Shown piece after piece: positions 1-51,165 of a DNA stretch of 51,165 nt. Both the position numbers and the translations under genes were made by a program. Source of the stretch: Stramenopiles sp. TOSAG23-2. Lineage: Eukaryota. Positions within the stretch are counted from its first letter, which is position 1. Each line of letters starts with the position of its first letter. The stretch covers positions 1 through 51,165 of the forward strand of contig LT649267.1 of the NCBI GenBank assembly GCA_900128395.1, in the 5' to 3' direction. A model generated the notes under the pieces. It had not been told where the DNA came from. It saw nothing but the letters and a program-made list of their open reading frames with translations, and searched no databases.

Positions 1-292
1 GCCGCAATAGCAGGTAAATTGTCGTCAAAATAGTGCTGTGACGGCCTAAAAAAGTGTGACCATAGCCATAGCATTGATTTTCAATAGTATATACACAGCA
101 TACAATCCAAAAAAACGACGTGGTGTGTTGATTCTTCTTCTTCTTATTATTATTATTCTATTATTAGATCTATCAGTTGAAACATATATCTTTCAGAAAT
201 ATTACGTAAGAAACAATACAAAGATTTAGTAAAATACAACTAATCATATCATCACAACGTTAACACTTCTCATATCATACTTATAATTTATC

Positions 293-874
293 ATGCCATA
301 CGCAAAACATAACATATTAATACGAAGATTGAAATCCAAAGAGAGAACACGAAAACATAGAGAAGCACAAAAAATTAAATCAGCCCTTCTTCTGAAAAAT
401 TATAAAAATAGAGAAGCAATACGGAAACATTATTCCAGCATTAACCATGCAAAGAAAAGAGGAAAATACAAACCACGTAAGCCAAAATATAAAAAAATAA
501 TGTACGCACCCATACCGAAAGGCGCGCGCATGCATAAGAATCCAAATGTCCCATATTATTTTCTAAACGGACGTGCAATCCGATTTAAAGTGATAAAAGA
601 AAAACTCATACGACATACTGATTATAATATAATGTACAAACCAGAGATATTAGGCTTAAAACATACACCACAAAAAGAAATTACTAAAAAAAAATTATCT
701 ATCAATAAACAAAAAGATTTAGAAAATGGAAATTATATAGATACAGAGACTGGACATAAAAACATCCAAACTACACGATTCATTCAACAAGAGCGTTCTA
801 CTGCAACTAGAGATTCAGAATGGTGGAAAGAAGCATTTACAAAACGCAAATCTGCATATAAAGCTAAAAAATAA
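293..874 (+). CDS. Hypothetical Lys/Arg-rich basic protein (193 aa), no recognisable domain
   Basis: Open ATG-TAA frame in very A-rich DNA; no motif recognised; directly followed by a repeat block. Confidence 0.45.
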   Translation: MPYAKHNILIRRLKSKERTRKHREAQKIKSALLLKNYKNREAIRKHYSSINHAKKRGKYKPRKPKYKKIMYAPIPKGARMHKNPNVPYYFLNGRAIRFKVIKEKLIRHTDYNIMYKPEILGLKHTPQKEITKKKLSINKQKDLENGNYIDTETGHKNIQTTRFIQQERSTATRDSEWWKEAFTKRKSAYKAKK

Positions 875-913
875 TAAAAAAAATTATTAACTTTTATTTG
901 TTGTTATTCTTGC

Positions 914-1545
914 ACTCTTCACCATCAATCTTTACACCATCTCACCACGCACCAACCATCTCACAAGTGTAGAAGTGGCAATGAACTTGGTAAAATAATT
1001 TTTTATCTATTTCTTTTTTTTTTTTGCGATAAATATACTACACATATATTACTTAAACAATACGCATTTTATATAGGAAACTATCGTTTGTGTAAAGCTG
1101 TGTGGGCTATGGCGCTATGGCCTTTTTCGCTTCGAGCTTTTTCGTTTTATTTTACTCTTCACCATCAATCTTTACACCATCTCACCACGCACCAACCATC
1201 TCACAAGTTAATTATACTCTTCACCATCAATCTTTACACCATCTCACCACGCACCAACCATCTCACAAGTGTAGAAGTGGCAATGAACTTGGTAAAATAA
1301 TTTTTACTCTTCACCATCAATCTTTACACCATCTCACCACGCACCAACCATCTCACAAGTGTAGAAGTGGCAATGAACTTGGTAAAATAATTTTTTATCT
1401 ATTTCTTTTTTTTTTTTGCGATAAATATACTACACATATATTACTTAAACAATACGCATTTTATATAGGAAACTATCGTTTGTGTAAAGCTGTGTGGGCT
1501 ATGGCGCTATGGCCTTTTTCGCTTCGAGCTTTTTCGTTTTATTTT
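914..1545. repeat. Mosaic direct-repeat array of three modules in the order A-B-C-A-A-B-A-B-C
   Basis: A = 55 bp ACTCTTCACCATC...TCTCACAAGT at 914, 1154, 1216 and 1306. B = GTAGAAGTGGCAATGAACTTGGTAAAATAATTTTT at 969, 1271 and 1361. C = ~150 bp at ~1004 and ~1396. Copies are essentially identical. Confidence 0.95.
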
Positions 1546-1575
1546 ATCTAAACAAATTTCACGTACTTACACAAT

Positions 1576-1649
1576 ACCATTTTATATAGGAAAAATAACT
1601 TCCTGATAACACACCATTTTATATAGGAAAAATAACTTCCTGATAACAC
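1576..1649. repeat. 37-bp tandem repeat, 2 copies
   Basis: ACCATTTTATATAGGAAAAATAACTTCCTGATAACAC x2; the core CATTTTATATAGGAAA is also present in module C of the upstream array. Confidence 0.9.
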
Positions 1650-1842
1650 TTAATTTTTTCGTGGCAGGGGTCCTTGCCGTCTGTGCGGCAGCTGGAAATT
1701 TAAATTAAAATTTACTAAATCTAAAATAAAATCTTAGTAAAATCTAACCGGACGACATGATGTTAGTACTATTTTTCCTATAGTAAATCCAGTAAAGCGT
1801 ACTATTATATCCAAATATCAAAAACAAGTTTAAAAGTTGTTA

Positions 1843-1851
1843 TACCAGGTA
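1843..1851. promoter_or_regulatory. Recurrent intergenic palindrome TACCWGGTA, copy 1 of 4
   Basis: TACCAGGTA; other copies at 4265, 11627 and 51067, all non-coding. Function inferred. Confidence 0.35.
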
Positions 1852-2068
1852 TTGCACGACATGAAAAGAGAAAATAAATTCAAAGGAATCAATGTGCCAA
1901 TATTGTTGGGGAAAAAAAAAAAGGCATATATCATCTAGAATATTAACAATTTAATAAAAAATTAATAAATAATATTATAGTATAATACCCAGTACGTACG
2001 CGTAGCATTTTGATTGTTTGTGGTTAAAACTCTCGGTACTAAATTATAAAAAGTTTGTCACACACTCA

Positions 2069-3799
2069 TCACTTCGATTTTTTACCTTCATTATTATCAT
2101 CATCATCATCATCTTCATACATGGACATAAATTGAGATTGTAATTTTCTTGAAGTAGTATCTTCAATTTCTTCAATTTCACCGACACTTAATTCTCTGCT
2201 CATGAGCTCATCTAAATCATCTACAGATGATATCATACTTTTATCGTTTAAAACACCTGATATAGAACGTATTAAATTAGCACTTTTATCACTTGCATTT
2301 GTGCTTACAATATTATCAATTTGATCGGTAATAGTAGTAGAATTTCGTCGAGGCGAATTTACAATACCATCAACTAAATCACTTGATTTAGTACGTCGAA
2401 CATCCCGTACAACAGCTCTTGCTGGGCTACTACTAGTATCGCCATTACCACCTTTTATACTATCACTATTTTTTCCTGCTATTTTTTTACCCGGTTTCTT
2501 TCTTTTACTATTTATTTTTCTTTTTAATTGATTTCTTAATCCTCTTATTTGACTAGTTTGCTTTAACAATTTTGTCTCTAATTTACCTACATATAATGAT
2601 CGTGATTTTAAATCTTTTTCAAGTTGTTTTTTTTGACTAACAACCCATTTCATACGTCGAACGGTTCCCATTAACCATCGTTGTTGCCTTGCAATCAAAT
2701 CACGTCCTTCTTTAATAGAAGTTTTTTGCTTTGTATGCATTTCAGAATTCTCATGTTGTAATTTATCAAGTTGACGACGTAAACGTAAATTTTCAGCCGT
2801 CGTTGCTTTCAATTGTGCTAACCTTGATTCTAATTCATTGGTATGTATTGGATGTGCCCTAATAACATCGTATCCCATATCACCACGTTTTAAATTTTTC
2901 AAATTCTGTTTCAAATTATTTTGACTATCATACGATGCTGGTGGCATAGATTCTGCCATTAATCGCGGCGTTGCAACTTTATCCCAAAATTCTTTTTCAT
3001 GAAATGATCGTTTTGACTCCTCTGTTGGTGTTGATAAATATTCCGTAACAAGTGCACGTAAAGATCCAGCATTAGATTCCAATATACGTATACGTTCCTC
3101 TGCAGCTTCTGCTCTGTTTTCTAGCTCTTCTTTTTCTGCTAATACATCAACATTGCGTTCAACAACTTGTTCCAATTGTTGCGCTAAAGCATCAATTTGT
3201 TTGGAATATTTTAAAGTTTTCTTCTCTTGTAAATTTATCTCACGATTACGAGTATTCAATAATTGCCTGTTTTCAGATCTCAAATTTTTAACTTGATGCT
3301 CTAAAATTCGTAAACGTTGTTTCATTTCTACAGTTGCCATATCAAAAGTGCCAGTAGATGTCAATATACGAGTGTCATTATCGATTTCATCTTCCTCTTT
3401 TTGCTGTCGCTCTTGTTCTTTGGCTATTGCCTCTGACATGCTACTTGTATCATTTCCAGTCACAGAGATTGTAGTTGAATTATTATTGATGTTACTAATA
3501 CTATTTTCATTATCACTCATAACTTCACTACTATTAATATTATTATCATTTGCTTGTTTTTCAATACTACTATTATCATTATTATTATTATTAATGCTAT
3601 TCACTACAGCTGTTGTTGCAGAAGAGGATTGTATTATTTTTTTCTTCACCGATCGGTTCATTTTCTTCGTGGATGATTTATTGGAAGACGACTTACGATT
3701 TGAAGATTTTGAAGAGGACGTAGATGATTTCTTTCTATTACTATTATTTTTCTTATTGGATGTTGTGTTTTTTTTTGATTTTTTCGTATGTGACGACAT
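2069..3799 (-). CDS. Coiled-coil protein of unknown function (576 aa)
   Basis: Long ORF; S/K/N-rich N-terminus followed by long E/Q/K/L/R-rich helical segments. Confidence 0.8.
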   Translation of the reverse strand: MSSHTKKSKKNTTSNKKNNSNRKKSSTSSSKSSNRKSSSNKSSTKKMNRSVKKKIIQSSSATTAVVNSINNNNNDNSSIEKQANDNNINSSEVMSDNENSISNINNNSTTISVTGNDTSSMSEAIAKEQERQQKEEDEIDNDTRILTSTGTFDMATVEMKQRLRILEHQVKNLRSENRQLLNTRNREINLQEKKTLKYSKQIDALAQQLEQVVERNVDVLAEKEELENRAEAAEERIRILESNAGSLRALVTEYLSTPTEESKRSFHEKEFWDKVATPRLMAESMPPASYDSQNNLKQNLKNLKRGDMGYDVIRAHPIHTNELESRLAQLKATTAENLRLRRQLDKLQHENSEMHTKQKTSIKEGRDLIARQQRWLMGTVRRMKWVVSQKKQLEKDLKSRSLYVGKLETKLLKQTSQIRGLRNQLKRKINSKRKKPGKKIAGKNSDSIKGGNGDTSSSPARAVVRDVRRTKSSDLVDGIVNSPRRNSTTITDQIDNIVSTNASDKSANLIRSISGVLNDKSMISSVDDLDELMSRELSVGEIEEIEDTTSRKLQSQFMSMYEDDDDDDNNEGKKSK

Positions 3800-3979
3800 G
3801 ATTATTCACAATAATTAATAAATAAATGAAGGATATACAATTATACTTGTTATTATATATTATAAATGATAATTAATAACGATACACGAACCAAGAAAAA
3901 TGGGAAAAACGTATATAATTATTCTAAATATTGAATGCTTTAAAAACTACTTTTAATTACAAATTGTCTATCTATACCG

Positions 3980-4022
3980 ATCTATCTATCTATCTATCTA
4001 TCTATCTATATATATATATATA
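3980..4022. repeat. Compound microsatellite (ATCT)n(AT)n
   Basis: Seen directly in the sequence. Confidence 0.9.
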
Positions 4023-4164
4023 AAATATATATACCTATCGTATAAAATATAATAATAATATAGCAGGTAAATAGTACTAACGTTCATGATCGCGTGGTGT
4101 TGGTGGAGGCCGAAAATCGCACTGTATGTGTGTGGCGTTGGAGGTGAAAAACGAAAAGAAACCC

Positions 4165-4220
4165 GATCTGCAGGATCTCCAGATCTGCACATCTCCAGAT
4201 CTCCAGATCTCCCAGATCTC
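4165..4220. repeat. Imperfect CCAGATCT short-period repeat in a divergent intergenic region
   Basis: GATCTGCAGGATCTCCAGATCTGCACATCTCCAGATCTCCAGATCTCCCAGATCTC, lying between head-to-head genes. Confidence 0.8.
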
Positions 4221-4264
4221 TGCAAGTGCCTCTGGATCCTCGTACAGTATTATAATGTATATAA

Positions 4265-4273
4265 TACCTGGTA
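4265..4273. promoter_or_regulatory. Recurrent intergenic palindrome TACCWGGTA, copy 2 of 4
   Basis: TACCTGGTA in a divergent promoter region. Function inferred. Confidence 0.35.
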
Positions 4274-4459
4274 GATCTTGACAGCGGACAGCCGGACAGC
4301 TCTAATTGCTGGAAATCTCAGCTGGGAAGACCTGGAAGACTCTGCACTTGCTTATGCTGTGGCTTGCCAGAGTATTATACAGCAGTATTAATATTGGTAT
4401 AGTACATACACGTTATTTTTTTTTTATTTATTATAGAGTTATCGACATTAAAGATGGTG

Positions 4460-4461
<2 letters not shown>

Positions 4462-4496
<35 letters not shown>
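4462..4496 (+). repeat. Poly(T) tract, ~35 nt
   Basis: Seen directly, ~120 bp upstream of the LRR gene ATG. Confidence 0.9.
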
Positions 4497-4499
<3 letters not shown>

Positions 4500-4616
4500 G
4501 TAGATAACTCTATAGACTATATAAAATTTAAATATATTTATGAAATATATAGTAAAACATATAAACATTTTACGAACAATTATAACAAAAAGAGAAAAGA
4601 AAAAAGAAAAGGCAAG

Positions 4617-7600
4617 ATGAAGCAGAGTAATACTATGAAAGTGTCACCGGTGAAAAAGCGGAACCCACCGTATACAACTAGGAATTATGCGTTTAAAAAA
4701 ACTGTAAATATCAATTTATCGCCTCTGAAAAAATCTGCTAAAAAATTTAAAAAGTCTGTTCAAACATCACCTGTAAAAAGCAATCGTCGTCGTTTTGGTT
4801 CCAATAATCCATCTGTCTCTCCTGTCAAACGTGTAAAATTCAATCCTAAACCTGGTGAAGTAGAAACCAAAAGAGGTACTCTTCGCGATGTTCTGTTCGA
4901 CTCAAACTTCAACCCACGTACGTCTCCTGTGAAAAAAAGTAGTGATAAATACGATACATCATATTTAAAAAGACCACAGTTAACACTATCACAACAAAAT
5001 ATATTAAAAATGACTGGTATACAAGCTAGGGGAGATGATGGCACTGGGGTTGACTATAGTAACATAAACAATCAAAATAGATTTAATAAGCATTATCATG
5101 TCGATGCAGATTATTATACTATGTTGCATTCGCTTGGTGATCATCGAAAAGCTCGGGAAGCTCTGTTAAATGAAGAAAAATATGCTAGTAATTACAGAGC
5201 TAGAAGTTTTGAAGAAGCTTTAGATAATTATACTGCGAAAGCACAAGCAAGAATAGATAAACTTACTGCTAAATCTTACGGTCCATTGCCAAATAGACAA
5301 ATTTTACCAATGTCACGATTTACAGTAGAGCATGTACCTCCTATCCCAGCTCCACCTCCAACAAAACATGTTCAAACATTGTTTTATAATAATGCCATGC
5401 CAGATCCATCCAATCCAAATTTAATTCCTGTACATAATCCAGAAAACGAAATGAAACATAAAAAATTAACAAAATATGAAGAGAAAGACTTACAAATAAG
5501 TGACCCAGAACGGCGCGCAATGCGAAAGTCCTTCGTAGGCCCTTTTAAAGGTGAAATAAACGCAACTAGTGGCAAAATAGACTACCTCACCCCAACTGTT
5601 GGTAGTAGTACATTAAATGTACAAATACCAAATGCATGGATAAGAAAATTAGTTTATACGAACAACCGAATTACAACTTTTGACCCAATAAAATTAAGAA
5701 TAAAGCTTCCGTATTTACAACAATTATCATTAGGACAAAATGCATTGCGGGAGTTGCCGCAAGATATTGGCAAATTAGCTAGCTTACGAATATTAGATTT
5801 GCATTCAAATATGCTTGTAACGATGCCAGGCACTTTGACTAAGTTATGCCGTTTAGAAGTGCTAGATGTTTCATTAAATGAATTAGTATCTTTGCCAGCA
5901 AATTTTGGTGGATTGAGAAAATTGAGCAAGTTAAACATTACGGGAAACAAACTAACACAATTACCCGATGGAATTAAGCATTGTTTAAATTTAAAGGATA
6001 TTAAGGCCAATGGAAATAAAATTTTAGTAATTGGACAATTTCCAGTTCCAAAATTAAAAGAAGATAAGCGGGATTACAACGAGGAGGATTTATGGGAAGA
6101 ACTAGATGCAACTCAATTTAAGAAAGGTAAGGCATATAAAAATTTAAGAACACATAAATTGCAACGTGCTGCACCATCGAAATCCATTATTACAAGACAC
6201 CACCAGTTACTTGGTGGAATTGAAGTTAGTCTAGAGGCATTGTTGCCACCGAAACGAAAAAAACGTGACATGTTGGATTTTTCAGCTCTGAAACAGGAAG
6301 GCGCGCCAATCAGCAAATTAATGGATGCGCTTGCTATGGTTAATGAAAGCATATGGAGTTGTGCGGTAAATGTAGAATCGGGGAATGTTTATTATAAAAA
6401 TTGTATCAATGACACTACGACTTACATTATGCCAAAAGAATTAGATTTCTTGCCAAATATGCGTCACATACTTGTTATGAAATTTAACTTCAATGGCCTT
6501 CGCTCAATACCAGAAAGTATTGGAGCACTTCAAAATTTAAAACATTTAGAATTAGATTCAAATCGAATACGGGATATTCCCTTGACACTGTGCGAATTAT
6601 TTTCCTTGGAGGTTTTATCGATGGGAAACAATATGATAGAACGTGTACCACTTCAATTGGGTAGATTAAGCAGGTTAAAAAAATTACGGCTACAATTCAA
6701 TGCAATAAACTTTTTACCAGGATCAATTGGGCGCTTGGCAGGATTGGAAATATTATGGGTCGGCCATAATAGAATCAAAACGCTCCCAAGAACATTCGGT
6801 AGATTATATGGTTTGAAAGATTTGCAATTATTTGACAATCCAATGGAAAAGCCTCCTATGTGGGTTATTGAAGCTGGCAAAGATCATGTAATACAATATT
6901 GTAGACAACGTTTAATTGAAAAAGAACAAGGTTTACCACCACGTGTTGAGCTTGCTAGAATTGGTGTCAACAAAGAGGTCATCGTTCCTGTTCCACGGTT
7001 GGAAATGGAAATTGCGATTAAATGTGAAAATGCCATTCGAAGTGGAAAGTTGTTTTTGAACTGGTTAGAATTACAAGATTTCCCTGAAAGTATATATGAA
7101 AATGCTACGAAAATAAGTGAAATTCGTTTCGTAGGAAATTGCTTAGGAAGAATGAGCGAGCGTATTGAACTATTTAAAAACTTACGAATCGCATATTTAA
7201 GTGCGAACAAGATAGAGTCAATACCAAATGTTTTTGGAAGCTGCAAACATTTAGAAGAACTTTACTTGTCTGAGAATTTAATTTCAGAGATACCAAATAC
7301 TATCTGTCGTTTGCCAAAGCTACGTATTCTAAATTTTGCTCACAATCGCTTGAAATCCGTACCGAAAAGATTGAAGACAATGCGAAAATTAGAGATTTTA
7401 AATTTAAATTCAAATGCTATAAAAGCGTTACCAGATGGGATGGAAAGTATGAAAAGTTTAATACGCTTAAGTGTTGGATCAAACAAAATTAAGCACTTAC
7501 CTAGAAATTTCGGCTTGATACCACAACTTACTTTTATCAATTTGAATTCAAATTTATTACGTAGAATTCCAGATTCCTTTGCTAGTTTCCAACATTTAAA

Positions 7601-10247
7601 AGAATTAAGACTTGCGAGCAATCGTTTAGTTGCTTTGCCTAAAGAAATCGGTCGCGATGTCGATGTCGAGGGTATGTATGGAAATGCAGGAGGAACCACT
7701 GGAGATGGCACCGTTGTTGTTGTCGGAAAGGAAGGAGAACAAAAAGCTACAATGCAGGACGAGCTGACAAATAAAATGGACCAAGCATTAGATGATTTGC
7801 ATGATAAAATGGAGGAAAAGAAAGCCATGTTGAAAAAAGCTGCCACCAAAAAAGCAAAAAAATTGAAAAAACAGCTAGTAAGGTACATGAAACATATTAC
7901 AAGAGAACCTCAAACAGAAAGTGAGCGAAACAGTATACGCGGTAAAGCAGTTTTACTCGGAAAGAAAATGTTTAAACAATTACAAGAAAATGACAACTTT
8001 AAGGACGCAATGGAACGTACAGCATTATTACAATCGCAAATGCAAGCAAAATATGCTGAAACCAAAATTGCTCAGATTAGAGCTCGGCGCAAGCGACATA
8101 AAATGCGAAATAAAAAATATAAATCCAAGCCAGGAATTATTAAAGGAACATTGAATCTAAAGGTCAGCAAGAAGGGATACTTAAAGGAAAACTTACAATT
8201 GTACGACACTAAAGAAGGGGTCATGCAACTATTACGAAGAGAGATAAGAAATGCAAAATACCCAAGCAGTGAAGAGAGTGAAGATGAGGAGGCAGAATGG
8301 GAAAAGAAACAAAAAGAGCTTGCAGATAGGCCATTTTCTCCAAATTCTGTTTTATCGGACGATTCTTCAGCAAACGAAGGTGGATGGAGAAGACGGAAAA
8401 AGAAGGCGAAGGAAAAAAAATTAGATACAAGAGGAGTGTTAGAATACAAGGCATCTCCACTGGCGAGCAAATTGGAAGTCTTATGGTTAAGTGGCAATGC
8501 TCTTATTGCCTTGCCGGATTCATTTGGCCATTTCAAACAGATTAAATTACTGACATTGGAATTAAACCCTATTATTTCTCCTCCTCGGACTGTAAGCAAA
8601 AATGGCGCTGATATTTTAGAATTATATTTCAAAGTGAAAAGTCGCAGGTTCCAAAAGTTGGTACATTGCGTGAATAAGCTGGGCTTAAAATTTAATTTCA
8701 AGCGATGCACGCCTGTTGCTGAAGGTTTTTGGAATGTTGAAGACCAAGGCTTTATTACCAACCAAGATTTAGAAACGTTTGAGACTCAAATCAATTCATA
8801 TTTAAATGCCGAATTGTATTTGTTTCGATTTACACCGACAAAAATGATAAAAGATATGATAGTTCTACGCGCAGATCGCGAACAAGCACATTATAAGCTC
8901 GTATTAGGAAGATTCTTAAAATTACTATGGATGGTTGAGAATGAAAAATCAAGAAATTTTCCTTTTTTAACAGAAAAAATTTTCGTGAAAAATGTTACAC
9001 GACCGTGGGGAGAGGAAGGTGAAGAGGTAGATTGCTTTGCCATAGATTTGAATTATGTTTTTGAACCAGTTGCTGAAAATGAATACAGCATCATCGATAT
9101 ATTTAAGAATAGGCCAAAAATAAGTGTTGGAGATCAATATTTTAACTATACAAGCACGATAGGCGAAATTGCCGATGCATCGGTTTCTTTTAATAGACCA
9201 TATGGAAACGTAGCTAAAGTTGACGATATAGCAGATTTCGAAGGTGAATGGCCACCAAGTAGTAGCGATGAGGAAGACGAAGCAAATGATGGGGATACTG
9301 AGACAAATGGAGAAGATGGGACGCCGAAGAAGAAAAAGAAAAAAAAGAAGAAGAAAAAGAAGAAAAAGAAACGAAGGAAACCAGATGAAAAACCGCCACC
9401 TGCTAAAAAAAAGGCATTTGTCATTCAGCAGTATTTATACAATGTGGAGGAAGCCAAGAGAAGATTGAAAGAACGCGAGGGCATTGAAAGGCGTTACCAA
9501 CTCAAACTTGATAGATTTGATGATTATGCCATTACTAAATATGGTAAAAATCGTTTAGGCAAGAAACAACGTTTAATGCGTGGTAGTGTATCTGATCAAG
9601 TGGGTGAAGAAAAACGGAAACTAGGAATCTTGGAGGAAGAAAAAGCTCAGAAAAAAACAACTTTAGACGCTATTCAAAATCGCAAAGATCTTTTTGACCA
9701 AGGGAAAGAATTTAAATTTCATAATTTTAGAGATGCCGATCAAGCAGAAACGGAAGTCTACAAAGCAACGCGAGAAGTTGAGAAAGTACAAAAACGGATA
9801 AATAAAAAGAAACTTGATGTCAAAGAAAAGAAAAAATTATATCAAAAAAAGACTGCAGAATGGAAAGCTGCAGCACGTGCTTTTTTCACTGATATGATTT
9901 TTAAACAAGTGAAACTTAAAGTTTATGAACGGCACAGGCGTCGGGCAAGGCATAGAGGAGTAAGAAGACTATGGGATGGTCGAAATGGCGCAGATTACTT
10001 GGCTTGGTTGCAAGCAAATGGACCGTTACATGATGAAAAATCATACTCAAGCCCAGAAGATTCTAGTGGCTATGATATCGGTTTGGATAGCGACGAAGAG
10101 CGAGAACGAGCAAAAGATGCTGCAGCTACTGCGGCACGTATTGCAAAAGAAAGAGAATTTGTTAGGAATCAAGTTGCTATGTTGCAAGGTGTAGAACCAG
10201 AGGAAGTTACAGAAGCAGATATTGATGAAATGATGGAAAATATGTAA
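4617..10247 (+). CDS. Large leucine-rich repeat protein (1876 aa) with several LRR blocks, degenerate WW-like inserts and a coiled-coil C-terminus
   Basis: Many LxxLxLxxNxLxxLP repeats (e.g. LRILDLHSNMLVTMP, LKHLELDSNRIRDIP); LRR caps (LFDNPMEKPP, LELNPIISPP); WW-like IWSCAVNVESGNVYYKNCINDTTTYIMP. Confidence 0.92.
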   Translation: MKQSNTMKVSPVKKRNPPYTTRNYAFKKTVNINLSPLKKSAKKFKKSVQTSPVKSNRRRFGSNNPSVSPVKRVKFNPKPGEVETKRGTLRDVLFDSNFNPRTSPVKKSSDKYDTSYLKRPQLTLSQQNILKMTGIQARGDDGTGVDYSNINNQNRFNKHYHVDADYYTMLHSLGDHRKAREALLNEEKYASNYRARSFEEALDNYTAKAQARIDKLTAKSYGPLPNRQILPMSRFTVEHVPPIPAPPPTKHVQTLFYNNAMPDPSNPNLIPVHNPENEMKHKKLTKYEEKDLQISDPERRAMRKSFVGPFKGEINATSGKIDYLTPTVGSSTLNVQIPNAWIRKLVYTNNRITTFDPIKLRIKLPYLQQLSLGQNALRELPQDIGKLASLRILDLHSNMLVTMPGTLTKLCRLEVLDVSLNELVSLPANFGGLRKLSKLNITGNKLTQLPDGIKHCLNLKDIKANGNKILVIGQFPVPKLKEDKRDYNEEDLWEELDATQFKKGKAYKNLRTHKLQRAAPSKSIITRHHQLLGGIEVSLEALLPPKRKKRDMLDFSALKQEGAPISKLMDALAMVNESIWSCAVNVESGNVYYKNCINDTTTYIMPKELDFLPNMRHILVMKFNFNGLRSIPESIGALQNLKHLELDSNRIRDIPLTLCELFSLEVLSMGNNMIERVPLQLGRLSRLKKLRLQFNAINFLPGSIGRLAGLEILWVGHNRIKTLPRTFGRLYGLKDLQLFDNPMEKPPMWVIEAGKDHVIQYCRQRLIEKEQGLPPRVELARIGVNKEVIVPVPRLEMEIAIKCENAIRSGKLFLNWLELQDFPESIYENATKISEIRFVGNCLGRMSERIELFKNLRIAYLSANKIESIPNVFGSCKHLEELYLSENLISEIPNTICRLPKLRILNFAHNRLKSVPKRLKTMRKLEILNLNSNAIKALPDGMESMKSLIRLSVGSNKIKHLPRNFGLIPQLTFINLNSNLLRRIPDSFASFQHLKELRLASNRLVALPKEIGRDVDVEGMYGNAGGTTGDGTVVVVGKEGEQKATMQDELTNKMDQALDDLHDKMEEKKAMLKKAATKKAKKLKKQLVRYMKHITREPQTESERNSIRGKAVLLGKKMFKQLQENDNFKDAMERTALLQSQMQAKYAETKIAQIRARRKRHKMRNKKYKSKPGIIKGTLNLKVSKKGYLKENLQLYDTKEGVMQLLRREIRNAKYPSSEESEDEEAEWEKKQKELADRPFSPNSVLSDDSSANEGGWRRRKKKAKEKKLDTRGVLEYKASPLASKLEVLWLSGNALIALPDSFGHFKQIKLLTLELNPIISPPRTVSKNGADILELYFKVKSRRFQKLVHCVNKLGLKFNFKRCTPVAEGFWNVEDQGFITNQDLETFETQINSYLNAELYLFRFTPTKMIKDMIVLRADREQAHYKLVLGRFLKLLWMVENEKSRNFPFLTEKIFVKNVTRPWGEEGEEVDCFAIDLNYVFEPVAENEYSIIDIFKNRPKISVGDQYFNYTSTIGEIADASVSFNRPYGNVAKVDDIADFEGEWPPSSSDEEDEANDGDTETNGEDGTPKKKKKKKKKKKKKKKRRKPDEKPPPAKKKAFVIQQYLYNVEEAKRRLKEREGIERRYQLKLDRFDDYAITKYGKNRLGKKQRLMRGSVSDQVGEEKRKLGILEEEKAQKKTTLDAIQNRKDLFDQGKEFKFHNFRDADQAETEVYKATREVEKVQKRINKKKLDVKEKKKLYQKKTAEWKAAARAFFTDMIFKQVKLKVYERHRRRARHRGVRRLWDGRNGADYLAWLQANGPLHDEKSYSSPEDSSGYDIGLDSDEERERAKDAAATAARIAKEREFVRNQVAMLQGVEPEEVTEADIDEMMENM

Positions 10248-10589
10248 AAATAATAATAAAAAAAATTTTTAGTAATAATATTTTAATAAATTTTATACTT
10301 GAATGGAAAATTAGAATACTATCCGCATATTAATTTTATATGTGCACATCATCTATTTATACTGTATGGCATACTGTATATTAATATTTAACAAAGCACA
10401 AAAACAAATTTTGCATATATATATATATATATATATACATTACATATTTTAAACTAATAATTTTTGTCATACAAGTATCGAAAATGAAAGTCTTTCGAAA
10501 AGTATAAATAACTCAAGCTGCAACAACATTAAATTTTATTTATATAACAAATACAGTAACAGTATAAATCCACTCTAGATTCAAAAATA

Positions 10590-11507
10590 ATGTCTTCCAT
10601 TACCGCAAAAAAGAAAAGAACCACCAAACCGAAGACTTTTTCCTCTCAATCAAAATGCAATTTTTATCCACTTTTAAATACAGATGGTACACCATCTTGG
10701 CCAACAAACCATTTAAAGAAATTTAATAAAGAATCAAAATCGTCCAATAATTGTAGCAAAAAAGTAGCAGTTCTAGTTCAGACTGGTGCATATTCACCTA
10801 TTCATTTGGGCCATGTTCAAGTTATGGAAAAGGCAAAAATCACGTTGGAAACTTATGGCTGGAATGTTCTTGGTGGTTGGTTGTCACCAAGTCACGATTA
10901 TTATGTTGGACCAAAAGCAAGACAATTTAAGACACCCTTTGTAAATGCAGAGCATAGAGTAAAAATGGTAGAGTTAGCTACAAGTGAATATGATTGGTTA
11001 GCAGTAGGTACATGGGAAGCTCGGCGTGAATCCAGTTGGCCGGATTTTCCAATAGTATGTCGTAATTTATCAAGTCATTTAAACACATTATTAAGTGATT
11101 TATCATTACCAAATGTGACAGTATTTTATGTATGTGGTTCAGATCATGCATTAAAATGTGGCTTAAAAGGCTGGAAAAACAATGAATTAGGTTTAGTTGT
11201 TGTAGCAAGAAATGGTAAATCAATTAAAAATAAAACAGATCCAGAGAAATATGTATACTGGTGTGAAAGTGATGGCCAATTATCAAGTGCATCATCCACT
11301 AAATTACGACATGCCATTCAAAAAAATAATATAAAAGATTTATCGTTATTAACGAACCCTTCTGTAATTGATTATATGATTGAACATAATTTATATGGTG
11401 CATCATCCATGAGAACAATTGCAACAACAACATCAACGATGATGACGACGAGAACAACAACAACGGATGAGCCATCAACAACAACAACAACTGTTTCCGA
11501 CGTGTAA
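10590..11507 (+). CDS. NMNAT: Nicotinamide/nicotinate mononucleotide adenylyltransferase-like protein (cytidylyltransferase superfamily)
   Basis: GAYSPIHLGH (GxxxPxHxGH), GGWLSPSHDYY, HRVKMVELA, VGTWEA, YVCGSDH and SASSTKLR (ISST-like), in eukaryotic NMNAT order. Confidence 0.88.
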   Translation: MSSITAKKKRTTKPKTFSSQSKCNFYPLLNTDGTPSWPTNHLKKFNKESKSSNNCSKKVAVLVQTGAYSPIHLGHVQVMEKAKITLETYGWNVLGGWLSPSHDYYVGPKARQFKTPFVNAEHRVKMVELATSEYDWLAVGTWEARRESSWPDFPIVCRNLSSHLNTLLSDLSLPNVTVFYVCGSDHALKCGLKGWKNNELGLVVVARNGKSIKNKTDPEKYVYWCESDGQLSSASSTKLRHAIQKNNIKDLSLLTNPSVIDYMIEHNLYGASSMRTIATTTSTMMTTRTTTTDEPSTTTTTVSDV

Positions 11508-11626
11508 ATAAAAAATAAAGACTTTTTTTTTTATAAAAATATAATAAATATTTTTTTCCTTTTTTCAATTTTTTAAGGATACCTTAGGCCGGCTATCCAG
11601 GCTATCAATTTCACTAATTTACTTGG

Positions 11627-11635
11627 TACCAGGTA
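11627..11635. promoter_or_regulatory. Recurrent intergenic palindrome TACCWGGTA, copy 3 of 4
   Basis: TACCAGGTA ~260 bp upstream of the ARH-NRK gene. Function inferred. Confidence 0.35.
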
Positions 11636-11896
11636 TATTATACTTGGAAGGGGAATTAGAATAAGATATAAATACACCCATCGATGTTGTTGGACAGACG
11701 GACGACAGACAGTCTTATATATCGATTTATATCTATATATAAAACTAAATAAGAAATGAAATACACACAGATAGAAAGTTGTAAGTTATATAAATATATA
11801 TATATACTATATTCATTATCATTTAATTGACGTACAAGTATATGATCATCATCATTATAAACTGTAATAAGCCCACGGAAAAAATTAATTTAAATC

Positions 11897-14419
11897 ATGT
11901 ATGTTTGGATCAATGTACCAGAACCAATACCAACTATATTAAATGAGTGTAAATATATGGTCAATCCAACCGTACCTGCTGATAATATTATTGATAACAA
12001 TGTTGAAAAGGACAACGATACAATAATTAACGTTATTTTGAACACATCGTCGTCTTCTATAAATGTAATTTCACAAACATATATTGACAATGCCAAAAAT
12101 ATTTACAAATATGATTTTTCTTCAAAATCAATGGAATCTATTATATTAGATGTTTCACAGATATCAAATACAACTATTACAAATCAACGTGTTAATTTTT
12201 TAGCCAACTTACCTTCTTTGGATTTATTTCAAGGTAGTATTATAGGTGTTGCCGTTGGAGATACAATAGGTCTTGGTGTTGAAGGTTTACCCAGAGATCA
12301 ATGTTTTGATTACGTTTCAAATTTGAGAAATAATTTAAAGAGCATGACATATCCATGGAAAAAAGTACTTGATTATTTTAATAGTAGAGGCAAAGAGGAA
12401 TCGGCAAAAACAATTGAGGAGATTATTGGCAGAAGGTTTACTGTGGGTCAAGTTTCAGATGATACACAATGTAGCCTTGCCTTAATTGAAAGTATTGTTA
12501 ATGCAAATGGTTTTTCCGCACAAGCATTTTCGGATTCATTAGTTAATTTACATATTAATCCAGGCATCGTTGGTCAAGGTGGAACATCAAAAGCAACATT
12601 AGATGAACTTGCGACAAAAAAATTATCTTGGTTAAATGCATGTTTCGCTAGTGGTAATTATGAAGAAATGTATGAAAAAAAAAGTTCAAATGGATCGGTA
12701 ATGCGAGTTGGTGCATTGGGTCTTTGGGGTTGGGCGGATCCTACCTCTGTAACCAATTTAGAAAATGCTGTATTGAGCAGCCATGTAACACATTCACATC
12801 CAGATTGTAAAATTGGCGCAACCATGTTGGTTATCGCAGTTGCCAGTGCAGTACATGCAAGAGCCGTAGGAAAAGATGATCCAGCGGAATTTATCATTAA
12901 AAATCTTGAGATGTTTGACCAGCAAATAGGGCAGGTGTTACGTATGATGAATGATTCAAAAGATTGGGAAGCAGCAGCAAATGTTTTACATCAAGAATTG
13001 CCATTGCCAGATAACCAAAGAAGCGATTTTTACAAAAAGAAAGAAATATGCCCGTACCCACAGCATACTGCAGCTTGGGCAATATATTCTTTTTTATCAA
13101 ATACAAATGATTTTTGGGAAGCAATTTTTTGTTCAATGCAAGTTGGTGGAGATACTGATACGTGCGCTGCTTGTTGTGGTGCAATAGCAGGCGCTTACAG
13201 CGGTTTGGATCTAATTATTAAAGGAAGAGAAGACTCGAAATACGTGTTAAATGCTTTACATGATGAGACACAAATGAAGAAAATTAGTTTTAGTGCATTA
13301 AAATCAGTTGGTGAACAATTACACAATACATGCACACGCCTAACCTTTAACGGTGCTTCTGTTCCATCAAAGCAGGGAGAAAGTTCAAACAAAGAAATTG
13401 CATTGTACATACATAATTCTGGATTGATATCCAATGAAGTTGTAAATTCAAATAAATATCGAATTATAAAAGATGCAAATGACTTTTCAAATTATGAAGA
13501 TGAATGTAAAAGTACTGGAAAATCACCTGTTTTAATCATCGAAAGTGTCAGCGTTTCAAACAATATACTAGGCCCTAATGATATACAAGAATCAATATTA
13601 TTTATACGGAAATGTGTAGATTGGGCAACAGTAATTGTATATGGCAGGGCTACCATCATGAATAATTTAAGTCACCATTCATTTTATCATGATAATTGTC
13701 GCTGTGTTGCATTAACATTACACGATGCATTGGAAGCAGCAGAAAGATTAAGTATGCCATCGCTAAATAGTGTAAACAACACGCAAACTAATAGTATCGG
13801 TGTGCAAGTCATTGGAATAAGTGGTTGTAGCCGTTCTGGAAAATCTACACTGACAAAGAACTTAATTGAAGTATATAAAAATGGTAATAATATTTGGACA
13901 GTAATGGGTGATACATATTTTCGTATGAATTGGTTGAGCGGTGGATATAGAATGTTTCACACTAAATATGATTACAAAAAATATACACTTGGGAAATATA
14001 GGCATGGTCCATGGGATAGCCCAGGTGCGTATGATCATGTAAAACTTTTAAATCAAACAAGAATAATCATAAAAGAAGCTGAAGCAGTATATCGAAATAC
14101 AGGCATAGAACAATATGTTATTATTGAAGGATTTACATTATTTGTCGATCCATTGATATATAATTTGTTTGATACACATCTGTATATTGAATTACAATTT
14201 GCTGACGCACGAAAACGTAGAATGGCAACTACACCATTGCCACCAGTATATTATGATACATTTTTATGGCCAAGACAATTAAAATACCATGACAATACAT
14301 TGCATAAATCAAATTACGACGAACTAATATATTTGGATGGCGCAGATCCAGAAAAAGTTCTTTTAAAAAAAGCAGTTGATGCAATTGGTCAAGGGCAGAA
14401 CAACGGTAGCCGTTTGTGA
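11897..14419 (+). CDS. Fusion protein (840 aa): ADP-ribosylglycohydrolase (ARH/DraG) + unknown alpha/beta domain + nicotinamide riboside kinase-like P-loop domain
   Basis: ARH motifs GVAVGDTIG, SDDTQ, SNGSVMR, SHVTHSHP, GGDTDT..A..GAIAGA (~12221-13215). NRK motifs VIGISGCSRSGKSTL, GDTYF, WDSPGA, IIEGFTLF, RKRR, YYDTFLWP, IYLDG (~13802-14400). Confidence 0.88.
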   Translation: MYVWINVPEPIPTILNECKYMVNPTVPADNIIDNNVEKDNDTIINVILNTSSSSINVISQTYIDNAKNIYKYDFSSKSMESIILDVSQISNTTITNQRVNFLANLPSLDLFQGSIIGVAVGDTIGLGVEGLPRDQCFDYVSNLRNNLKSMTYPWKKVLDYFNSRGKEESAKTIEEIIGRRFTVGQVSDDTQCSLALIESIVNANGFSAQAFSDSLVNLHINPGIVGQGGTSKATLDELATKKLSWLNACFASGNYEEMYEKKSSNGSVMRVGALGLWGWADPTSVTNLENAVLSSHVTHSHPDCKIGATMLVIAVASAVHARAVGKDDPAEFIIKNLEMFDQQIGQVLRMMNDSKDWEAAANVLHQELPLPDNQRSDFYKKKEICPYPQHTAAWAIYSFLSNTNDFWEAIFCSMQVGGDTDTCAACCGAIAGAYSGLDLIIKGREDSKYVLNALHDETQMKKISFSALKSVGEQLHNTCTRLTFNGASVPSKQGESSNKEIALYIHNSGLISNEVVNSNKYRIIKDANDFSNYEDECKSTGKSPVLIIESVSVSNNILGPNDIQESILFIRKCVDWATVIVYGRATIMNNLSHHSFYHDNCRCVALTLHDALEAAERLSMPSLNSVNNTQTNSIGVQVIGISGCSRSGKSTLTKNLIEVYKNGNNIWTVMGDTYFRMNWLSGGYRMFHTKYDYKKYTLGKYRHGPWDSPGAYDHVKLLNQTRIIIKEAEAVYRNTGIEQYVIIEGFTLFVDPLIYNLFDTHLYIELQFADARKRRMATTPLPPVYYDTFLWPRQLKYHDNTLHKSNYDELIYLDGADPEKVLLKKAVDAIGQGQNNGSRL

Positions 14420-15263
14420 TAGATTTGTTTTGGTTCGTGCGCAAAAAAATATGAATTTTAACAAAAAAAAAATATTTTAATATATTTATATAAAAAAACA
14501 TTTTTATGTACGTAATCAATATATAAGATTTGTTTTTTTAGTTTTTTTTTACACCTAACGACACACCTTTCACATATTGAAATGCTTTACTTGGTATACA
14601 TTGTACATATTTCATTTTAAAAACGGTTTGGATAATACACCCCCTGTTACGACTGGTTCGTCATCCATGCAGGCTTATTGTCTCTCCTCCCTTGTTGTTG
14701 TTGTTGTGAATTGCCCCAACTTTGTTGTTGTGGTGGATTGTTACCCCATGATGGTTGACCATTGAGACGAACTAATATATTTGGATGGCGCAGATCCAGA
14801 AAAAGTTCTTTTAAAAAAAGCAGTTGATGCAATTGGTCAAGGGCAGAACAACGGTAGCCGTTTGTGATAGATTTGTTTTGGTTCGTGCGCAAAAAAATAT
14901 GAATTTTAACAAAAAAAAAATATTTTAATATATTTATATAAAAAAACATTTTTATGTACGTAATCAATATATAAGATTTGTTTTTTTAGTTTTTTTTTAC
15001 ACCTAACGACACACCTTTCACATATTGAAATGCTTTACTTGGTATACATTGTACATATTTCATTTTAAAAACGGTTTGGATAATACACCCCCTGTTACGA
15101 CTGGTTCGTCATCCATGCAGGCTTATTGTCTCTCCTCCCTTGTTGTTGTTGTGAATTGCCCCAACTTCGTTGTTGTGGTGGATTGCCCCAACTTTGTTGT
15201 TGTTGTGAATTGCCCCAACTTTGTTGTTGTGGTGGATTGTTACCCCATGATGGTTGACCATTG
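14318..15263. repeat. Tandem duplication of the convergent 3' ends of the ARH-NRK and SPT6 genes (14318-14764 and 14766-15263)
   Basis: Near-identical copies with starts 448 bp apart. They differ in the number of SWGN-coding units (2 vs 4) and in the length of a Q run. Possibly two haplotypes assembled in tandem. Confidence 0.9.
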
Positions 15264-18200
15264 TTACTTTGCTGTTGAAAGCCACCACCACCACCACCAC
15301 CACCACCGTCATTTGTAGATTGATTAAGGTAACGATCATTCCAATCATTTCCACCTTGTGGTGCTCCACCATAGGCATTTCCACCACCATAATTTCCCTG
15401 GTTTCCACCACCATAATTTCCCTGGTTTCCACCACCATAATTTCCCTGGTTTCCACCACCATAATTTCCCTGGTTTCCACCACCATAATTTCCCTGGTTT
15501 CCACTACCATAATTTCCCTGGTTTCCACCGCCGGTATTGTAACCACCAGCAAAAATTTGCTGCTGCTGCTGCTTCATTTTCGCTAACCTTCTGTTTTCCA
15601 GTTTGTCGGCGTGCGCTTTTTTCAAAGCCTCGGTCGCCGCTTTCTTCTTTTTCTCATAATCACCTCTATCCCTTTCCAACGTGCCTTTTTGCATTGCTCT
15701 TTTAAAATAACCGATCATATTTTTCACTTCTGGATATTCTTTTCCAAATAATTTATAACCATCAGGTGTAATACGAAATGGAAGATTTTTGCTGAAACTT
15801 TGCGTATGAATAATTTCAAAGAAACCAGGATGCTTGTTCATTGCGCGTATAATATAATGTTTCCTTTTTGGATTTTCTTTATGACACTCTCGTAAATAAG
15901 ACAAAGCTGAATGCCTATCTCCTTCTTTGTACTTTTCATGTCTTTGTAGCATATTTACATTATCAGATACAGGAACATAGTACCTATCTAAAAGTTCATC
16001 GATTTCACTATATTCCTCATCCCATCCAACCACGACTAGAATCTTTTCTCCAGTGTTAGACGTTTTTTGCTCTATCTCATTATGAGCATAAATATTTTCA
16101 GCAACTTTCCACGTTAATGTTAAAAATCGTTTACCTTTACTACTTGGTCTTAAAATCTTCTCACCGACGGGCTTCTCTTCCAAATATTTTTCAGCTTCAT
16201 CACCTCCTTCAAGATTTTTAAATGCCTCATGTGCAATTTGGCGGCGGATATATCGAGTCTTCCCTTTCTTGCTTTGTGCCTCTTTTAGCTTATCCCTTTC
16301 CTCTTTCAATTCTGTTGGCATCGGTGGAGCTAACAGTTCAATGTTCGTGCCATAGTCTACAATCCCAGCCCAATTCATTTTGATCGTTTCAAACGTATAT
16401 AAAGGATACAATAATGGAGGTTGAAAAGATCCTTTTGCTACAAATTCTCCAAAACCAAAGCGATCATACTTCAACTCCTTTACAATCACTTCAATAATTT
16501 CATCTTCTCTAACTTTATCGTTTAAACCATTTACCCATCCAGATATGCCACATTCTAACCGAACTTTAACTTTATCACCATAACTATCGCCACTACTTTC
16601 AACGCTTACTACTTTTGCATGTAGCTCTTTACCTTGCCTTAATGTTTTTGCCGTCATGCCAGTGTATAGATAAAAATTTTCAAGTGGACTTAATTGCTTA
16701 AATTTTATCTGTCGATTTTCAGGCACACGCCTTTTTAATTCGTCCAAAATATACTCGACGGATTTCTCTGGACAGTAATCCAGTCCTTTGTCAATTTGGA
16801 ATTTATCGGCAGTTTGTTTAGCATTGACTCTCATCAAATTACCCTGATGACGTTTCAACGTTTCGTTATCTTGCCTATCTTGAATCACACCATCAGCATT
16901 TAAAGCTTTGTTAGGATCCAATAACATTGAACGAACAAGGTGAGTCAATTCCACTACACTCATATCTTTTAAATCACCACTTTTTTCACAAGCGGTTGCA
17001 ATAATTAATTTCGTATCATTGTAATCTGCTGGATGAATTCTCGTTACATCTAATGGCTCGGGATATTTCTTTTCGGAATCTCCACCGTAATCAGCTTGGC
17101 GTTCTTGCGTTTGGCTATACGGATCGATGGAACCAATTCGCAAGTAACCAGCAGCGTTGGTATATACATTTGTTTTCAATAGACCACCATTTTCTTCCAA
17201 TAGAAGAGATCTACTTCTTAAATAAATATTAGCATTAAATGCATCTTCTGCCTCGTCGTCATCCTGATATGCTTGATTGCTATTAGCATTAGCATATGTT
17301 CCTGAAGTAGCTTTGGCTAATCTAGGAAGAATTTTTTTCAATGCGATTGCTTTCCGTTCACCAAGACCAGGAACAAATCTCAATGTTTCCCCCCAATGAG
17401 GAGAATCGATTGAACGGTTTAAATCTACTCCAGTAATCGCCGTTGCTTTCAAAAACTCACGCTCTAGGTGAGATACTAAAATTTCTTTAGATACTTCCGA
17501 TTGAAAAGGATGGAGCTGTAACATCAACACCGAGCCACCAGGAGTCTCCGAACAGTTGACGGAGTGCGACCCTCTCTTATTTGCTTGTACTACCCATGGT
17601 TCTTCCCATAATGCAGCATAAAATGTAAGAGGATCGATTGTTAGCCTACCGATTGCAATAGCTGCTATTGCGTTGATGTGGAATTCTTTGATATCATCAC
17701 CGATTGTCTCGCGTTTTGCATACAGCAAAGCAGCCTCATTACTAACTGTCATAACTTTGAAAAAATAATTGTAATCGTATTGAGATGCATTAGGATCTCT
17801 TTCATCGGGTGGGCCAGGTACATTCGCTAATTGGCACATTTTTTGCTCTTGTGCCGCTGTTGATCGTATNTGAGGAGATGCATTAGGATCTCTTTCATCG
17901 GGTGGGCCAGGTACATTCGCTAATTGGCACATTTTTTGCTCTTGTGCCGCTGTTGCATCTGAGACCATTTCAAACATCCTTCGACTATCAAATCCCCCAC
18001 TTGAGCTAACCAAGCATATCCTTGGCAAATGAATGCCAATAAATTCTGCAATCTGGTCTTTCATGTCTTCCCTCGTCATATTTGTCAATTTGGGTAAGAA
18101 CACATGGTCAATGCAATCGCCAAACTCATTCAATGCAACCGCCACATTGTTTTCCCCAGAATCAGAGATATAAAATACAGCACGCCGACCATTACTTTTG

Positions 18201-21000
18201 CTCTCTGCTAGTGGCCTATCATCATATTCACCACCTTGATCATCCATATTGTAACGGGGTACCCTAGCTTTCCGATTTGTATTTGCATGTTCATCTAAGT
18301 TGTGCTGATGAGGTTGTAGCAATGGTTTAGTCATAATTCTATAACCTAGTTCCTTTGCTGCCGTTTTTGCGACAAATTCAATAGCAGCCTTATATGTCTC
18401 GCGTTGCAGTTCTCTAAGAGCCAATTGGATATTTTTTGTAAATGCGACCTTAATTGCAAGGCATCGTGTTCTATTAACAAGGTCATTAATTTGGGTACCG
18501 TTGTTTTTCCATGCATCTGTAATTTGTTCCCCAGCCAACTCCAAATCTGCAAATGTGTCTGTCACCATATAGTCGCAAAGTTGACAATATACTTCTTCTT
18601 TCTCCTCCTCGTTAACGGTGACCAATTTTTTTATGAATCCTTCTCTTGAAGCTCGCTCAATAAGTAGATATGCTTCATAACCACATAATGCTTTAACATC
18701 CGATGGAAAATCATACACCCCCCCAGTTGAATTACTCGTAAAATCACTAAGTTTTTTGCCTTGCACGTATTGAATCGGAATATAATCATGCCCTTTATCG
18801 ATTTCATTAAACATCGGCCAGCCCTTTTTCGTTGGTTCAGTAGATAATACAGCATGTTCTTCCACAAACTTTTTAACGAAAGATCGAAATTGCGGCTCGT
18901 TTTGTATTTCATAGGCTAGACTTTTTTGCAACGCTTTCCAAAGCTCTGCTTCCGCTTTTTCCCCTTTAAAACGACCATTTCCCCAAACACGATGAGCTAC
19001 TTGCATATCAGAATTGGAACTTAATGGCACGTTCACCCTATGCTCTACATTGACATTTTCACCAAACTGAGTCGCTGTTAAACCACCAATTTCTCTTAAT
19101 AGAGGCAACATTCGTGCCTTTAATGCTTTAGCATAATCGTTTTTTCTTCCAGCACCACGTTTCTTTTTACTTTCAGTCGTCATCTCTGGAAACTGGATAC
19201 TAATCCAATTTTGAATATTTCTCAATTTTTCCTCATTAAAATCTTTCACTTCCTCGTACTTCTTGTCATCACATTTCTTCAACTCCGCTATGTATTTGTT
19301 CAAGATCTCCTCATTTTCTTTGCGTTGCAACTTTATACTTGCTTCAGAATTTAATTTCATCTGCTTTTCTCTCTCTTCATCTTCTGTTAAATCTATTGCC
19401 ATGGAATTTGCATCTGTAGTAGTAGTAGTTGTTGTTGTTGTTGTTGTAGTAGTAGTAGTAGTAAACGCGAACGCAATCGTGTCCAAGTAGTATCCAAATC
19501 ATATACTCGCCAAAGTCTTTCTTCATCAAGGTACATATGATTTTTGTATAAAAAATGATCACGTCGATAATTCCAAATAAATGGAATTTCATATTGATAT
19601 TCTTTGTCGTATACAAAGCTTAAAACTTTTTGTATACAGCTGATAGTTACACGCTTGGTTTCAGTATTGTCTGCAAGTTCCCCCAGTGAACCTTCTTCTT
19701 TCATTTTGTAAAATATCCAATTTGCCTCCAATGAACGCTCAGTTTTAACTTCATCAACATCATCCCAATCAATATTCGTTCTTCCCTTTCTCAAATTTCT
19801 TATGTAAAGTCTTTCTGGCTTATCCGCTCGTCGTATTCTATCATCAAATTCTGTTACAAAATGTTTCGCACGTTCACTTGGCTCATATTGTTCTCTTAGC
19901 AAGGCTAATTGTTTTGAAATATCATCACGGCCTGTATCCAAATTAAAATCAGTTTGATCTTCATCTATGATTTGTTCCTGATCTACTTTTGGATCGTATA
20001 AACCTTTTGCAGCTTTTATTGCACGTAACCATGGCTCTTCATCCATAATAAAAAGTTCATGCATTAATTTTAAATTCTTCCATTCATCGTCAGTATACTT
20101 GTTAGTTGCATCTTGCTCATCATCTTCTTCACTACTAGAACCACCAGAACTGCTTTCATCATCAGATGCTATAAAATCTTGCATTTCTTCATCAACATTG
20201 CTGCGTTTCTTTTTCTTTTTCTTTTTCTTCTTAGTTTCTTCTTGCACTACGGGTGGTAGGTCCTCACCTCGTTCTGCAGCTTCATTTTCTTTTACCAAAG
20301 CAAGGTCATCTTCATCTGCTTCATATTCCCTTCTTCTTTTCTTTAAACGCTTTAATTGTGGTTCATCATCATCTGAATCAGAATCATCACTATCGTCATC
20401 CGAATCTGAAGCAGAGTCATCTTCCCGTTGTTTTCTTTTTTTTGAAGTTTTATTCCTATTTTCTGACACTATGAAACCTTTCATTTCTTTATAAATCCCA
20501 TCCTTTCCTTTTGCTTCGTCTTCTTCCTCTTCACTATCCCCGTCGTTATCTTCATCTTCATCTGAAGCTTCATCATCAAATAGACTTGATACTTTGGCGC
20601 GTGGTTTAGATTTCGCAACTTCTCCTTCATCATCATCATCATCAGAGTCGGAAGCAGAGTCACCAACATCGTCATGCACATTTTTTTCACTATTGTTATT
20701 ATTATTATTATCACTATCATTATTATTATTATTATTGTTATTATTATTGTTATTATTATTATTACTATCGCCGTCATCATCATCATCATCATCTGATGCA
20801 GAGTCATCAATATCCATGGCGGTTGATTCACTGACTTTTTTCGTATCATCTTGAGCTACTCCCAAATTCCCCCCCCCATCACTTCCCGTAGTCGTCTTTA
20901 CCTCCCCTCCTTCGACAGTATTTGTTGTTTGATCCTTCTCTTGATCATCATCCTTTTCAACGACAGCAGCAGCAGTAGTTTCAGTCGTTGGATTATCCAT
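15095..21000 (-). CDS. SPT6: Transcription elongation factor / histone chaperone SPT6, split into two frames at a microsatellite (~19414-19466)
   Basis: Acidic N-terminus (SLFDDEASDED, MKGFIV), D.PERL, YEIPFIWNYRRDH, YqgF-like region, HhH (LRFVPGLGERKA), PLDVTRIHP, S1 (VRLECGISGWV), tandem SH2 (ILRPSSKG..LTLTWKV), G/N/Q-rich tail. Joins ORFs 19393-21000 and 15095-19486. Confidence 0.93.
15378..15532 (-). repeat. 24-nt coding minisatellite, (GGGNQGNY) x6, in the SPT6 tail
   Basis: TTTCCACCACCATAATTTCCCTGG units on the + strand. Confidence 0.92.
17782..17955. other. 81-bp duplication flanking a single N inside SPT6 (scaffold-join artefact)
   Basis: 17782-17862 equals 17875-17955; the spacer ATCGTATnTGAG copies sequence just left of the first copy. 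Confidence 0.85.
19414..19466 (-). repeat. (CTA)n(CAA)n(CTA)n microsatellite at the SPT6 frame break; candidate 53-nt GT-AG intron
   Basis: Minus strand reads C|GTTTACTACTA...CTACTACAG|AT; removing it joins the two SPT6 frames. Confidence 0.6.
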
Positions 21001-21769
21001 TTATAATATTATTAATTAATATAAAAATAAATATATATATATATTATAAAATGTATATATATATACACACACACACACCCTGCAAATATATATATATAAA
21101 TATAATATAATCGTAAGTAATACTAAAATAAAATTGAAAAAGTTCGGAATCCGGATTATCAGACAGAATCAATGCAATGTTGTGTATCTATATCCATCTA
21201 CATCTACATAGTCGTCATTCATTCAAATCATCTTCTGTTTATCAATCTTTTCCTGTTATTAGTAGTATGAAATTAGTATACTAATTTATAGTAATTAAAT
21301 AGGACAATACGGCCGGGTTTGATGGATTTTAATTTTAATAAGATCTGCACATCTGTGTGGCCAAGGATCAATGGAGAGTGCTGTCGTGTGGTCTGGCTGG
21401 TGTTCCGACTATATAATAAGGATCAATGAATAATAAATTCAATAGTAACACGTTGTAAAATATTCCCTTTTTATTTTGAGAACCGTGGTAGACTAGTGCT
21501 AGGATGGTATTAAAGCTATTTGCATGCTAATGCTTTGCACAATTATTATCTTCAACATTTTAATTTCTTCCCGATAAATATTACTAAAAATTGTTTTTTA
21601 TGTGTGTACGGATATACGCACATACTGCTGTGGAAACAATATAACCGTCATTATATATAAATTTTATACGTAAATATAATATTAATTCAATTCTTCTATA
21701 CACATATTTATATAATTATTTATTTCAACCTAAATTAAACCAACAAACAAAAACGGATAAAAAGTACAT

Positions 21770-23395
21770 ATGTTTTTTGGTGGTAGAAGAAGACGAAATC
21801 ATGGAAGATTTGGACGGCCACTTGTATATCGGAGAGGTAGAAGAGGGTTTGATGTAGAAGACGTAGCTGCTGGAATTGGTATTGGTGCAACGATTGCATA
21901 TTTTGCTGGAAGGAACAATAATACACAGGCAAGGCCATATGGAACTTCAGATCGTCGTGTTACAACAGCTCAAATGCCACCTGGCACTAGGATGATGACC
22001 GTCACAGTTCCGCCTGGTGTATCTCCTGGACAAACTATGAGCGTAAACGTGGATGGTCAAATAATGAAAGTGCAAGTTCCTCAGGGAAAATTTTCCGGAA
22101 TGAGATTTCAATTTGCAGTACCAAATACTGCAATGCAACCAGTTCCAATGCCAATGCCCCCGCATCAGCAGCAGCAACAACAATCACATGAAGGTCTTGC
22201 ATTGAATGTGCGTTGCCCTCCAGGCATCAATCCCGGTGAAAATATTGTTATCCAAACTGGACATGGTCCAATGACTGTAACAGTGCCTCAGGGAGTTAGT
22301 GCAGGATCAATGTTTAAAGTTATTGTACCACCATCTACTTCTTCCTCTTTAACGAATAATAGTGGTAGTACTTATCAACCAATTAACATGCAACAAAATG
22401 GTGCGCCACCAATTATACAATTTAATAATACTACGAATAATAATAATTACGGTGGATATCATGCACAAAGTTTAAGAGTGTTGAAACAAAATGAATGGCA
22501 ACCAGATAGCCAGCATAAAATGTGTCAAGAATGCGGGAAATCATTTTCAATGTTTGTTGGCAAACATCATTGTAGATATTGTGGCAGAGTTTTATGTGAT
22601 GCTTGTTCAAGTTTAAAGGTTAAAAATTTGAGAACATGTAAAAATTGTTTTAATGTAGCATATCCACCAAATAACCAAACGATGGCGCAGCCACCAAGGC
22701 CGCCACAGCAGCAACGAACATTAGCACCACCAGCGATGGCAATGCAAAGTGCTCCACCACTGGTAAATAATGTAACCGCATCTGCACCATTACCTGCACC
22801 TACATTAATAAATAATAATAATAGTAATAATAATATGATGATGATGGGAAATGCACCAACAACTAATAACGATAATAACAATCATGCGTTGAATTCTAAT
22901 TTAATAAAGTCAGCCACTTCATTGAGACGTAAATCTTTTGAAGGTGGTGATAGTAATAACAATAACGGTATGAGCGGTATTGTCACCAATAATCAATCGA
23001 TGCCAAGTGCACCATCCATGATGATGGGAAATCCACCAAATAATGATGAAGAAGAACAACAGGATGAAAAAGTAAAAGCGAAAATGGAAATGGAAGCACA
23101 GCAGCAACAATCGGAACAGAATGTACTAGTTACAGCAACAGCTATTCCAGTAAATCATCAAAATAACCACGTAGCACAAAATTTGGTTGTAGTAGAAGCC
23201 GTAGCACTTGACAATAATAATAGTTCCAATGCAACTAATACAACGCCAGTTTATAATAATAATAATAATAATGTTAATATTGGAACAAATGCCATGATGT
23301 ATACTAATAATAATTCATTTAACAACAACAACAACTCCACTTCATATGGACATAGTACAATGAATATGAACAATAATAATGCCAATGGGTGGTAA
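21770..23395 (+). CDS. FYVE zinc-finger protein with N-terminal VTVPPG-type repeats and an N/Q-rich tail (541 aa)
   Basis: WQPD..CQEC..FSMFVGKHHCRYCGRVLCDAC..RTCKNC (~22496-22647). Confidence 0.9.
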   Translation: MFFGGRRRRNHGRFGRPLVYRRGRRGFDVEDVAAGIGIGATIAYFAGRNNNTQARPYGTSDRRVTTAQMPPGTRMMTVTVPPGVSPGQTMSVNVDGQIMKVQVPQGKFSGMRFQFAVPNTAMQPVPMPMPPHQQQQQQSHEGLALNVRCPPGINPGENIVIQTGHGPMTVTVPQGVSAGSMFKVIVPPSTSSSLTNNSGSTYQPINMQQNGAPPIIQFNNTTNNNNYGGYHAQSLRVLKQNEWQPDSQHKMCQECGKSFSMFVGKHHCRYCGRVLCDACSSLKVKNLRTCKNCFNVAYPPNNQTMAQPPRPPQQQRTLAPPAMAMQSAPPLVNNVTASAPLPAPTLINNNNSNNNMMMMGNAPTTNNDNNNHALNSNLIKSATSLRRKSFEGGDSNNNNGMSGIVTNNQSMPSAPSMMMGNPPNNDEEEQQDEKVKAKMEMEAQQQQSEQNVLVTATAIPVNHQNNHVAQNLVVVEAVALDNNNSSNATNTTPVYNNNNNNVNIGTNAMMYTNNNSFNNNNNSTSYGHSTMNMNNNNANGW

Positions 23396-23904
23396 TTTAA
23401 TCGTACTGACACGCACACACACTCGGTTTTTATAAAAAAAGAAGAGACGTATAACTTGGTATATATATTTATTTATAAATATGTTATTTTTTTCTTCCAA
23501 AAAAATTAGAACTATTGACTGATTTCGAGACCAAAAACAAACACCTTAAAATGATCCATCTCGAAAAGTTCTCTCTGTTCATTATTCTAATTATACGAAT
23601 ACTATGAAGTTCTACATTAGCTTGGCATGAGATAAATGGCACGGTTCTTTTCTAACCCGAAAGAGAAATTAAAATTAGTGCTATTGCATGCTAATTGCAC
23701 AATTATCACCAACAAAACAACAATGACATCATGACATCACTGTTCGAACACAACACAAGTACTATATTATACCCATATCAATAATATATATATTTATAAA
23801 TACCTACCACAATTATATATATCTGTGAGGTGTTCCTTTATTGCTATATATATTTCCATCGATAGAAAGAGGAAACAAAGAGAGATAGAGACAAAGTCAA
23901 AACG

Positions 23905-24936
23905 ATGTCGTCATTCTTACAACAACAACAACATATGTTGTCTACCAACACGAATAATACAAGTACATTTCAAAATAGAATGTCGAAAATTTTACAATGC
24001 CCGGTATGTTTAGATACTTTATGTATGCCAGTAACAACGCCATGTGGACATAATTTTTGTGCCGCATGCTTAGACCAGTCGTTGCGAAGGCAAAAACATT
24101 GTCCTATATGTCGATCTGTATGCTCGTTTTCTGTAACCGAGCTTGTTGAAAATAAAATGTTAAGTGAACTATGCGAAAGTTTAGATCCAGTTAAATATGC
24201 AAATAAATTATTAAAAATGAATAAACAAATGAAAGAGTGGAAAAACCAGCTGCCAATATTTTTTTATAATTCATATGAATTTCCAGGCACATTAATAAGT
24301 CTGCATTTATTTGAATCTCGTTATAGACTGATGGTAAAGCGAATAATACACACATCTAGGAAATTTATATTTTTACCTAATTTTACTAGTTATACAGCCA
24401 ATGAGAATGATGTTGGATTATTATGTGAATTGGCAGAATGTCAAATATTAGCAGATGGGCGAGCGATGTTAACTGCGAAATGCATTGGTCGTATAAAAAT
24501 TCTTGAAACCTGGGTCGAAAATGGAACCCAAGGTTTAAGTTATTGTAAATGTGAAGACTATAATGATCTACCATTGGAGGATGGTGACCAAGAAAGAGCA
24601 GTACATGAGATGCGATTAAAAGTTAGCCAACAATTAGTTCAACATCATTCAGATGCCATGAAAGATTTTGCAGTACATCATGGTACTGAGCCAGCTGATG
24701 ATGTTGATTTTTCATTTTGGACAAGTAATTTTCTTAGTCAAGAATTACAAAAAGAAAATTATTTGACCCAATCAACTTATGAACGAATGAAAGCAGTATA
24801 TGATACAGTGATGGGATATGCTTACAAGGAAAAACATTATGATGATAGCATAATGGAAAAAGTGAATAGTAGTAATAATATATATAATATTAATACTACT
24901 CATAATAATAACAACAATAGTAATAAAATGTTTTAG
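23905..24936 (+). CDS. RING finger + LON substrate-binding domain protein (LONRF-like E3 ligase)
   Basis: C3HC4 RING CPVC..PVTTPCGHNFCAAC..CPICR; LON_N motifs LPIF..FPG..LHLFESRYRLMV and DGR. Confidence 0.9.
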   Translation: MSSFLQQQQHMLSTNTNNTSTFQNRMSKILQCPVCLDTLCMPVTTPCGHNFCAACLDQSLRRQKHCPICRSVCSFSVTELVENKMLSELCESLDPVKYANKLLKMNKQMKEWKNQLPIFFYNSYEFPGTLISLHLFESRYRLMVKRIIHTSRKFIFLPNFTSYTANENDVGLLCELAECQILADGRAMLTAKCIGRIKILETWVENGTQGLSYCKCEDYNDLPLEDGDQERAVHEMRLKVSQQLVQHHSDAMKDFAVHHGTEPADDVDFSFWTSNFLSQELQKENYLTQSTYERMKAVYDTVMGYAYKEKHYDDSIMEKVNSSNNIYNINTTHNNNNNSNKMF

Positions 24937-25261
24937 AAGTATCCAGTTGAGTGTGTGTGTGTTTGTGTACATACTGTGCGAGAGAGATGATGTGTATACA
25001 TGCGTGTATGCATATATGATAATGTTTCTTTTGAACGTTAAGTGTGTGTGTGTGTGTACGTTTTTTTAAGCACCCTAGAGGTGTGTGCGTGTGTAGTAGA
25101 GTGTATTTTAAAAGAGTGATAAAAAATTTAAAATTGAAAACGAAAAAAAGAATAAAAAATTTACGACGGTGTACGTAAATATAATACGATTTATGCCACA
25201 GGGTACTGTGTTCCTCTCTTGTACAAAATATGCACGTATATCCATACATATTCGTCTCATC

Positions 25262-28200
25262 TCAACCCATTAATCTTTCAATTGCAAGATTAATATCACC
25301 ATCAACATCCATCAATACAGCAATATTACGATCTATATCAGTCATTCCCATGTCTTGCAATAATGTTAACTGTTCTTCATATAAAATCATTGGATCAATC
25401 GATCCAGACGTTATCGATGAATTAATTGCAAAACTAGGTACACATTTACCCCTCCCTACTTTCCTACCACCACGGCGACGATTATTAGTATTATTATTAC
25501 TTTGCTGACCCCTTGTCGTATTTTCTGGCTCTTCGTCATCCTCATCCTCCTCCTCATCATCATCGCTCATCAATGCTTCCCATGCATTTTCATCTGCATG
25601 ATCCATCAGTGTGGTTCTGACAATACCCATAGGTTTATTAGTACGATTTGATAATTTACGCATACGCTTTAATGCCTCTTCCTTCTCTAACCTTGATAGT
25701 TGCATGTTGACTGCATTTTGATCATCAAAATCGACATTGTTATTATCACCAGAATCATTAAATTCATCTTCCCAGTCACTTGCATCATCATTAAATGCAT
25801 CATAATTATACCCATCACCACGTTTGCCCCCTTCTTCATCATTACCCGATGAATCGTAGGAAGAAGAAGATGCTGATGGTTGTTCTTCATCGCTATCGAA
25901 CCATCCATCACGTACTTTTTTTTTCCTAGTGCGTATTTCATCGTGTTCACGTCGTAATTTATCTTCCATTTTTCGCATCTCAAATTGCTTTCTTCTGTTT
26001 TCCCTTTCCAACACTTTTCTTGCACGTTGTTTTCGCGATATTAAATCTAATTGATGTTGTGCATATGAAATTGGTGCAGGCCACCATTGTGCTTTTTTCC
26101 ATGTAACTGGACCATCACGGCCATGCTTATCAATCAAATGTTGAAAACATTTCCTAGCTCTCATACGAGTAGCAAATTCAACTATTAAATTTCTATCATC
26201 ACATATCCAATTTAAAGTATATTCAGATCGTCTAGACTTCGAACGAAACAAACCATGTACTTGTTCCAATGCCACACGCTGGTTCCCAGGCCCTTCTATA
26301 CCCAATAAAGCAATGCGACCAGCATCTGATTTAAACGTATTATTAACACCTCCAGGTCGATCATTTATATCAACACCTTGACCAAGATCTCCACCATATG
26401 CCAACACAGATCGTGACAATAATAAAAAAGGTATGTGGGGTTCCCCAGATTTAAATACTCTGACATGTCGTTTTGGTTCTGGATCTACTGAAGTTGTCGA
26501 GAATCCCCAATGATTTTGACAATACTCGTGTATAAATGCACGCTGCCGTATTGGCATAGATGCTAACGATGGTTGCAATACTTTAATTCCAGGTCCTTCG
26601 TGAATAAATTGTCGCAAAGAAGATTCAATTTGAAGTAACCAACGCTGTCCCATTGTACGTCCCATGGCTAACATCCAGGGCGAGTATGGACATAAAAACC
26701 CATCTTGTTCCAATGATGAAATTGCATCGTTGTCATAAAGTAAATTATTATTATTATTGCTATTTTCTAATCGGCCTTGTTCTTTTAGTAAATATTCACG
26801 TGGACGCGCTTCACCAAATATTGACGATGTTTTTGTTGTTGCTGTTGTTGTCTTTAATATTGATGCTGCTGCGGCAGAAAAATTCGAAGCACTTGTCTTT
26901 TTATTTACATCGTTGTTATTGTTAATGCTATTTCCATTGACAGGCATTTTTGATTTTGGTTTCAATTTTAATTTTAAACGTTCCGGCCGTTTTGGTGCAG
27001 AGAGTTTTGCTGCTTCCATTTCTTGATTTGCTAGATCAGCTGCAGCTTTTAATGATATGCCACGGGACCACATGTCGCTACTGCTCTTTGTCGAATCAAT
27101 ACTATTATTATTTGCTGAAACATTTGTAGTAGATGGTGGTTTTGATTGAAATGTTGGAAATTCGGCTTGACTTTGGATAAATGGAACACGTCCTGTGCCA
27201 GCTTTAATACCCCATGTTGGAGTTGAAACTGTTTTATTCGTATTATCCTCGCCATTGCTGTTTGTATTGTTACTAGCGTTCAAATTTGCAATGTTGTTGT
27301 TGCGTTGGTTTGTTGTACCATTGTTGTTACTAGTCGCTGATGTACCAGTACCAGATGCTAAAGAAGGAAAATCTTGTTGAAGATTAATTGGACTAGCTTC
27401 CACCCATGAATCATCATCAAACATTCGAACACCTGTAGCTGTATCATATGATACTTCTTCTCTTTCTCTTGCATAACCAGCATTACTATTGTACCTACCA
27501 TTAGTAGTAGTATTGTTGATGTTACCTTGGTAATTATTTCCATTTCCTCTACTATTACCTCTATTTGAAGATCTATGTCTACGAGGGCTGAACACGGATG
27601 ACATGACAGTGGCCGCTTCTCGTTGTAATTGCCTACTTTGCGACCCATTACTGTCCTTCCCAACCACATTTTTATTCAAATTGAACGCTTCTAAAACACG
27701 TAATTGTTTTAATTTATTTTTTTGCAAATAAATATCTAAACGTTGGCATACACGTGATGATATTGGCTCCCGGGATAATGGATTGAAAAATGAGCTAGTT
27801 CCTACCATATATGATGCTAAGCATTGACCGTCAAAAAAATGTTTATGTCCATCCTTACCAATGATTTCAAATGGTGGATATTTTAAAGTTCCCAAAGGTT
27901 CCAATGAAATAGGATCAACTTCAGTCATTGATTTCCACCATTTTTTATTGTTTTTTTTCTTTTTATTTGATTTATCATTATTATTGTTATCGTTACTATT
28001 ATTATTAGTACCATCTTCTTCACCACTGCTGGAACGATTTTGCTTTAATTTTGGGTTTGTATATCCAACTTTTTCTAAAAAATTAGGTTTTAATAATTTA
28101 CCAACGTGAAAACCTTGTATTTTATCATCGTTATTAGTATTATCATCATCATGATTTTCATGTTCACCTGCTTTAACATTTTTTAAATCAAATAATTTCT

Positions 28201-28966
28201 TTAATTTATCATCGCAATTAATCATTAAGCGTCCTTCAATTTTCATTTCTAATTCATTTTCTTTGATATATTTCCAAACTTTTGAAATTGCATCTGGTCT
28301 TGTCATCGGACCATCACCAATTATATTCGTCAAGTTTTCACTTAATTTATAATATGGCAAGCCTTTTACCTTTGATATTGCACGACCCATAATATTTAAT
28401 GGATCAACAGATACTGCAGGTTTTGATGCATCATCAGAAGATTTTTTCTTCGAGGAGGTAGATATTTTAATTTGTGATGGTTGCAATAACATTTTATTAT
28501 TATTATTATTTTTCAATTTTGACTTTTCTTTATTATTACGTGAAAGCCTTTTTTTTTCATTTCTTGGCTCTACTGTAGATTTTAATTGTACATTTGTCTT
28601 GTTCATATTGCGTTTTCGTTTAGTCGTATTATTATCATTGGTTGGTGCAGAAGTAGGAAATGGATTCTTGATTGCAAATGTAGATGGAACAAATGGCTTT
28701 GCTGTAGCTGATAGACTATTTGTATTATTATCATTATTATCAACATCCTTTTGTTCATCACTAGCTTTCTTTTTCTTCTTTTTTGTCTTCTTCTTTTTCT
28801 TTGGATTTTCAACTTTTAATTTCTCGTCCTTGTCGACGGATAATTGTTTTTCAGGAGTTTTCTCCTCTTCTAACTCTTCATCTGTCCATGAAATTACCTG
28901 AAAATCGACATCATTTCCATTTGAAAATAAATATGCATTCCTTTCATTATGCAATAGTTCCGTCAT
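25262..28966 (-). CDS. Multidomain protein (1234 aa): PAM2 - SWIB - U-box/RING-like - eIF4B/H-like motifs - R3H - RRM-like - UBA
   Basis: SLSATAKPFVP (PAM2); LSENLTNIIG..TRPDAISKVWKYIKENEL..INCDDKLKKLF (SWIB); DPISLEPL..HFFD..L..Y..NPLSREPI; SMPIRQRAFIHEY..WGFSTTSVDPEPKRHV (R3H); YEEQLTLLQDMGM..NIAVL..GDINLAIERL (UBA). Confidence 0.85.
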   Translation of the reverse strand: MTELLHNERNAYLFSNGNDVDFQVISWTDEELEEEKTPEKQLSVDKDEKLKVENPKKKKKTKKKKKKASDEQKDVDNNDNNTNSLSATAKPFVPSTFAIKNPFPTSAPTNDNNTTKRKRNMNKTNVQLKSTVEPRNEKKRLSRNNKEKSKLKNNNNNKMLLQPSQIKISTSSKKKSSDDASKPAVSVDPLNIMGRAISKVKGLPYYKLSENLTNIIGDGPMTRPDAISKVWKYIKENELEMKIEGRLMINCDDKLKKLFDLKNVKAGEHENHDDDNTNNDDKIQGFHVGKLLKPNFLEKVGYTNPKLKQNRSSSGEEDGTNNNSNDNNNNDKSNKKKKNNKKWWKSMTEVDPISLEPLGTLKYPPFEIIGKDGHKHFFDGQCLASYMVGTSSFFNPLSREPISSRVCQRLDIYLQKNKLKQLRVLEAFNLNKNVVGKDSNGSQSRQLQREAATVMSSVFSPRRHRSSNRGNSRGNGNNYQGNINNTTTNGRYNSNAGYAREREEVSYDTATGVRMFDDDSWVEASPINLQQDFPSLASGTGTSATSNNNGTTNQRNNNIANLNASNNTNSNGEDNTNKTVSTPTWGIKAGTGRVPFIQSQAEFPTFQSKPPSTTNVSANNNSIDSTKSSSDMWSRGISLKAAADLANQEMEAAKLSAPKRPERLKLKLKPKSKMPVNGNSINNNNDVNKKTSASNFSAAAASILKTTTATTKTSSIFGEARPREYLLKEQGRLENSNNNNNLLYDNDAISSLEQDGFLCPYSPWMLAMGRTMGQRWLLQIESSLRQFIHEGPGIKVLQPSLASMPIRQRAFIHEYCQNHWGFSTTSVDPEPKRHVRVFKSGEPHIPFLLLSRSVLAYGGDLGQGVDINDRPGGVNNTFKSDAGRIALLGIEGPGNQRVALEQVHGLFRSKSRRSEYTLNWICDDRNLIVEFATRMRARKCFQHLIDKHGRDGPVTWKKAQWWPAPISYAQHQLDLISRKQRARKVLERENRRKQFEMRKMEDKLRREHDEIRTRKKKVRDGWFDSDEEQPSASSSSYDSSGNDEEGGKRGDGYNYDAFNDDASDWEDEFNDSGDNNNVDFDDQNAVNMQLSRLEKEEALKRMRKLSNRTNKPMGIVRTTLMDHADENAWEALMSDDDEEEDEDDEEPENTTRGQQSNNNTNNRRRGGRKVGRGKCVPSFAINSSITSGSIDPMILYEEQLTLLQDMGMTDIDRNIAVLMDVDGDINLAIERLMG

Positions 28967-29628
28967 GATACTATGTATTATTTCAATGAATAATATTTTT
29001 CAAATTATTATTATTATATGTAGTGTTTCTTTATACAAGTACGTATGCAAAGAATTAAATGTTATATCTTTGATTTTATTATGCTATATTAAAAAATGTT
29101 TAGCGTCGTCTCTTTCTTGGCTTGTCTTTGTGTTTTTAAAAATTTGCGTCAAATGAAATGAATGTACTATTATTATACATTCATTTTCGATGCGATGTGC
29201 ATGTTTATACGTAGTATTACGTATTTTATCACCACATAATACTGCTGTGCTATGATTTGTGCATTTCAATGATGAGGTCATTTTAATTTATTTTGGAAAA
29301 CCATGGTATTTTCTTGTGGTATTTATATTATAATAGTATTATTAAGGTGCTTCAATGTCTATGAAGGGAAAAATGATTTAGATTCAAACACAACATCGAC
29401 CCGCCTCGAAAAATTTTTTTCATCATCACACCTGGCACACTGGCACACCACATTTTTTTTCACGTCATCTGTTGTTGTGCATCTCTTTCCTCCATATGTT
29501 CAACATTCTTATTATTCTAAGAATAAGAAGTATATATATACAAATTGTACAATGTATATATAATATTTGTTGAATCAAGAAACACACATAATCAAAATAA
29601 ATAAAAAACTAAAACAAACCAAAACAAT

Positions 29629-30300
29629 ATGATGAAATATTTTATTACAATCACATTAATATTTGCAACAATAACATTTGCCACAGTTGAATCCTCAGAA
29701 TGCCCTGATGTACAACCAATGAAAGACTTAAATTTGACCGAATATGGACGTGCAACTTGGTATATACAAGAACAACAAATTAATGGATACCAAAATGCTT
29801 CTTGTCTATTTTGTACTCTGGCAACATACGTCAACGATGGAAAACATGTACCATTTTTCAAAGGAACTGTACTAGGGGTTCATAACTTTGAAAATGTTGG
29901 AGGTATAAACCAAAATATTGAAGGCCCACAAATAGAACTGTGCGCCCGCGTAAAAGACGCTTCCATCCCTGGCGCTTTAGCTGTTGCACCATGTTTTTTA
30001 CCTAATTTTGCTGCTGGTCCATACTGGGTACTTGCAGTTGGTACAAATGATGTAGGTCAGTATACATGGGCCGTAGTTAGTGGTGGTAACCCAACAGTAA
30101 AATATGATGATGGTTGTACAACAAAAGAAACAGGTGTAAATGGTTCTGGTCTCTGGATTTTCACGCGAGCTCCAAAAGGTTCAGATGATGATGTCAATGC
30201 AGCGAAAAAAGCATTAACGGGCTTTGGATATACATTACAAAGATTGAAAAAAGTACAACAAGAGGGATGTACGTACAAAGGTGCTATGATTAAAAATTAA
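29629..30300 (+). CDS. Secreted lipocalin (ApoD/Blc-like)
   Basis: Signal peptide; LNLTEYGRATWY, GPYWVLAV..YTWAVVSGG and GLWIFTR lipocalin motifs. Confidence 0.85.
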   Translation: MMKYFITITLIFATITFATVESSECPDVQPMKDLNLTEYGRATWYIQEQQINGYQNASCLFCTLATYVNDGKHVPFFKGTVLGVHNFENVGGINQNIEGPQIELCARVKDASIPGALAVAPCFLPNFAAGPYWVLAVGTNDVGQYTWAVVSGGNPTVKYDDGCTTKETGVNGSGLWIFTRAPKGSDDDVNAAKKALTGFGYTLQRLKKVQQEGCTYKGAMIKN

Positions 30301-30413
30301 ATTTTTTTATTTTTAATTACACATACTTCGTACATGTTTATATTTTAAAATTACTGTATGCATCTCATGTGCCTCGTATAGTACGAGTAAAAATATTAAA
30401 ATATCACATGTTT

Positions 30414-33400
30414 TTAATAATCCCCATAATACTCTTCCTCTTGTACAGCAAATTCTCCTAATGGATCGTACCATGTGTATTCACCTTCTTTCATATTAAA
30501 CCAAAATGGCAATTGTTGCACATCATCCCAATATTTATCCCATACAGCCAAACGCTCAATTAACTCAGATCGTTTTCTTCGTTTGTTCCATATTTCTGCC
30601 CAATCAGGTTCTCTCCAAAATGTTTGTCTTGTTTTTGCATGGACATAATACGTAGCAAAGCGTTTATCAGTTGCTTCTGGATCCTTTACTTGTTGATATT
30701 CTGGTGCTGGCAATTCAAATGCCATACCATCTTTGATAACAATAGAACGTTTTAAAACAATTTCTCCAGGACCGCCACCCTCGTACAATCCACCAGGTAA
30801 ACGATGCTTTTGAAAATCTTTCATATTTTGAATAACACGGTCATCTTCATCTCCACCAGGTAAATCTAATGCTTGTCGATAATATTTTTCTGCTTTATTC
30901 ATTTCTCCTTCAACACATTGTTGTATCAATGCCCAATTTAACCATGCTAATGGGTTTTTATTATTTGCCACTACAGACCAATGGAAAAACGACCCTTTAG
31001 CAACTTCGAATTTTTTCAATTTTGGATCCATTTGAATAGCTTCAGCAATAAGCCTTTGCCCCTTTTCCCAATTTTTATCACGTGGATATCCACCTTCACT
31101 AAGCAAAAAGATACCATAAGATGTTAATAACAATGGATTATGAGGTGCACGTTCATACGCTTTTTTATATTGTATTTTTGCCCCTTTGTAATCGAAATGT
31201 TGTGTATGCAATAATAATGCATAATTAATAATACTAGCTAATGAATCTGGTTTTGTTGCATATGCTTCCTCTGCTGTGTTGATAAATTTCAACGCACGAA
31301 CAATTTGCAGCATATCTGTAATAGCAAATTCACCAGCTTGCTTCTTCCGATATAAACGTTGTAACAATGTCGCCGCTTCAGTTTCACTTAACCATGATGT
31401 ACGACCGGTCAATGCGTGATAATAATATTTGCCACCATACTCATCAACCATTTCTACCCATTCATCAGGTGGATCCTCAATTTCAATTTTACCCAATTGA
31501 TTCGGTTTCGACCATGTGACTGCACCAGTCAAAGAGTTCAAATAATAGAATTGTCCAGCATTTGGATCCCAATGTTTTTCCATCACTTTTGACAATGCCT
31601 TTGCAAATTTTTCTCTACCTTTCTTTGCACGCCACATATTTTGTATACGTACGGCCATTTTTTCATTTCGAATATTTTCTTTTTCAAATTCCAACATTAA
31701 GACATCATGTCCTTTAATATGTCGTGGACGATGCGCTAAAAGATTACATCCGCGGCATATAAATATCCTAGCTAAAAACCATGTAATCAACTTATTGCGA
31801 TTCTCCGGTCTCATTAAAAACGGTATAGCATCTGAATCTTTACGTCCAAACCAACGATTTAATTGTTTCCATGATAATTCTGTACGATAAATTGCACATG
31901 AATTTGTATCATATACTTTGAATATGTATGATTTGAAATATTGATAAACTTGTACCACGCAAAAACTGCCGGAAATGGTTTTACCACGTCGACATACTAA
32001 GCTACCACGTTCACCAGCACCTTTTTGACTTAACACGATAATACTTCCCCCGTGTCTTTTACGATACATCAACTGATTACAAAGTAAACGCAAATTTGGT
32101 TTAATAAATAATTCTTTATCACTAATACTTCCAGTATTTAATGCTGATTCAATATAAGCACGAAGATCTTTACGTGCCATAACAAATGAAAAAGTTTCTT
32201 GATTCACTGGGTTGTATGTAATTAAATATATATCACGTTTCGAATGTTTATATATTGTGACAACATTGAGAATACCACCGATAGATCTAGATTCACGGAA
32301 AAGCATTGCATCACGCTTTGCACGGCGTTTTTCACGAATTGCTTCTTTTCGTTTTCGTTCTTGTGCACGAGCTTCTTCAACCTGTTATATAATAATAATG
32401 AAAAATTTTATGTTAGCAATATGAATCGTTTTATACATGTAGGTAGGAAAAACACTGTGTATATATATATATTCATTGTTTCATGATTTAAAGAATAACG
32501 TATGTTTTTACCCAAACATATATGTATTCTACCTGGAATATTATATGCTATGTTTTGTTTTGTTTTGTTACCGACCATTTCAACTTTTGCTCGTCTCAGT
32601 GCTCTGGAATGTGGCAGCCATCTCAATTTATGTTGAAGTCTTGCCCACATTCGAAGTCTTGAAAATGACGTCGTACTTATCCGAATACAATCCGCAACAA
32701 ATCTGACTGCCCTTTTTGCACTTTCACGAAGGGTACATTCCTATTTTATTAAAAGAAAACGATCAGAACAAACAAAACAAAACAATGCATATAATCACCA
32801 GGTAAAAGTTTGATCCCAATTAAATATATATAAGAGACACACATGTAAAAAAAGGTTGATAAAAAAGGTTGATTTCAAAAATAATGAAATGTCATAAATG
32901 CAATTTTCATATTTTTTCATTCATTATACGAATATTAATATGTTGTATTTTGATAGTATGTATGTAGGTCGATTTGATAATATACTTACAAGTTTTAAAT
33001 ATCTTAGACGTAATATACATCTAATAAAAAATTTCACGCGTATTAAATCAGTTGCTGATTTTATAGTCCAAAATTTCTTGTATTCAACATGCATACGCCA
33101 TTCTGCTTGAATCCTTCTTGCTGCTAACGAAATTTTAGCTTCCTTTACAATTGCTAGCCGTCTTGCCTCCTGCAATGTTTTGTAATTTTCATGTAAGATG
33201 TAAAGTATGTTAGTATTTATTGTATTTGTAATAGTATTGTACCAAAATATTGCATCGCAATTTTCATATTTGGATTCAAATACATGTATTATTAGTAAGT
33301 TATTTCTATATCTGTATACCTTCAATCAACAACTTACCTCTCGTATCTATAGAAATATATATATATAGACCGAGAAGTAAATTGTTGAATAGAACGACCA

Positions 33401-36400
33401 GAAATAAACATATAGATATATAAGAGACACACACGAAATAAAAGGTGGTAGTAAATGAAAATGTGAGAGTATGATGTCATCAAGTGACATTACAACCATT
33501 GTTCATATGTATATGTAAGTATTATATATACATAAGTAGAGTGAAAAATATAAATAAGTTGTTTCTACATACCATCCAAACTAATTCTGCACATTCTTCC
33601 CAGTGAAATACTTGTTCCTTGATAAATTGACGTGCAGCTGGGTTATTAATGCCTTCACCTTCAGTCTCTAACCATGGATATCGCATTTTTGCAACATTCG
33701 TAATTGCATTCCCCATGAAATTTTCCAAACTTAATCTTCGTTCATTTGCCGGTTTACTTTTGGCAAATATCAAATCGATATCAGTCTGTTTGATTTTCTT
33801 ACCATCCACAACACTAGGCAGTTGTTTTACCCACTTTGAAAATTTTGAGCCATCTAATTCCTTTGCAGTTGGCTTTAAATTAATCAAGTATTTATACGTT
33901 TTCACTGCTGCAAATTTACTTGGAACTTTTTCATACCACATCTCCTTCGTTTGATGTAAATCTTTCGGTTCTGTACCCAATAAAGGAATAACTTCACTCC
34001 ACATGATTTTATAACCGAAAAATTCTTGGAATTTTTTCGATTCCTCTTCTCGTAATTCCTCCTTTTCAGCTTCTGATGGACCAGTTATCTCGTCTTTTTC
34101 TTCGCCACGTTCACCAATGACTAGATATATGCGTTCATTTGGGCTTGACCAGTCGTTGTAAGCTTTTCTTAATGTTATGGTAGTTTCGTCAAAAGCATCT
34201 GTTTCATCTTTACTTATCCAATATAAATTCTGATCACCACCTTTATCCTTCCCGATTCGGATACGATGGAATCGTTGTAAAAATTTACCGGCAAGCGGTT
34301 CTGATGTTTTAATTACTTTCGAACCACCCTCTACTATGACACTTCCAGGAAGTCTTTGCATGTCGTCTTCAGGTGGTGTCTTTGGACGAGCTCTGCGTTT
34401 CTTTTTTTTATCATCTTTTGCTTTTGCTGCTTCTTCCTTTTCCTTTAATTTCTTTTTACGTTCACGCTCTTCCGCCTTTTTCTTTGCAGCACCGGAAGCA
34501 TTCATTCGCATGAAACCAGGAACTTTCTTCTTTTTCTTGCCTTTCTTTTTGCCCTTTTTCTTACCTTTCTTTTTTCCTTTCTTTTTACCTTTTGAAGTAT
34601 CAGAAGTTTCAGATGCAGAAGTCTCATCAGCTGTAGTTTCCTCTCCGGTGGATGATACGGCTGTTGATGACGCATCGCCTTTTGTAGTTCCACCTTCTGT
34701 TTCATCTCCTTCGTCAATACTACCACTTTTCTTCTTCTTCTTTTTCTTTGAAGCTTTTTTCTTGCCTTTCTTACCTTTCGACCGTCCTTTCAAACGTTCC
34801 CTTCGCTTTCTTTCATTTTTCATAGCTGCAACAGATTTTCTTTTCTTACCACGTTTACCACCTTTTCTTGCTTTTCCTGTACCACTTGTAGTACCACCAT
34901 CTGTATCGGTGTACAAACGATCACTACCACCACGTCTTTTACGGCCTCCACGCCTTCCAGATCGTCTATATAACACAGATCCGGATACGGTTCCATCTTC
35001 GTCTGTATAATACCGACGACCACTTCGACCATCTTCACTGTCGGACCAATCATCTTCATCTCCTTCAGAAATATCGTCCAAGACAGCGGAACTGCCAACT
35101 TTACCTAATACGCGTAAGCTATGAGGTATGCGACGACGTGATCTTCTTCGAGCTTTAACAGGGCGAAGCTGTAAAGATGGCAATGATTCTGCAACTGTTC
35201 TTCGTCGCTCTTCCGCTTTAGTAAATGGGCGACCGCGCCACATAAATTTAAAATCTTCAGGTAACTCTACATGGCCACCCAGTTGTTTCACAATCTCTTC
35301 TCTAGCTTGTGATAACGTCATACTGTCATCAATACGTATAGAACCTACAGGTAGTGGCCTATTATCTGCATCTTCAATGCCCATGCCTTCCGCCTTTTCA
35401 TTTTCACCCATATCTAAACCTTCTAAAGAGACCAACATATGAACCATGCGACGGAAAAGAACTGTTTCTAAACGAACAGTACTTAAGTCGAGTCCTTTTG
35501 ACGTAGAATTTAAAATATCAGTTTTTGAGCCAGTAAATAAGGAGCTGTCATCTTCATCCAATGGTACGAGCCGAAGCATGGCACTGATTCTTTCTGCCAG
35601 CGCAGCACGTTCCTCGAATGACATTGACGTTTCAATCCGATCGTCACCTTCAGATTCTAATAAACGTTTTGCATCATCCGCAGTTATCAATTTGGTCAAT
35701 GTATGCGTTGTGCTGAATTTGCTTTCCGCGATTCGTTTCTTTTCCTCTTCTGAAACAACATTATCCATATCCTCTTCAACTGTCATTGCTTTAAACAGCA
35801 ATGCATCATCTTGGATTTCAGCAACCAATGCTAAACGTATTCCACTAACTCGAACTTCTGTGTGCAATATTGTTTTGTCAATTTTAAAAATTTGACTGTT
35901 TGTACAGTAAAAGATGCGATCAATAACTCGACCCATAGCAGGTGCTAATCGCATTGTTTTTGCCGCTGCCATTCCTGATATCGCTGACATTTCTGACGAT
36001 AATAATCGAATATTAAATTGACCTTTTTGTGGGCAAGTGACTTTTAAATTAACAGCAGTTCCACCGGCTTCGACACTCACCGTCAATGCTACTGTACTCA
36101 TGTTGATTTCTTCAGTATCATTGGAATCACCCTTGCTTTCATTTGGTATGTGTGGAACGGTTAATTTATTCCTACGTAATGAGGTTGGAACTGCACGGTC
36201 TAATCCAAGTTGCCCACTATCGGCATTTCCAAGATACCACAATCTACATAATACCGCTTTTACCAATTCTTCATGGATGCTGACATCACCAGCGGAGTCT
36301 AGTAAATGTTCTTGATGAGCAAACAATAAAAGTAATTCACGACGACGTACTTGTAAAACATGATGTTTTTTCTTCTTATGATGCCAAGCAACGATTAAAA

Positions 36401-39400
36401 GCCCACCATCTTCGTCCCGTAACCTTCGTCTCCGAGGAGTTCCACTACCATCTGTTATTTCAACACGCATCATCATCGTTTCCGATTTTGACAAGCCATT
36501 GTCCTTATCTTCTTTCTTCATATTTTTTTTTCGTACCCTTCTTGCCCCTGTAAATATATCTCGTGGAAATGCAAAATGTAAATGTAATTTCTGATCAGTC
36601 GAGTCATTTATTGCAACTCCATTCTCATCAACGTTGCTAGTAGGATCTCCGTGAGTAGCGCGTAAAGTTTGAAGCAAAACTTGCATCCTTTGCTCGCAAC
36701 CCTCTTTTGGTAAAGATGCAATATCTTCCAATGACATATCCAATAATTTATGACAATATGTAGGATGCAATTGGGTTTGTGCACTGCCAGCACCACCAGG
36801 TTCATAGGCATCAACATTCAACCATCCATCTGAATGCCTTCTTATAAATGTTAGTACAGTATATGTTGTTGGATTCCCGACTTTTTCTTCGTCATCATTT
36901 TTAACACGATAACCGATGCGTAATAACGTGGTTCCTTCCACTCCCTTCTGCGTACGGCGATATTTTGCTGGCGGCGACGTTTTCTGTTTTAACTCAGCAG
37001 TTTTTTCTTCCACATCGTCATCATGGCCTTGGCCTTTTTCACCATCTGATAAAATACCACGAAATGTCAATGATTGACGCAACTTTACAAGTTCTTCTTT
37101 CAGGGCTAACATTCCAGCAGTTGTTCCTTGAGAACGTGGGCGAGACAAAGTTTTACGTTTCTCTCTGGCTTTTCTAACTCCTGAATCTTCCATATCTTGC
37201 TCCGCATCAGCAGTTGCATGCTCTTCCGTTTGATCCCCCCAGAGTGGATCATCTTCTACTTCCATCATTCTTCTGCTGCCATCCCCAGAACCTGGGGCAC
37301 CATATCGAGATTTTGCCCTTGCTGCAGATTCAAAGACTCGTTTGACATATGCACATATAGCCGCTGCACCTTGACTTTGCCTCATTAGAAGATCCTCGTT
37401 AAATAGTTTATCATCAATGTAACTTATTAACATTTCTTCTTTTTCTGGATGTAAAGGCACCCCTTCACGAAATTGCAATAAACAACGTAATAAATGTTCG
37501 CGATCAGCAGCCATTCTTTGCAACGATGGCCATTCTAATTCAACTTTAGATTTCGGGACAATTCTTTTACCCTCCTCGCCTTGATTTCTTTTGCGACTGC
37601 GACGATTGGAATTTGGATACAAAAGTATAAATATTGCTTCTAATGCCAGCTTAATACCTGCTGGTGGAACCGTATACGCTGCCATACTGCTTAAATCTGT
37701 TCGACTAATACCAGTCTTGCGTTTCACCGCTGCGTAATCAGATGGATGCAACCCTTTTTCTTTTCGTTTATTTTGATTTCGTGACGCAGCCCATGCTGCA
37801 TTTGATTCCATTAAATCTTCTTGCGACATCATATACGGTGCACCATCCATTCGCATTCGATTTTCTCTTTCTTGTTGTTGTTGATAGGTTTGATCAAGTG
37901 GATTACCTTGCATATCTACGCCAAGCCCATGTTTCAAACGTTTCTCTGCATCCATTAATGCAAGGGACGAAGCGTCTTGAATGCCAGGTGTATTGCCAAG
38001 CAATTTCATTGATGCTTTCTTCTCGTTTTCACGCACTACCGGTGGACTCGGCCATGCAATAGCTTCATCGGCTAAATTTTGCGAGTTCCAATCAGGAAGC
38101 ATCGAAGATGTTTTAATTAAGCCATCTTGTAAAGTCTTGAAAGTATTTTGACCATCTTCTTTCCTAACCGCATCGGCTGCATGAAAAAGTCGAACACTAT
38201 CCAATGCTTTTCCACCACTAGCAGCTGCTACAATATGCATAGGCATTGCTGATAATGTAGGGACAATGACTGGTATTTCAGGCGGGGACGTTGGCATATT
38301 AGACAACCCTCCAGGCAAGACGAAGGGATTCTTTATTAAGGAAAACCCCAATGCACTATTTAATTGTGTGATACCATCTAAAAAATCAATATCAGATGCT
38401 ATTTTAACTAAGTAATTGCGTTCATTCCAAATGAACGCTGGATAATTATCTGTTAAAATGTCCAAATCAGTTGCATCAGTAGCAGCTGTGTTTGGCCTAC
38501 TATTATTTTTTATACGTGCATTTTCTGCACTCATCATTTGCCATTTCACAACAGCTTCAACGGTATTGACGGTTGCCATTCTCAATTGGTCTAATACTTC
38601 CAATAAGCCAGGCTCCGTTGTTTGTTGTTCTTGTTCATCTAATATTGATTTCCGCAAATTTCCATGGGAAAATTTTGATTCGTTATTGCCATATTGATTG
38701 TTTTCTAATAATTGTGGATTAAATGATCCTAATGCTTTTTTATCACCGGACATCAATGCTGCTGATAATGTTGCCGCACGGCCTACTAATGATTCCCGCA
38801 CAATAATTGTTTTATATAATTCTATTTCTAAACGAGCGATTTTATTTGCTCGAATACTTGCATCGTCAACATTATTCCATCCTATGACAGAAGATTCTTT
38901 CTCAGCAGCAGCAGCACGTGCTGCACTAGCTTGCAATGCAGCCGCATGGGCTTGTGACATTAATGCAGCTTCTTTATGATGTTTTTTTGTTAATTTTGAT
39001 CCATTAAATCTTTTTGGAAATGCACTATTTTTAACCATTCTCATATAAGGAGATTCTTTAAATGCTTGCGTGCGTGTATATGTACAATTAGGGTCAACCG
39101 TGGCATCGTATCGAGGAATCAATGTCCCATACCCGCCACCTCTACTATTTGGCAATGGTAAACTAGATGAATTATTCCATCCTTGCTCTAATTTTACTTT
39201 TTTCTTTAAATGTTCATTTAATTTTTTCCTACGTTTTCTTCTTTGCTGCCTTGTATACATTTTCCCTTCATGAGCACCAAAATCTCGTTCAAATGTTTTA
39301 TTATTCATTGCATTCACCTTGGAACGTGCGTTTGCATAGCGTTGGATTAACATTGCTGCTTCTAAATCTGTTTTCTTTTCTATCCAATTGGGATCGGTCC

Positions 39401-40430
39401 AATCATACAATCGTTGTGATCGCTCCATGATTCGTTCTTGAAATTTACTTTTATGTCCAGCAAGTTGTTCACGTGCTTCCGTCACCAATCGACTTCTACG
39501 CTCTGCTTCCGGGGTTAATTGTACAGGTGTATTTGCACCTGCTCCTCTGATGGTTTTATTTATTGGAGACCATGGGGCATCATCATGTAAAATAGCTTTT
39601 CTCATTTTCTTAACTTCACGTGATAATACTTTTGTTTTTGCACGTTCAAATTCTAACGCAAATGGATTGCCTATTGACGATGAGTTGTAGCTACTTTTAC
39701 TGTTGGAGTTGTGATTAACCGTGTAATTTACATATTCATTATTATTGTATGGAGTAATATTGTTACCTTCACGACTTGGTACTTGGTCAGAACTTGGTGC
39801 AGATCTTGCAACACGTCGTATTTGGTTTTGTTTCATAAATGTATTTGGAGAGACTCCACGTTCATTTCCTCCTCCTCCTATTTGTGGAAAATATCCTGCA
39901 TCTTTATCATCATTATTATATATATTTATACCTTCGTTATTTCTATTGTCATTGTTTACACTGTTATCATTTATTTCAATATTATCAATTGCATTCTCGC
40001 TATCATGTATACTATTTAATGGTGTGTGAATTTTGCTATGCCCACTGTGCGATGATCGGGATGGAATCAGTGGTGGTTTGTGGTTGTTATTATTATTATT
40101 GTAACGAGAATTTTTGTTGTTACTTGTATTATTATCATTATCATTATTATTATTATTGTTATATTCAGAATAGTTGGATTTGTTTCCTTCCATATCACTG
40201 GTACTAGTTTCAAAGTCTTCAAAATCATCATAACTATATCCTTGTGTATCACTAGTTTCACCTAATATATCTACAGATGATTTATCTTGATAGTCTCTTG
40301 ACCCAGTAGTTGGTTTACTAAATAAACCATTATTTGGATTATTTGTATCAGATAATAAATCTATATTATCTATTGCCTCATCATCTTCATCCATGGTATG
40401 ACCTAATGTTTCTAAAATGGAAGACGCCAT
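30414..40430 (-). CDS. Giant ~3056-aa protein with dynein MTBD-like, ubiquitin-like, p25-alpha/TPPP, IQ, WW and TPR modules; exons 33573-40430, 32990-33169, 32576-32740, 30414-32381
   Basis: Three phase-0 introns (GTATGT..CAG, GTAAGT..TAG, GTCGGT..CAG) join the 2302-aa and 630-aa ORFs in frame. Motifs: DLSSMAAYTVPP..ALEAIFILL..W..AAAICAYV (MTBD-like); LDGSKFSK..TDIDLIFAK (p25-alpha); IQNMWR (IQ); FYYLNSLTGAVTWSKP (WW). Confidence 0.78.
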
Positions 40431-40946
40431 GTTTCTATCTATCTATCTATGTATGTGCGTGCGTGTGAAAGGAAACTTCTTCTTCTTATGCACAATTGAT
40501 TTGTGGTGTGATGGGGGGGGGGGGAGAATATAATATATATATATGATTCATCTTTCTGTTTTTACTAAGAAGTGTAATTATTAATCTATATATATATATA
40601 TTGATATATGCACTATTAACAACTATAATAACGTAAACTAAAATGGAATTAGAATGGAGATGAGATAAATGATCAACCTAAAAAGTGTATAATGCTATGT
40701 CATACTATAGATTTGTGAATATTAGCACCAAAATAACATTAGTCAATATAACAGATAAATAATAGAGGCCGATTTACAGTCGTCAATTAAATTAAATAGG
40801 AGCTTATACGAAGTAGCATACGGATAGCGTTTAGTAACATAGCATTAGCATTAGTAAGTCAAAAGGTTTTGTTTTAAGGTTTTCTCTCTGAATAAATATA
40901 AACAAAAAGAATTCTTTTTTTTGATATAAATTTTCTAATTTGTTTT

Positions 40947-42297
40947 TTACAATTTTTGCTGCTTTAAAAGTTTGATCAATGCATCAATTAATCTAGCACC
41001 TAATGTTTTGCTACGTTGCGGTGTCCATTGGCATACTGGCTCTGGATTATTAAATGTAGCATCTTTAAATGGCATTTCCAATGTTACTGCAAGGCAATCA
41101 AAACGATTTGTAATTTGATCCGCTCCCTGTGGAGCAATAGCATATGAATGAGTGATGTGTGTTAGAGAGAATGTCCATTTATATAAAGAATATAGAATAT
41201 TTACTCACAATTGCTAAATTTGCTTTTCCAGGTTCATCACTTCCATATCCTTTGCCTCTTTGAAAATCTTTTGATACTTCGCAATATGCATCTGAAAATT
41301 GATCAAATAAATTTTTTAATCGTGGAGACCAATTTGGACAACCAGCACAGTCCGCAAAAAAATTAGCCTCTATTTCTTCATCACCATGTACATCAACGTA
41401 TGCATCACATCCTACCAATTTTACTTGATTTAATACATGAAAAACTTCTGGACTTCTTTCAAGTGATGGTGCTTTATATTCTCCAGTTGAACACCATTCC
41501 CTATTCAAATTTGCCCCAGCAGCATTTGTTCGTAAATGTCCTCTAACAGTTCCATCTGGATTCATATTCGGTACCATATTAATAGTCGCTTGTTGCCTCA
41601 AAAGTTGTCCAGCTTCATTTGTTTCATCCAACAAAGCACCTATTAAACCTTCCATGAACCATTCTGCCATAGATTCGCCAGGATGAACACGGGCATTAAC
41701 CCAAATTTTTTTGGGTCCCTCTCCTACAATCAAATAATCAATTGGATGTAGATCTAAAGTCAAACCTAACACTCTTAAAGAACAAAGTGGGGACATTGCT
41801 GAATTTGCAATAAGTTGCTGATGTCGTTCATATGTGTACGGGGCAAAATATGCAAACCAAACCGTATCTTCAGTCGAAGAATGTTTCCATTCTAGGACAC
41901 CTTTTGTTTCATCATAGTCAGTCTTTTGAATACGAAACCAATTCTCTCTGTCATAACTAGCACACGTTTTATAATTCTTCCATCCTGTTGGATAACTAGA
42001 TTCTCCTGCGTTAACAATACGGTAATGGATAGTACGATCTTTAATTTGACTACTTCTAAAATAAAACCATTGTGCATGACATCGCTTGTCAGTTCCTTCT
42101 GTAAACGGTTCGCTACGAAGGCGTAAATTTGCAATAATAACATTGGATTGTTGATCAACATTTTCAATTAATATATTCCCAGAATCAAAATTAGCGTTGA
42201 TGCTTATACCATCTTTACCACCTTGATATGCACTTGGTAAAGAAGAAGAAGAAGAAGAATTTGAGGATTGTTTTGGAAATTCAACTACAGATGTCAT
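40947..42297 (-). CDS. Cytosolic (Nna1/M14D-type) zinc carboxypeptidase, ~422 aa; exons 41209-42297 and 40947-41126
   Basis: NFDSGNI, QWFYF, FAYFAPY, ARVHPGE, NPDG, RTNAAGANLNREW, DVHGDEE. An 82-nt GTGAGT..CAG intron restores the C-terminal FDCLAVTLEMPFKD containing the catalytic Glu. Confidence 0.92.
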
Positions 42298-42703
42298 TTT
42301 AAAATTTTCCTTGCTATAATGATGAACTATAAAGTTTAGATATCAAATTATTTCTTCAATTTTGGGTTATTGTGTATATTTATATTTTTTTTATCAATAA
42401 TTTAAATTATAATACTCTTGTATTGGTAATTATAATACCACAAAATAATAATAATTAATAAAGAAGATATGCACACATATATTATAGAAGATGAATTTAA
42501 ATTATTGCACTCTACTAATATTGAATAATTATTTATTATTACAACATCATTTACTAAAAAATTAAAAATAATATATATTATAGACAGGGAGAAGCCTGAT
42601 ATATAGAAGAATAGAAATACATATATACAACTTGAATTATTAAACTATTTATATTATTCATACATCATATATATATATATATATATATATTATTGAAAAT
42701 AAT

Positions 42704-43840
42704 ATGGCATCATCTTCGTATTATAACAACAACAACAATTTAAAAGAATTAGAACGTATTACATCTTCAGTAAATGATGCATTATTACCCTCTGGATTTC
42801 TAGAGGAAGAAGAGAATAATAATAATCATGTTGTATGTGGTGTCATGAGTATTATAACTTTTATTTGGTTGGTTGTATTTTGTGTCACTGGTGTTGGGCT
42901 TGGTTTATGTTATGAATTTTTAGAAATACACTCGTTACATCATGCACCAGGAGCAGCAAGTGATACTTTTTTTTTATGTCTTATAGGATATTGGTCTCAA
43001 GCACTTGTTGGTTTTTTATTTGCATTTACACAAAAAAATCCAATGCAAGGTGCATGGACTAATAAAGTCATATTAATGTTAGTATTATCAAGTATCTTTG
43101 ATGGATTAGCACAAGGATTGGATTTTATTGGTCAAGTACAAGGTGGCTATATGTTATTTACGATTTTTCACTCATCTGTGACATTGTTTTCATGTATTAT
43201 CGCAGTATTTGTTGTACAAGCAAAAATATCATCCATTCAATGGTTTGGAATTTTATTAGTTATTTTGGGTTTGTTTGCAACGGCAATACCCAATCCTATT
43301 GCTGCTCCAGGTGAATTTTCAATTGGTTTGGTGTGTTCATTAGTTGGTTCTTTTTTTCTTGCTGCTAGTTATCCATTTAGTGAAAAAGTATTTCGAATTG
43401 GACGTGAAACATTGAAAGGTCCAGTCAAAGAGGAAACAGCATGTTTTTTTGGCGCTTTAATCAATGCTGCAATTTATACGATTTATACATTTATACATAC
43501 AATACCAAGGTGGCAAAATGAAATTGTTGATTATATAAAACCTGGCAATACATTTTATGTTATCTTAGGATATGTATTATATGGCATATTAGTTGGTTTG
43601 CATTCATTATCATTTTGGAAAAGTGTAAATAAAATTGGAACTGTACCGACTGCAGTTGCAAAAGGCGCACAACAAGCTGGTGTATTTATCGTATCACATA
43701 TTGTTTATTGTTCAATTGATAAAAATGAATGTATGTTTTATAATCACGGTAATACATTGTGGAATAAAATGCAAAAAAGTGTTGCTGCAATATTATGTGT
43801 AATTGGTGTTGTCGTATATGCAATGTCAAAAAAGAAATGA
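42704..43840 (+). CDS. DMT/EamA (SLC35-like) multi-pass membrane transporter
   Basis: About 10 hydrophobic helices; FTIFHSSVTLFS..ISSIQWFGILLVILGL pattern typical of DMT-superfamily proteins. Confidence 0.75.
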   Translation: MASSSYYNNNNNLKELERITSSVNDALLPSGFLEEEENNNNHVVCGVMSIITFIWLVVFCVTGVGLGLCYEFLEIHSLHHAPGAASDTFFLCLIGYWSQALVGFLFAFTQKNPMQGAWTNKVILMLVLSSIFDGLAQGLDFIGQVQGGYMLFTIFHSSVTLFSCIIAVFVVQAKISSIQWFGILLVILGLFATAIPNPIAAPGEFSIGLVCSLVGSFFLAASYPFSEKVFRIGRETLKGPVKEETACFFGALINAAIYTIYTFIHTIPRWQNEIVDYIKPGNTFYVILGYVLYGILVGLHSLSFWKSVNKIGTVPTAVAKGAQQAGVFIVSHIVYCSIDKNECMFYNHGNTLWNKMQKSVAAILCVIGVVVYAMSKKK

Positions 43841-44162
43841 AAGGGAGGATCTATAGGGATATGATACATTACGCCAAACAAGAAGGAGAGTGAGTGTGTA
43901 TGAGAGAGATTGTAGAGGTACACGTGAGTGTGTGTGTGTGTATATATACATATTATATGTACAATTTCATATTTTACATCTTTTCAGCATATTTTTAAAT
44001 ATTATATTTCGGTAGTATTTTATTTACACACACATCATCTCGTCTCATCTCTACACACACACACACAATTCGCTCACAATTTATTTTCTCTCTCGCAATA
44101 ATGCTTTGCCCATTTAATATAAAAAGACATAATATGATTGTAGATATATAATATATTTTTCT

Positions 44163-44666
44163 TTAATGTGGTTCTGGTACATGTCCATCAACATAAAAAT
44201 TTCTGGTTGCTGTTGGCAATTTAATTTTCATGCCTGCCATCTCCTCCGTCAATTCAATTTGACATCCTAAACGTGAAGTTGGTGTCAACCCCCAAGCTAA
44301 ATCTAACATATCTTCTTCTTCATCTTCAGCATAAGGTAAGGAATCGAATATTTCATTTTCAAGTATTACGTGACAAGTAGAACATGCACATACACCTTCA
44401 CATGCACCTTCCAGTGGTATGTCGTATTTTTGTCCTAAACGCAATAAGTTCTGACCAACTTTGCCGACCACTTCGTGCTCTTCTCCATCTTTTAATACAT
44501 ATGTAACTGTAACATCAGCAGCATTTGGATCATCATGATCATGACCATGGAATGTTCCTTTTGTTGTATGTATGTGTGCTGCTTTCCATCCGTATAATTT
44601 GAGTTTCTGTTTGATCAATCGTGTTGCTTTTTTCACATGGCCAGGAAACCATGATATTCGTGACAT
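44163..44666 (-). CDS. Adrenodoxin-type [2Fe-2S] ferredoxin (mitochondrial type) with an atypical RbgA/MTG1-like N-terminus
   Basis: EGACEGVCACSTCHVI, EEDMLDLA, SRLGCQI, LPTATRNFYVDGH.P. Confidence 0.93.
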   Translation of the reverse strand: MSRISWFPGHVKKATRLIKQKLKLYGWKAAHIHTTKGTFHGHDHDDPNAADVTVTYVLKDGEEHEVVGKVGQNLLRLGQKYDIPLEGACEGVCACSTCHVILENEIFDSLPYAEDEEEDMLDLAWGLTPTSRLGCQIELTEEMAGMKIKLPTATRNFYVDGHVPEPH

Positions 44667-45041
44667 GTTTTATTATTGTTATTATTTTTTTACATCTAAT
44701 GTATATATATATATATATATATATATAAATCCCCTTCTACACTGTTTGATGTGGAAAGATTTCTATAAGATGTATCATCTATTAATTTTATACGATTTTT
44801 TAAAATTTTATTATTATTACTAGGCTTATTATACGCTGCCGGCATTGTTAAATAATATTAATATTTTCAATCGTGTTGGTTTTTTATGCGAATATTAGTA
44901 TGGGAATAGCATTGAACACTTTTACATATCTACTATTTTATTATTCTAAAATTTATTGACAAAGAATGTCAGTATTTAATATTTATTGAGTGAAAATTTT
45001 TATATATATTATAGTATACTGCTATAAACTACTCATCAATT

Positions 45042-46367
45042 CTAGTAAAAATCTTCGCCATCGTATCCTAAAGCATCATTACTATAATCATTGTCAAAAT
45101 CATAGCCCCATTCATTACTATGGTATTGTGGCACACTATGCCTTTGCCGAACATAAAACTTTGCATTCTGCTCCTCTCTTCTTTTGTACTTATATTCGGT
45201 TGGTTTTTCCTCCGAAGCTCTTGCTGAATTAACGTTCATCCAAGCATTATTATCATCCCATCCTAAACCTCCATTATCAAAACGGTTCAAATCGTTGTTG
45301 AATGGTTTTAAATTGTTCTTCCATAGACTTTTTTTGTGTGCTGATGGTGTGTAACTTTCGAAAATGCCATCATACTGTGGTGGCTCAAATTGATCTTCGT
45401 TGTCCAAATCTTCCACAGTGACATCAAAGCTCCTAAAACTCGTGCTTCCCAAGTTGTCCCATGCATAGTATTCAAGGGTTTTCCGACCAAGCTTTACTTG
45501 GTCATCGCTAATACCGGTTTTGTGACAGGAATGCCCGCCACCTCCTCCTGACGTACATCTTCTTTGAGTATTTGTGTCTACTTCCCACATTCCAGTGAAC
45601 ATGTACCCAAATTCAATAGTCTCACCGTGGCAACGGGTAGCACCAAATGCAATTCCATACCTCGCGGAATTTTTTTTTGGCTGAATGAAGTAATCAAATG
45701 CAACGAAGTCGTTTCTGTCCATTAGCGTCCCCATTTCAAATTCGTCGTGGGTTTCTTTTGGTACCTTCCAGCTATCCAACACTTTTTTCACCTGGTCCCA
45801 GTTTTCCTTGGAATAGCAACCACCACCTTTGACTTTTAGCTTTTGCACTTTGTTAATTGCACTAGTTTTTCTTTTTGGTTTACCAGAAAAGATACAGCCG
45901 CAAGGATATGGGCATACTTGCTCTGAAATCTCTTTATGTGACCTTAACGGATATGCTACGCATTTGTTATACCCAGGCCGTCCACCACTCCATAGACAAC
46001 ATTTCCCATTTACTCGCTGGTAGTAACATTCTTTTTCCTTCAGAAATTTCCTATCACATCTTGGTCCATGTTTATTATAACAAACACCTCGCGTTCGTTT
46101 ATAATCAAAATACTTTACTTTTATCTTATCCCCTGGACGTAAATTCAGTTTGGTTTTAAAATCTTTTTTATCCATCCCATCTCTGGTACAAATAGCACCT
46201 TTTATATCACTGGACATTCTGTGGTCTTTGACTTTTTTACTTCGCAGTTTCTCAAAGGCATCTCTGATGGAACCAGCAAGTGCATGTTGCACCAAACACA
46301 CAGTGGCGACAAGGAACAACAAAGTATATTTCAATCTCAAATTATATATTCTGCTTCTTTTATCCAT
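45042..46367 (-). CDS. Secreted cysteine-rich protein of unknown family (441 aa)
   Basis: Signal-like N-terminus (TLLFLVATVCLVQHALA), ~14 Cys after it, acidic/aromatic C-terminal tail. Confidence 0.75.
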   Translation of the reverse strand: MDKRSRIYNLRLKYTLLFLVATVCLVQHALAGSIRDAFEKLRSKKVKDHRMSSDIKGAICTRDGMDKKDFKTKLNLRPGDKIKVKYFDYKRTRGVCYNKHGPRCDRKFLKEKECYYQRVNGKCCLWSGGRPGYNKCVAYPLRSHKEISEQVCPYPCGCIFSGKPKRKTSAINKVQKLKVKGGGCYSKENWDQVKKVLDSWKVPKETHDEFEMGTLMDRNDFVAFDYFIQPKKNSARYGIAFGATRCHGETIEFGYMFTGMWEVDTNTQRRCTSGGGGGHSCHKTGISDDQVKLGRKTLEYYAWDNLGSTSFRSFDVTVEDLDNEDQFEPPQYDGIFESYTPSAHKKSLWKNNLKPFNNDLNRFDNGGLGWDDNNAWMNVNSARASEEKPTEYKYKRREEQNAKFYVRQRHSVPQYHSNEWGYDFDNDYSNDALGYDGEDFY

Positions 46368-47079
46368 TTTTTTTTTTCGCTCGAACGGTGGTGGCTAATT
46401 GCCTGTCGCTATGTTAGTATTCTTTGCGTTTGTTTAATTTAATGCTTTTACAATATTAATTTTGACAATTGCAGCAAAACGATTGTGTAATGCTTCAAGA
46501 GAAGATATTTCATATCAACATTTACATTCAACATCAACATTAGCACATTAAAAAAAGTGCTGAACCATCCAACAAAAAGAAGAGCTTCTCACACTTTTTC
46601 AGGTTAAGGTATAATACTTTGCAATAATATATCATGCGCCTCGTACTTTTTCAACAAACAAAATATTATTGTGTGTAGCACTGTATTACAAGTTACAATT
46701 TACAAGTTAAAGTATGTAATTAAGGTTAATATATTTTATATTCTTTCTTTCACCGATCCCAACGCTATTTCTATGTAATAATATAATAGTATGGTAATAG
46801 CATTAGAAGCAGAAGGAAACCTGTGAACCTCTGCATCAATCATCTATACTAATACTAAAAAAATGAATGGAGATCAACCACAAAAAAATCATGAACTCCC
46901 AGATATATATATATATTTATTCATATGTAAGGGAAAGAGAGACAGGGAAACAATCACAAATATATCCATATACATTGAATAACAATAATATATTTATATA
47001 TATATATATATATACACGTACCCGAAGAATATATTTATATATACACACACAGAGATACAGATATATTACAGATACTATA

Positions 47080-48528
47080 ATGACGGAAGCAACTGTATAT
47101 TATGGTGCAGATGGAAAACCATTGGATGCAAGATATAATATCATACAAGACCATTTATCTGTACAAGATTTAAGAAATTTAAAAATCGATGAGTTAAACC
47201 CATTGACACCAGAAGTTATTAGTAGGCAAGCCACCATTAACGTGGGTACCATTGGGCATGTGGCGCACGGTAAAAGTACCGTGGTCAAGGCCATATCAGG
47301 TGTACAAACTGTACGCTTTAAACATGAATTAGAACGTAATATTACAATTAAACTTGGTTATGCAAATGCAAAAATTTTCAAAAATATTGGCAAGGATGGG
47401 GTTGCACCAACGCCAGGACCTGGTAATTATTGCAGTGCAGGTAGTGATAAAGCAGATACATGGACGGATGAGCGCGGTACGTGGCAATTAGAAAGGCACG
47501 TGTCCTTCGTTGATTGTCCCGGCCATGACATTCTGATGGCAACGATGCTTAACGGTGCAGCTGTGATGGACGCTGCTATGTTATTAGTAGCTGGAAACGA
47601 AACTTGTCCACAGCCGCAAACTTCGGAACATTTAGCAGCAGTTGAAATCATGCGATTACAAAATATTTTAATCTTACAAAATAAAATTGATTTAGTCAAA
47701 GAAGAAGCAGCGTTGCAGCAACAAGAGGAAATTAAAAAATTTGTTGCTGGTACGGTTGCAGGCGAAGCACCTATCATACCAATAAGTGCAGTTTTGGGTT
47801 ACAATGTTGATATTGTATGTGAATATTTATGTACAAAAATTCCTGTTCCACGACGTGATTTTTTAAGTTCACCACATTTAATAGTTATTCGTTCATTCGA
47901 TGTGAACAAGCCAGGTGCAGATGCGGAGGAATTGCAAGGTGGTGTTGCAGGGGGATGCATCATGCGTGGTGTATTGAAAATGGGGGATGAAGTCGAAGTT
48001 AGACCTGGACTTATTTCCAAAAATTCAAAAGGGGAAGCACAAAGTTCACCATTATTTACACGTATTGTTTCATTATATGCAGAGAAAAATAATTTAATGT
48101 ATGCAGTACCAGGTGGTTTGATTGGTGTTGGTACAACGATTGACCCAACGTTAACACGTAGTGATCGTTTAGTTGGGCAAGTATTAGGTTTGAAAGGACA
48201 TTTACCAGATGTATTTTCTGAAGTTGAAATTAGTTTCTTTTTGTTGCGTCGTTTATTAGGTGTTACAACTTCAGATGGAGGCAAAGGGGCACGTGTACAA
48301 AAATTATCGAAAAATGAAACTTTATTAGTGAATATTGGATCTACCAGTACAGGTGGTAAAGTTGTTGGAGTGAAGAAAGATATGGCAAAGATAGCATTGA
48401 TGCAACCTGTATGTACGAGGGAAGGTGAGAAAATTGCATTATCCCGTAGAGTTGAAAAACATTGGCGTTTAATTGGTTGGGGTGAAATTAAACGTGGTAG
48501 TAAAACGGCATTAATGATGTCAGATTAA
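47080..48528 (+). CDS. EIF2S3: Eukaryotic translation initiation factor 2 gamma subunit
   Basis: [58 protein letters not shown]. Start placed at ATG 47080 because the upstream extension is AT-repeat sequence. Confidence 0.97.
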
Positions 48529-48717
48529 AAAAGAAGTAACACTCACACACAAATAGAAATATATATAAATAAATTGATAGTCTTTTTTTTGGATAAATTT
48601 GTTATTTTTACAAGATATAAAAAACACACGAGATGTGAGAAGAGAGAGGGGGTGCATTTTAGTTTTGAGAGAGGAACACAAGAAAACAAAAAAATATATT
48701 TCTTTTTGTAAAAAGAT

Positions 48718-48880
48718 ATTTTAACTTTACTTATAATAATATATTACATAAAACTACTATCTCTTTTTTTAAAGAGAGAGGAAATTTTGGTTTAAAAATA
48801 TAATATCTCCAGCCTCCCAGACCAGCTGTTTTAGGTTTGCTAGAAGTATCATCCGGCACTTTCAGATTGATCTTCCGAAA
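48718..48880 (-). pseudogene. Degenerate duplicate of the 3' end and 3' flank of the gene at 48961-50190
   Basis: 33-bp exact match 48822-48854 = 48983-49015; flanks align to ~48918-49058 with small deletions. Confidence 0.75.
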
Positions 48881-48960
48881 TATTTCTTTTTGTATTTTAT
48901 ATATATTTAAAAAACACATTTTAACTTTTTACTTATAATATTATATTACAAAACAATTTT

Positions 48961-50190
48961 TTAAGGAACTGGTGTAATATCTCCAGCTGTTTTAGGTTTG
49001 CTAGAAGTATCATCCTCCGGCACTTCCTTCTTTTCAGAAGATTGATCTTCCGACGAAACATCAGCACTCGTTTTAATATTAGTAGTATGAGTAGTATCAA
49101 TATTTCCTGTTGGTATTTCAGATGTTGTATTAGTAGCATTAGTAGTAGTAGCATCAGTTGTTGTTATTTTCGATGAAGCGGTATTATTATTATTTGTTGT
49201 CTCTGGTACAATTGGGTTGCTTTTATTTGAAGCAGCTGCAGGAGTTGTCGTTACTATTTTATTTTTCGTTGCAATATTCGTTCCAGTAGGAGTTGTATTT
49301 CCTGATGATGGATCTGGTTTTGGGGATCCAAGATTATGATGATTTTGTTGTTGTATGGTCATATATTGTCCACATGGACATTGAAATACTTTACTAGCAA
49401 CTTTTGGAACAATAACATTACGTTCACATTTTGGACATTGTACAATTAACGTAGTGTTTTTACCAGCAACCCTAGGCGAGCCACTGCTCAACTTTCGATT
49501 GATTCCACCAGGTCCTCCTCCACCAATGATAGAACCCATTGCTTTTGGCGATCCATCTGGTGAAGATGATGGTAATTTCTTTTTCAAATCATCGCCCGTT
49601 AATTTGACAGTAGTATTTGGTATATTATTTTTATTATTACTATTTGTATCTAACGCATCTAACTTTGGTCGTTTTGAATTATCACTGTTGTTGTTATTAC
49701 TATTATTAATCGCACCATCATTGTCGTCTACTTCTGATATCTTCCTTTTCTTACTGTTAGGATCTGTTATATCAGTGTCATTCTTTGATTCTGCTAAACG
49801 TTTAGCAGCATCTAATTTTGTAGCAGCAGCAGCTGAATCAAGTCTAGCCTTATTCGCTTTAGCGGCAGCGACAGCAGCAGCTGCAGCAGCTTGTTTCTTT
49901 TCCATATCTTCCTTTACCCTTTCTTGTATCTCCTTATGGAATTTATCATAATGTGACATTAATTGCTTCGTAACCTTTTCTTTTAAATCTTCATATGCAA
50001 CACGAGATACTTTTTGCAATACATACAATTGATTTCCACAACTACATATTAAGTTCGTCGCTCCCATTTCTACTAACCATTTTTTCGTACAATATAAACA
50101 TGTTACAGGGTATTTCACACCCGTTGGGTATGATTTTTGCTTCGAATTGTTCGTGCTTGACGCGACAGGTGATGTCAAATCAAACGGCAT
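48961..50190 (-). CDS. Protein with two zinc-ribbon motifs (CxxC-x~13-CxCG), a coiled coil and a T/S-rich tail (409 aa)
   Basis: VTCLYC..LICSCGNQL and VQCPKC..FQCPCGQYM; NLS-like KKRKI..KRPKL. Confidence 0.8.
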   Translation of the reverse strand: MPFDLTSPVASSTNNSKQKSYPTGVKYPVTCLYCTKKWLVEMGATNLICSCGNQLYVLQKVSRVAYEDLKEKVTKQLMSHYDKFHKEIQERVKEDMEKKQAAAAAAVAAAKANKARLDSAAAATKLDAAKRLAESKNDTDITDPNSKKRKISEVDDNDGAINNSNNNNSDNSKRPKLDALDTNSNNKNNIPNTTVKLTGDDLKKKLPSSSPDGSPKAMGSIIGGGGPGGINRKLSSGSPRVAGKNTTLIVQCPKCERNVIVPKVASKVFQCPCGQYMTIQQQNHHNLGSPKPDPSSGNTTPTGTNIATKNKIVTTTPAAASNKSNPIVPETTNNNNTASSKITTTDATTTNATNTTSEIPTGNIDTTHTTNIKTSADVSSEDQSSEKKEVPEDDTSSKPKTAGDITPVP

Positions 50191-50935
50191 GACGATCCAC
50201 TTATAATTATATATATATTATATATTTCTTTGTTTCTATTTCTTTGTACAATGTATATATCGATATATATATATATGTTTCTAGATACTGTATATTAATA
50301 TATATGACATATTTGAAAATGATTTTATTCAATTTATTATTGCACGCTATACTCTACTATTATTTTGTTTTTTTATCAGATAAGGTGTATTGCAATACGT
50401 ATGCAAATACGGGATATATTAATATACTAAAAATCATTATGTACCTATATAATAGTTATTTTTAATTTTTTGTTTTTACTCCGCACCTTAACCTCCCGTC
50501 ATAAAATTATTCCCAACTACTACTAGCTTTTTTTAATTTGCTTTGATTCATTGCAGTAATTTACAATGTTTGATTTGCTATATATATATATATATATATT
50601 AACTCAACACTATATATGTATGTATATATGTATGTTTTATTCAAATACTATTGACTTGGATTATATATATTACTACCAGTTGTAACAACTTTCTTTTAAC
50701 AATTATTTTTTCATTTGTTCATTATTGACAGTAATCCTTCTTTCTTTTTATACTTTCATCTGTATTTATAATAATTATAAATGTGCACATGTTACATGGT
50801 ACAGTATGTCCTGTCTATGCAGCGCCCATCGCGATTTGATGTACCATCCTAAATCTATTTTCGTTTCGGTTATATTTATTGTAAGTACAATTTTTGATAG
50901 GAATACCGATATAGGAAAAGCGCTATAATAGTAGT

Positions 50936-50986
50936 TAGCCTGGATAGCCGGATAGCCAGATACTGTAGCCAGGATAGCCAGAAAGC
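50936..50986. repeat. Imperfect GGATAGCC short-period repeat
   Basis: TAGCCTGGATAGCCGGATAGCCAGATACTGTAGCCAGGATAGCCAGAAAGC. Confidence 0.8.
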
Positions 50987-51066
50987 ACAAAATAAATAAA
51001 AGCTGCTGGCCCATCAGCCCAAAAACATAATAATAAAGAGCGAGCTAGATAGAGCTATTAACTTAC

Positions 51067-51075
51067 TACCTGGTA
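51067..51075. promoter_or_regulatory. Recurrent intergenic palindrome TACCWGGTA, copy 4 of 4
   Basis: TACCTGGTA in non-coding DNA. Function inferred. Confidence 0.35.
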
Positions 51076-51165
51076 AAAAGTGCAAAGCTGCTGGAAAGCA
51101 CCAAAGTACTAGTCCTCTATTTTTATAATACTAAAAAAGGCAAAAAGGAAGAAGACTGGCGACTG

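Follow-up and report, generated by a model that had tools for sequence, protein, structure and literature searches.

The window analysed here is a contiguous stretch of 51,165 nucleotides in which two ORFs follow one another on the forward strand. ORF A (positions 10590-11507, + strand; 305 aa) encodes an NMNAT-family adenylyltransferase, as assigned from Pfam and PDB matches. ORF B (11897-14419, + strand; 840 aa) encodes an N-terminal region, an ADP-ribosylhydrolase (ARH) domain, a middle alpha/beta domain and a kinase resembling nicotinamide riboside kinase (NRK). ORF B begins 389 bp downstream of ORF A, and no Rfam family was found at gathering score within the AT-rich spacer (11508-11896, unstranded). 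The coordinates, strand and gap confirmed the first-pass annotation, which had described two adjacent, co-oriented, intronless genes. Both ORFs were uninterrupted, identical 305-aa and 840-aa proteins were encoded on many short contigs elsewhere, and homologues of both aligned from their first residues; together these observations fit intronless, complete genes. For the NMNAT protein (14 of 15 cluster members listed), 13 members were 302-305 aa long and one was a 154-aa fragment; the contigs in this 15-member listing were 0.8-2.5 kb, plus one of 10 kb. For the 840-aa protein (13 of 15 cluster members listed), the longest contigs spanned 2.7-13.7 kb, mostly 2.7-4.3 kb. Both listings are in keeping with separate genes.

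Neighbouring ORFs encode an LRR protein, Spt6, FYVE, RING/LON, SWIB/R3H and WW proteins, a cytosolic carboxypeptidase, EamA, a ferredoxin and eIF2-gamma. These are ordinary eukaryotic nuclear genes without relation to NAD, as had been noted at first pass. As to expression at sea, 11 rows among the 18 runs containing part of the stretch, from 9 studies, were recorded as RNA. The host is an AT-rich, intron-poor marine protist, and ORF A and ORF B are separate, intronless nuclear genes.

ORF A scored 34.5 bits against PF01467 CTP_transf_like over aa 65-240 (Pfam gathering cutoff, 21). Its matches to solved structures at E <= 0.01 were nine NMNAT/NadD sequences, with no other enzyme class listed; they included 9rpk, which matched aa 47-270 with an E of 5.4e-17, and human NMNAT1 (1kqn, 2.6e-10). 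Against the NCBIfam equivalog model TIGR00482, ORF A reached 66.5 bits, short of the cutoff of 112.45, and other NadD models were far under cutoff, the NaMN/NMN adenylyltransferase models scored here having been built for bacteria and archaea. NMNATs carry an N-terminal GxxxPxH/TxGH ATP-binding motif and a C-terminal SxTxxR motif. We observed both in ORF A, as TGAYSPIHLGH (aa 65-75) and SSTKLR (aa 235-240), along with the stretches TDGTPSWP (aa 31-38), SPSHDYYVGPKA (aa 99-110) and VCGSDH (aa 181-186) and a Thr-rich C-terminal tail. T65, G66, P70, H72, H75, S235, S236, T237 and R240 were invariant across 11 sequences of the subfamily. By sequence, ORF A is a member of a distinct NMNAT subfamily that occurs in marine protists and some bacteria, and it would turn NMN or NaMN and ATP into NAD+ or NaAD. 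Elsewhere, members of this subfamily are fused to phosphatase domains (His_Phos_1 in P0215, Metallophos in P0212), which indicates that it does join multi-activity proteins.

The first 105 residues of ORF B (11897-12211, + strand) had no Pfam match; homologues in alignment A1 have in common a short motif there (W-I...P-I..IL-E-C-G/K-W/Y). The ARH/DraG domain follows at aa 113-439 (12233-13213, + strand) and scored 150.7 bits against PF03747 ADP_ribosyl_GH (cutoff, 26.2), covering profile positions 1-283 of 287. Signature stretches of the family were kept: GVAVGD (117-122), E129, SDDTQ (187-191), NGS (265-267), VTHSH (297-301) and GGDTDT (417-422). E129, S187-D188-D189-T190 and D419-T420-D421-T422 aligned with the YEA, TDDT and GGDTDT stretches of ARH3, whose acidic and Thr residues we take to be its binuclear metal site. 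G417-T422 was invariant in all six A1 sequences, and the E and SDDT stretches were conserved in the five full-length ones, the sixth (P0005) being truncated. Searched against the PDB, the A1 family profile matched ARH3 over the whole ARH domain (1.6e-18), MJ1187 (1.1e-17), a Tri1-type enzyme (5.2e-16) and DraG (4.9e-13). ORF B missed the NCBIfam equivalog cutoffs for DraG and Tri1 by a wide margin. These data indicate that the ARH domain is intact and predicted to be metal-dependent. ARH3 is its best profile match, and "ARH3-like" is meant here as a resemblance, the scores of the characterised subfamilies lying too close together to single one out. The middle domain (aa ~499-620; 13391-13756, + strand) was flavodoxin-like in predicted structure models, with five strand-helix units. 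It matched no Pfam family, its best Foldseek hit had an E of 6.5e-3, and nothing was returned from Atlas.

The C-terminal part of ORF B (aa 633-830; 13793-14386, + strand) is an NRK1-like P-loop nucleoside kinase by sequence and fold matches. As a single sequence it matched human NRK1 (2qg6) at E 1.7e-8, and family profile A1 did so at 5.4e-16. Profile A2 matched NRK1 at 6e-22 and the best uridine kinase at 9.4e-10. Fold comparison, which used a predicted model of aa 460-840 (pLDDT 69), gave human NRK1 in all of the top seven Foldseek rows (TM on target 0.78-0.82), followed by UCK2 (TM ~0.6). VIA-align against 48,161 chains likewise placed NRK1 first (Z 19.8, rmsd 3.2, 181 aligned) and a uridine kinase next (Z 15.6). 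In NRK1 the carboxylates of Asp36 and Glu98 are essential, the ribose is bound by Asp56 and Arg129, and the base is contacted by Tyr55, Phe39 and Tyr134 (PMC1994991); Arg132 is a gamma-phosphate ligand. Nine of the 11 NRK1 positions checked were retained in ORF B, including both essential carboxylates (D672 and E744), the ribose ligands (D707 and R775) and two base contacts (W706 for Tyr55, F675 for Phe39); the P-loop reads GISGCSRSGKS (640-650). D672 was invariant, and the Glu98 position was Asp in clade iii. Arg132 and Tyr134 were replaced by T778 and P780, in a loop whose alignment is uncertain owing to a 3-residue length difference. The three motif assignments made at first pass (NMNAT, ADP-ribosylglycohydrolase and NRK) hold through Pfam, PDB profiles and the kinase fold. 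As for the families it had named for HMM searches, CTP_transf_like and ADP_ribosyl_GH were recovered, and Pfam gave only sub-threshold P-loop families for the kinase.

ARH and kinase occurred together in five of six matches to ORF B, as their alignment showed; P0063 (1130 aa) aligned with ORF B over aa 111-819. The ARH-middle-NRK architecture was found in three deep clades with 32-35% identity between clades, which argues that evolution has indeed linked ARH to an NRK-like kinase. By sequence comparison, the conserved feature at this locus is the ARH-NRK fusion, which recurs in distant protists. We found no published description of such a fusion in the literature, and it looks like an undescribed domain architecture made of known enzymes. 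The ARH domain would free ADP-ribose from an ADP-ribosylated acceptor (a protein side chain, PAR, O-acetyl-ADP-ribose or similar), and the kinase would make NMN or NaMN by phosphorylating nicotinamide riboside or nicotinate riboside. In this way the fusion would couple NAD+ salvage to the undoing of ADP-ribosylation, a modification that consumes NAD+. Since the kinase does not act on ADP-ribose, which the ARH reaction yields, the coupling would lie in shared expression, localisation or regulation rather than in substrate channelling, and we infer the reason for the fusion rather than derive it.

These predicted activities resemble several known systems. NadM-Nudix is a bacterial bifunctional NMNAT/ADP-ribose pyrophosphatase and is a precedent for NAD+ synthesis and the handling of ADP-ribose, a product of NAD+ consumption, in one protein; unlike this NMNAT-Nudix pairing, the protein described here joins an NRK-like kinase to ARH, and the sequence relation is confined to the NMNAT fold. 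The phage pathways NARP1 and NARP2 rebuild NAD+ through ADP-ribose pyrophosphokinase and nicotinamide ADPR-transferase, or through Nampt and NMNAT. The present genes are similarly clustered but lie on a eukaryotic chromosome, and the window held no PRPP-synthetase-like or Nampt-like Pfam family. As in NadR, a predicted NR kinase and NMN adenylyltransferase are physically linked, here as neighbouring genes; they are separate ORFs divided by a stop codon and the spacer, and the fusion partner of the kinase is ARH, whereas it is NMNAT in NadR. NadR (8x7f) reached Z 11.8 (rank 33) against the kinase model by VIA-align, compared to 19.8 for NRK1. The same two chemistries as in eukaryotic NR salvage from Nrk1 to NMNAT (Nma1/2; PMC1994991) are predicted here. 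Human NRK1 was the best sequence and fold match, with the equivalents of D36, E98, D56, R129, Y55 and F39 kept; unlike Nrk1, the kinase is C-terminal in an 840-aa ARH-bearing protein and has lost the Arg132 and Tyr134 equivalents. To our knowledge, a neighbouring position of the NRK and NMNAT genes is not a described feature of yeast or human. The ARH domain is like ARH3 (ADPRHL2) and other DraG-like PF03747 enzymes in its full-length domain match and its aligned acidic and Thr motifs. The cited part of PMC4245714 gives zf-RanBP, zf-UBP and WD40 as extra domains of eukaryotic ARH3-like proteins, and MacroD-like domains in bacteria; the ORF B kinase is not among the domains given there.

NR specificity of the kinase is likely, as predicted from its sequence. 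The alternative is that it phosphorylates another riboside, of the uridine/cytidine type or some unknown ribosyl compound, or that it regulates the ARH enzyme as a domain that binds nucleotides or NR, in which case the link to NAD salvage would be only apparent. The missing Arg132 and Tyr134 equivalents suggest that the nucleoside preference may differ from that of NRK1. The "RRMATTP" loop marks a protist subfamily of putative activity that also occurs stand-alone or in tandem (P0104, P0169, P0180, P0183); NCBIfam returned only uridine kinase models, far under cutoff (TIGR00235, 1.9e-6), and Pfam gave nothing above threshold. Against this, NRK1 surpassed the uridine kinases by profile and by fold (6e-22 vs 9.4e-10; Z 19.8 vs 15.6), the two essential carboxylates were kept along with the two ribose ligands and all but one of the three aromatics that contact the base, and a Y(Y/F)D...WP..L.Y stretch of the NRK1 type was present. 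We therefore regard a kinase acting on something other than NR as unlikely. With NR as substrate, the upstream NMNAT would complete the route from NR through NMN to NAD+ on paper. The first-pass annotation had taken both genes as one linked module. On this reading they are a selected and co-regulated pair, in effect a eukaryotic NadR divided over two genes with an ADP-ribose eraser added, which would make NAD+ from NR while undoing ADP-ribosylation. The ARH-NRK part of that proposal stands, given its presence in three deep clades; membership of the NMNAT rests on adjacency in one species. The co-orientation and 389-bp distance of genes for consecutive steps of the NR route would be a striking coincidence, the fusion shows that in these lineages selection does join ADP-ribose removal to NAD salvage, and the phosphatase fusions place the NMNAT-like subfamily in joint proteins elsewhere. 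The arrangement was also repeated in a second assembly (L003), but at 99.4% identity this is the same species and not an independent case. In a relative, P0211, the NMNAT (79-80% identical) has a gene model that runs on into 430 aa of other, unrelated sequence, without a match anywhere in the 51-kb window. The 32% identical locus L005 (3.3 kb) was too short for a neighbour gene. We found no genuine NMNAT-ARH or NMNAT-NRK fusion among the relatives searched. The sole three-domain candidate, P0009, was rejected as a merged gene model; it lacks both the SSTxxR motif of NMNATs and the C-terminal end of the kinase. Of the adjacency and three-domain fusions looked for, only the adjacency in the conspecific assembly was recovered among the relatives searched. 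Among some 250,000 windows scanned, a few adjacencies of pathway neighbours would be expected by chance. The adjacency is more likely incidental or lineage-specific than the mark of a selected pair, on a weak basis: the merged P0211 gene model and the lack of fusions in word-indexed searches, which can miss relatives. A selected, co-regulated pair is possible but doubtful. Overall, we lean towards two separate nuclear genes, an NMNAT-family ORF A and an ARH3-like/NRK1-like fusion ORF B, whose adjacency is probably incidental.

Two broader readings start from the same genes. ARH-NRK could represent an undescribed class of eukaryotic NAD+-homeostasis protein in which the flavodoxin-like domain acts as a coupling switch, the polypeptide sensing or reversing ADP-ribosylation while driving NR phosphorylation, with NMNAT recruited here as a chromosomal neighbour. 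The result would be a two-gene, three-activity unit, a eukaryotic analogue of NadR and of the phage NAD-reconstitution clusters. We consider this full scheme quite unlikely. The other reading, modelled on phage NAD-reconstitution pathways that oppose bacterial NADase defences, is that the pair would guard the cell against toxins that deplete NAD+ or carry out ADP-ribosylation, whether they come from viruses, prey or competitors. It draws on the general logic that ADP-ribose is removed and NAD+ rebuilt, and ARH-only relatives were found on two viral contigs (L001 and L002, 24-27% identity). The NMNAT and kinase queries were unmatched at these two loci, however, and viral contigs held neither a fusion nor an NRK-like relative, nor the adjacency, with a single distant NMNAT match. 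There was also no ART, NADase, TIR, SIR2 or mobile-element gene among the neighbours. The first-pass suggestion of a counter to NADase or ART toxins thus found no footing at this locus, and we judge it highly improbable.

Under the favoured reading of two separate genes, the neighbouring NMNAT is by itself not yet a finding, since it may be a coincidence unless other lineages show the same synteny. The fusion has wider meaning. If it is active on both sides, it would be natural "Rosetta-stone" evidence that some eukaryotes couple ADP-ribose removal to NR-based NAD+ salvage, a link that for animals and yeast is discussed solely in terms of metabolite pools. The compact, intronless gene pair suits tests of NR-to-NAD+ conversion, and the proteins are plentiful enough in marine metatranscriptomes to bear on vitamin B3 use by marine protists.

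The ADP-ribosylglycohydrolase proposed from the sequence alone proved to be complete. Residues 113-439 of ORF B form a full-length ARH/DraG domain (PF03747, 150.7 bits), and ARH3 aligned with a family profile over the whole domain (E 1.6e-18). We observed that the ARH signatures are present: E129 (the first-motif Glu), SDDT at 187-190, the NG loop, THxH and GGDTDT at 417-422, presumably with the roles of their counterparts in ARH3 structures. Profile scores for MJ1187, Tri1-type proteins and DraG were just behind that for ARH3, so the ARH3 match does not resolve the subfamily.

The P-loop kinase domain of ORF B (residues 633-830) was closest to nicotinamide riboside kinase in PDB sequence, profile and fold comparisons. 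As a single sequence, its top PDB match was human NRK1 (1.7e-8); with a family profile, NRK1 reached 6e-22 vs 9.4e-10 for the top uridine kinase. An AlphaFold model of residues 460-840 (pLDDT 69) gave NRK1 in Foldseek rows 1-7 (TM on target about 0.8), and a fold search independent of Foldseek also placed NRK1 at the top (Z 19.8; uridine kinase 15.6; NadR 11.8). A search of the ESM Atlas with the whole of ORF B gave a lead to dephospho-CoA kinases at 0.76 and nothing else. We then mapped onto ORF B, by alignment, NRK1 residues named in a published account of its structure (PMC1994991). Among these, Lys16 (K649), Asp36 (D672), Phe39 (F675), Asp56 (D707), Glu98 (E744), Arg129 (R775) and Pro136 (P782) were kept, Thr12 was kept conservatively (S645) and Tyr55 was kept as an aromatic (W706). 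Arg132 (T778) and Tyr134 (P780) were lost. Because of this pattern, we predict an NRK-like kinase whose lid loop (RRMATTP) is altered. Loops of the RRMATTP type are common to stand-alone and tandem NRK-like proteins from other organisms (P0104, P0169, P0180 and P0183). P0104 (376 aa) is made up of two NRK-like kinase domains in tandem, which have the RRMAT loop in common with ORF B.

Between the ARH and kinase domains, structure models showed a domain of five-fold strand-helix architecture (residues ~499-620), whose alignment was anchored with full-length ORF B (A4). It matched no Pfam family at E <= 5 except noise, and the ESM Atlas gave no usable match to it. Foldseek returned CheY-like receivers and type II dehydroquinases (best E 6.5e-3; TM 0.4-0.48). 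The models suggest a generic flavodoxin-like or receiver-like arrangement, below family assignment. The N-terminal alpha/beta domain of P0183 showed no detectable relation to this domain; the kinase alone aligned.

The fusion of these domains recurs in distant relatives. In an index of 5.8 billion proteins, with 8000 candidates scored, six proteins matched ORF B at E <= 0.001, and five of the six (P0001-P0005) carry both ARH and kinase; P0005 is truncated at its N-terminus, P0003 is disrupted at its C-terminus, and P0006 is a weak ARH-only match. When 1.84 billion representatives were searched exhaustively, 1852 matched at E <= 0.001 (6 at E <= 1e-30). Among the best 150 of the 1852, P0004 and P0063 (1130 aa, aligned to ORF B residues 111-819) span both domains; the others are fragments, ARH-only proteins (~330 aa) or kinase-only proteins (9 of the 150 were checked with Pfam). 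Pairwise identities separated three deep ARH-NRK clades, 32-35% identical to each other: ORF B with P0001; P0002, P0003 and P0005; and P0004 with P0063. The fragment P0065 showed about 40% identity, and a GC-rich 3.3-kb genomic locus with interrupted frames (L005) holds a further relative at 32%. The part consulted of a survey of ADP-ribosylation systems names other extra domains on ARH3-like proteins, with a kinase not among them (PMC4245714). A literature search with few subscription journals in its scope found no description of an ARH-NRK protein. The ARH-(alpha/beta)-NRK architecture is conserved and apparently undescribed, and its component enzyme kinds are known.

The NMNAT assignment of the neighbouring gene was borne out by ORF A scoring above the PF01467 gathering score. 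In a PDB sequence search, ORF A matched solved NMNATs over nearly its full length (9rpk, E 5.4e-17; human NMNAT1, 2.6e-10), and all nine matches at E <= 0.01 were NMN/NaMN adenylyltransferases. It missed the equivalog cutoff of TIGR00482, a bacterial model (66.5 vs 112.45 bits). A search for relatives gave 13 matches, and the nearest of them form a subfamily of their own with ORF A: in an alignment, TGA.SP.H.GH, SP, K109, WE, CG.DH and SST..R were invariant, and an N-terminal DGT.SWP motif was conserved. These data suggest that ORF A is an NMNAT-type enzyme.

Domains of the ORF A type also occur in other settings. The 526-aa P0215, from a 22-member cluster, combines such an NMNAT-like domain with a His_Phos_1 histidine phosphatase domain, the 780-aa P0212 joins one to a metallophosphoesterase, and P0213, labelled by its source as from the dinoflagellate Prorocentrum cordatum, carries a tandem duplicate. 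Prokaryote genome contigs searched with the subfamily gave three loci. On the contig L007, which carries the label of a marine proteobacterial MAG, positions 5917-6675 encode a subfamily member (39% identity). It lies in a tight, operon-like row of genes on the same strand that also includes genes for an aminotransferase and a CpXC protein, as well as three ORFs lacking a family match. Four ORFs of the row had no match in Pfam, and NCBIfam likewise gave none for two of these or for the 526-aa ORF in fifth position. No NAD gene was recognised among the neighbours in this row.

ORF A (10590-11507) and ORF B (11897-14419) lie on the plus strand exactly where the first-pass annotation had placed them, 389 bp apart. 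The window is AT-rich (GC 0.29-0.41), with long uninterrupted ORFs tightly packed. A family search of its ORFs bore out the claim that the neighbours are functionally unrelated to NAD: all those assigned are ordinary eukaryotic nuclear genes, encoding an LRR protein (1876 aa), Spt6, a FYVE protein, a RING/LON-domain protein, a SWIB/R3H protein, a WW protein, a cytosolic carboxypeptidase, an EamA transporter, a 2Fe-2S ferredoxin and eIF2-gamma. Marine/seawater runs contain near-identical DNA, and 11 are on record as RNA, several of them poly(A)-selected; the run matches are shared words and show only that parts of the stretch are present in RNA-labelled runs. On the strength of these runs, we took the source to be a marine protist. 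An Rfam search of 10000-15200 found no family. For an uninterrupted ORF of 2302 aa (33522-40430, minus strand), Pfam gave no match at E <= 0.001.

Where ORF B and Spt6 converge, we observed between their ends a 300-nt direct repeat (14313-14612 and 14761-15060; 99% identical, spacing 448 nt) that copies the final 107 nt of ORF B and its 3' flank and gives rise to twin small ORFs on the minus strand (14229-14519 and 14647-14967). In a second isolate (L004), ~1.1 kb at this place had no match to the window. The repeat region (14313-15060) may be either variable or an assembly problem. The Spt6 homologue is divided into two overlapping minus-strand ORFs (15095-19486 and 19393-21000), the first of which has an X, marking undetermined base(s), between copies of a duplicated peptide stretch. 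The split (15095-21000) looks like an assembly gap artefact.

The first-pass annotation had joined the two genes into a linked module. Its three domain identities stood, as did the ARH-NRK fusion, which is conserved in three clades; the adjacency of NMNAT was found only in the window species. It recurs in L003, whose DNA is 99.4% identical and which is therefore the same species. No genuine fusion of NMNAT to ARH or NRK was found in protein searches for longer or near relatives. The sole candidate was P0009, a gene model of 943 aa in a eukaryote protein collection, with NMNAT (residues 1-228) spliced onto ORF B. Missing from P0009 are the SST..R motif of NMNAT and the C-terminal end of the kinase. 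Among the cluster members listed, 13 of 15 NMNATs are 302-305 aa long and 13 of 15 ORF B proteins have 840 aa; most lie on contigs about as long as a transcript. Given the motif losses and these separate proteins, we rejected P0009 as a true NMNAT-ARH-NRK protein; the model probably arose when annotation merged two genes, and could mislead surveys of domain architecture. In P0211, the one closer relative seen, the NMNAT part shares 79-80% identity with ORF A and runs on into ~430 residues for which tblastn found no match across the whole window; this one gene model hints that the downstream neighbour of NMNAT may differ there. A complex prediction for NMNAT and ORF B residues 460-840 (score 0.00, mark 0.34) had no controls and counts neither way. 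By our estimate, two specified genes would adjoin by chance with a frequency of ~2/N, or roughly 1e-4 to 2e-4 if a genome has 10-15 thousand genes; over some 250,000 scanned windows, chance cases of any pathway-like adjacency would still be expected. We consider it rather doubtful that the adjacency is selected.

Domain identities, retained catalytic signatures and conservation of the fusion are the basis of the mechanism proposed here. The ARH domain would cleave an ADP-ribosyl linkage to release ADP-ribose, the kinase may convert NR or NaR to NMN or NaMN, and ORF A would adenylylate NMN/NaMN to NAD+ or NaAD. To our knowledge, ADP-ribose is not a substrate of an NRK-type kinase, and for this reason channelling is less likely; more likely, ARH and NRK would be coupled through being expressed or located together or through allostery, perhaps with the middle domain involved. 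The main rival to this mechanism is that the kinase prefers another nucleoside or is regulatory, a reading kept plausible by the two NRK1 positions that are not conserved (Arg132 and Tyr134). A role of the NMNAT/ARH-NRK pair in defence, or in countering it as the first-pass annotation suggested, found no specific support: viral contigs contained two ARH-only loci (24-27% identity) and one distant NMNAT match, with no kinase relative, no fusion of ARH to NRK or of NMNAT to either, and no adjacency at the viral loci found. Of these results, the conserved ARH-(alpha/beta)-NRK architecture is the one that deserves following up.

Follow-up and report, generated by a model that had tools for sequence, protein, structure and literature searches.

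ADP-ribosylhydrolases (ARH) and nicotinamide riboside kinases (NRK) belong to families that are well studied as stand-alone proteins. ARH enzymes release ADP-ribose, in which the pyrophosphate takes up both 5' hydroxyls, and the substrates of ARH3-type enzymes are Ser-ADP-ribose, poly(ADP-ribose), O-acetyl-ADP-ribose, and alpha-NAD. Human ARH3 (ADPRHL2/ADPRS; PDB 2g4k, 2foz, and 6d36) is a stand-alone protein of ~350–360 residues. The kinase of bacterial NadR belongs to a P-loop family different from that of NRK1. Human NRK1 (NMRK1; PDB 2qg6 and 2p0e; Tempel et al. 2007, PMC1994991) also stands alone, with 199 residues. It phosphorylates the free 5'-OH of a nucleoside, and passages of that paper describe the roles of Asp36, Glu98, Asp56, and Arg129, of which Asp36 and Glu98 are essential.

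Links between these activities and other steps of NAD salvage are described in bacteria. In NadR, a nicotinamide/nicotinate mononucleotide adenylyltransferase (NMNAT) domain is fused to a nicotinamide riboside (NR) kinase domain, according to passages of PMC9503650 and PMC2330246, and the latter also has a draG-type ARH gene adjoining nrtR in Streptomyces.

We analyzed a 51,165-nt stretch of DNA from Stramenopiles sp. TOSAG23-2 (contig LT649267.1; hereafter, the window), in which one gene encodes both an ARH and an NRK-like kinase, next to a gene for NMNAT. The host is a marine single-celled eukaryote that is poor in introns and has ~34% GC. The arrangement follows the same logic as NadR, in that a putative NR kinase and NMNAT are kept together. 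The window differs from NadR and the NrtR-controlled loci in that its NMNAT is encoded by a separate neighboring gene, its kinase is fused to an ARH, and its host is eukaryotic. The earlier note on this DNA did not recall this architecture being characterized, and our full-text searches of the literature yielded no paper that joins the two families: none named ADP-ribosylglycohydrolase together with nicotinamide riboside kinase, and the fusion was not found.

The fusion is a single gene

The open reading frame (Table 1) has no internal stops, and an in-frame TAA lies two codons 5' of the ATG. The earlier note had described one uninterrupted frame carrying both enzymes, and this stands: 840 codons are read without a stop. 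The protein most likely has four parts, which are a short N-terminal region, an ARH3-like hydrolase, a degenerate receiver-like spacer, and an NRK1-type kinase.

Table 1. Coordinates of the fusion gene, its putative domains and motifs, and neighboring features in the window.
Feature	Position	Strand	Basis
NMNAT-like nicotinamide/nicotinate mononucleotide adenylyltransferase, 305 aa (P0002)	10590..11507	+	PF01467, E = 2.7e-8
Fusion ORF, 840 aa + stop (P0001)	11897..14419	+	Colinear with contigs L001 and L002
N-terminal region, aa 1–105, without domain assignment	11897..12211	+	Alignment A1; pLDDT < 50 in full-length model
ARH3-like ADP-ribosylglycohydrolase domain, aa 113–439	12233..13213	+	Pfam PF03747, E = 8.9e-44
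Putative ARH metal-ligand motifs	E129; SDDT 187–190 (nt 12455–12466); GGDTDT 417–422 (nt 13145–13162)	+	Alignment
Middle domain, ~aa 520–620, predicted reduced CheY-like flavodoxin-type alpha/beta	13454..13756	+	Model of the corresponding segment in relative L003
NRK1-type nucleoside kinase domain, aa 636–830	13802..14386	+	phmmer and profile A2 against PDB
Kinase residues	P-loop 643–651 (nt 13823–13849); D672; W706-D707; E744; R774-R775	+	Pairing with NRK1
Ser-Arg-Leu C-terminal tripeptide, candidate PTS1	14408..14416	+	GSRL-stop is the same in all three contigs (window, L001, L002)
Tandem duplication, two 300-nt copies, spacing 448 nt, 99%	14313..15060	.	Includes the final 107 nt of the ORF and the 3' end of a convergent Spt6-like gene

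The same 840-aa reading is found over residues 1–840 in two other contigs, L001 (100%) and L002 (99%). It also recurs in 13 of the 15 members that were listed for a 90% cluster of 36. Homologues of 828–1165 aa with about 30% identity are colinear through all of the domains, and in one of them (L003) the gene is split by introns. The domain junctions fall within the colinear part of all the contigs. Judging from the three contigs and the divergent homologues, including the intron-bearing L003, the fusion is one real gene. Colinearity with the window ends at 14491 in L001 and at 14475 in L002, which is about 60–70 nt past the stop codon of the fusion. The tandem duplication at the 3' end leaves the fusion ORF unchanged.

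A public 943-aa model of this locus (P0013) has the first ~227 residues of the NMNAT spliced onto residue 10 of the fusion, and a truncated kinase. We rejected this model because it loses the C-terminal SSTKLR motif of the NMNAT, loses W4 of the fusion, and would place an intron of ~650 nt in a locus that has few introns. W4 is conserved in the three homologues that are aligned with the fusion (alignment A1). In the same alignment, the N-terminal region has a short conserved start (W4, and ILNEC aligned with LLEECGW of the homologues), followed by a variable stretch; Pfam gave no match in residues 1–105. The earlier note had proposed an AlphaFold model as a check. A full-length model, built from a 5-sequence alignment, had a mean pLDDT of 45.7 and was discarded.

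The fusion is rare: an exhaustive search of 1.84 billion representatives gave two full-length fusion forms among the 150 listed matches. Our other homologue searches scored about 8,000 candidates each and were not exhaustive (the longer-protein search missed P0006–P0008 from the first search). The fusion was absent from the 80 prokaryotic loci that we kept of 135 relatives. These 80 match residues 48–496 of the query only, with at most 52% identity over the best segment and about 22–35% identity where most of the domain is matched. Two viral contigs contain ARH-only relatives (24–27% identity) and no fusion. Protein atlas searches with the middle domain and with the whole protein gave no useful match; a dephospho-CoA kinase cluster scored highest, at 0.76, and is a lead only.

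Part of the window was present in 20 of the 24 listed runs, from 11 studies, so the organism is abundant enough to turn up in many marine metagenomes. Metatranscriptome contigs from one sample contain 0.49 of the sampled words of region 10400–14600, which indicates only weakly that this region is transcribed.

The hydrolase domain resembles ARH3

The match to Pfam's ADP_ribosyl_GH scored 150.7 bits against a gathering threshold of 26.2, and residues 113–439 cover profile positions 1–283 of 287. The earlier note had located both ARH motifs correctly, as S187-D188-D189-T190 and D419-T420-D421-T422. They align with YTDDT and GGDTDT of ARH3, and we take these residues and E129, which follows a GDxxG motif, to be the ligands of a binuclear metal site. 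Across 20 ARH sequences (alignment A3), D188, D189, D419, and D421 never vary, while E129 and T190 are nearly invariant; the D/T motif residues are also invariant in A1. Together, the matches to Pfam ADP_ribosyl_GH and to human NRK1 (see below) indicate that the motifs named in the two domains are genuine, beyond chance resemblance.

When the A3 profile was compared to PDB, the best match was ARH3 (E = 5.5e-49, with nearly the whole chain aligned), followed by MJ1187 (2.5e-45), DraG (1.5e-35), Tri1 (3.3e-35), and ARH1 (6e-19). By these profile E-values, the domain is closest to ARH3 rather than to ARH1, DraG, or Tri1, with a small margin over MJ1187. It shares with ARH3 the same set of acidic and threonine metal-ligand motifs; it differs in sitting within an 840-aa protein with a peroxisomal-type C-terminus. 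Among the matches listed, the domain has at most about 30% identity to any relative. It does not reach the NCBIfam equivalog cut-offs for DraG (TIGR02662; 52 bits instead of 337) or Tri1 (NF041672; 48.7 bits instead of 490), and because these scores are so far under the cut-offs, they do not fix its substrate class.

The kinase domain is of the NRK1 type

Among solved structures, the best match of the whole fusion protein is human NRK1 (2qg6; phmmer against PDB, E = 1.7e-8). A profile of nine kinase sequences (A2) matched NRK1 with E = 2.2e-32, across residues 17–200 of the 207 in the chain, and uridine kinase with E = 2.8e-16, across the N-terminal two thirds only. With a profile match that is better by 16 orders of magnitude, we classify the kinase as NRK1 type rather than uridine kinase type.

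The kinase motifs are also where the earlier note had placed them: the P-loop at G643 to T651, G671-D672-T673-Y674-F675, I742-I743-E744-G745-F746, and YYDTFLWP..LKY at 785–796. In a pairwise alignment with 2qg6, D672 pairs with Asp36 of NRK1 and E744 with Glu98. With these residues and the ARH metal-ligand motifs in place, both active sites appear from their sequences to be intact, as had been proposed. D672 is invariant in A1, and the position of Glu98 is an aspartate in the branch of P0008, P0048, and P0196. Asp56 and Arg129, which bind the 2'- and 3'-hydroxyls of the ribose, correspond to D707 and R775; Thr12 and Lys16 of the P-loop correspond to S645 (a threonine to serine change) and K649; and Tyr55, which like Tyr134 stacks on the base, and Phe39 correspond to W706 and F675. 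NRK1 and the fusion kinase thus have in common the P-loop, counterparts of Asp36, Glu98, Asp56, Arg129, and Phe39, an aromatic residue at Tyr55 (as Trp), and a lid motif like YFDxxxWPxYLxY. Besides lying C-terminal to two other domains, the fusion kinase differs in that Arg132, a ligand of the gamma-phosphate, is replaced by T778, and in that the lid is three residues shorter, with no counterpart of Tyr134. Also, an insertion of ~20 residues in the nucleoside-binding region, after the GDTYF strand, is particular to the fusion family. Without matches for Arg132 and Tyr134, and with the insertion, this kinase may have a base specificity different from that of NRK1.

An adjoining NMNAT gene suggests a link to NAD salvage

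The NMNAT gene is 390 bp upstream of the fusion ORF, on the same strand. Its best solved match is the NMNAT 9rpk (E = 5.4e-17), followed by human NMNAT1, and its match to TIGR00482 (E = 3.1e-18) has 66.5 bits, under the cut-off of 112. We checked the adjacency in one other contig, L001, which is from the same or a nearly identical organism; L003 has 780 nt upstream, which hold its own N-terminal exons.

Relatives of the fusion kinase are themselves joined to NAD salvage enzymes. P0197 is a fusion of a related kinase to NMNAT (BLASTP E = 6e-23 to the fusion kinase), and P0198 has a weak and partial NMNAT match only. P0199, an architecture that we saw once, is a triple fusion of NMNAT, NADAR, and an NRK-like kinase; its kinase matches the fusion kinase with E = 2e-12, and its NMNAT part is 33% identical to the NMNAT in the window (E = 2e-40). 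P0197 and P0199 are uncharacterized metagenomic proteins from the same kinase group as the fusion. Like the fusion, P0199 joins an ADP-ribose-type glycohydrolase fold with NR-salvage enzymes, with NADAR in place of ARH. In P0197 and P0199 the NMNAT is fused, instead of being encoded by an adjacent gene as in the window, and neither has a PTS1 ending.

The adjoining NMNAT and the kinase relatives that are fused to NMNAT, or to NMNAT plus NADAR, strengthen the earlier note's suggestion that the hydrolase is coupled to NAD or nucleoside salvage. Its other suggestion, that the hydrolase releases a compound on which the kinase then acts, is not supported: ARH would release ADP-ribose and NRK1 needs a nucleoside with a free 5'-OH. 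Because both 5' hydroxyls of ADP-ribose are in the pyrophosphate, the kinase is not expected to act on it.

A receiver-like domain between the two enzymes

We modeled the segment of L003 that is homologous to the middle domain of the window protein. The model is a (beta-alpha)5 fold (pLDDT 66, pTM 0.67), and in VIA-align its best match, the FrzS receiver 2gkg, had a Z of 12.1 and an rmsd of 2.8 over 113 aligned residues. At least 31 of the 50 VIA-align rows are titled as receivers or response regulators. With Foldseek against PDB, the same model had no match at E ≤ 0.001, and only generic flavodoxin-like matches above that. The Pfam family Response_reg has no match in the middle domain of the window protein or of P0006–P0008. 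In the alignments, a conserved phospho-acceptor aspartate was not found (there is an aspartate after strand 3 only in the group of P0007, P0009, and L003), nor is there an acidic pair after strand 1 in the aligned family members. The domain closes with a conserved helix (R602-x-V604, then D610-A611), and the window protein lacks two helices that its homologues have in this domain (A1). Going by the L003 model, the region between the two enzymes is a degenerate CheY-like (pseudo-receiver) domain, which the earlier note had overlooked. P0168, an NRK-like protein of 360 aa, has an N-terminal domain that we considered as a homologue of the middle domain and rejected, as BLASTP aligns the kinase parts only.

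A recurring C-terminal signal suggests a peroxisomal location

The consensus of the C-terminal peroxisomal targeting signal PTS1 is [SAC][KRH][LM], and the fusion ends in -SRL, which, like the NMNAT neighbor, had escaped the earlier note. Endings of this type occur in six distinct sequences. Four of these are from the fusion family (-SRL, -ARL, -SRL, and -AKL), and two, with -SKL and -AKL, are the ARH-only proteins most closely related to it. The endings -GKL and -GRL, each in one more sequence, are near-canonical. Across the 199 proteins that we collected, 32 fit the consensus, every one of them a member of the fusion family or one of its closest ARH-only relatives; none of the nine listed NRK-like proteins from outside the family has such an ending. 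P0048 and P0196 have a long tail ending in -PEL instead. The recurrence of the ending suggests that the fusion protein is probably peroxisomal.

The neighboring NMNAT ends in SDV, without a PTS1. Because of this, NAD synthesis inside the peroxisome would be left unexplained. By title, none of the matches listed in a literature search for ARH3 and peroxisomes was about a peroxisomal ARH. According to passages of PMC12178909, peroxisomes are believed to obtain their NAD through carriers, of which the mammalian one is still unidentified. We speculate, tentatively and against somewhat unfavorable odds, that part of the NAD/ADP-ribose cycle takes place in the peroxisomes of some marine protists, with a PTS1-tagged ARH3-like clade located there that captured an NR kinase in several lineages.

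Discussion

This analysis shows the domain identities, the conserved catalytic residues, and the gene neighborhood, and it shows that both the architecture and the C-terminal signal recur. The reading that we favor, with modestly better than even confidence, is that the fusion is a bifunctional enzyme of the NAD/ADP-ribose cycle, predicted to combine an ARH3-like, Mg/Mn-dependent hydrolase with an NRK1-type kinase and ending in the peroxisomal signal -SRL. The hydrolase domain would cleave the C1'' bond of ADP-ribose conjugates; the kinase domain would convert nicotinamide or nicotinate riboside to NMN or NaMN, which the NMNAT encoded upstream could adenylylate to NAD. The hydrolase, which would undo NAD consumption, and the kinase, which would help to rebuild NAD, would then be parallel legs of one cycle and would not act in succession. 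The protein's substrates, its localization, and a regulatory role for the middle domain, if it has one, are inferred.

Alternatively, the ARH domain might be mainly a sensor, which binds ADP-ribose or an ADP-ribosylated ligand and switches the NRK on via the receiver-like domain, so that salvage follows demand. A signaling-type fold does lie exactly between the two enzymes, and passages of PMC2330246 describe bacterial ADP-ribose-sensing NrtR regulators that control NAD salvage and adjoin draG-type ARH genes. However, invariant D/T motif residues and a nearly invariant E129 are expected of an active hydrolase, and the receiver-like domain has no phospho-acceptor that is conserved, with part of the domain deleted in the window protein. 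We consider a sensor unlikely, and we give slightly less weight still to the idea that the kinase takes a different ribonucleoside as its substrate (uridine/cytidine or some unknown ribosyl compound), which would make the fusion unrelated to NAD salvage. That idea has to face the far better profile match to NRK1, which covers a C-terminal lid that the uridine kinases do not match, as well as the adjoining NMNAT gene and the NMNAT fusions in the same kinase group (P0197, P0199, and, weakly and partially, P0198). What speaks for it is that Pfam and NCBIfam give only weak PRK/udk matches, under the cut-off, along with the missing lid residues and the family-specific insertion.

It is very improbable that the fusion is an artefact, produced by chimeric assembly or by reading through two genes. 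The 3' flank is structurally unstable, with its 448-nt tandem duplication and with contigs that diverge shortly past the stop, and the public gene model of the same locus is clearly wrong, in another way. But the architecture is identical in three contigs and in most listed members of the 90% cluster, it is kept in homologues at about 30% identity, one of them with introns, and its junctions lie inside the colinear part of every contig.

If the protein is the bifunctional enzyme that we favor, it points to a little-known organization of NAD recycling. A conserved ARH-NRK fusion beside NMNAT, mirrored by the fusion of NMNAT, NADAR, and NRK, is genomic evidence for coupling the removal of ADP-ribose to the rebuilding of NAD from nicotinamide riboside, and the conserved peroxisomal signal makes for a testable claim about where this coupling happens. 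A natural bifunctional enzyme whose kinase lid is unlike that of NRK1 may also be of interest for NMN biosynthesis. If part of the cycle does run in peroxisomes, then ADP-ribose conjugates (from protein ADP-ribosylation, O-acetyl-ADP-ribose, or alpha-NAD) would be implied there, and the captured NR kinase would retain nicotinamide riboside in the organelle by turning it into NMN. The kinase would then be the first NRK to reside in an organelle, and peroxisomes would have an alternative to importing NAD through carriers.

Genomic setting of the fusion

The window (~34% GC) is nuclear DNA of a eukaryote and carries long ORFs without introns, among them an Spt6-like gene, eIF2-gamma, a cytosolic carboxypeptidase, and FYVE, RING-LON, and LRR proteins. 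Reading the sequence again, we agree with the earlier note that the ADP-ribosylhydrolase (ARH) and the nicotinamide riboside kinase (NRK) share a single uninterrupted ORF of 840 aa. An in-frame TAA lies two codons 5' of its ATG. The motifs are also where the note had placed them: SDDT (residues 187-190), DTDT (419-422), the P-loop (643-651), GDTYF (671-675), and IIEGF (742-746).

Coordinates of the features discussed
Feature	Position	Strand	Details
Long ORF	2069-3799	-	576 aa
Leucine-rich-repeat protein	4617-10247	+	1876 aa
NMNAT gene	10590..11507	+	PF01467; TIGR00482 3.1e-18; 9rpk 5.4e-17; motifs
Fusion ORF	11897..14419	+	840 aa, uninterrupted; sequence reading
ADP_ribosyl_GH domain of the fusion	residues 113-439	+	Pfam E 8.9e-44; 150.7 bits vs. 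cut-off of 26.2
Tandem duplication	14313-15060		two 300-nt copies, spacing 448 nt, 99% identity
Spt6-like gene	15095-21000	-	SH2_2, HHH_7, HTH_44 domains; split into two overlapping ORFs
Long ORF	33522-40430	-	2302 aa
Long ORF	42704-43840	+	378 aa
Long ORF	45042-46367	-	441 aa

The fusion gene has a structurally unstable 3' flank, where a 448-nt tandem duplication is found and contigs diverge. The duplication takes in the final 107 nt of the fusion ORF together with the 3' end of the convergent Spt6-like gene. Two contigs with the same gene align colinearly with the window, L001 over 1795-14491 and L002 over 11787-14475, and part from it at 14491 and 14475, respectively; L002 continues with ~1.1 kb of different sequence. 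The duplication and the divergence reflect strain variation or else an error in the assembly. The unstable flank is 3' of the domain junctions and leaves the fusion ORF unchanged.

The Spt6-like gene holds the window's single N (17870), between duplicated stretches of ~25 residues, an arrangement that resembles a gap in the assembly. In the gene's C-terminal tail, 24-nt tandem repeats (15354-15569) encode GGNQGNY-type repeats. The LRR protein has long charged coiled-coil-like tails and 15 consecutive lysines and then Arg-Arg-Lys (KKKKKKKKKKKKKKKRRK); the strand opposite the lysine run has an artefactual poly-F ORF. None of the four long ORFs in the table matches a Pfam family at E ≤ 1e-5.

Reality and spread of the fusion

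The same 840-aa reading is present in L001 (100%) and L002 (99%). A 90% cluster of 36 members has it too, in 13 of the 15 that are listed. Homologs with ~30% identity are colinear through all of the domains: P0006 (828 aa), P0007 (918 aa), P0008 (852 aa), and the longer P0048 (1130 aa) and P0196 (1165 aa). L003, a high-GC contig from the P0007 group, has introns, since its coding sequence shifts between reading frames.

When 1.84 billion representatives were searched exhaustively with HMMER, 1852 matches were obtained at E ≤ 0.001. Among the 150 matches listed, two are full-length fusions; 11 others cover just the kinase region, one corresponds to an N-terminal fragment, and all remaining ones are confined to the ARH region. 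Across prokaryotes (185,579 species, a single genome each), we found 135 relatives, and all 80 that were retained match residues 48-496 only. Two viral contigs also carry ARH-only relatives. One of these contigs, L004, is giant-virus-sized (230 kb); its relative (5001-6059) is 24% identical over residues 106-479, and no kinase match was reported for it. The earlier note did not recall this architecture as characterized, and our full-text literature search found no paper that mentions the ADP-ribosylglycohydrolase and nicotinamide riboside kinase families together. From the contigs, the cluster, the homologs, and these searches, we conclude that the fusion is real and is undescribed within the literature searched; it appears so far to be restricted to a handful of eukaryote-like lineages.

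The ARH domain

The N-terminal enzyme is an ADP-ribosylglycohydrolase, as had been proposed, with complete metal-ligand motifs: E129 after GDxxG, SDDT, and GGDTDT. In an alignment of this domain with 19 of its listed relatives, D188, D189, D419, and D421 never vary, and E129 and T190 hardly do. The Asp and Thr residues of GGDTDT are also invariant across the fusion homologs. Searching solved structures with a profile of the 20 sequences, we found ARH3 at the top (E = 5.5e-49), followed by MJ1187 (2.5e-45), DraG (1.5e-35), Tri1 (3.3e-35), and ARH1 (6e-19). Because its scores fall well short of the cut-offs that NCBIfam sets for DraG and Tri1, we classify the domain by sequence as an ARH3-like family member and not as an ortholog of either.

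The kinase domain

Pfam and NCBIfam give just sub-threshold PRK/udk/AAA matches for the kinase domain. The best match of the whole protein to a solved structure is human NRK1 (E = 1.7e-8). A nine-sequence profile of the domain matches NRK1 across chain residues 17-200 of 207 (E = 2.2e-32); the next family, uridine kinases, follows at 2.8e-16 and is matched in the N-terminal part only. D672 and E744 align with Asp36 and Glu98, which are essential in NRK1 (Tempel et al. 2007, PMC1994991). That paper also assigns Asp56 and Arg129 to ribose binding and Tyr55, Tyr134, and Phe39 to holding the base; D707, R775, W706, and F675 align with Asp56, Arg129, Tyr55, and Phe39. K649 and S645 align with Lys16 and Thr12.

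Three differences count against simply equating this kinase with NRK1. T778 occupies the position of Arg132; Tyr134 lacks an equivalent because the lid is shortened by three residues; and the family has an insertion of ~20 residues after the GDTYF strand. Also, the branch with P0008, P0048, and P0196 has aspartate at the position of Glu98.

The middle and N-terminal regions

Residues ~440-635 match no family. A full-length structure model was discarded (pLDDT 45.7), and the middle domain was approached through a relative instead: its homologous segment (L003:2176-2709), modeled from an alignment of 10 rows, has a (beta-alpha)5 core (pLDDT 66, pTM 0.67). Foldseek found nothing at E ≤ 0.001 for this model. 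VIA-align (48,161 chains) matched it to the FrzS receiver (Z 12.1, rmsd 2.8, 113 residues aligned), and at least 31 of the best 50 rows (Z 10.5-12.1) have receiver domain or response regulator titles. There is no conserved phospho-acceptor Asp, and when aligned with the fusion homologs the window's protein lacks two of the helices. We therefore call the domain degenerate receiver-like, which is a putative fold assignment from a relative's medium-confidence model and not family membership. Residues 1-105 match no Pfam family, and conservation within them is limited to the first ~25.

The neighboring gene and related fusions

On the strand of the fusion gene, 390 bp upstream of it, lies a gene for nicotinamide/nicotinate mononucleotide adenylyltransferase (NMNAT). 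Its best match to a solved structure is the NMNAT 9rpk, and it has GAYSPIHLGH and SSTKLR motifs. A public gene model of the locus, P0013 (943 aa; 10590-14419), joins the first ~227 NMNAT residues to residue 10 of the fusion; it relies on a predicted intron of ~650 nt and truncates the kinase, and is probably a mis-prediction.

A profile search with the middle-plus-kinase alignment identified three metagenomic proteins with related architectures: P0197 (470 aa) has an NRK-like and then an NMNAT-like domain, P0199 (641 aa) combines NMNAT, NADAR, and NRK-like domains, and in P0198 (304 aa) the kinase is followed by a weak partial match to the start of an NMNAT-type domain (E = 0.0063, below the cut-off). 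The kinase group also includes another metagenomic protein, P0089 (376 aa), which has tandem NRK-like domains. Identity is 33% between the window's NMNAT and that of P0199 (E = 2e-40), and 30% between the kinases of the window and P0197 (E = 6e-23). The fusions in P0197, P0198, and P0199 favor nicotinamide riboside (NR) or nicotinate riboside as the kinase's substrate. P0199 is also a second case of an ADP-ribose-type glycohydrolase fold joined to NR salvage. There are bacterial parallels, as described for NadR, which joins NMNAT to NR kinase (PMC9503650), and for nrtR-draG clusters (PMC2330246).

Candidate peroxisomal signal and proposed function

The last residues of the fusion are -SRL, and three contigs agree exactly in the end of the coding sequence. 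Endings of the form [SAC][KRH][LM], as in peroxisomal C-terminal signals (PTS1), occur in 32 of the 199 proteins collected, and every one of these is a member of the fusion family or one of its closest ARH-only relatives. In the family these are -SRL (the window's cluster and P0050), -ARL (P0006 cluster), and -AKL (P0173); P0008 ends with -GKL. P0048 and P0196 are exceptions, with a long tail rich in Ala, Glu, and Pro that ends with -PEL; in the P0007 group, an intron hides the true C-terminus. None of the nine other NRK-like proteins listed has a PTS1-type ending, nor does the NMNAT neighbor. The short ARH-only proteins P0054 (-SKL), P0103 (-AKL), and P0063 (-GRL) are 45-61% identical to residues ~364-480 and terminate directly after the ARH domain, which suggests that a peroxisome-tagged ARH clade is older than the fusion. 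Peroxisomal NAD is described as brought in by carriers (PMC12178909), and our literature search found no report of a peroxisomal NRK.

The earlier note had offered that the kinase might act on the hydrolase's product. This is unlikely because ADP-ribose has no free 5'-OH, the group that NRK1 phosphorylates according to PMC1994991. Instead, we read the fusion as a probably peroxisomal enzyme with two functions in the NAD/ADP-ribose cycle: the hydrolase domain would reverse ADP-ribose transfer, or remove O-acetyl-ADP-ribose or alpha-NAD, and the kinase domain would produce NMN/NaMN, the substrate for NMNAT.
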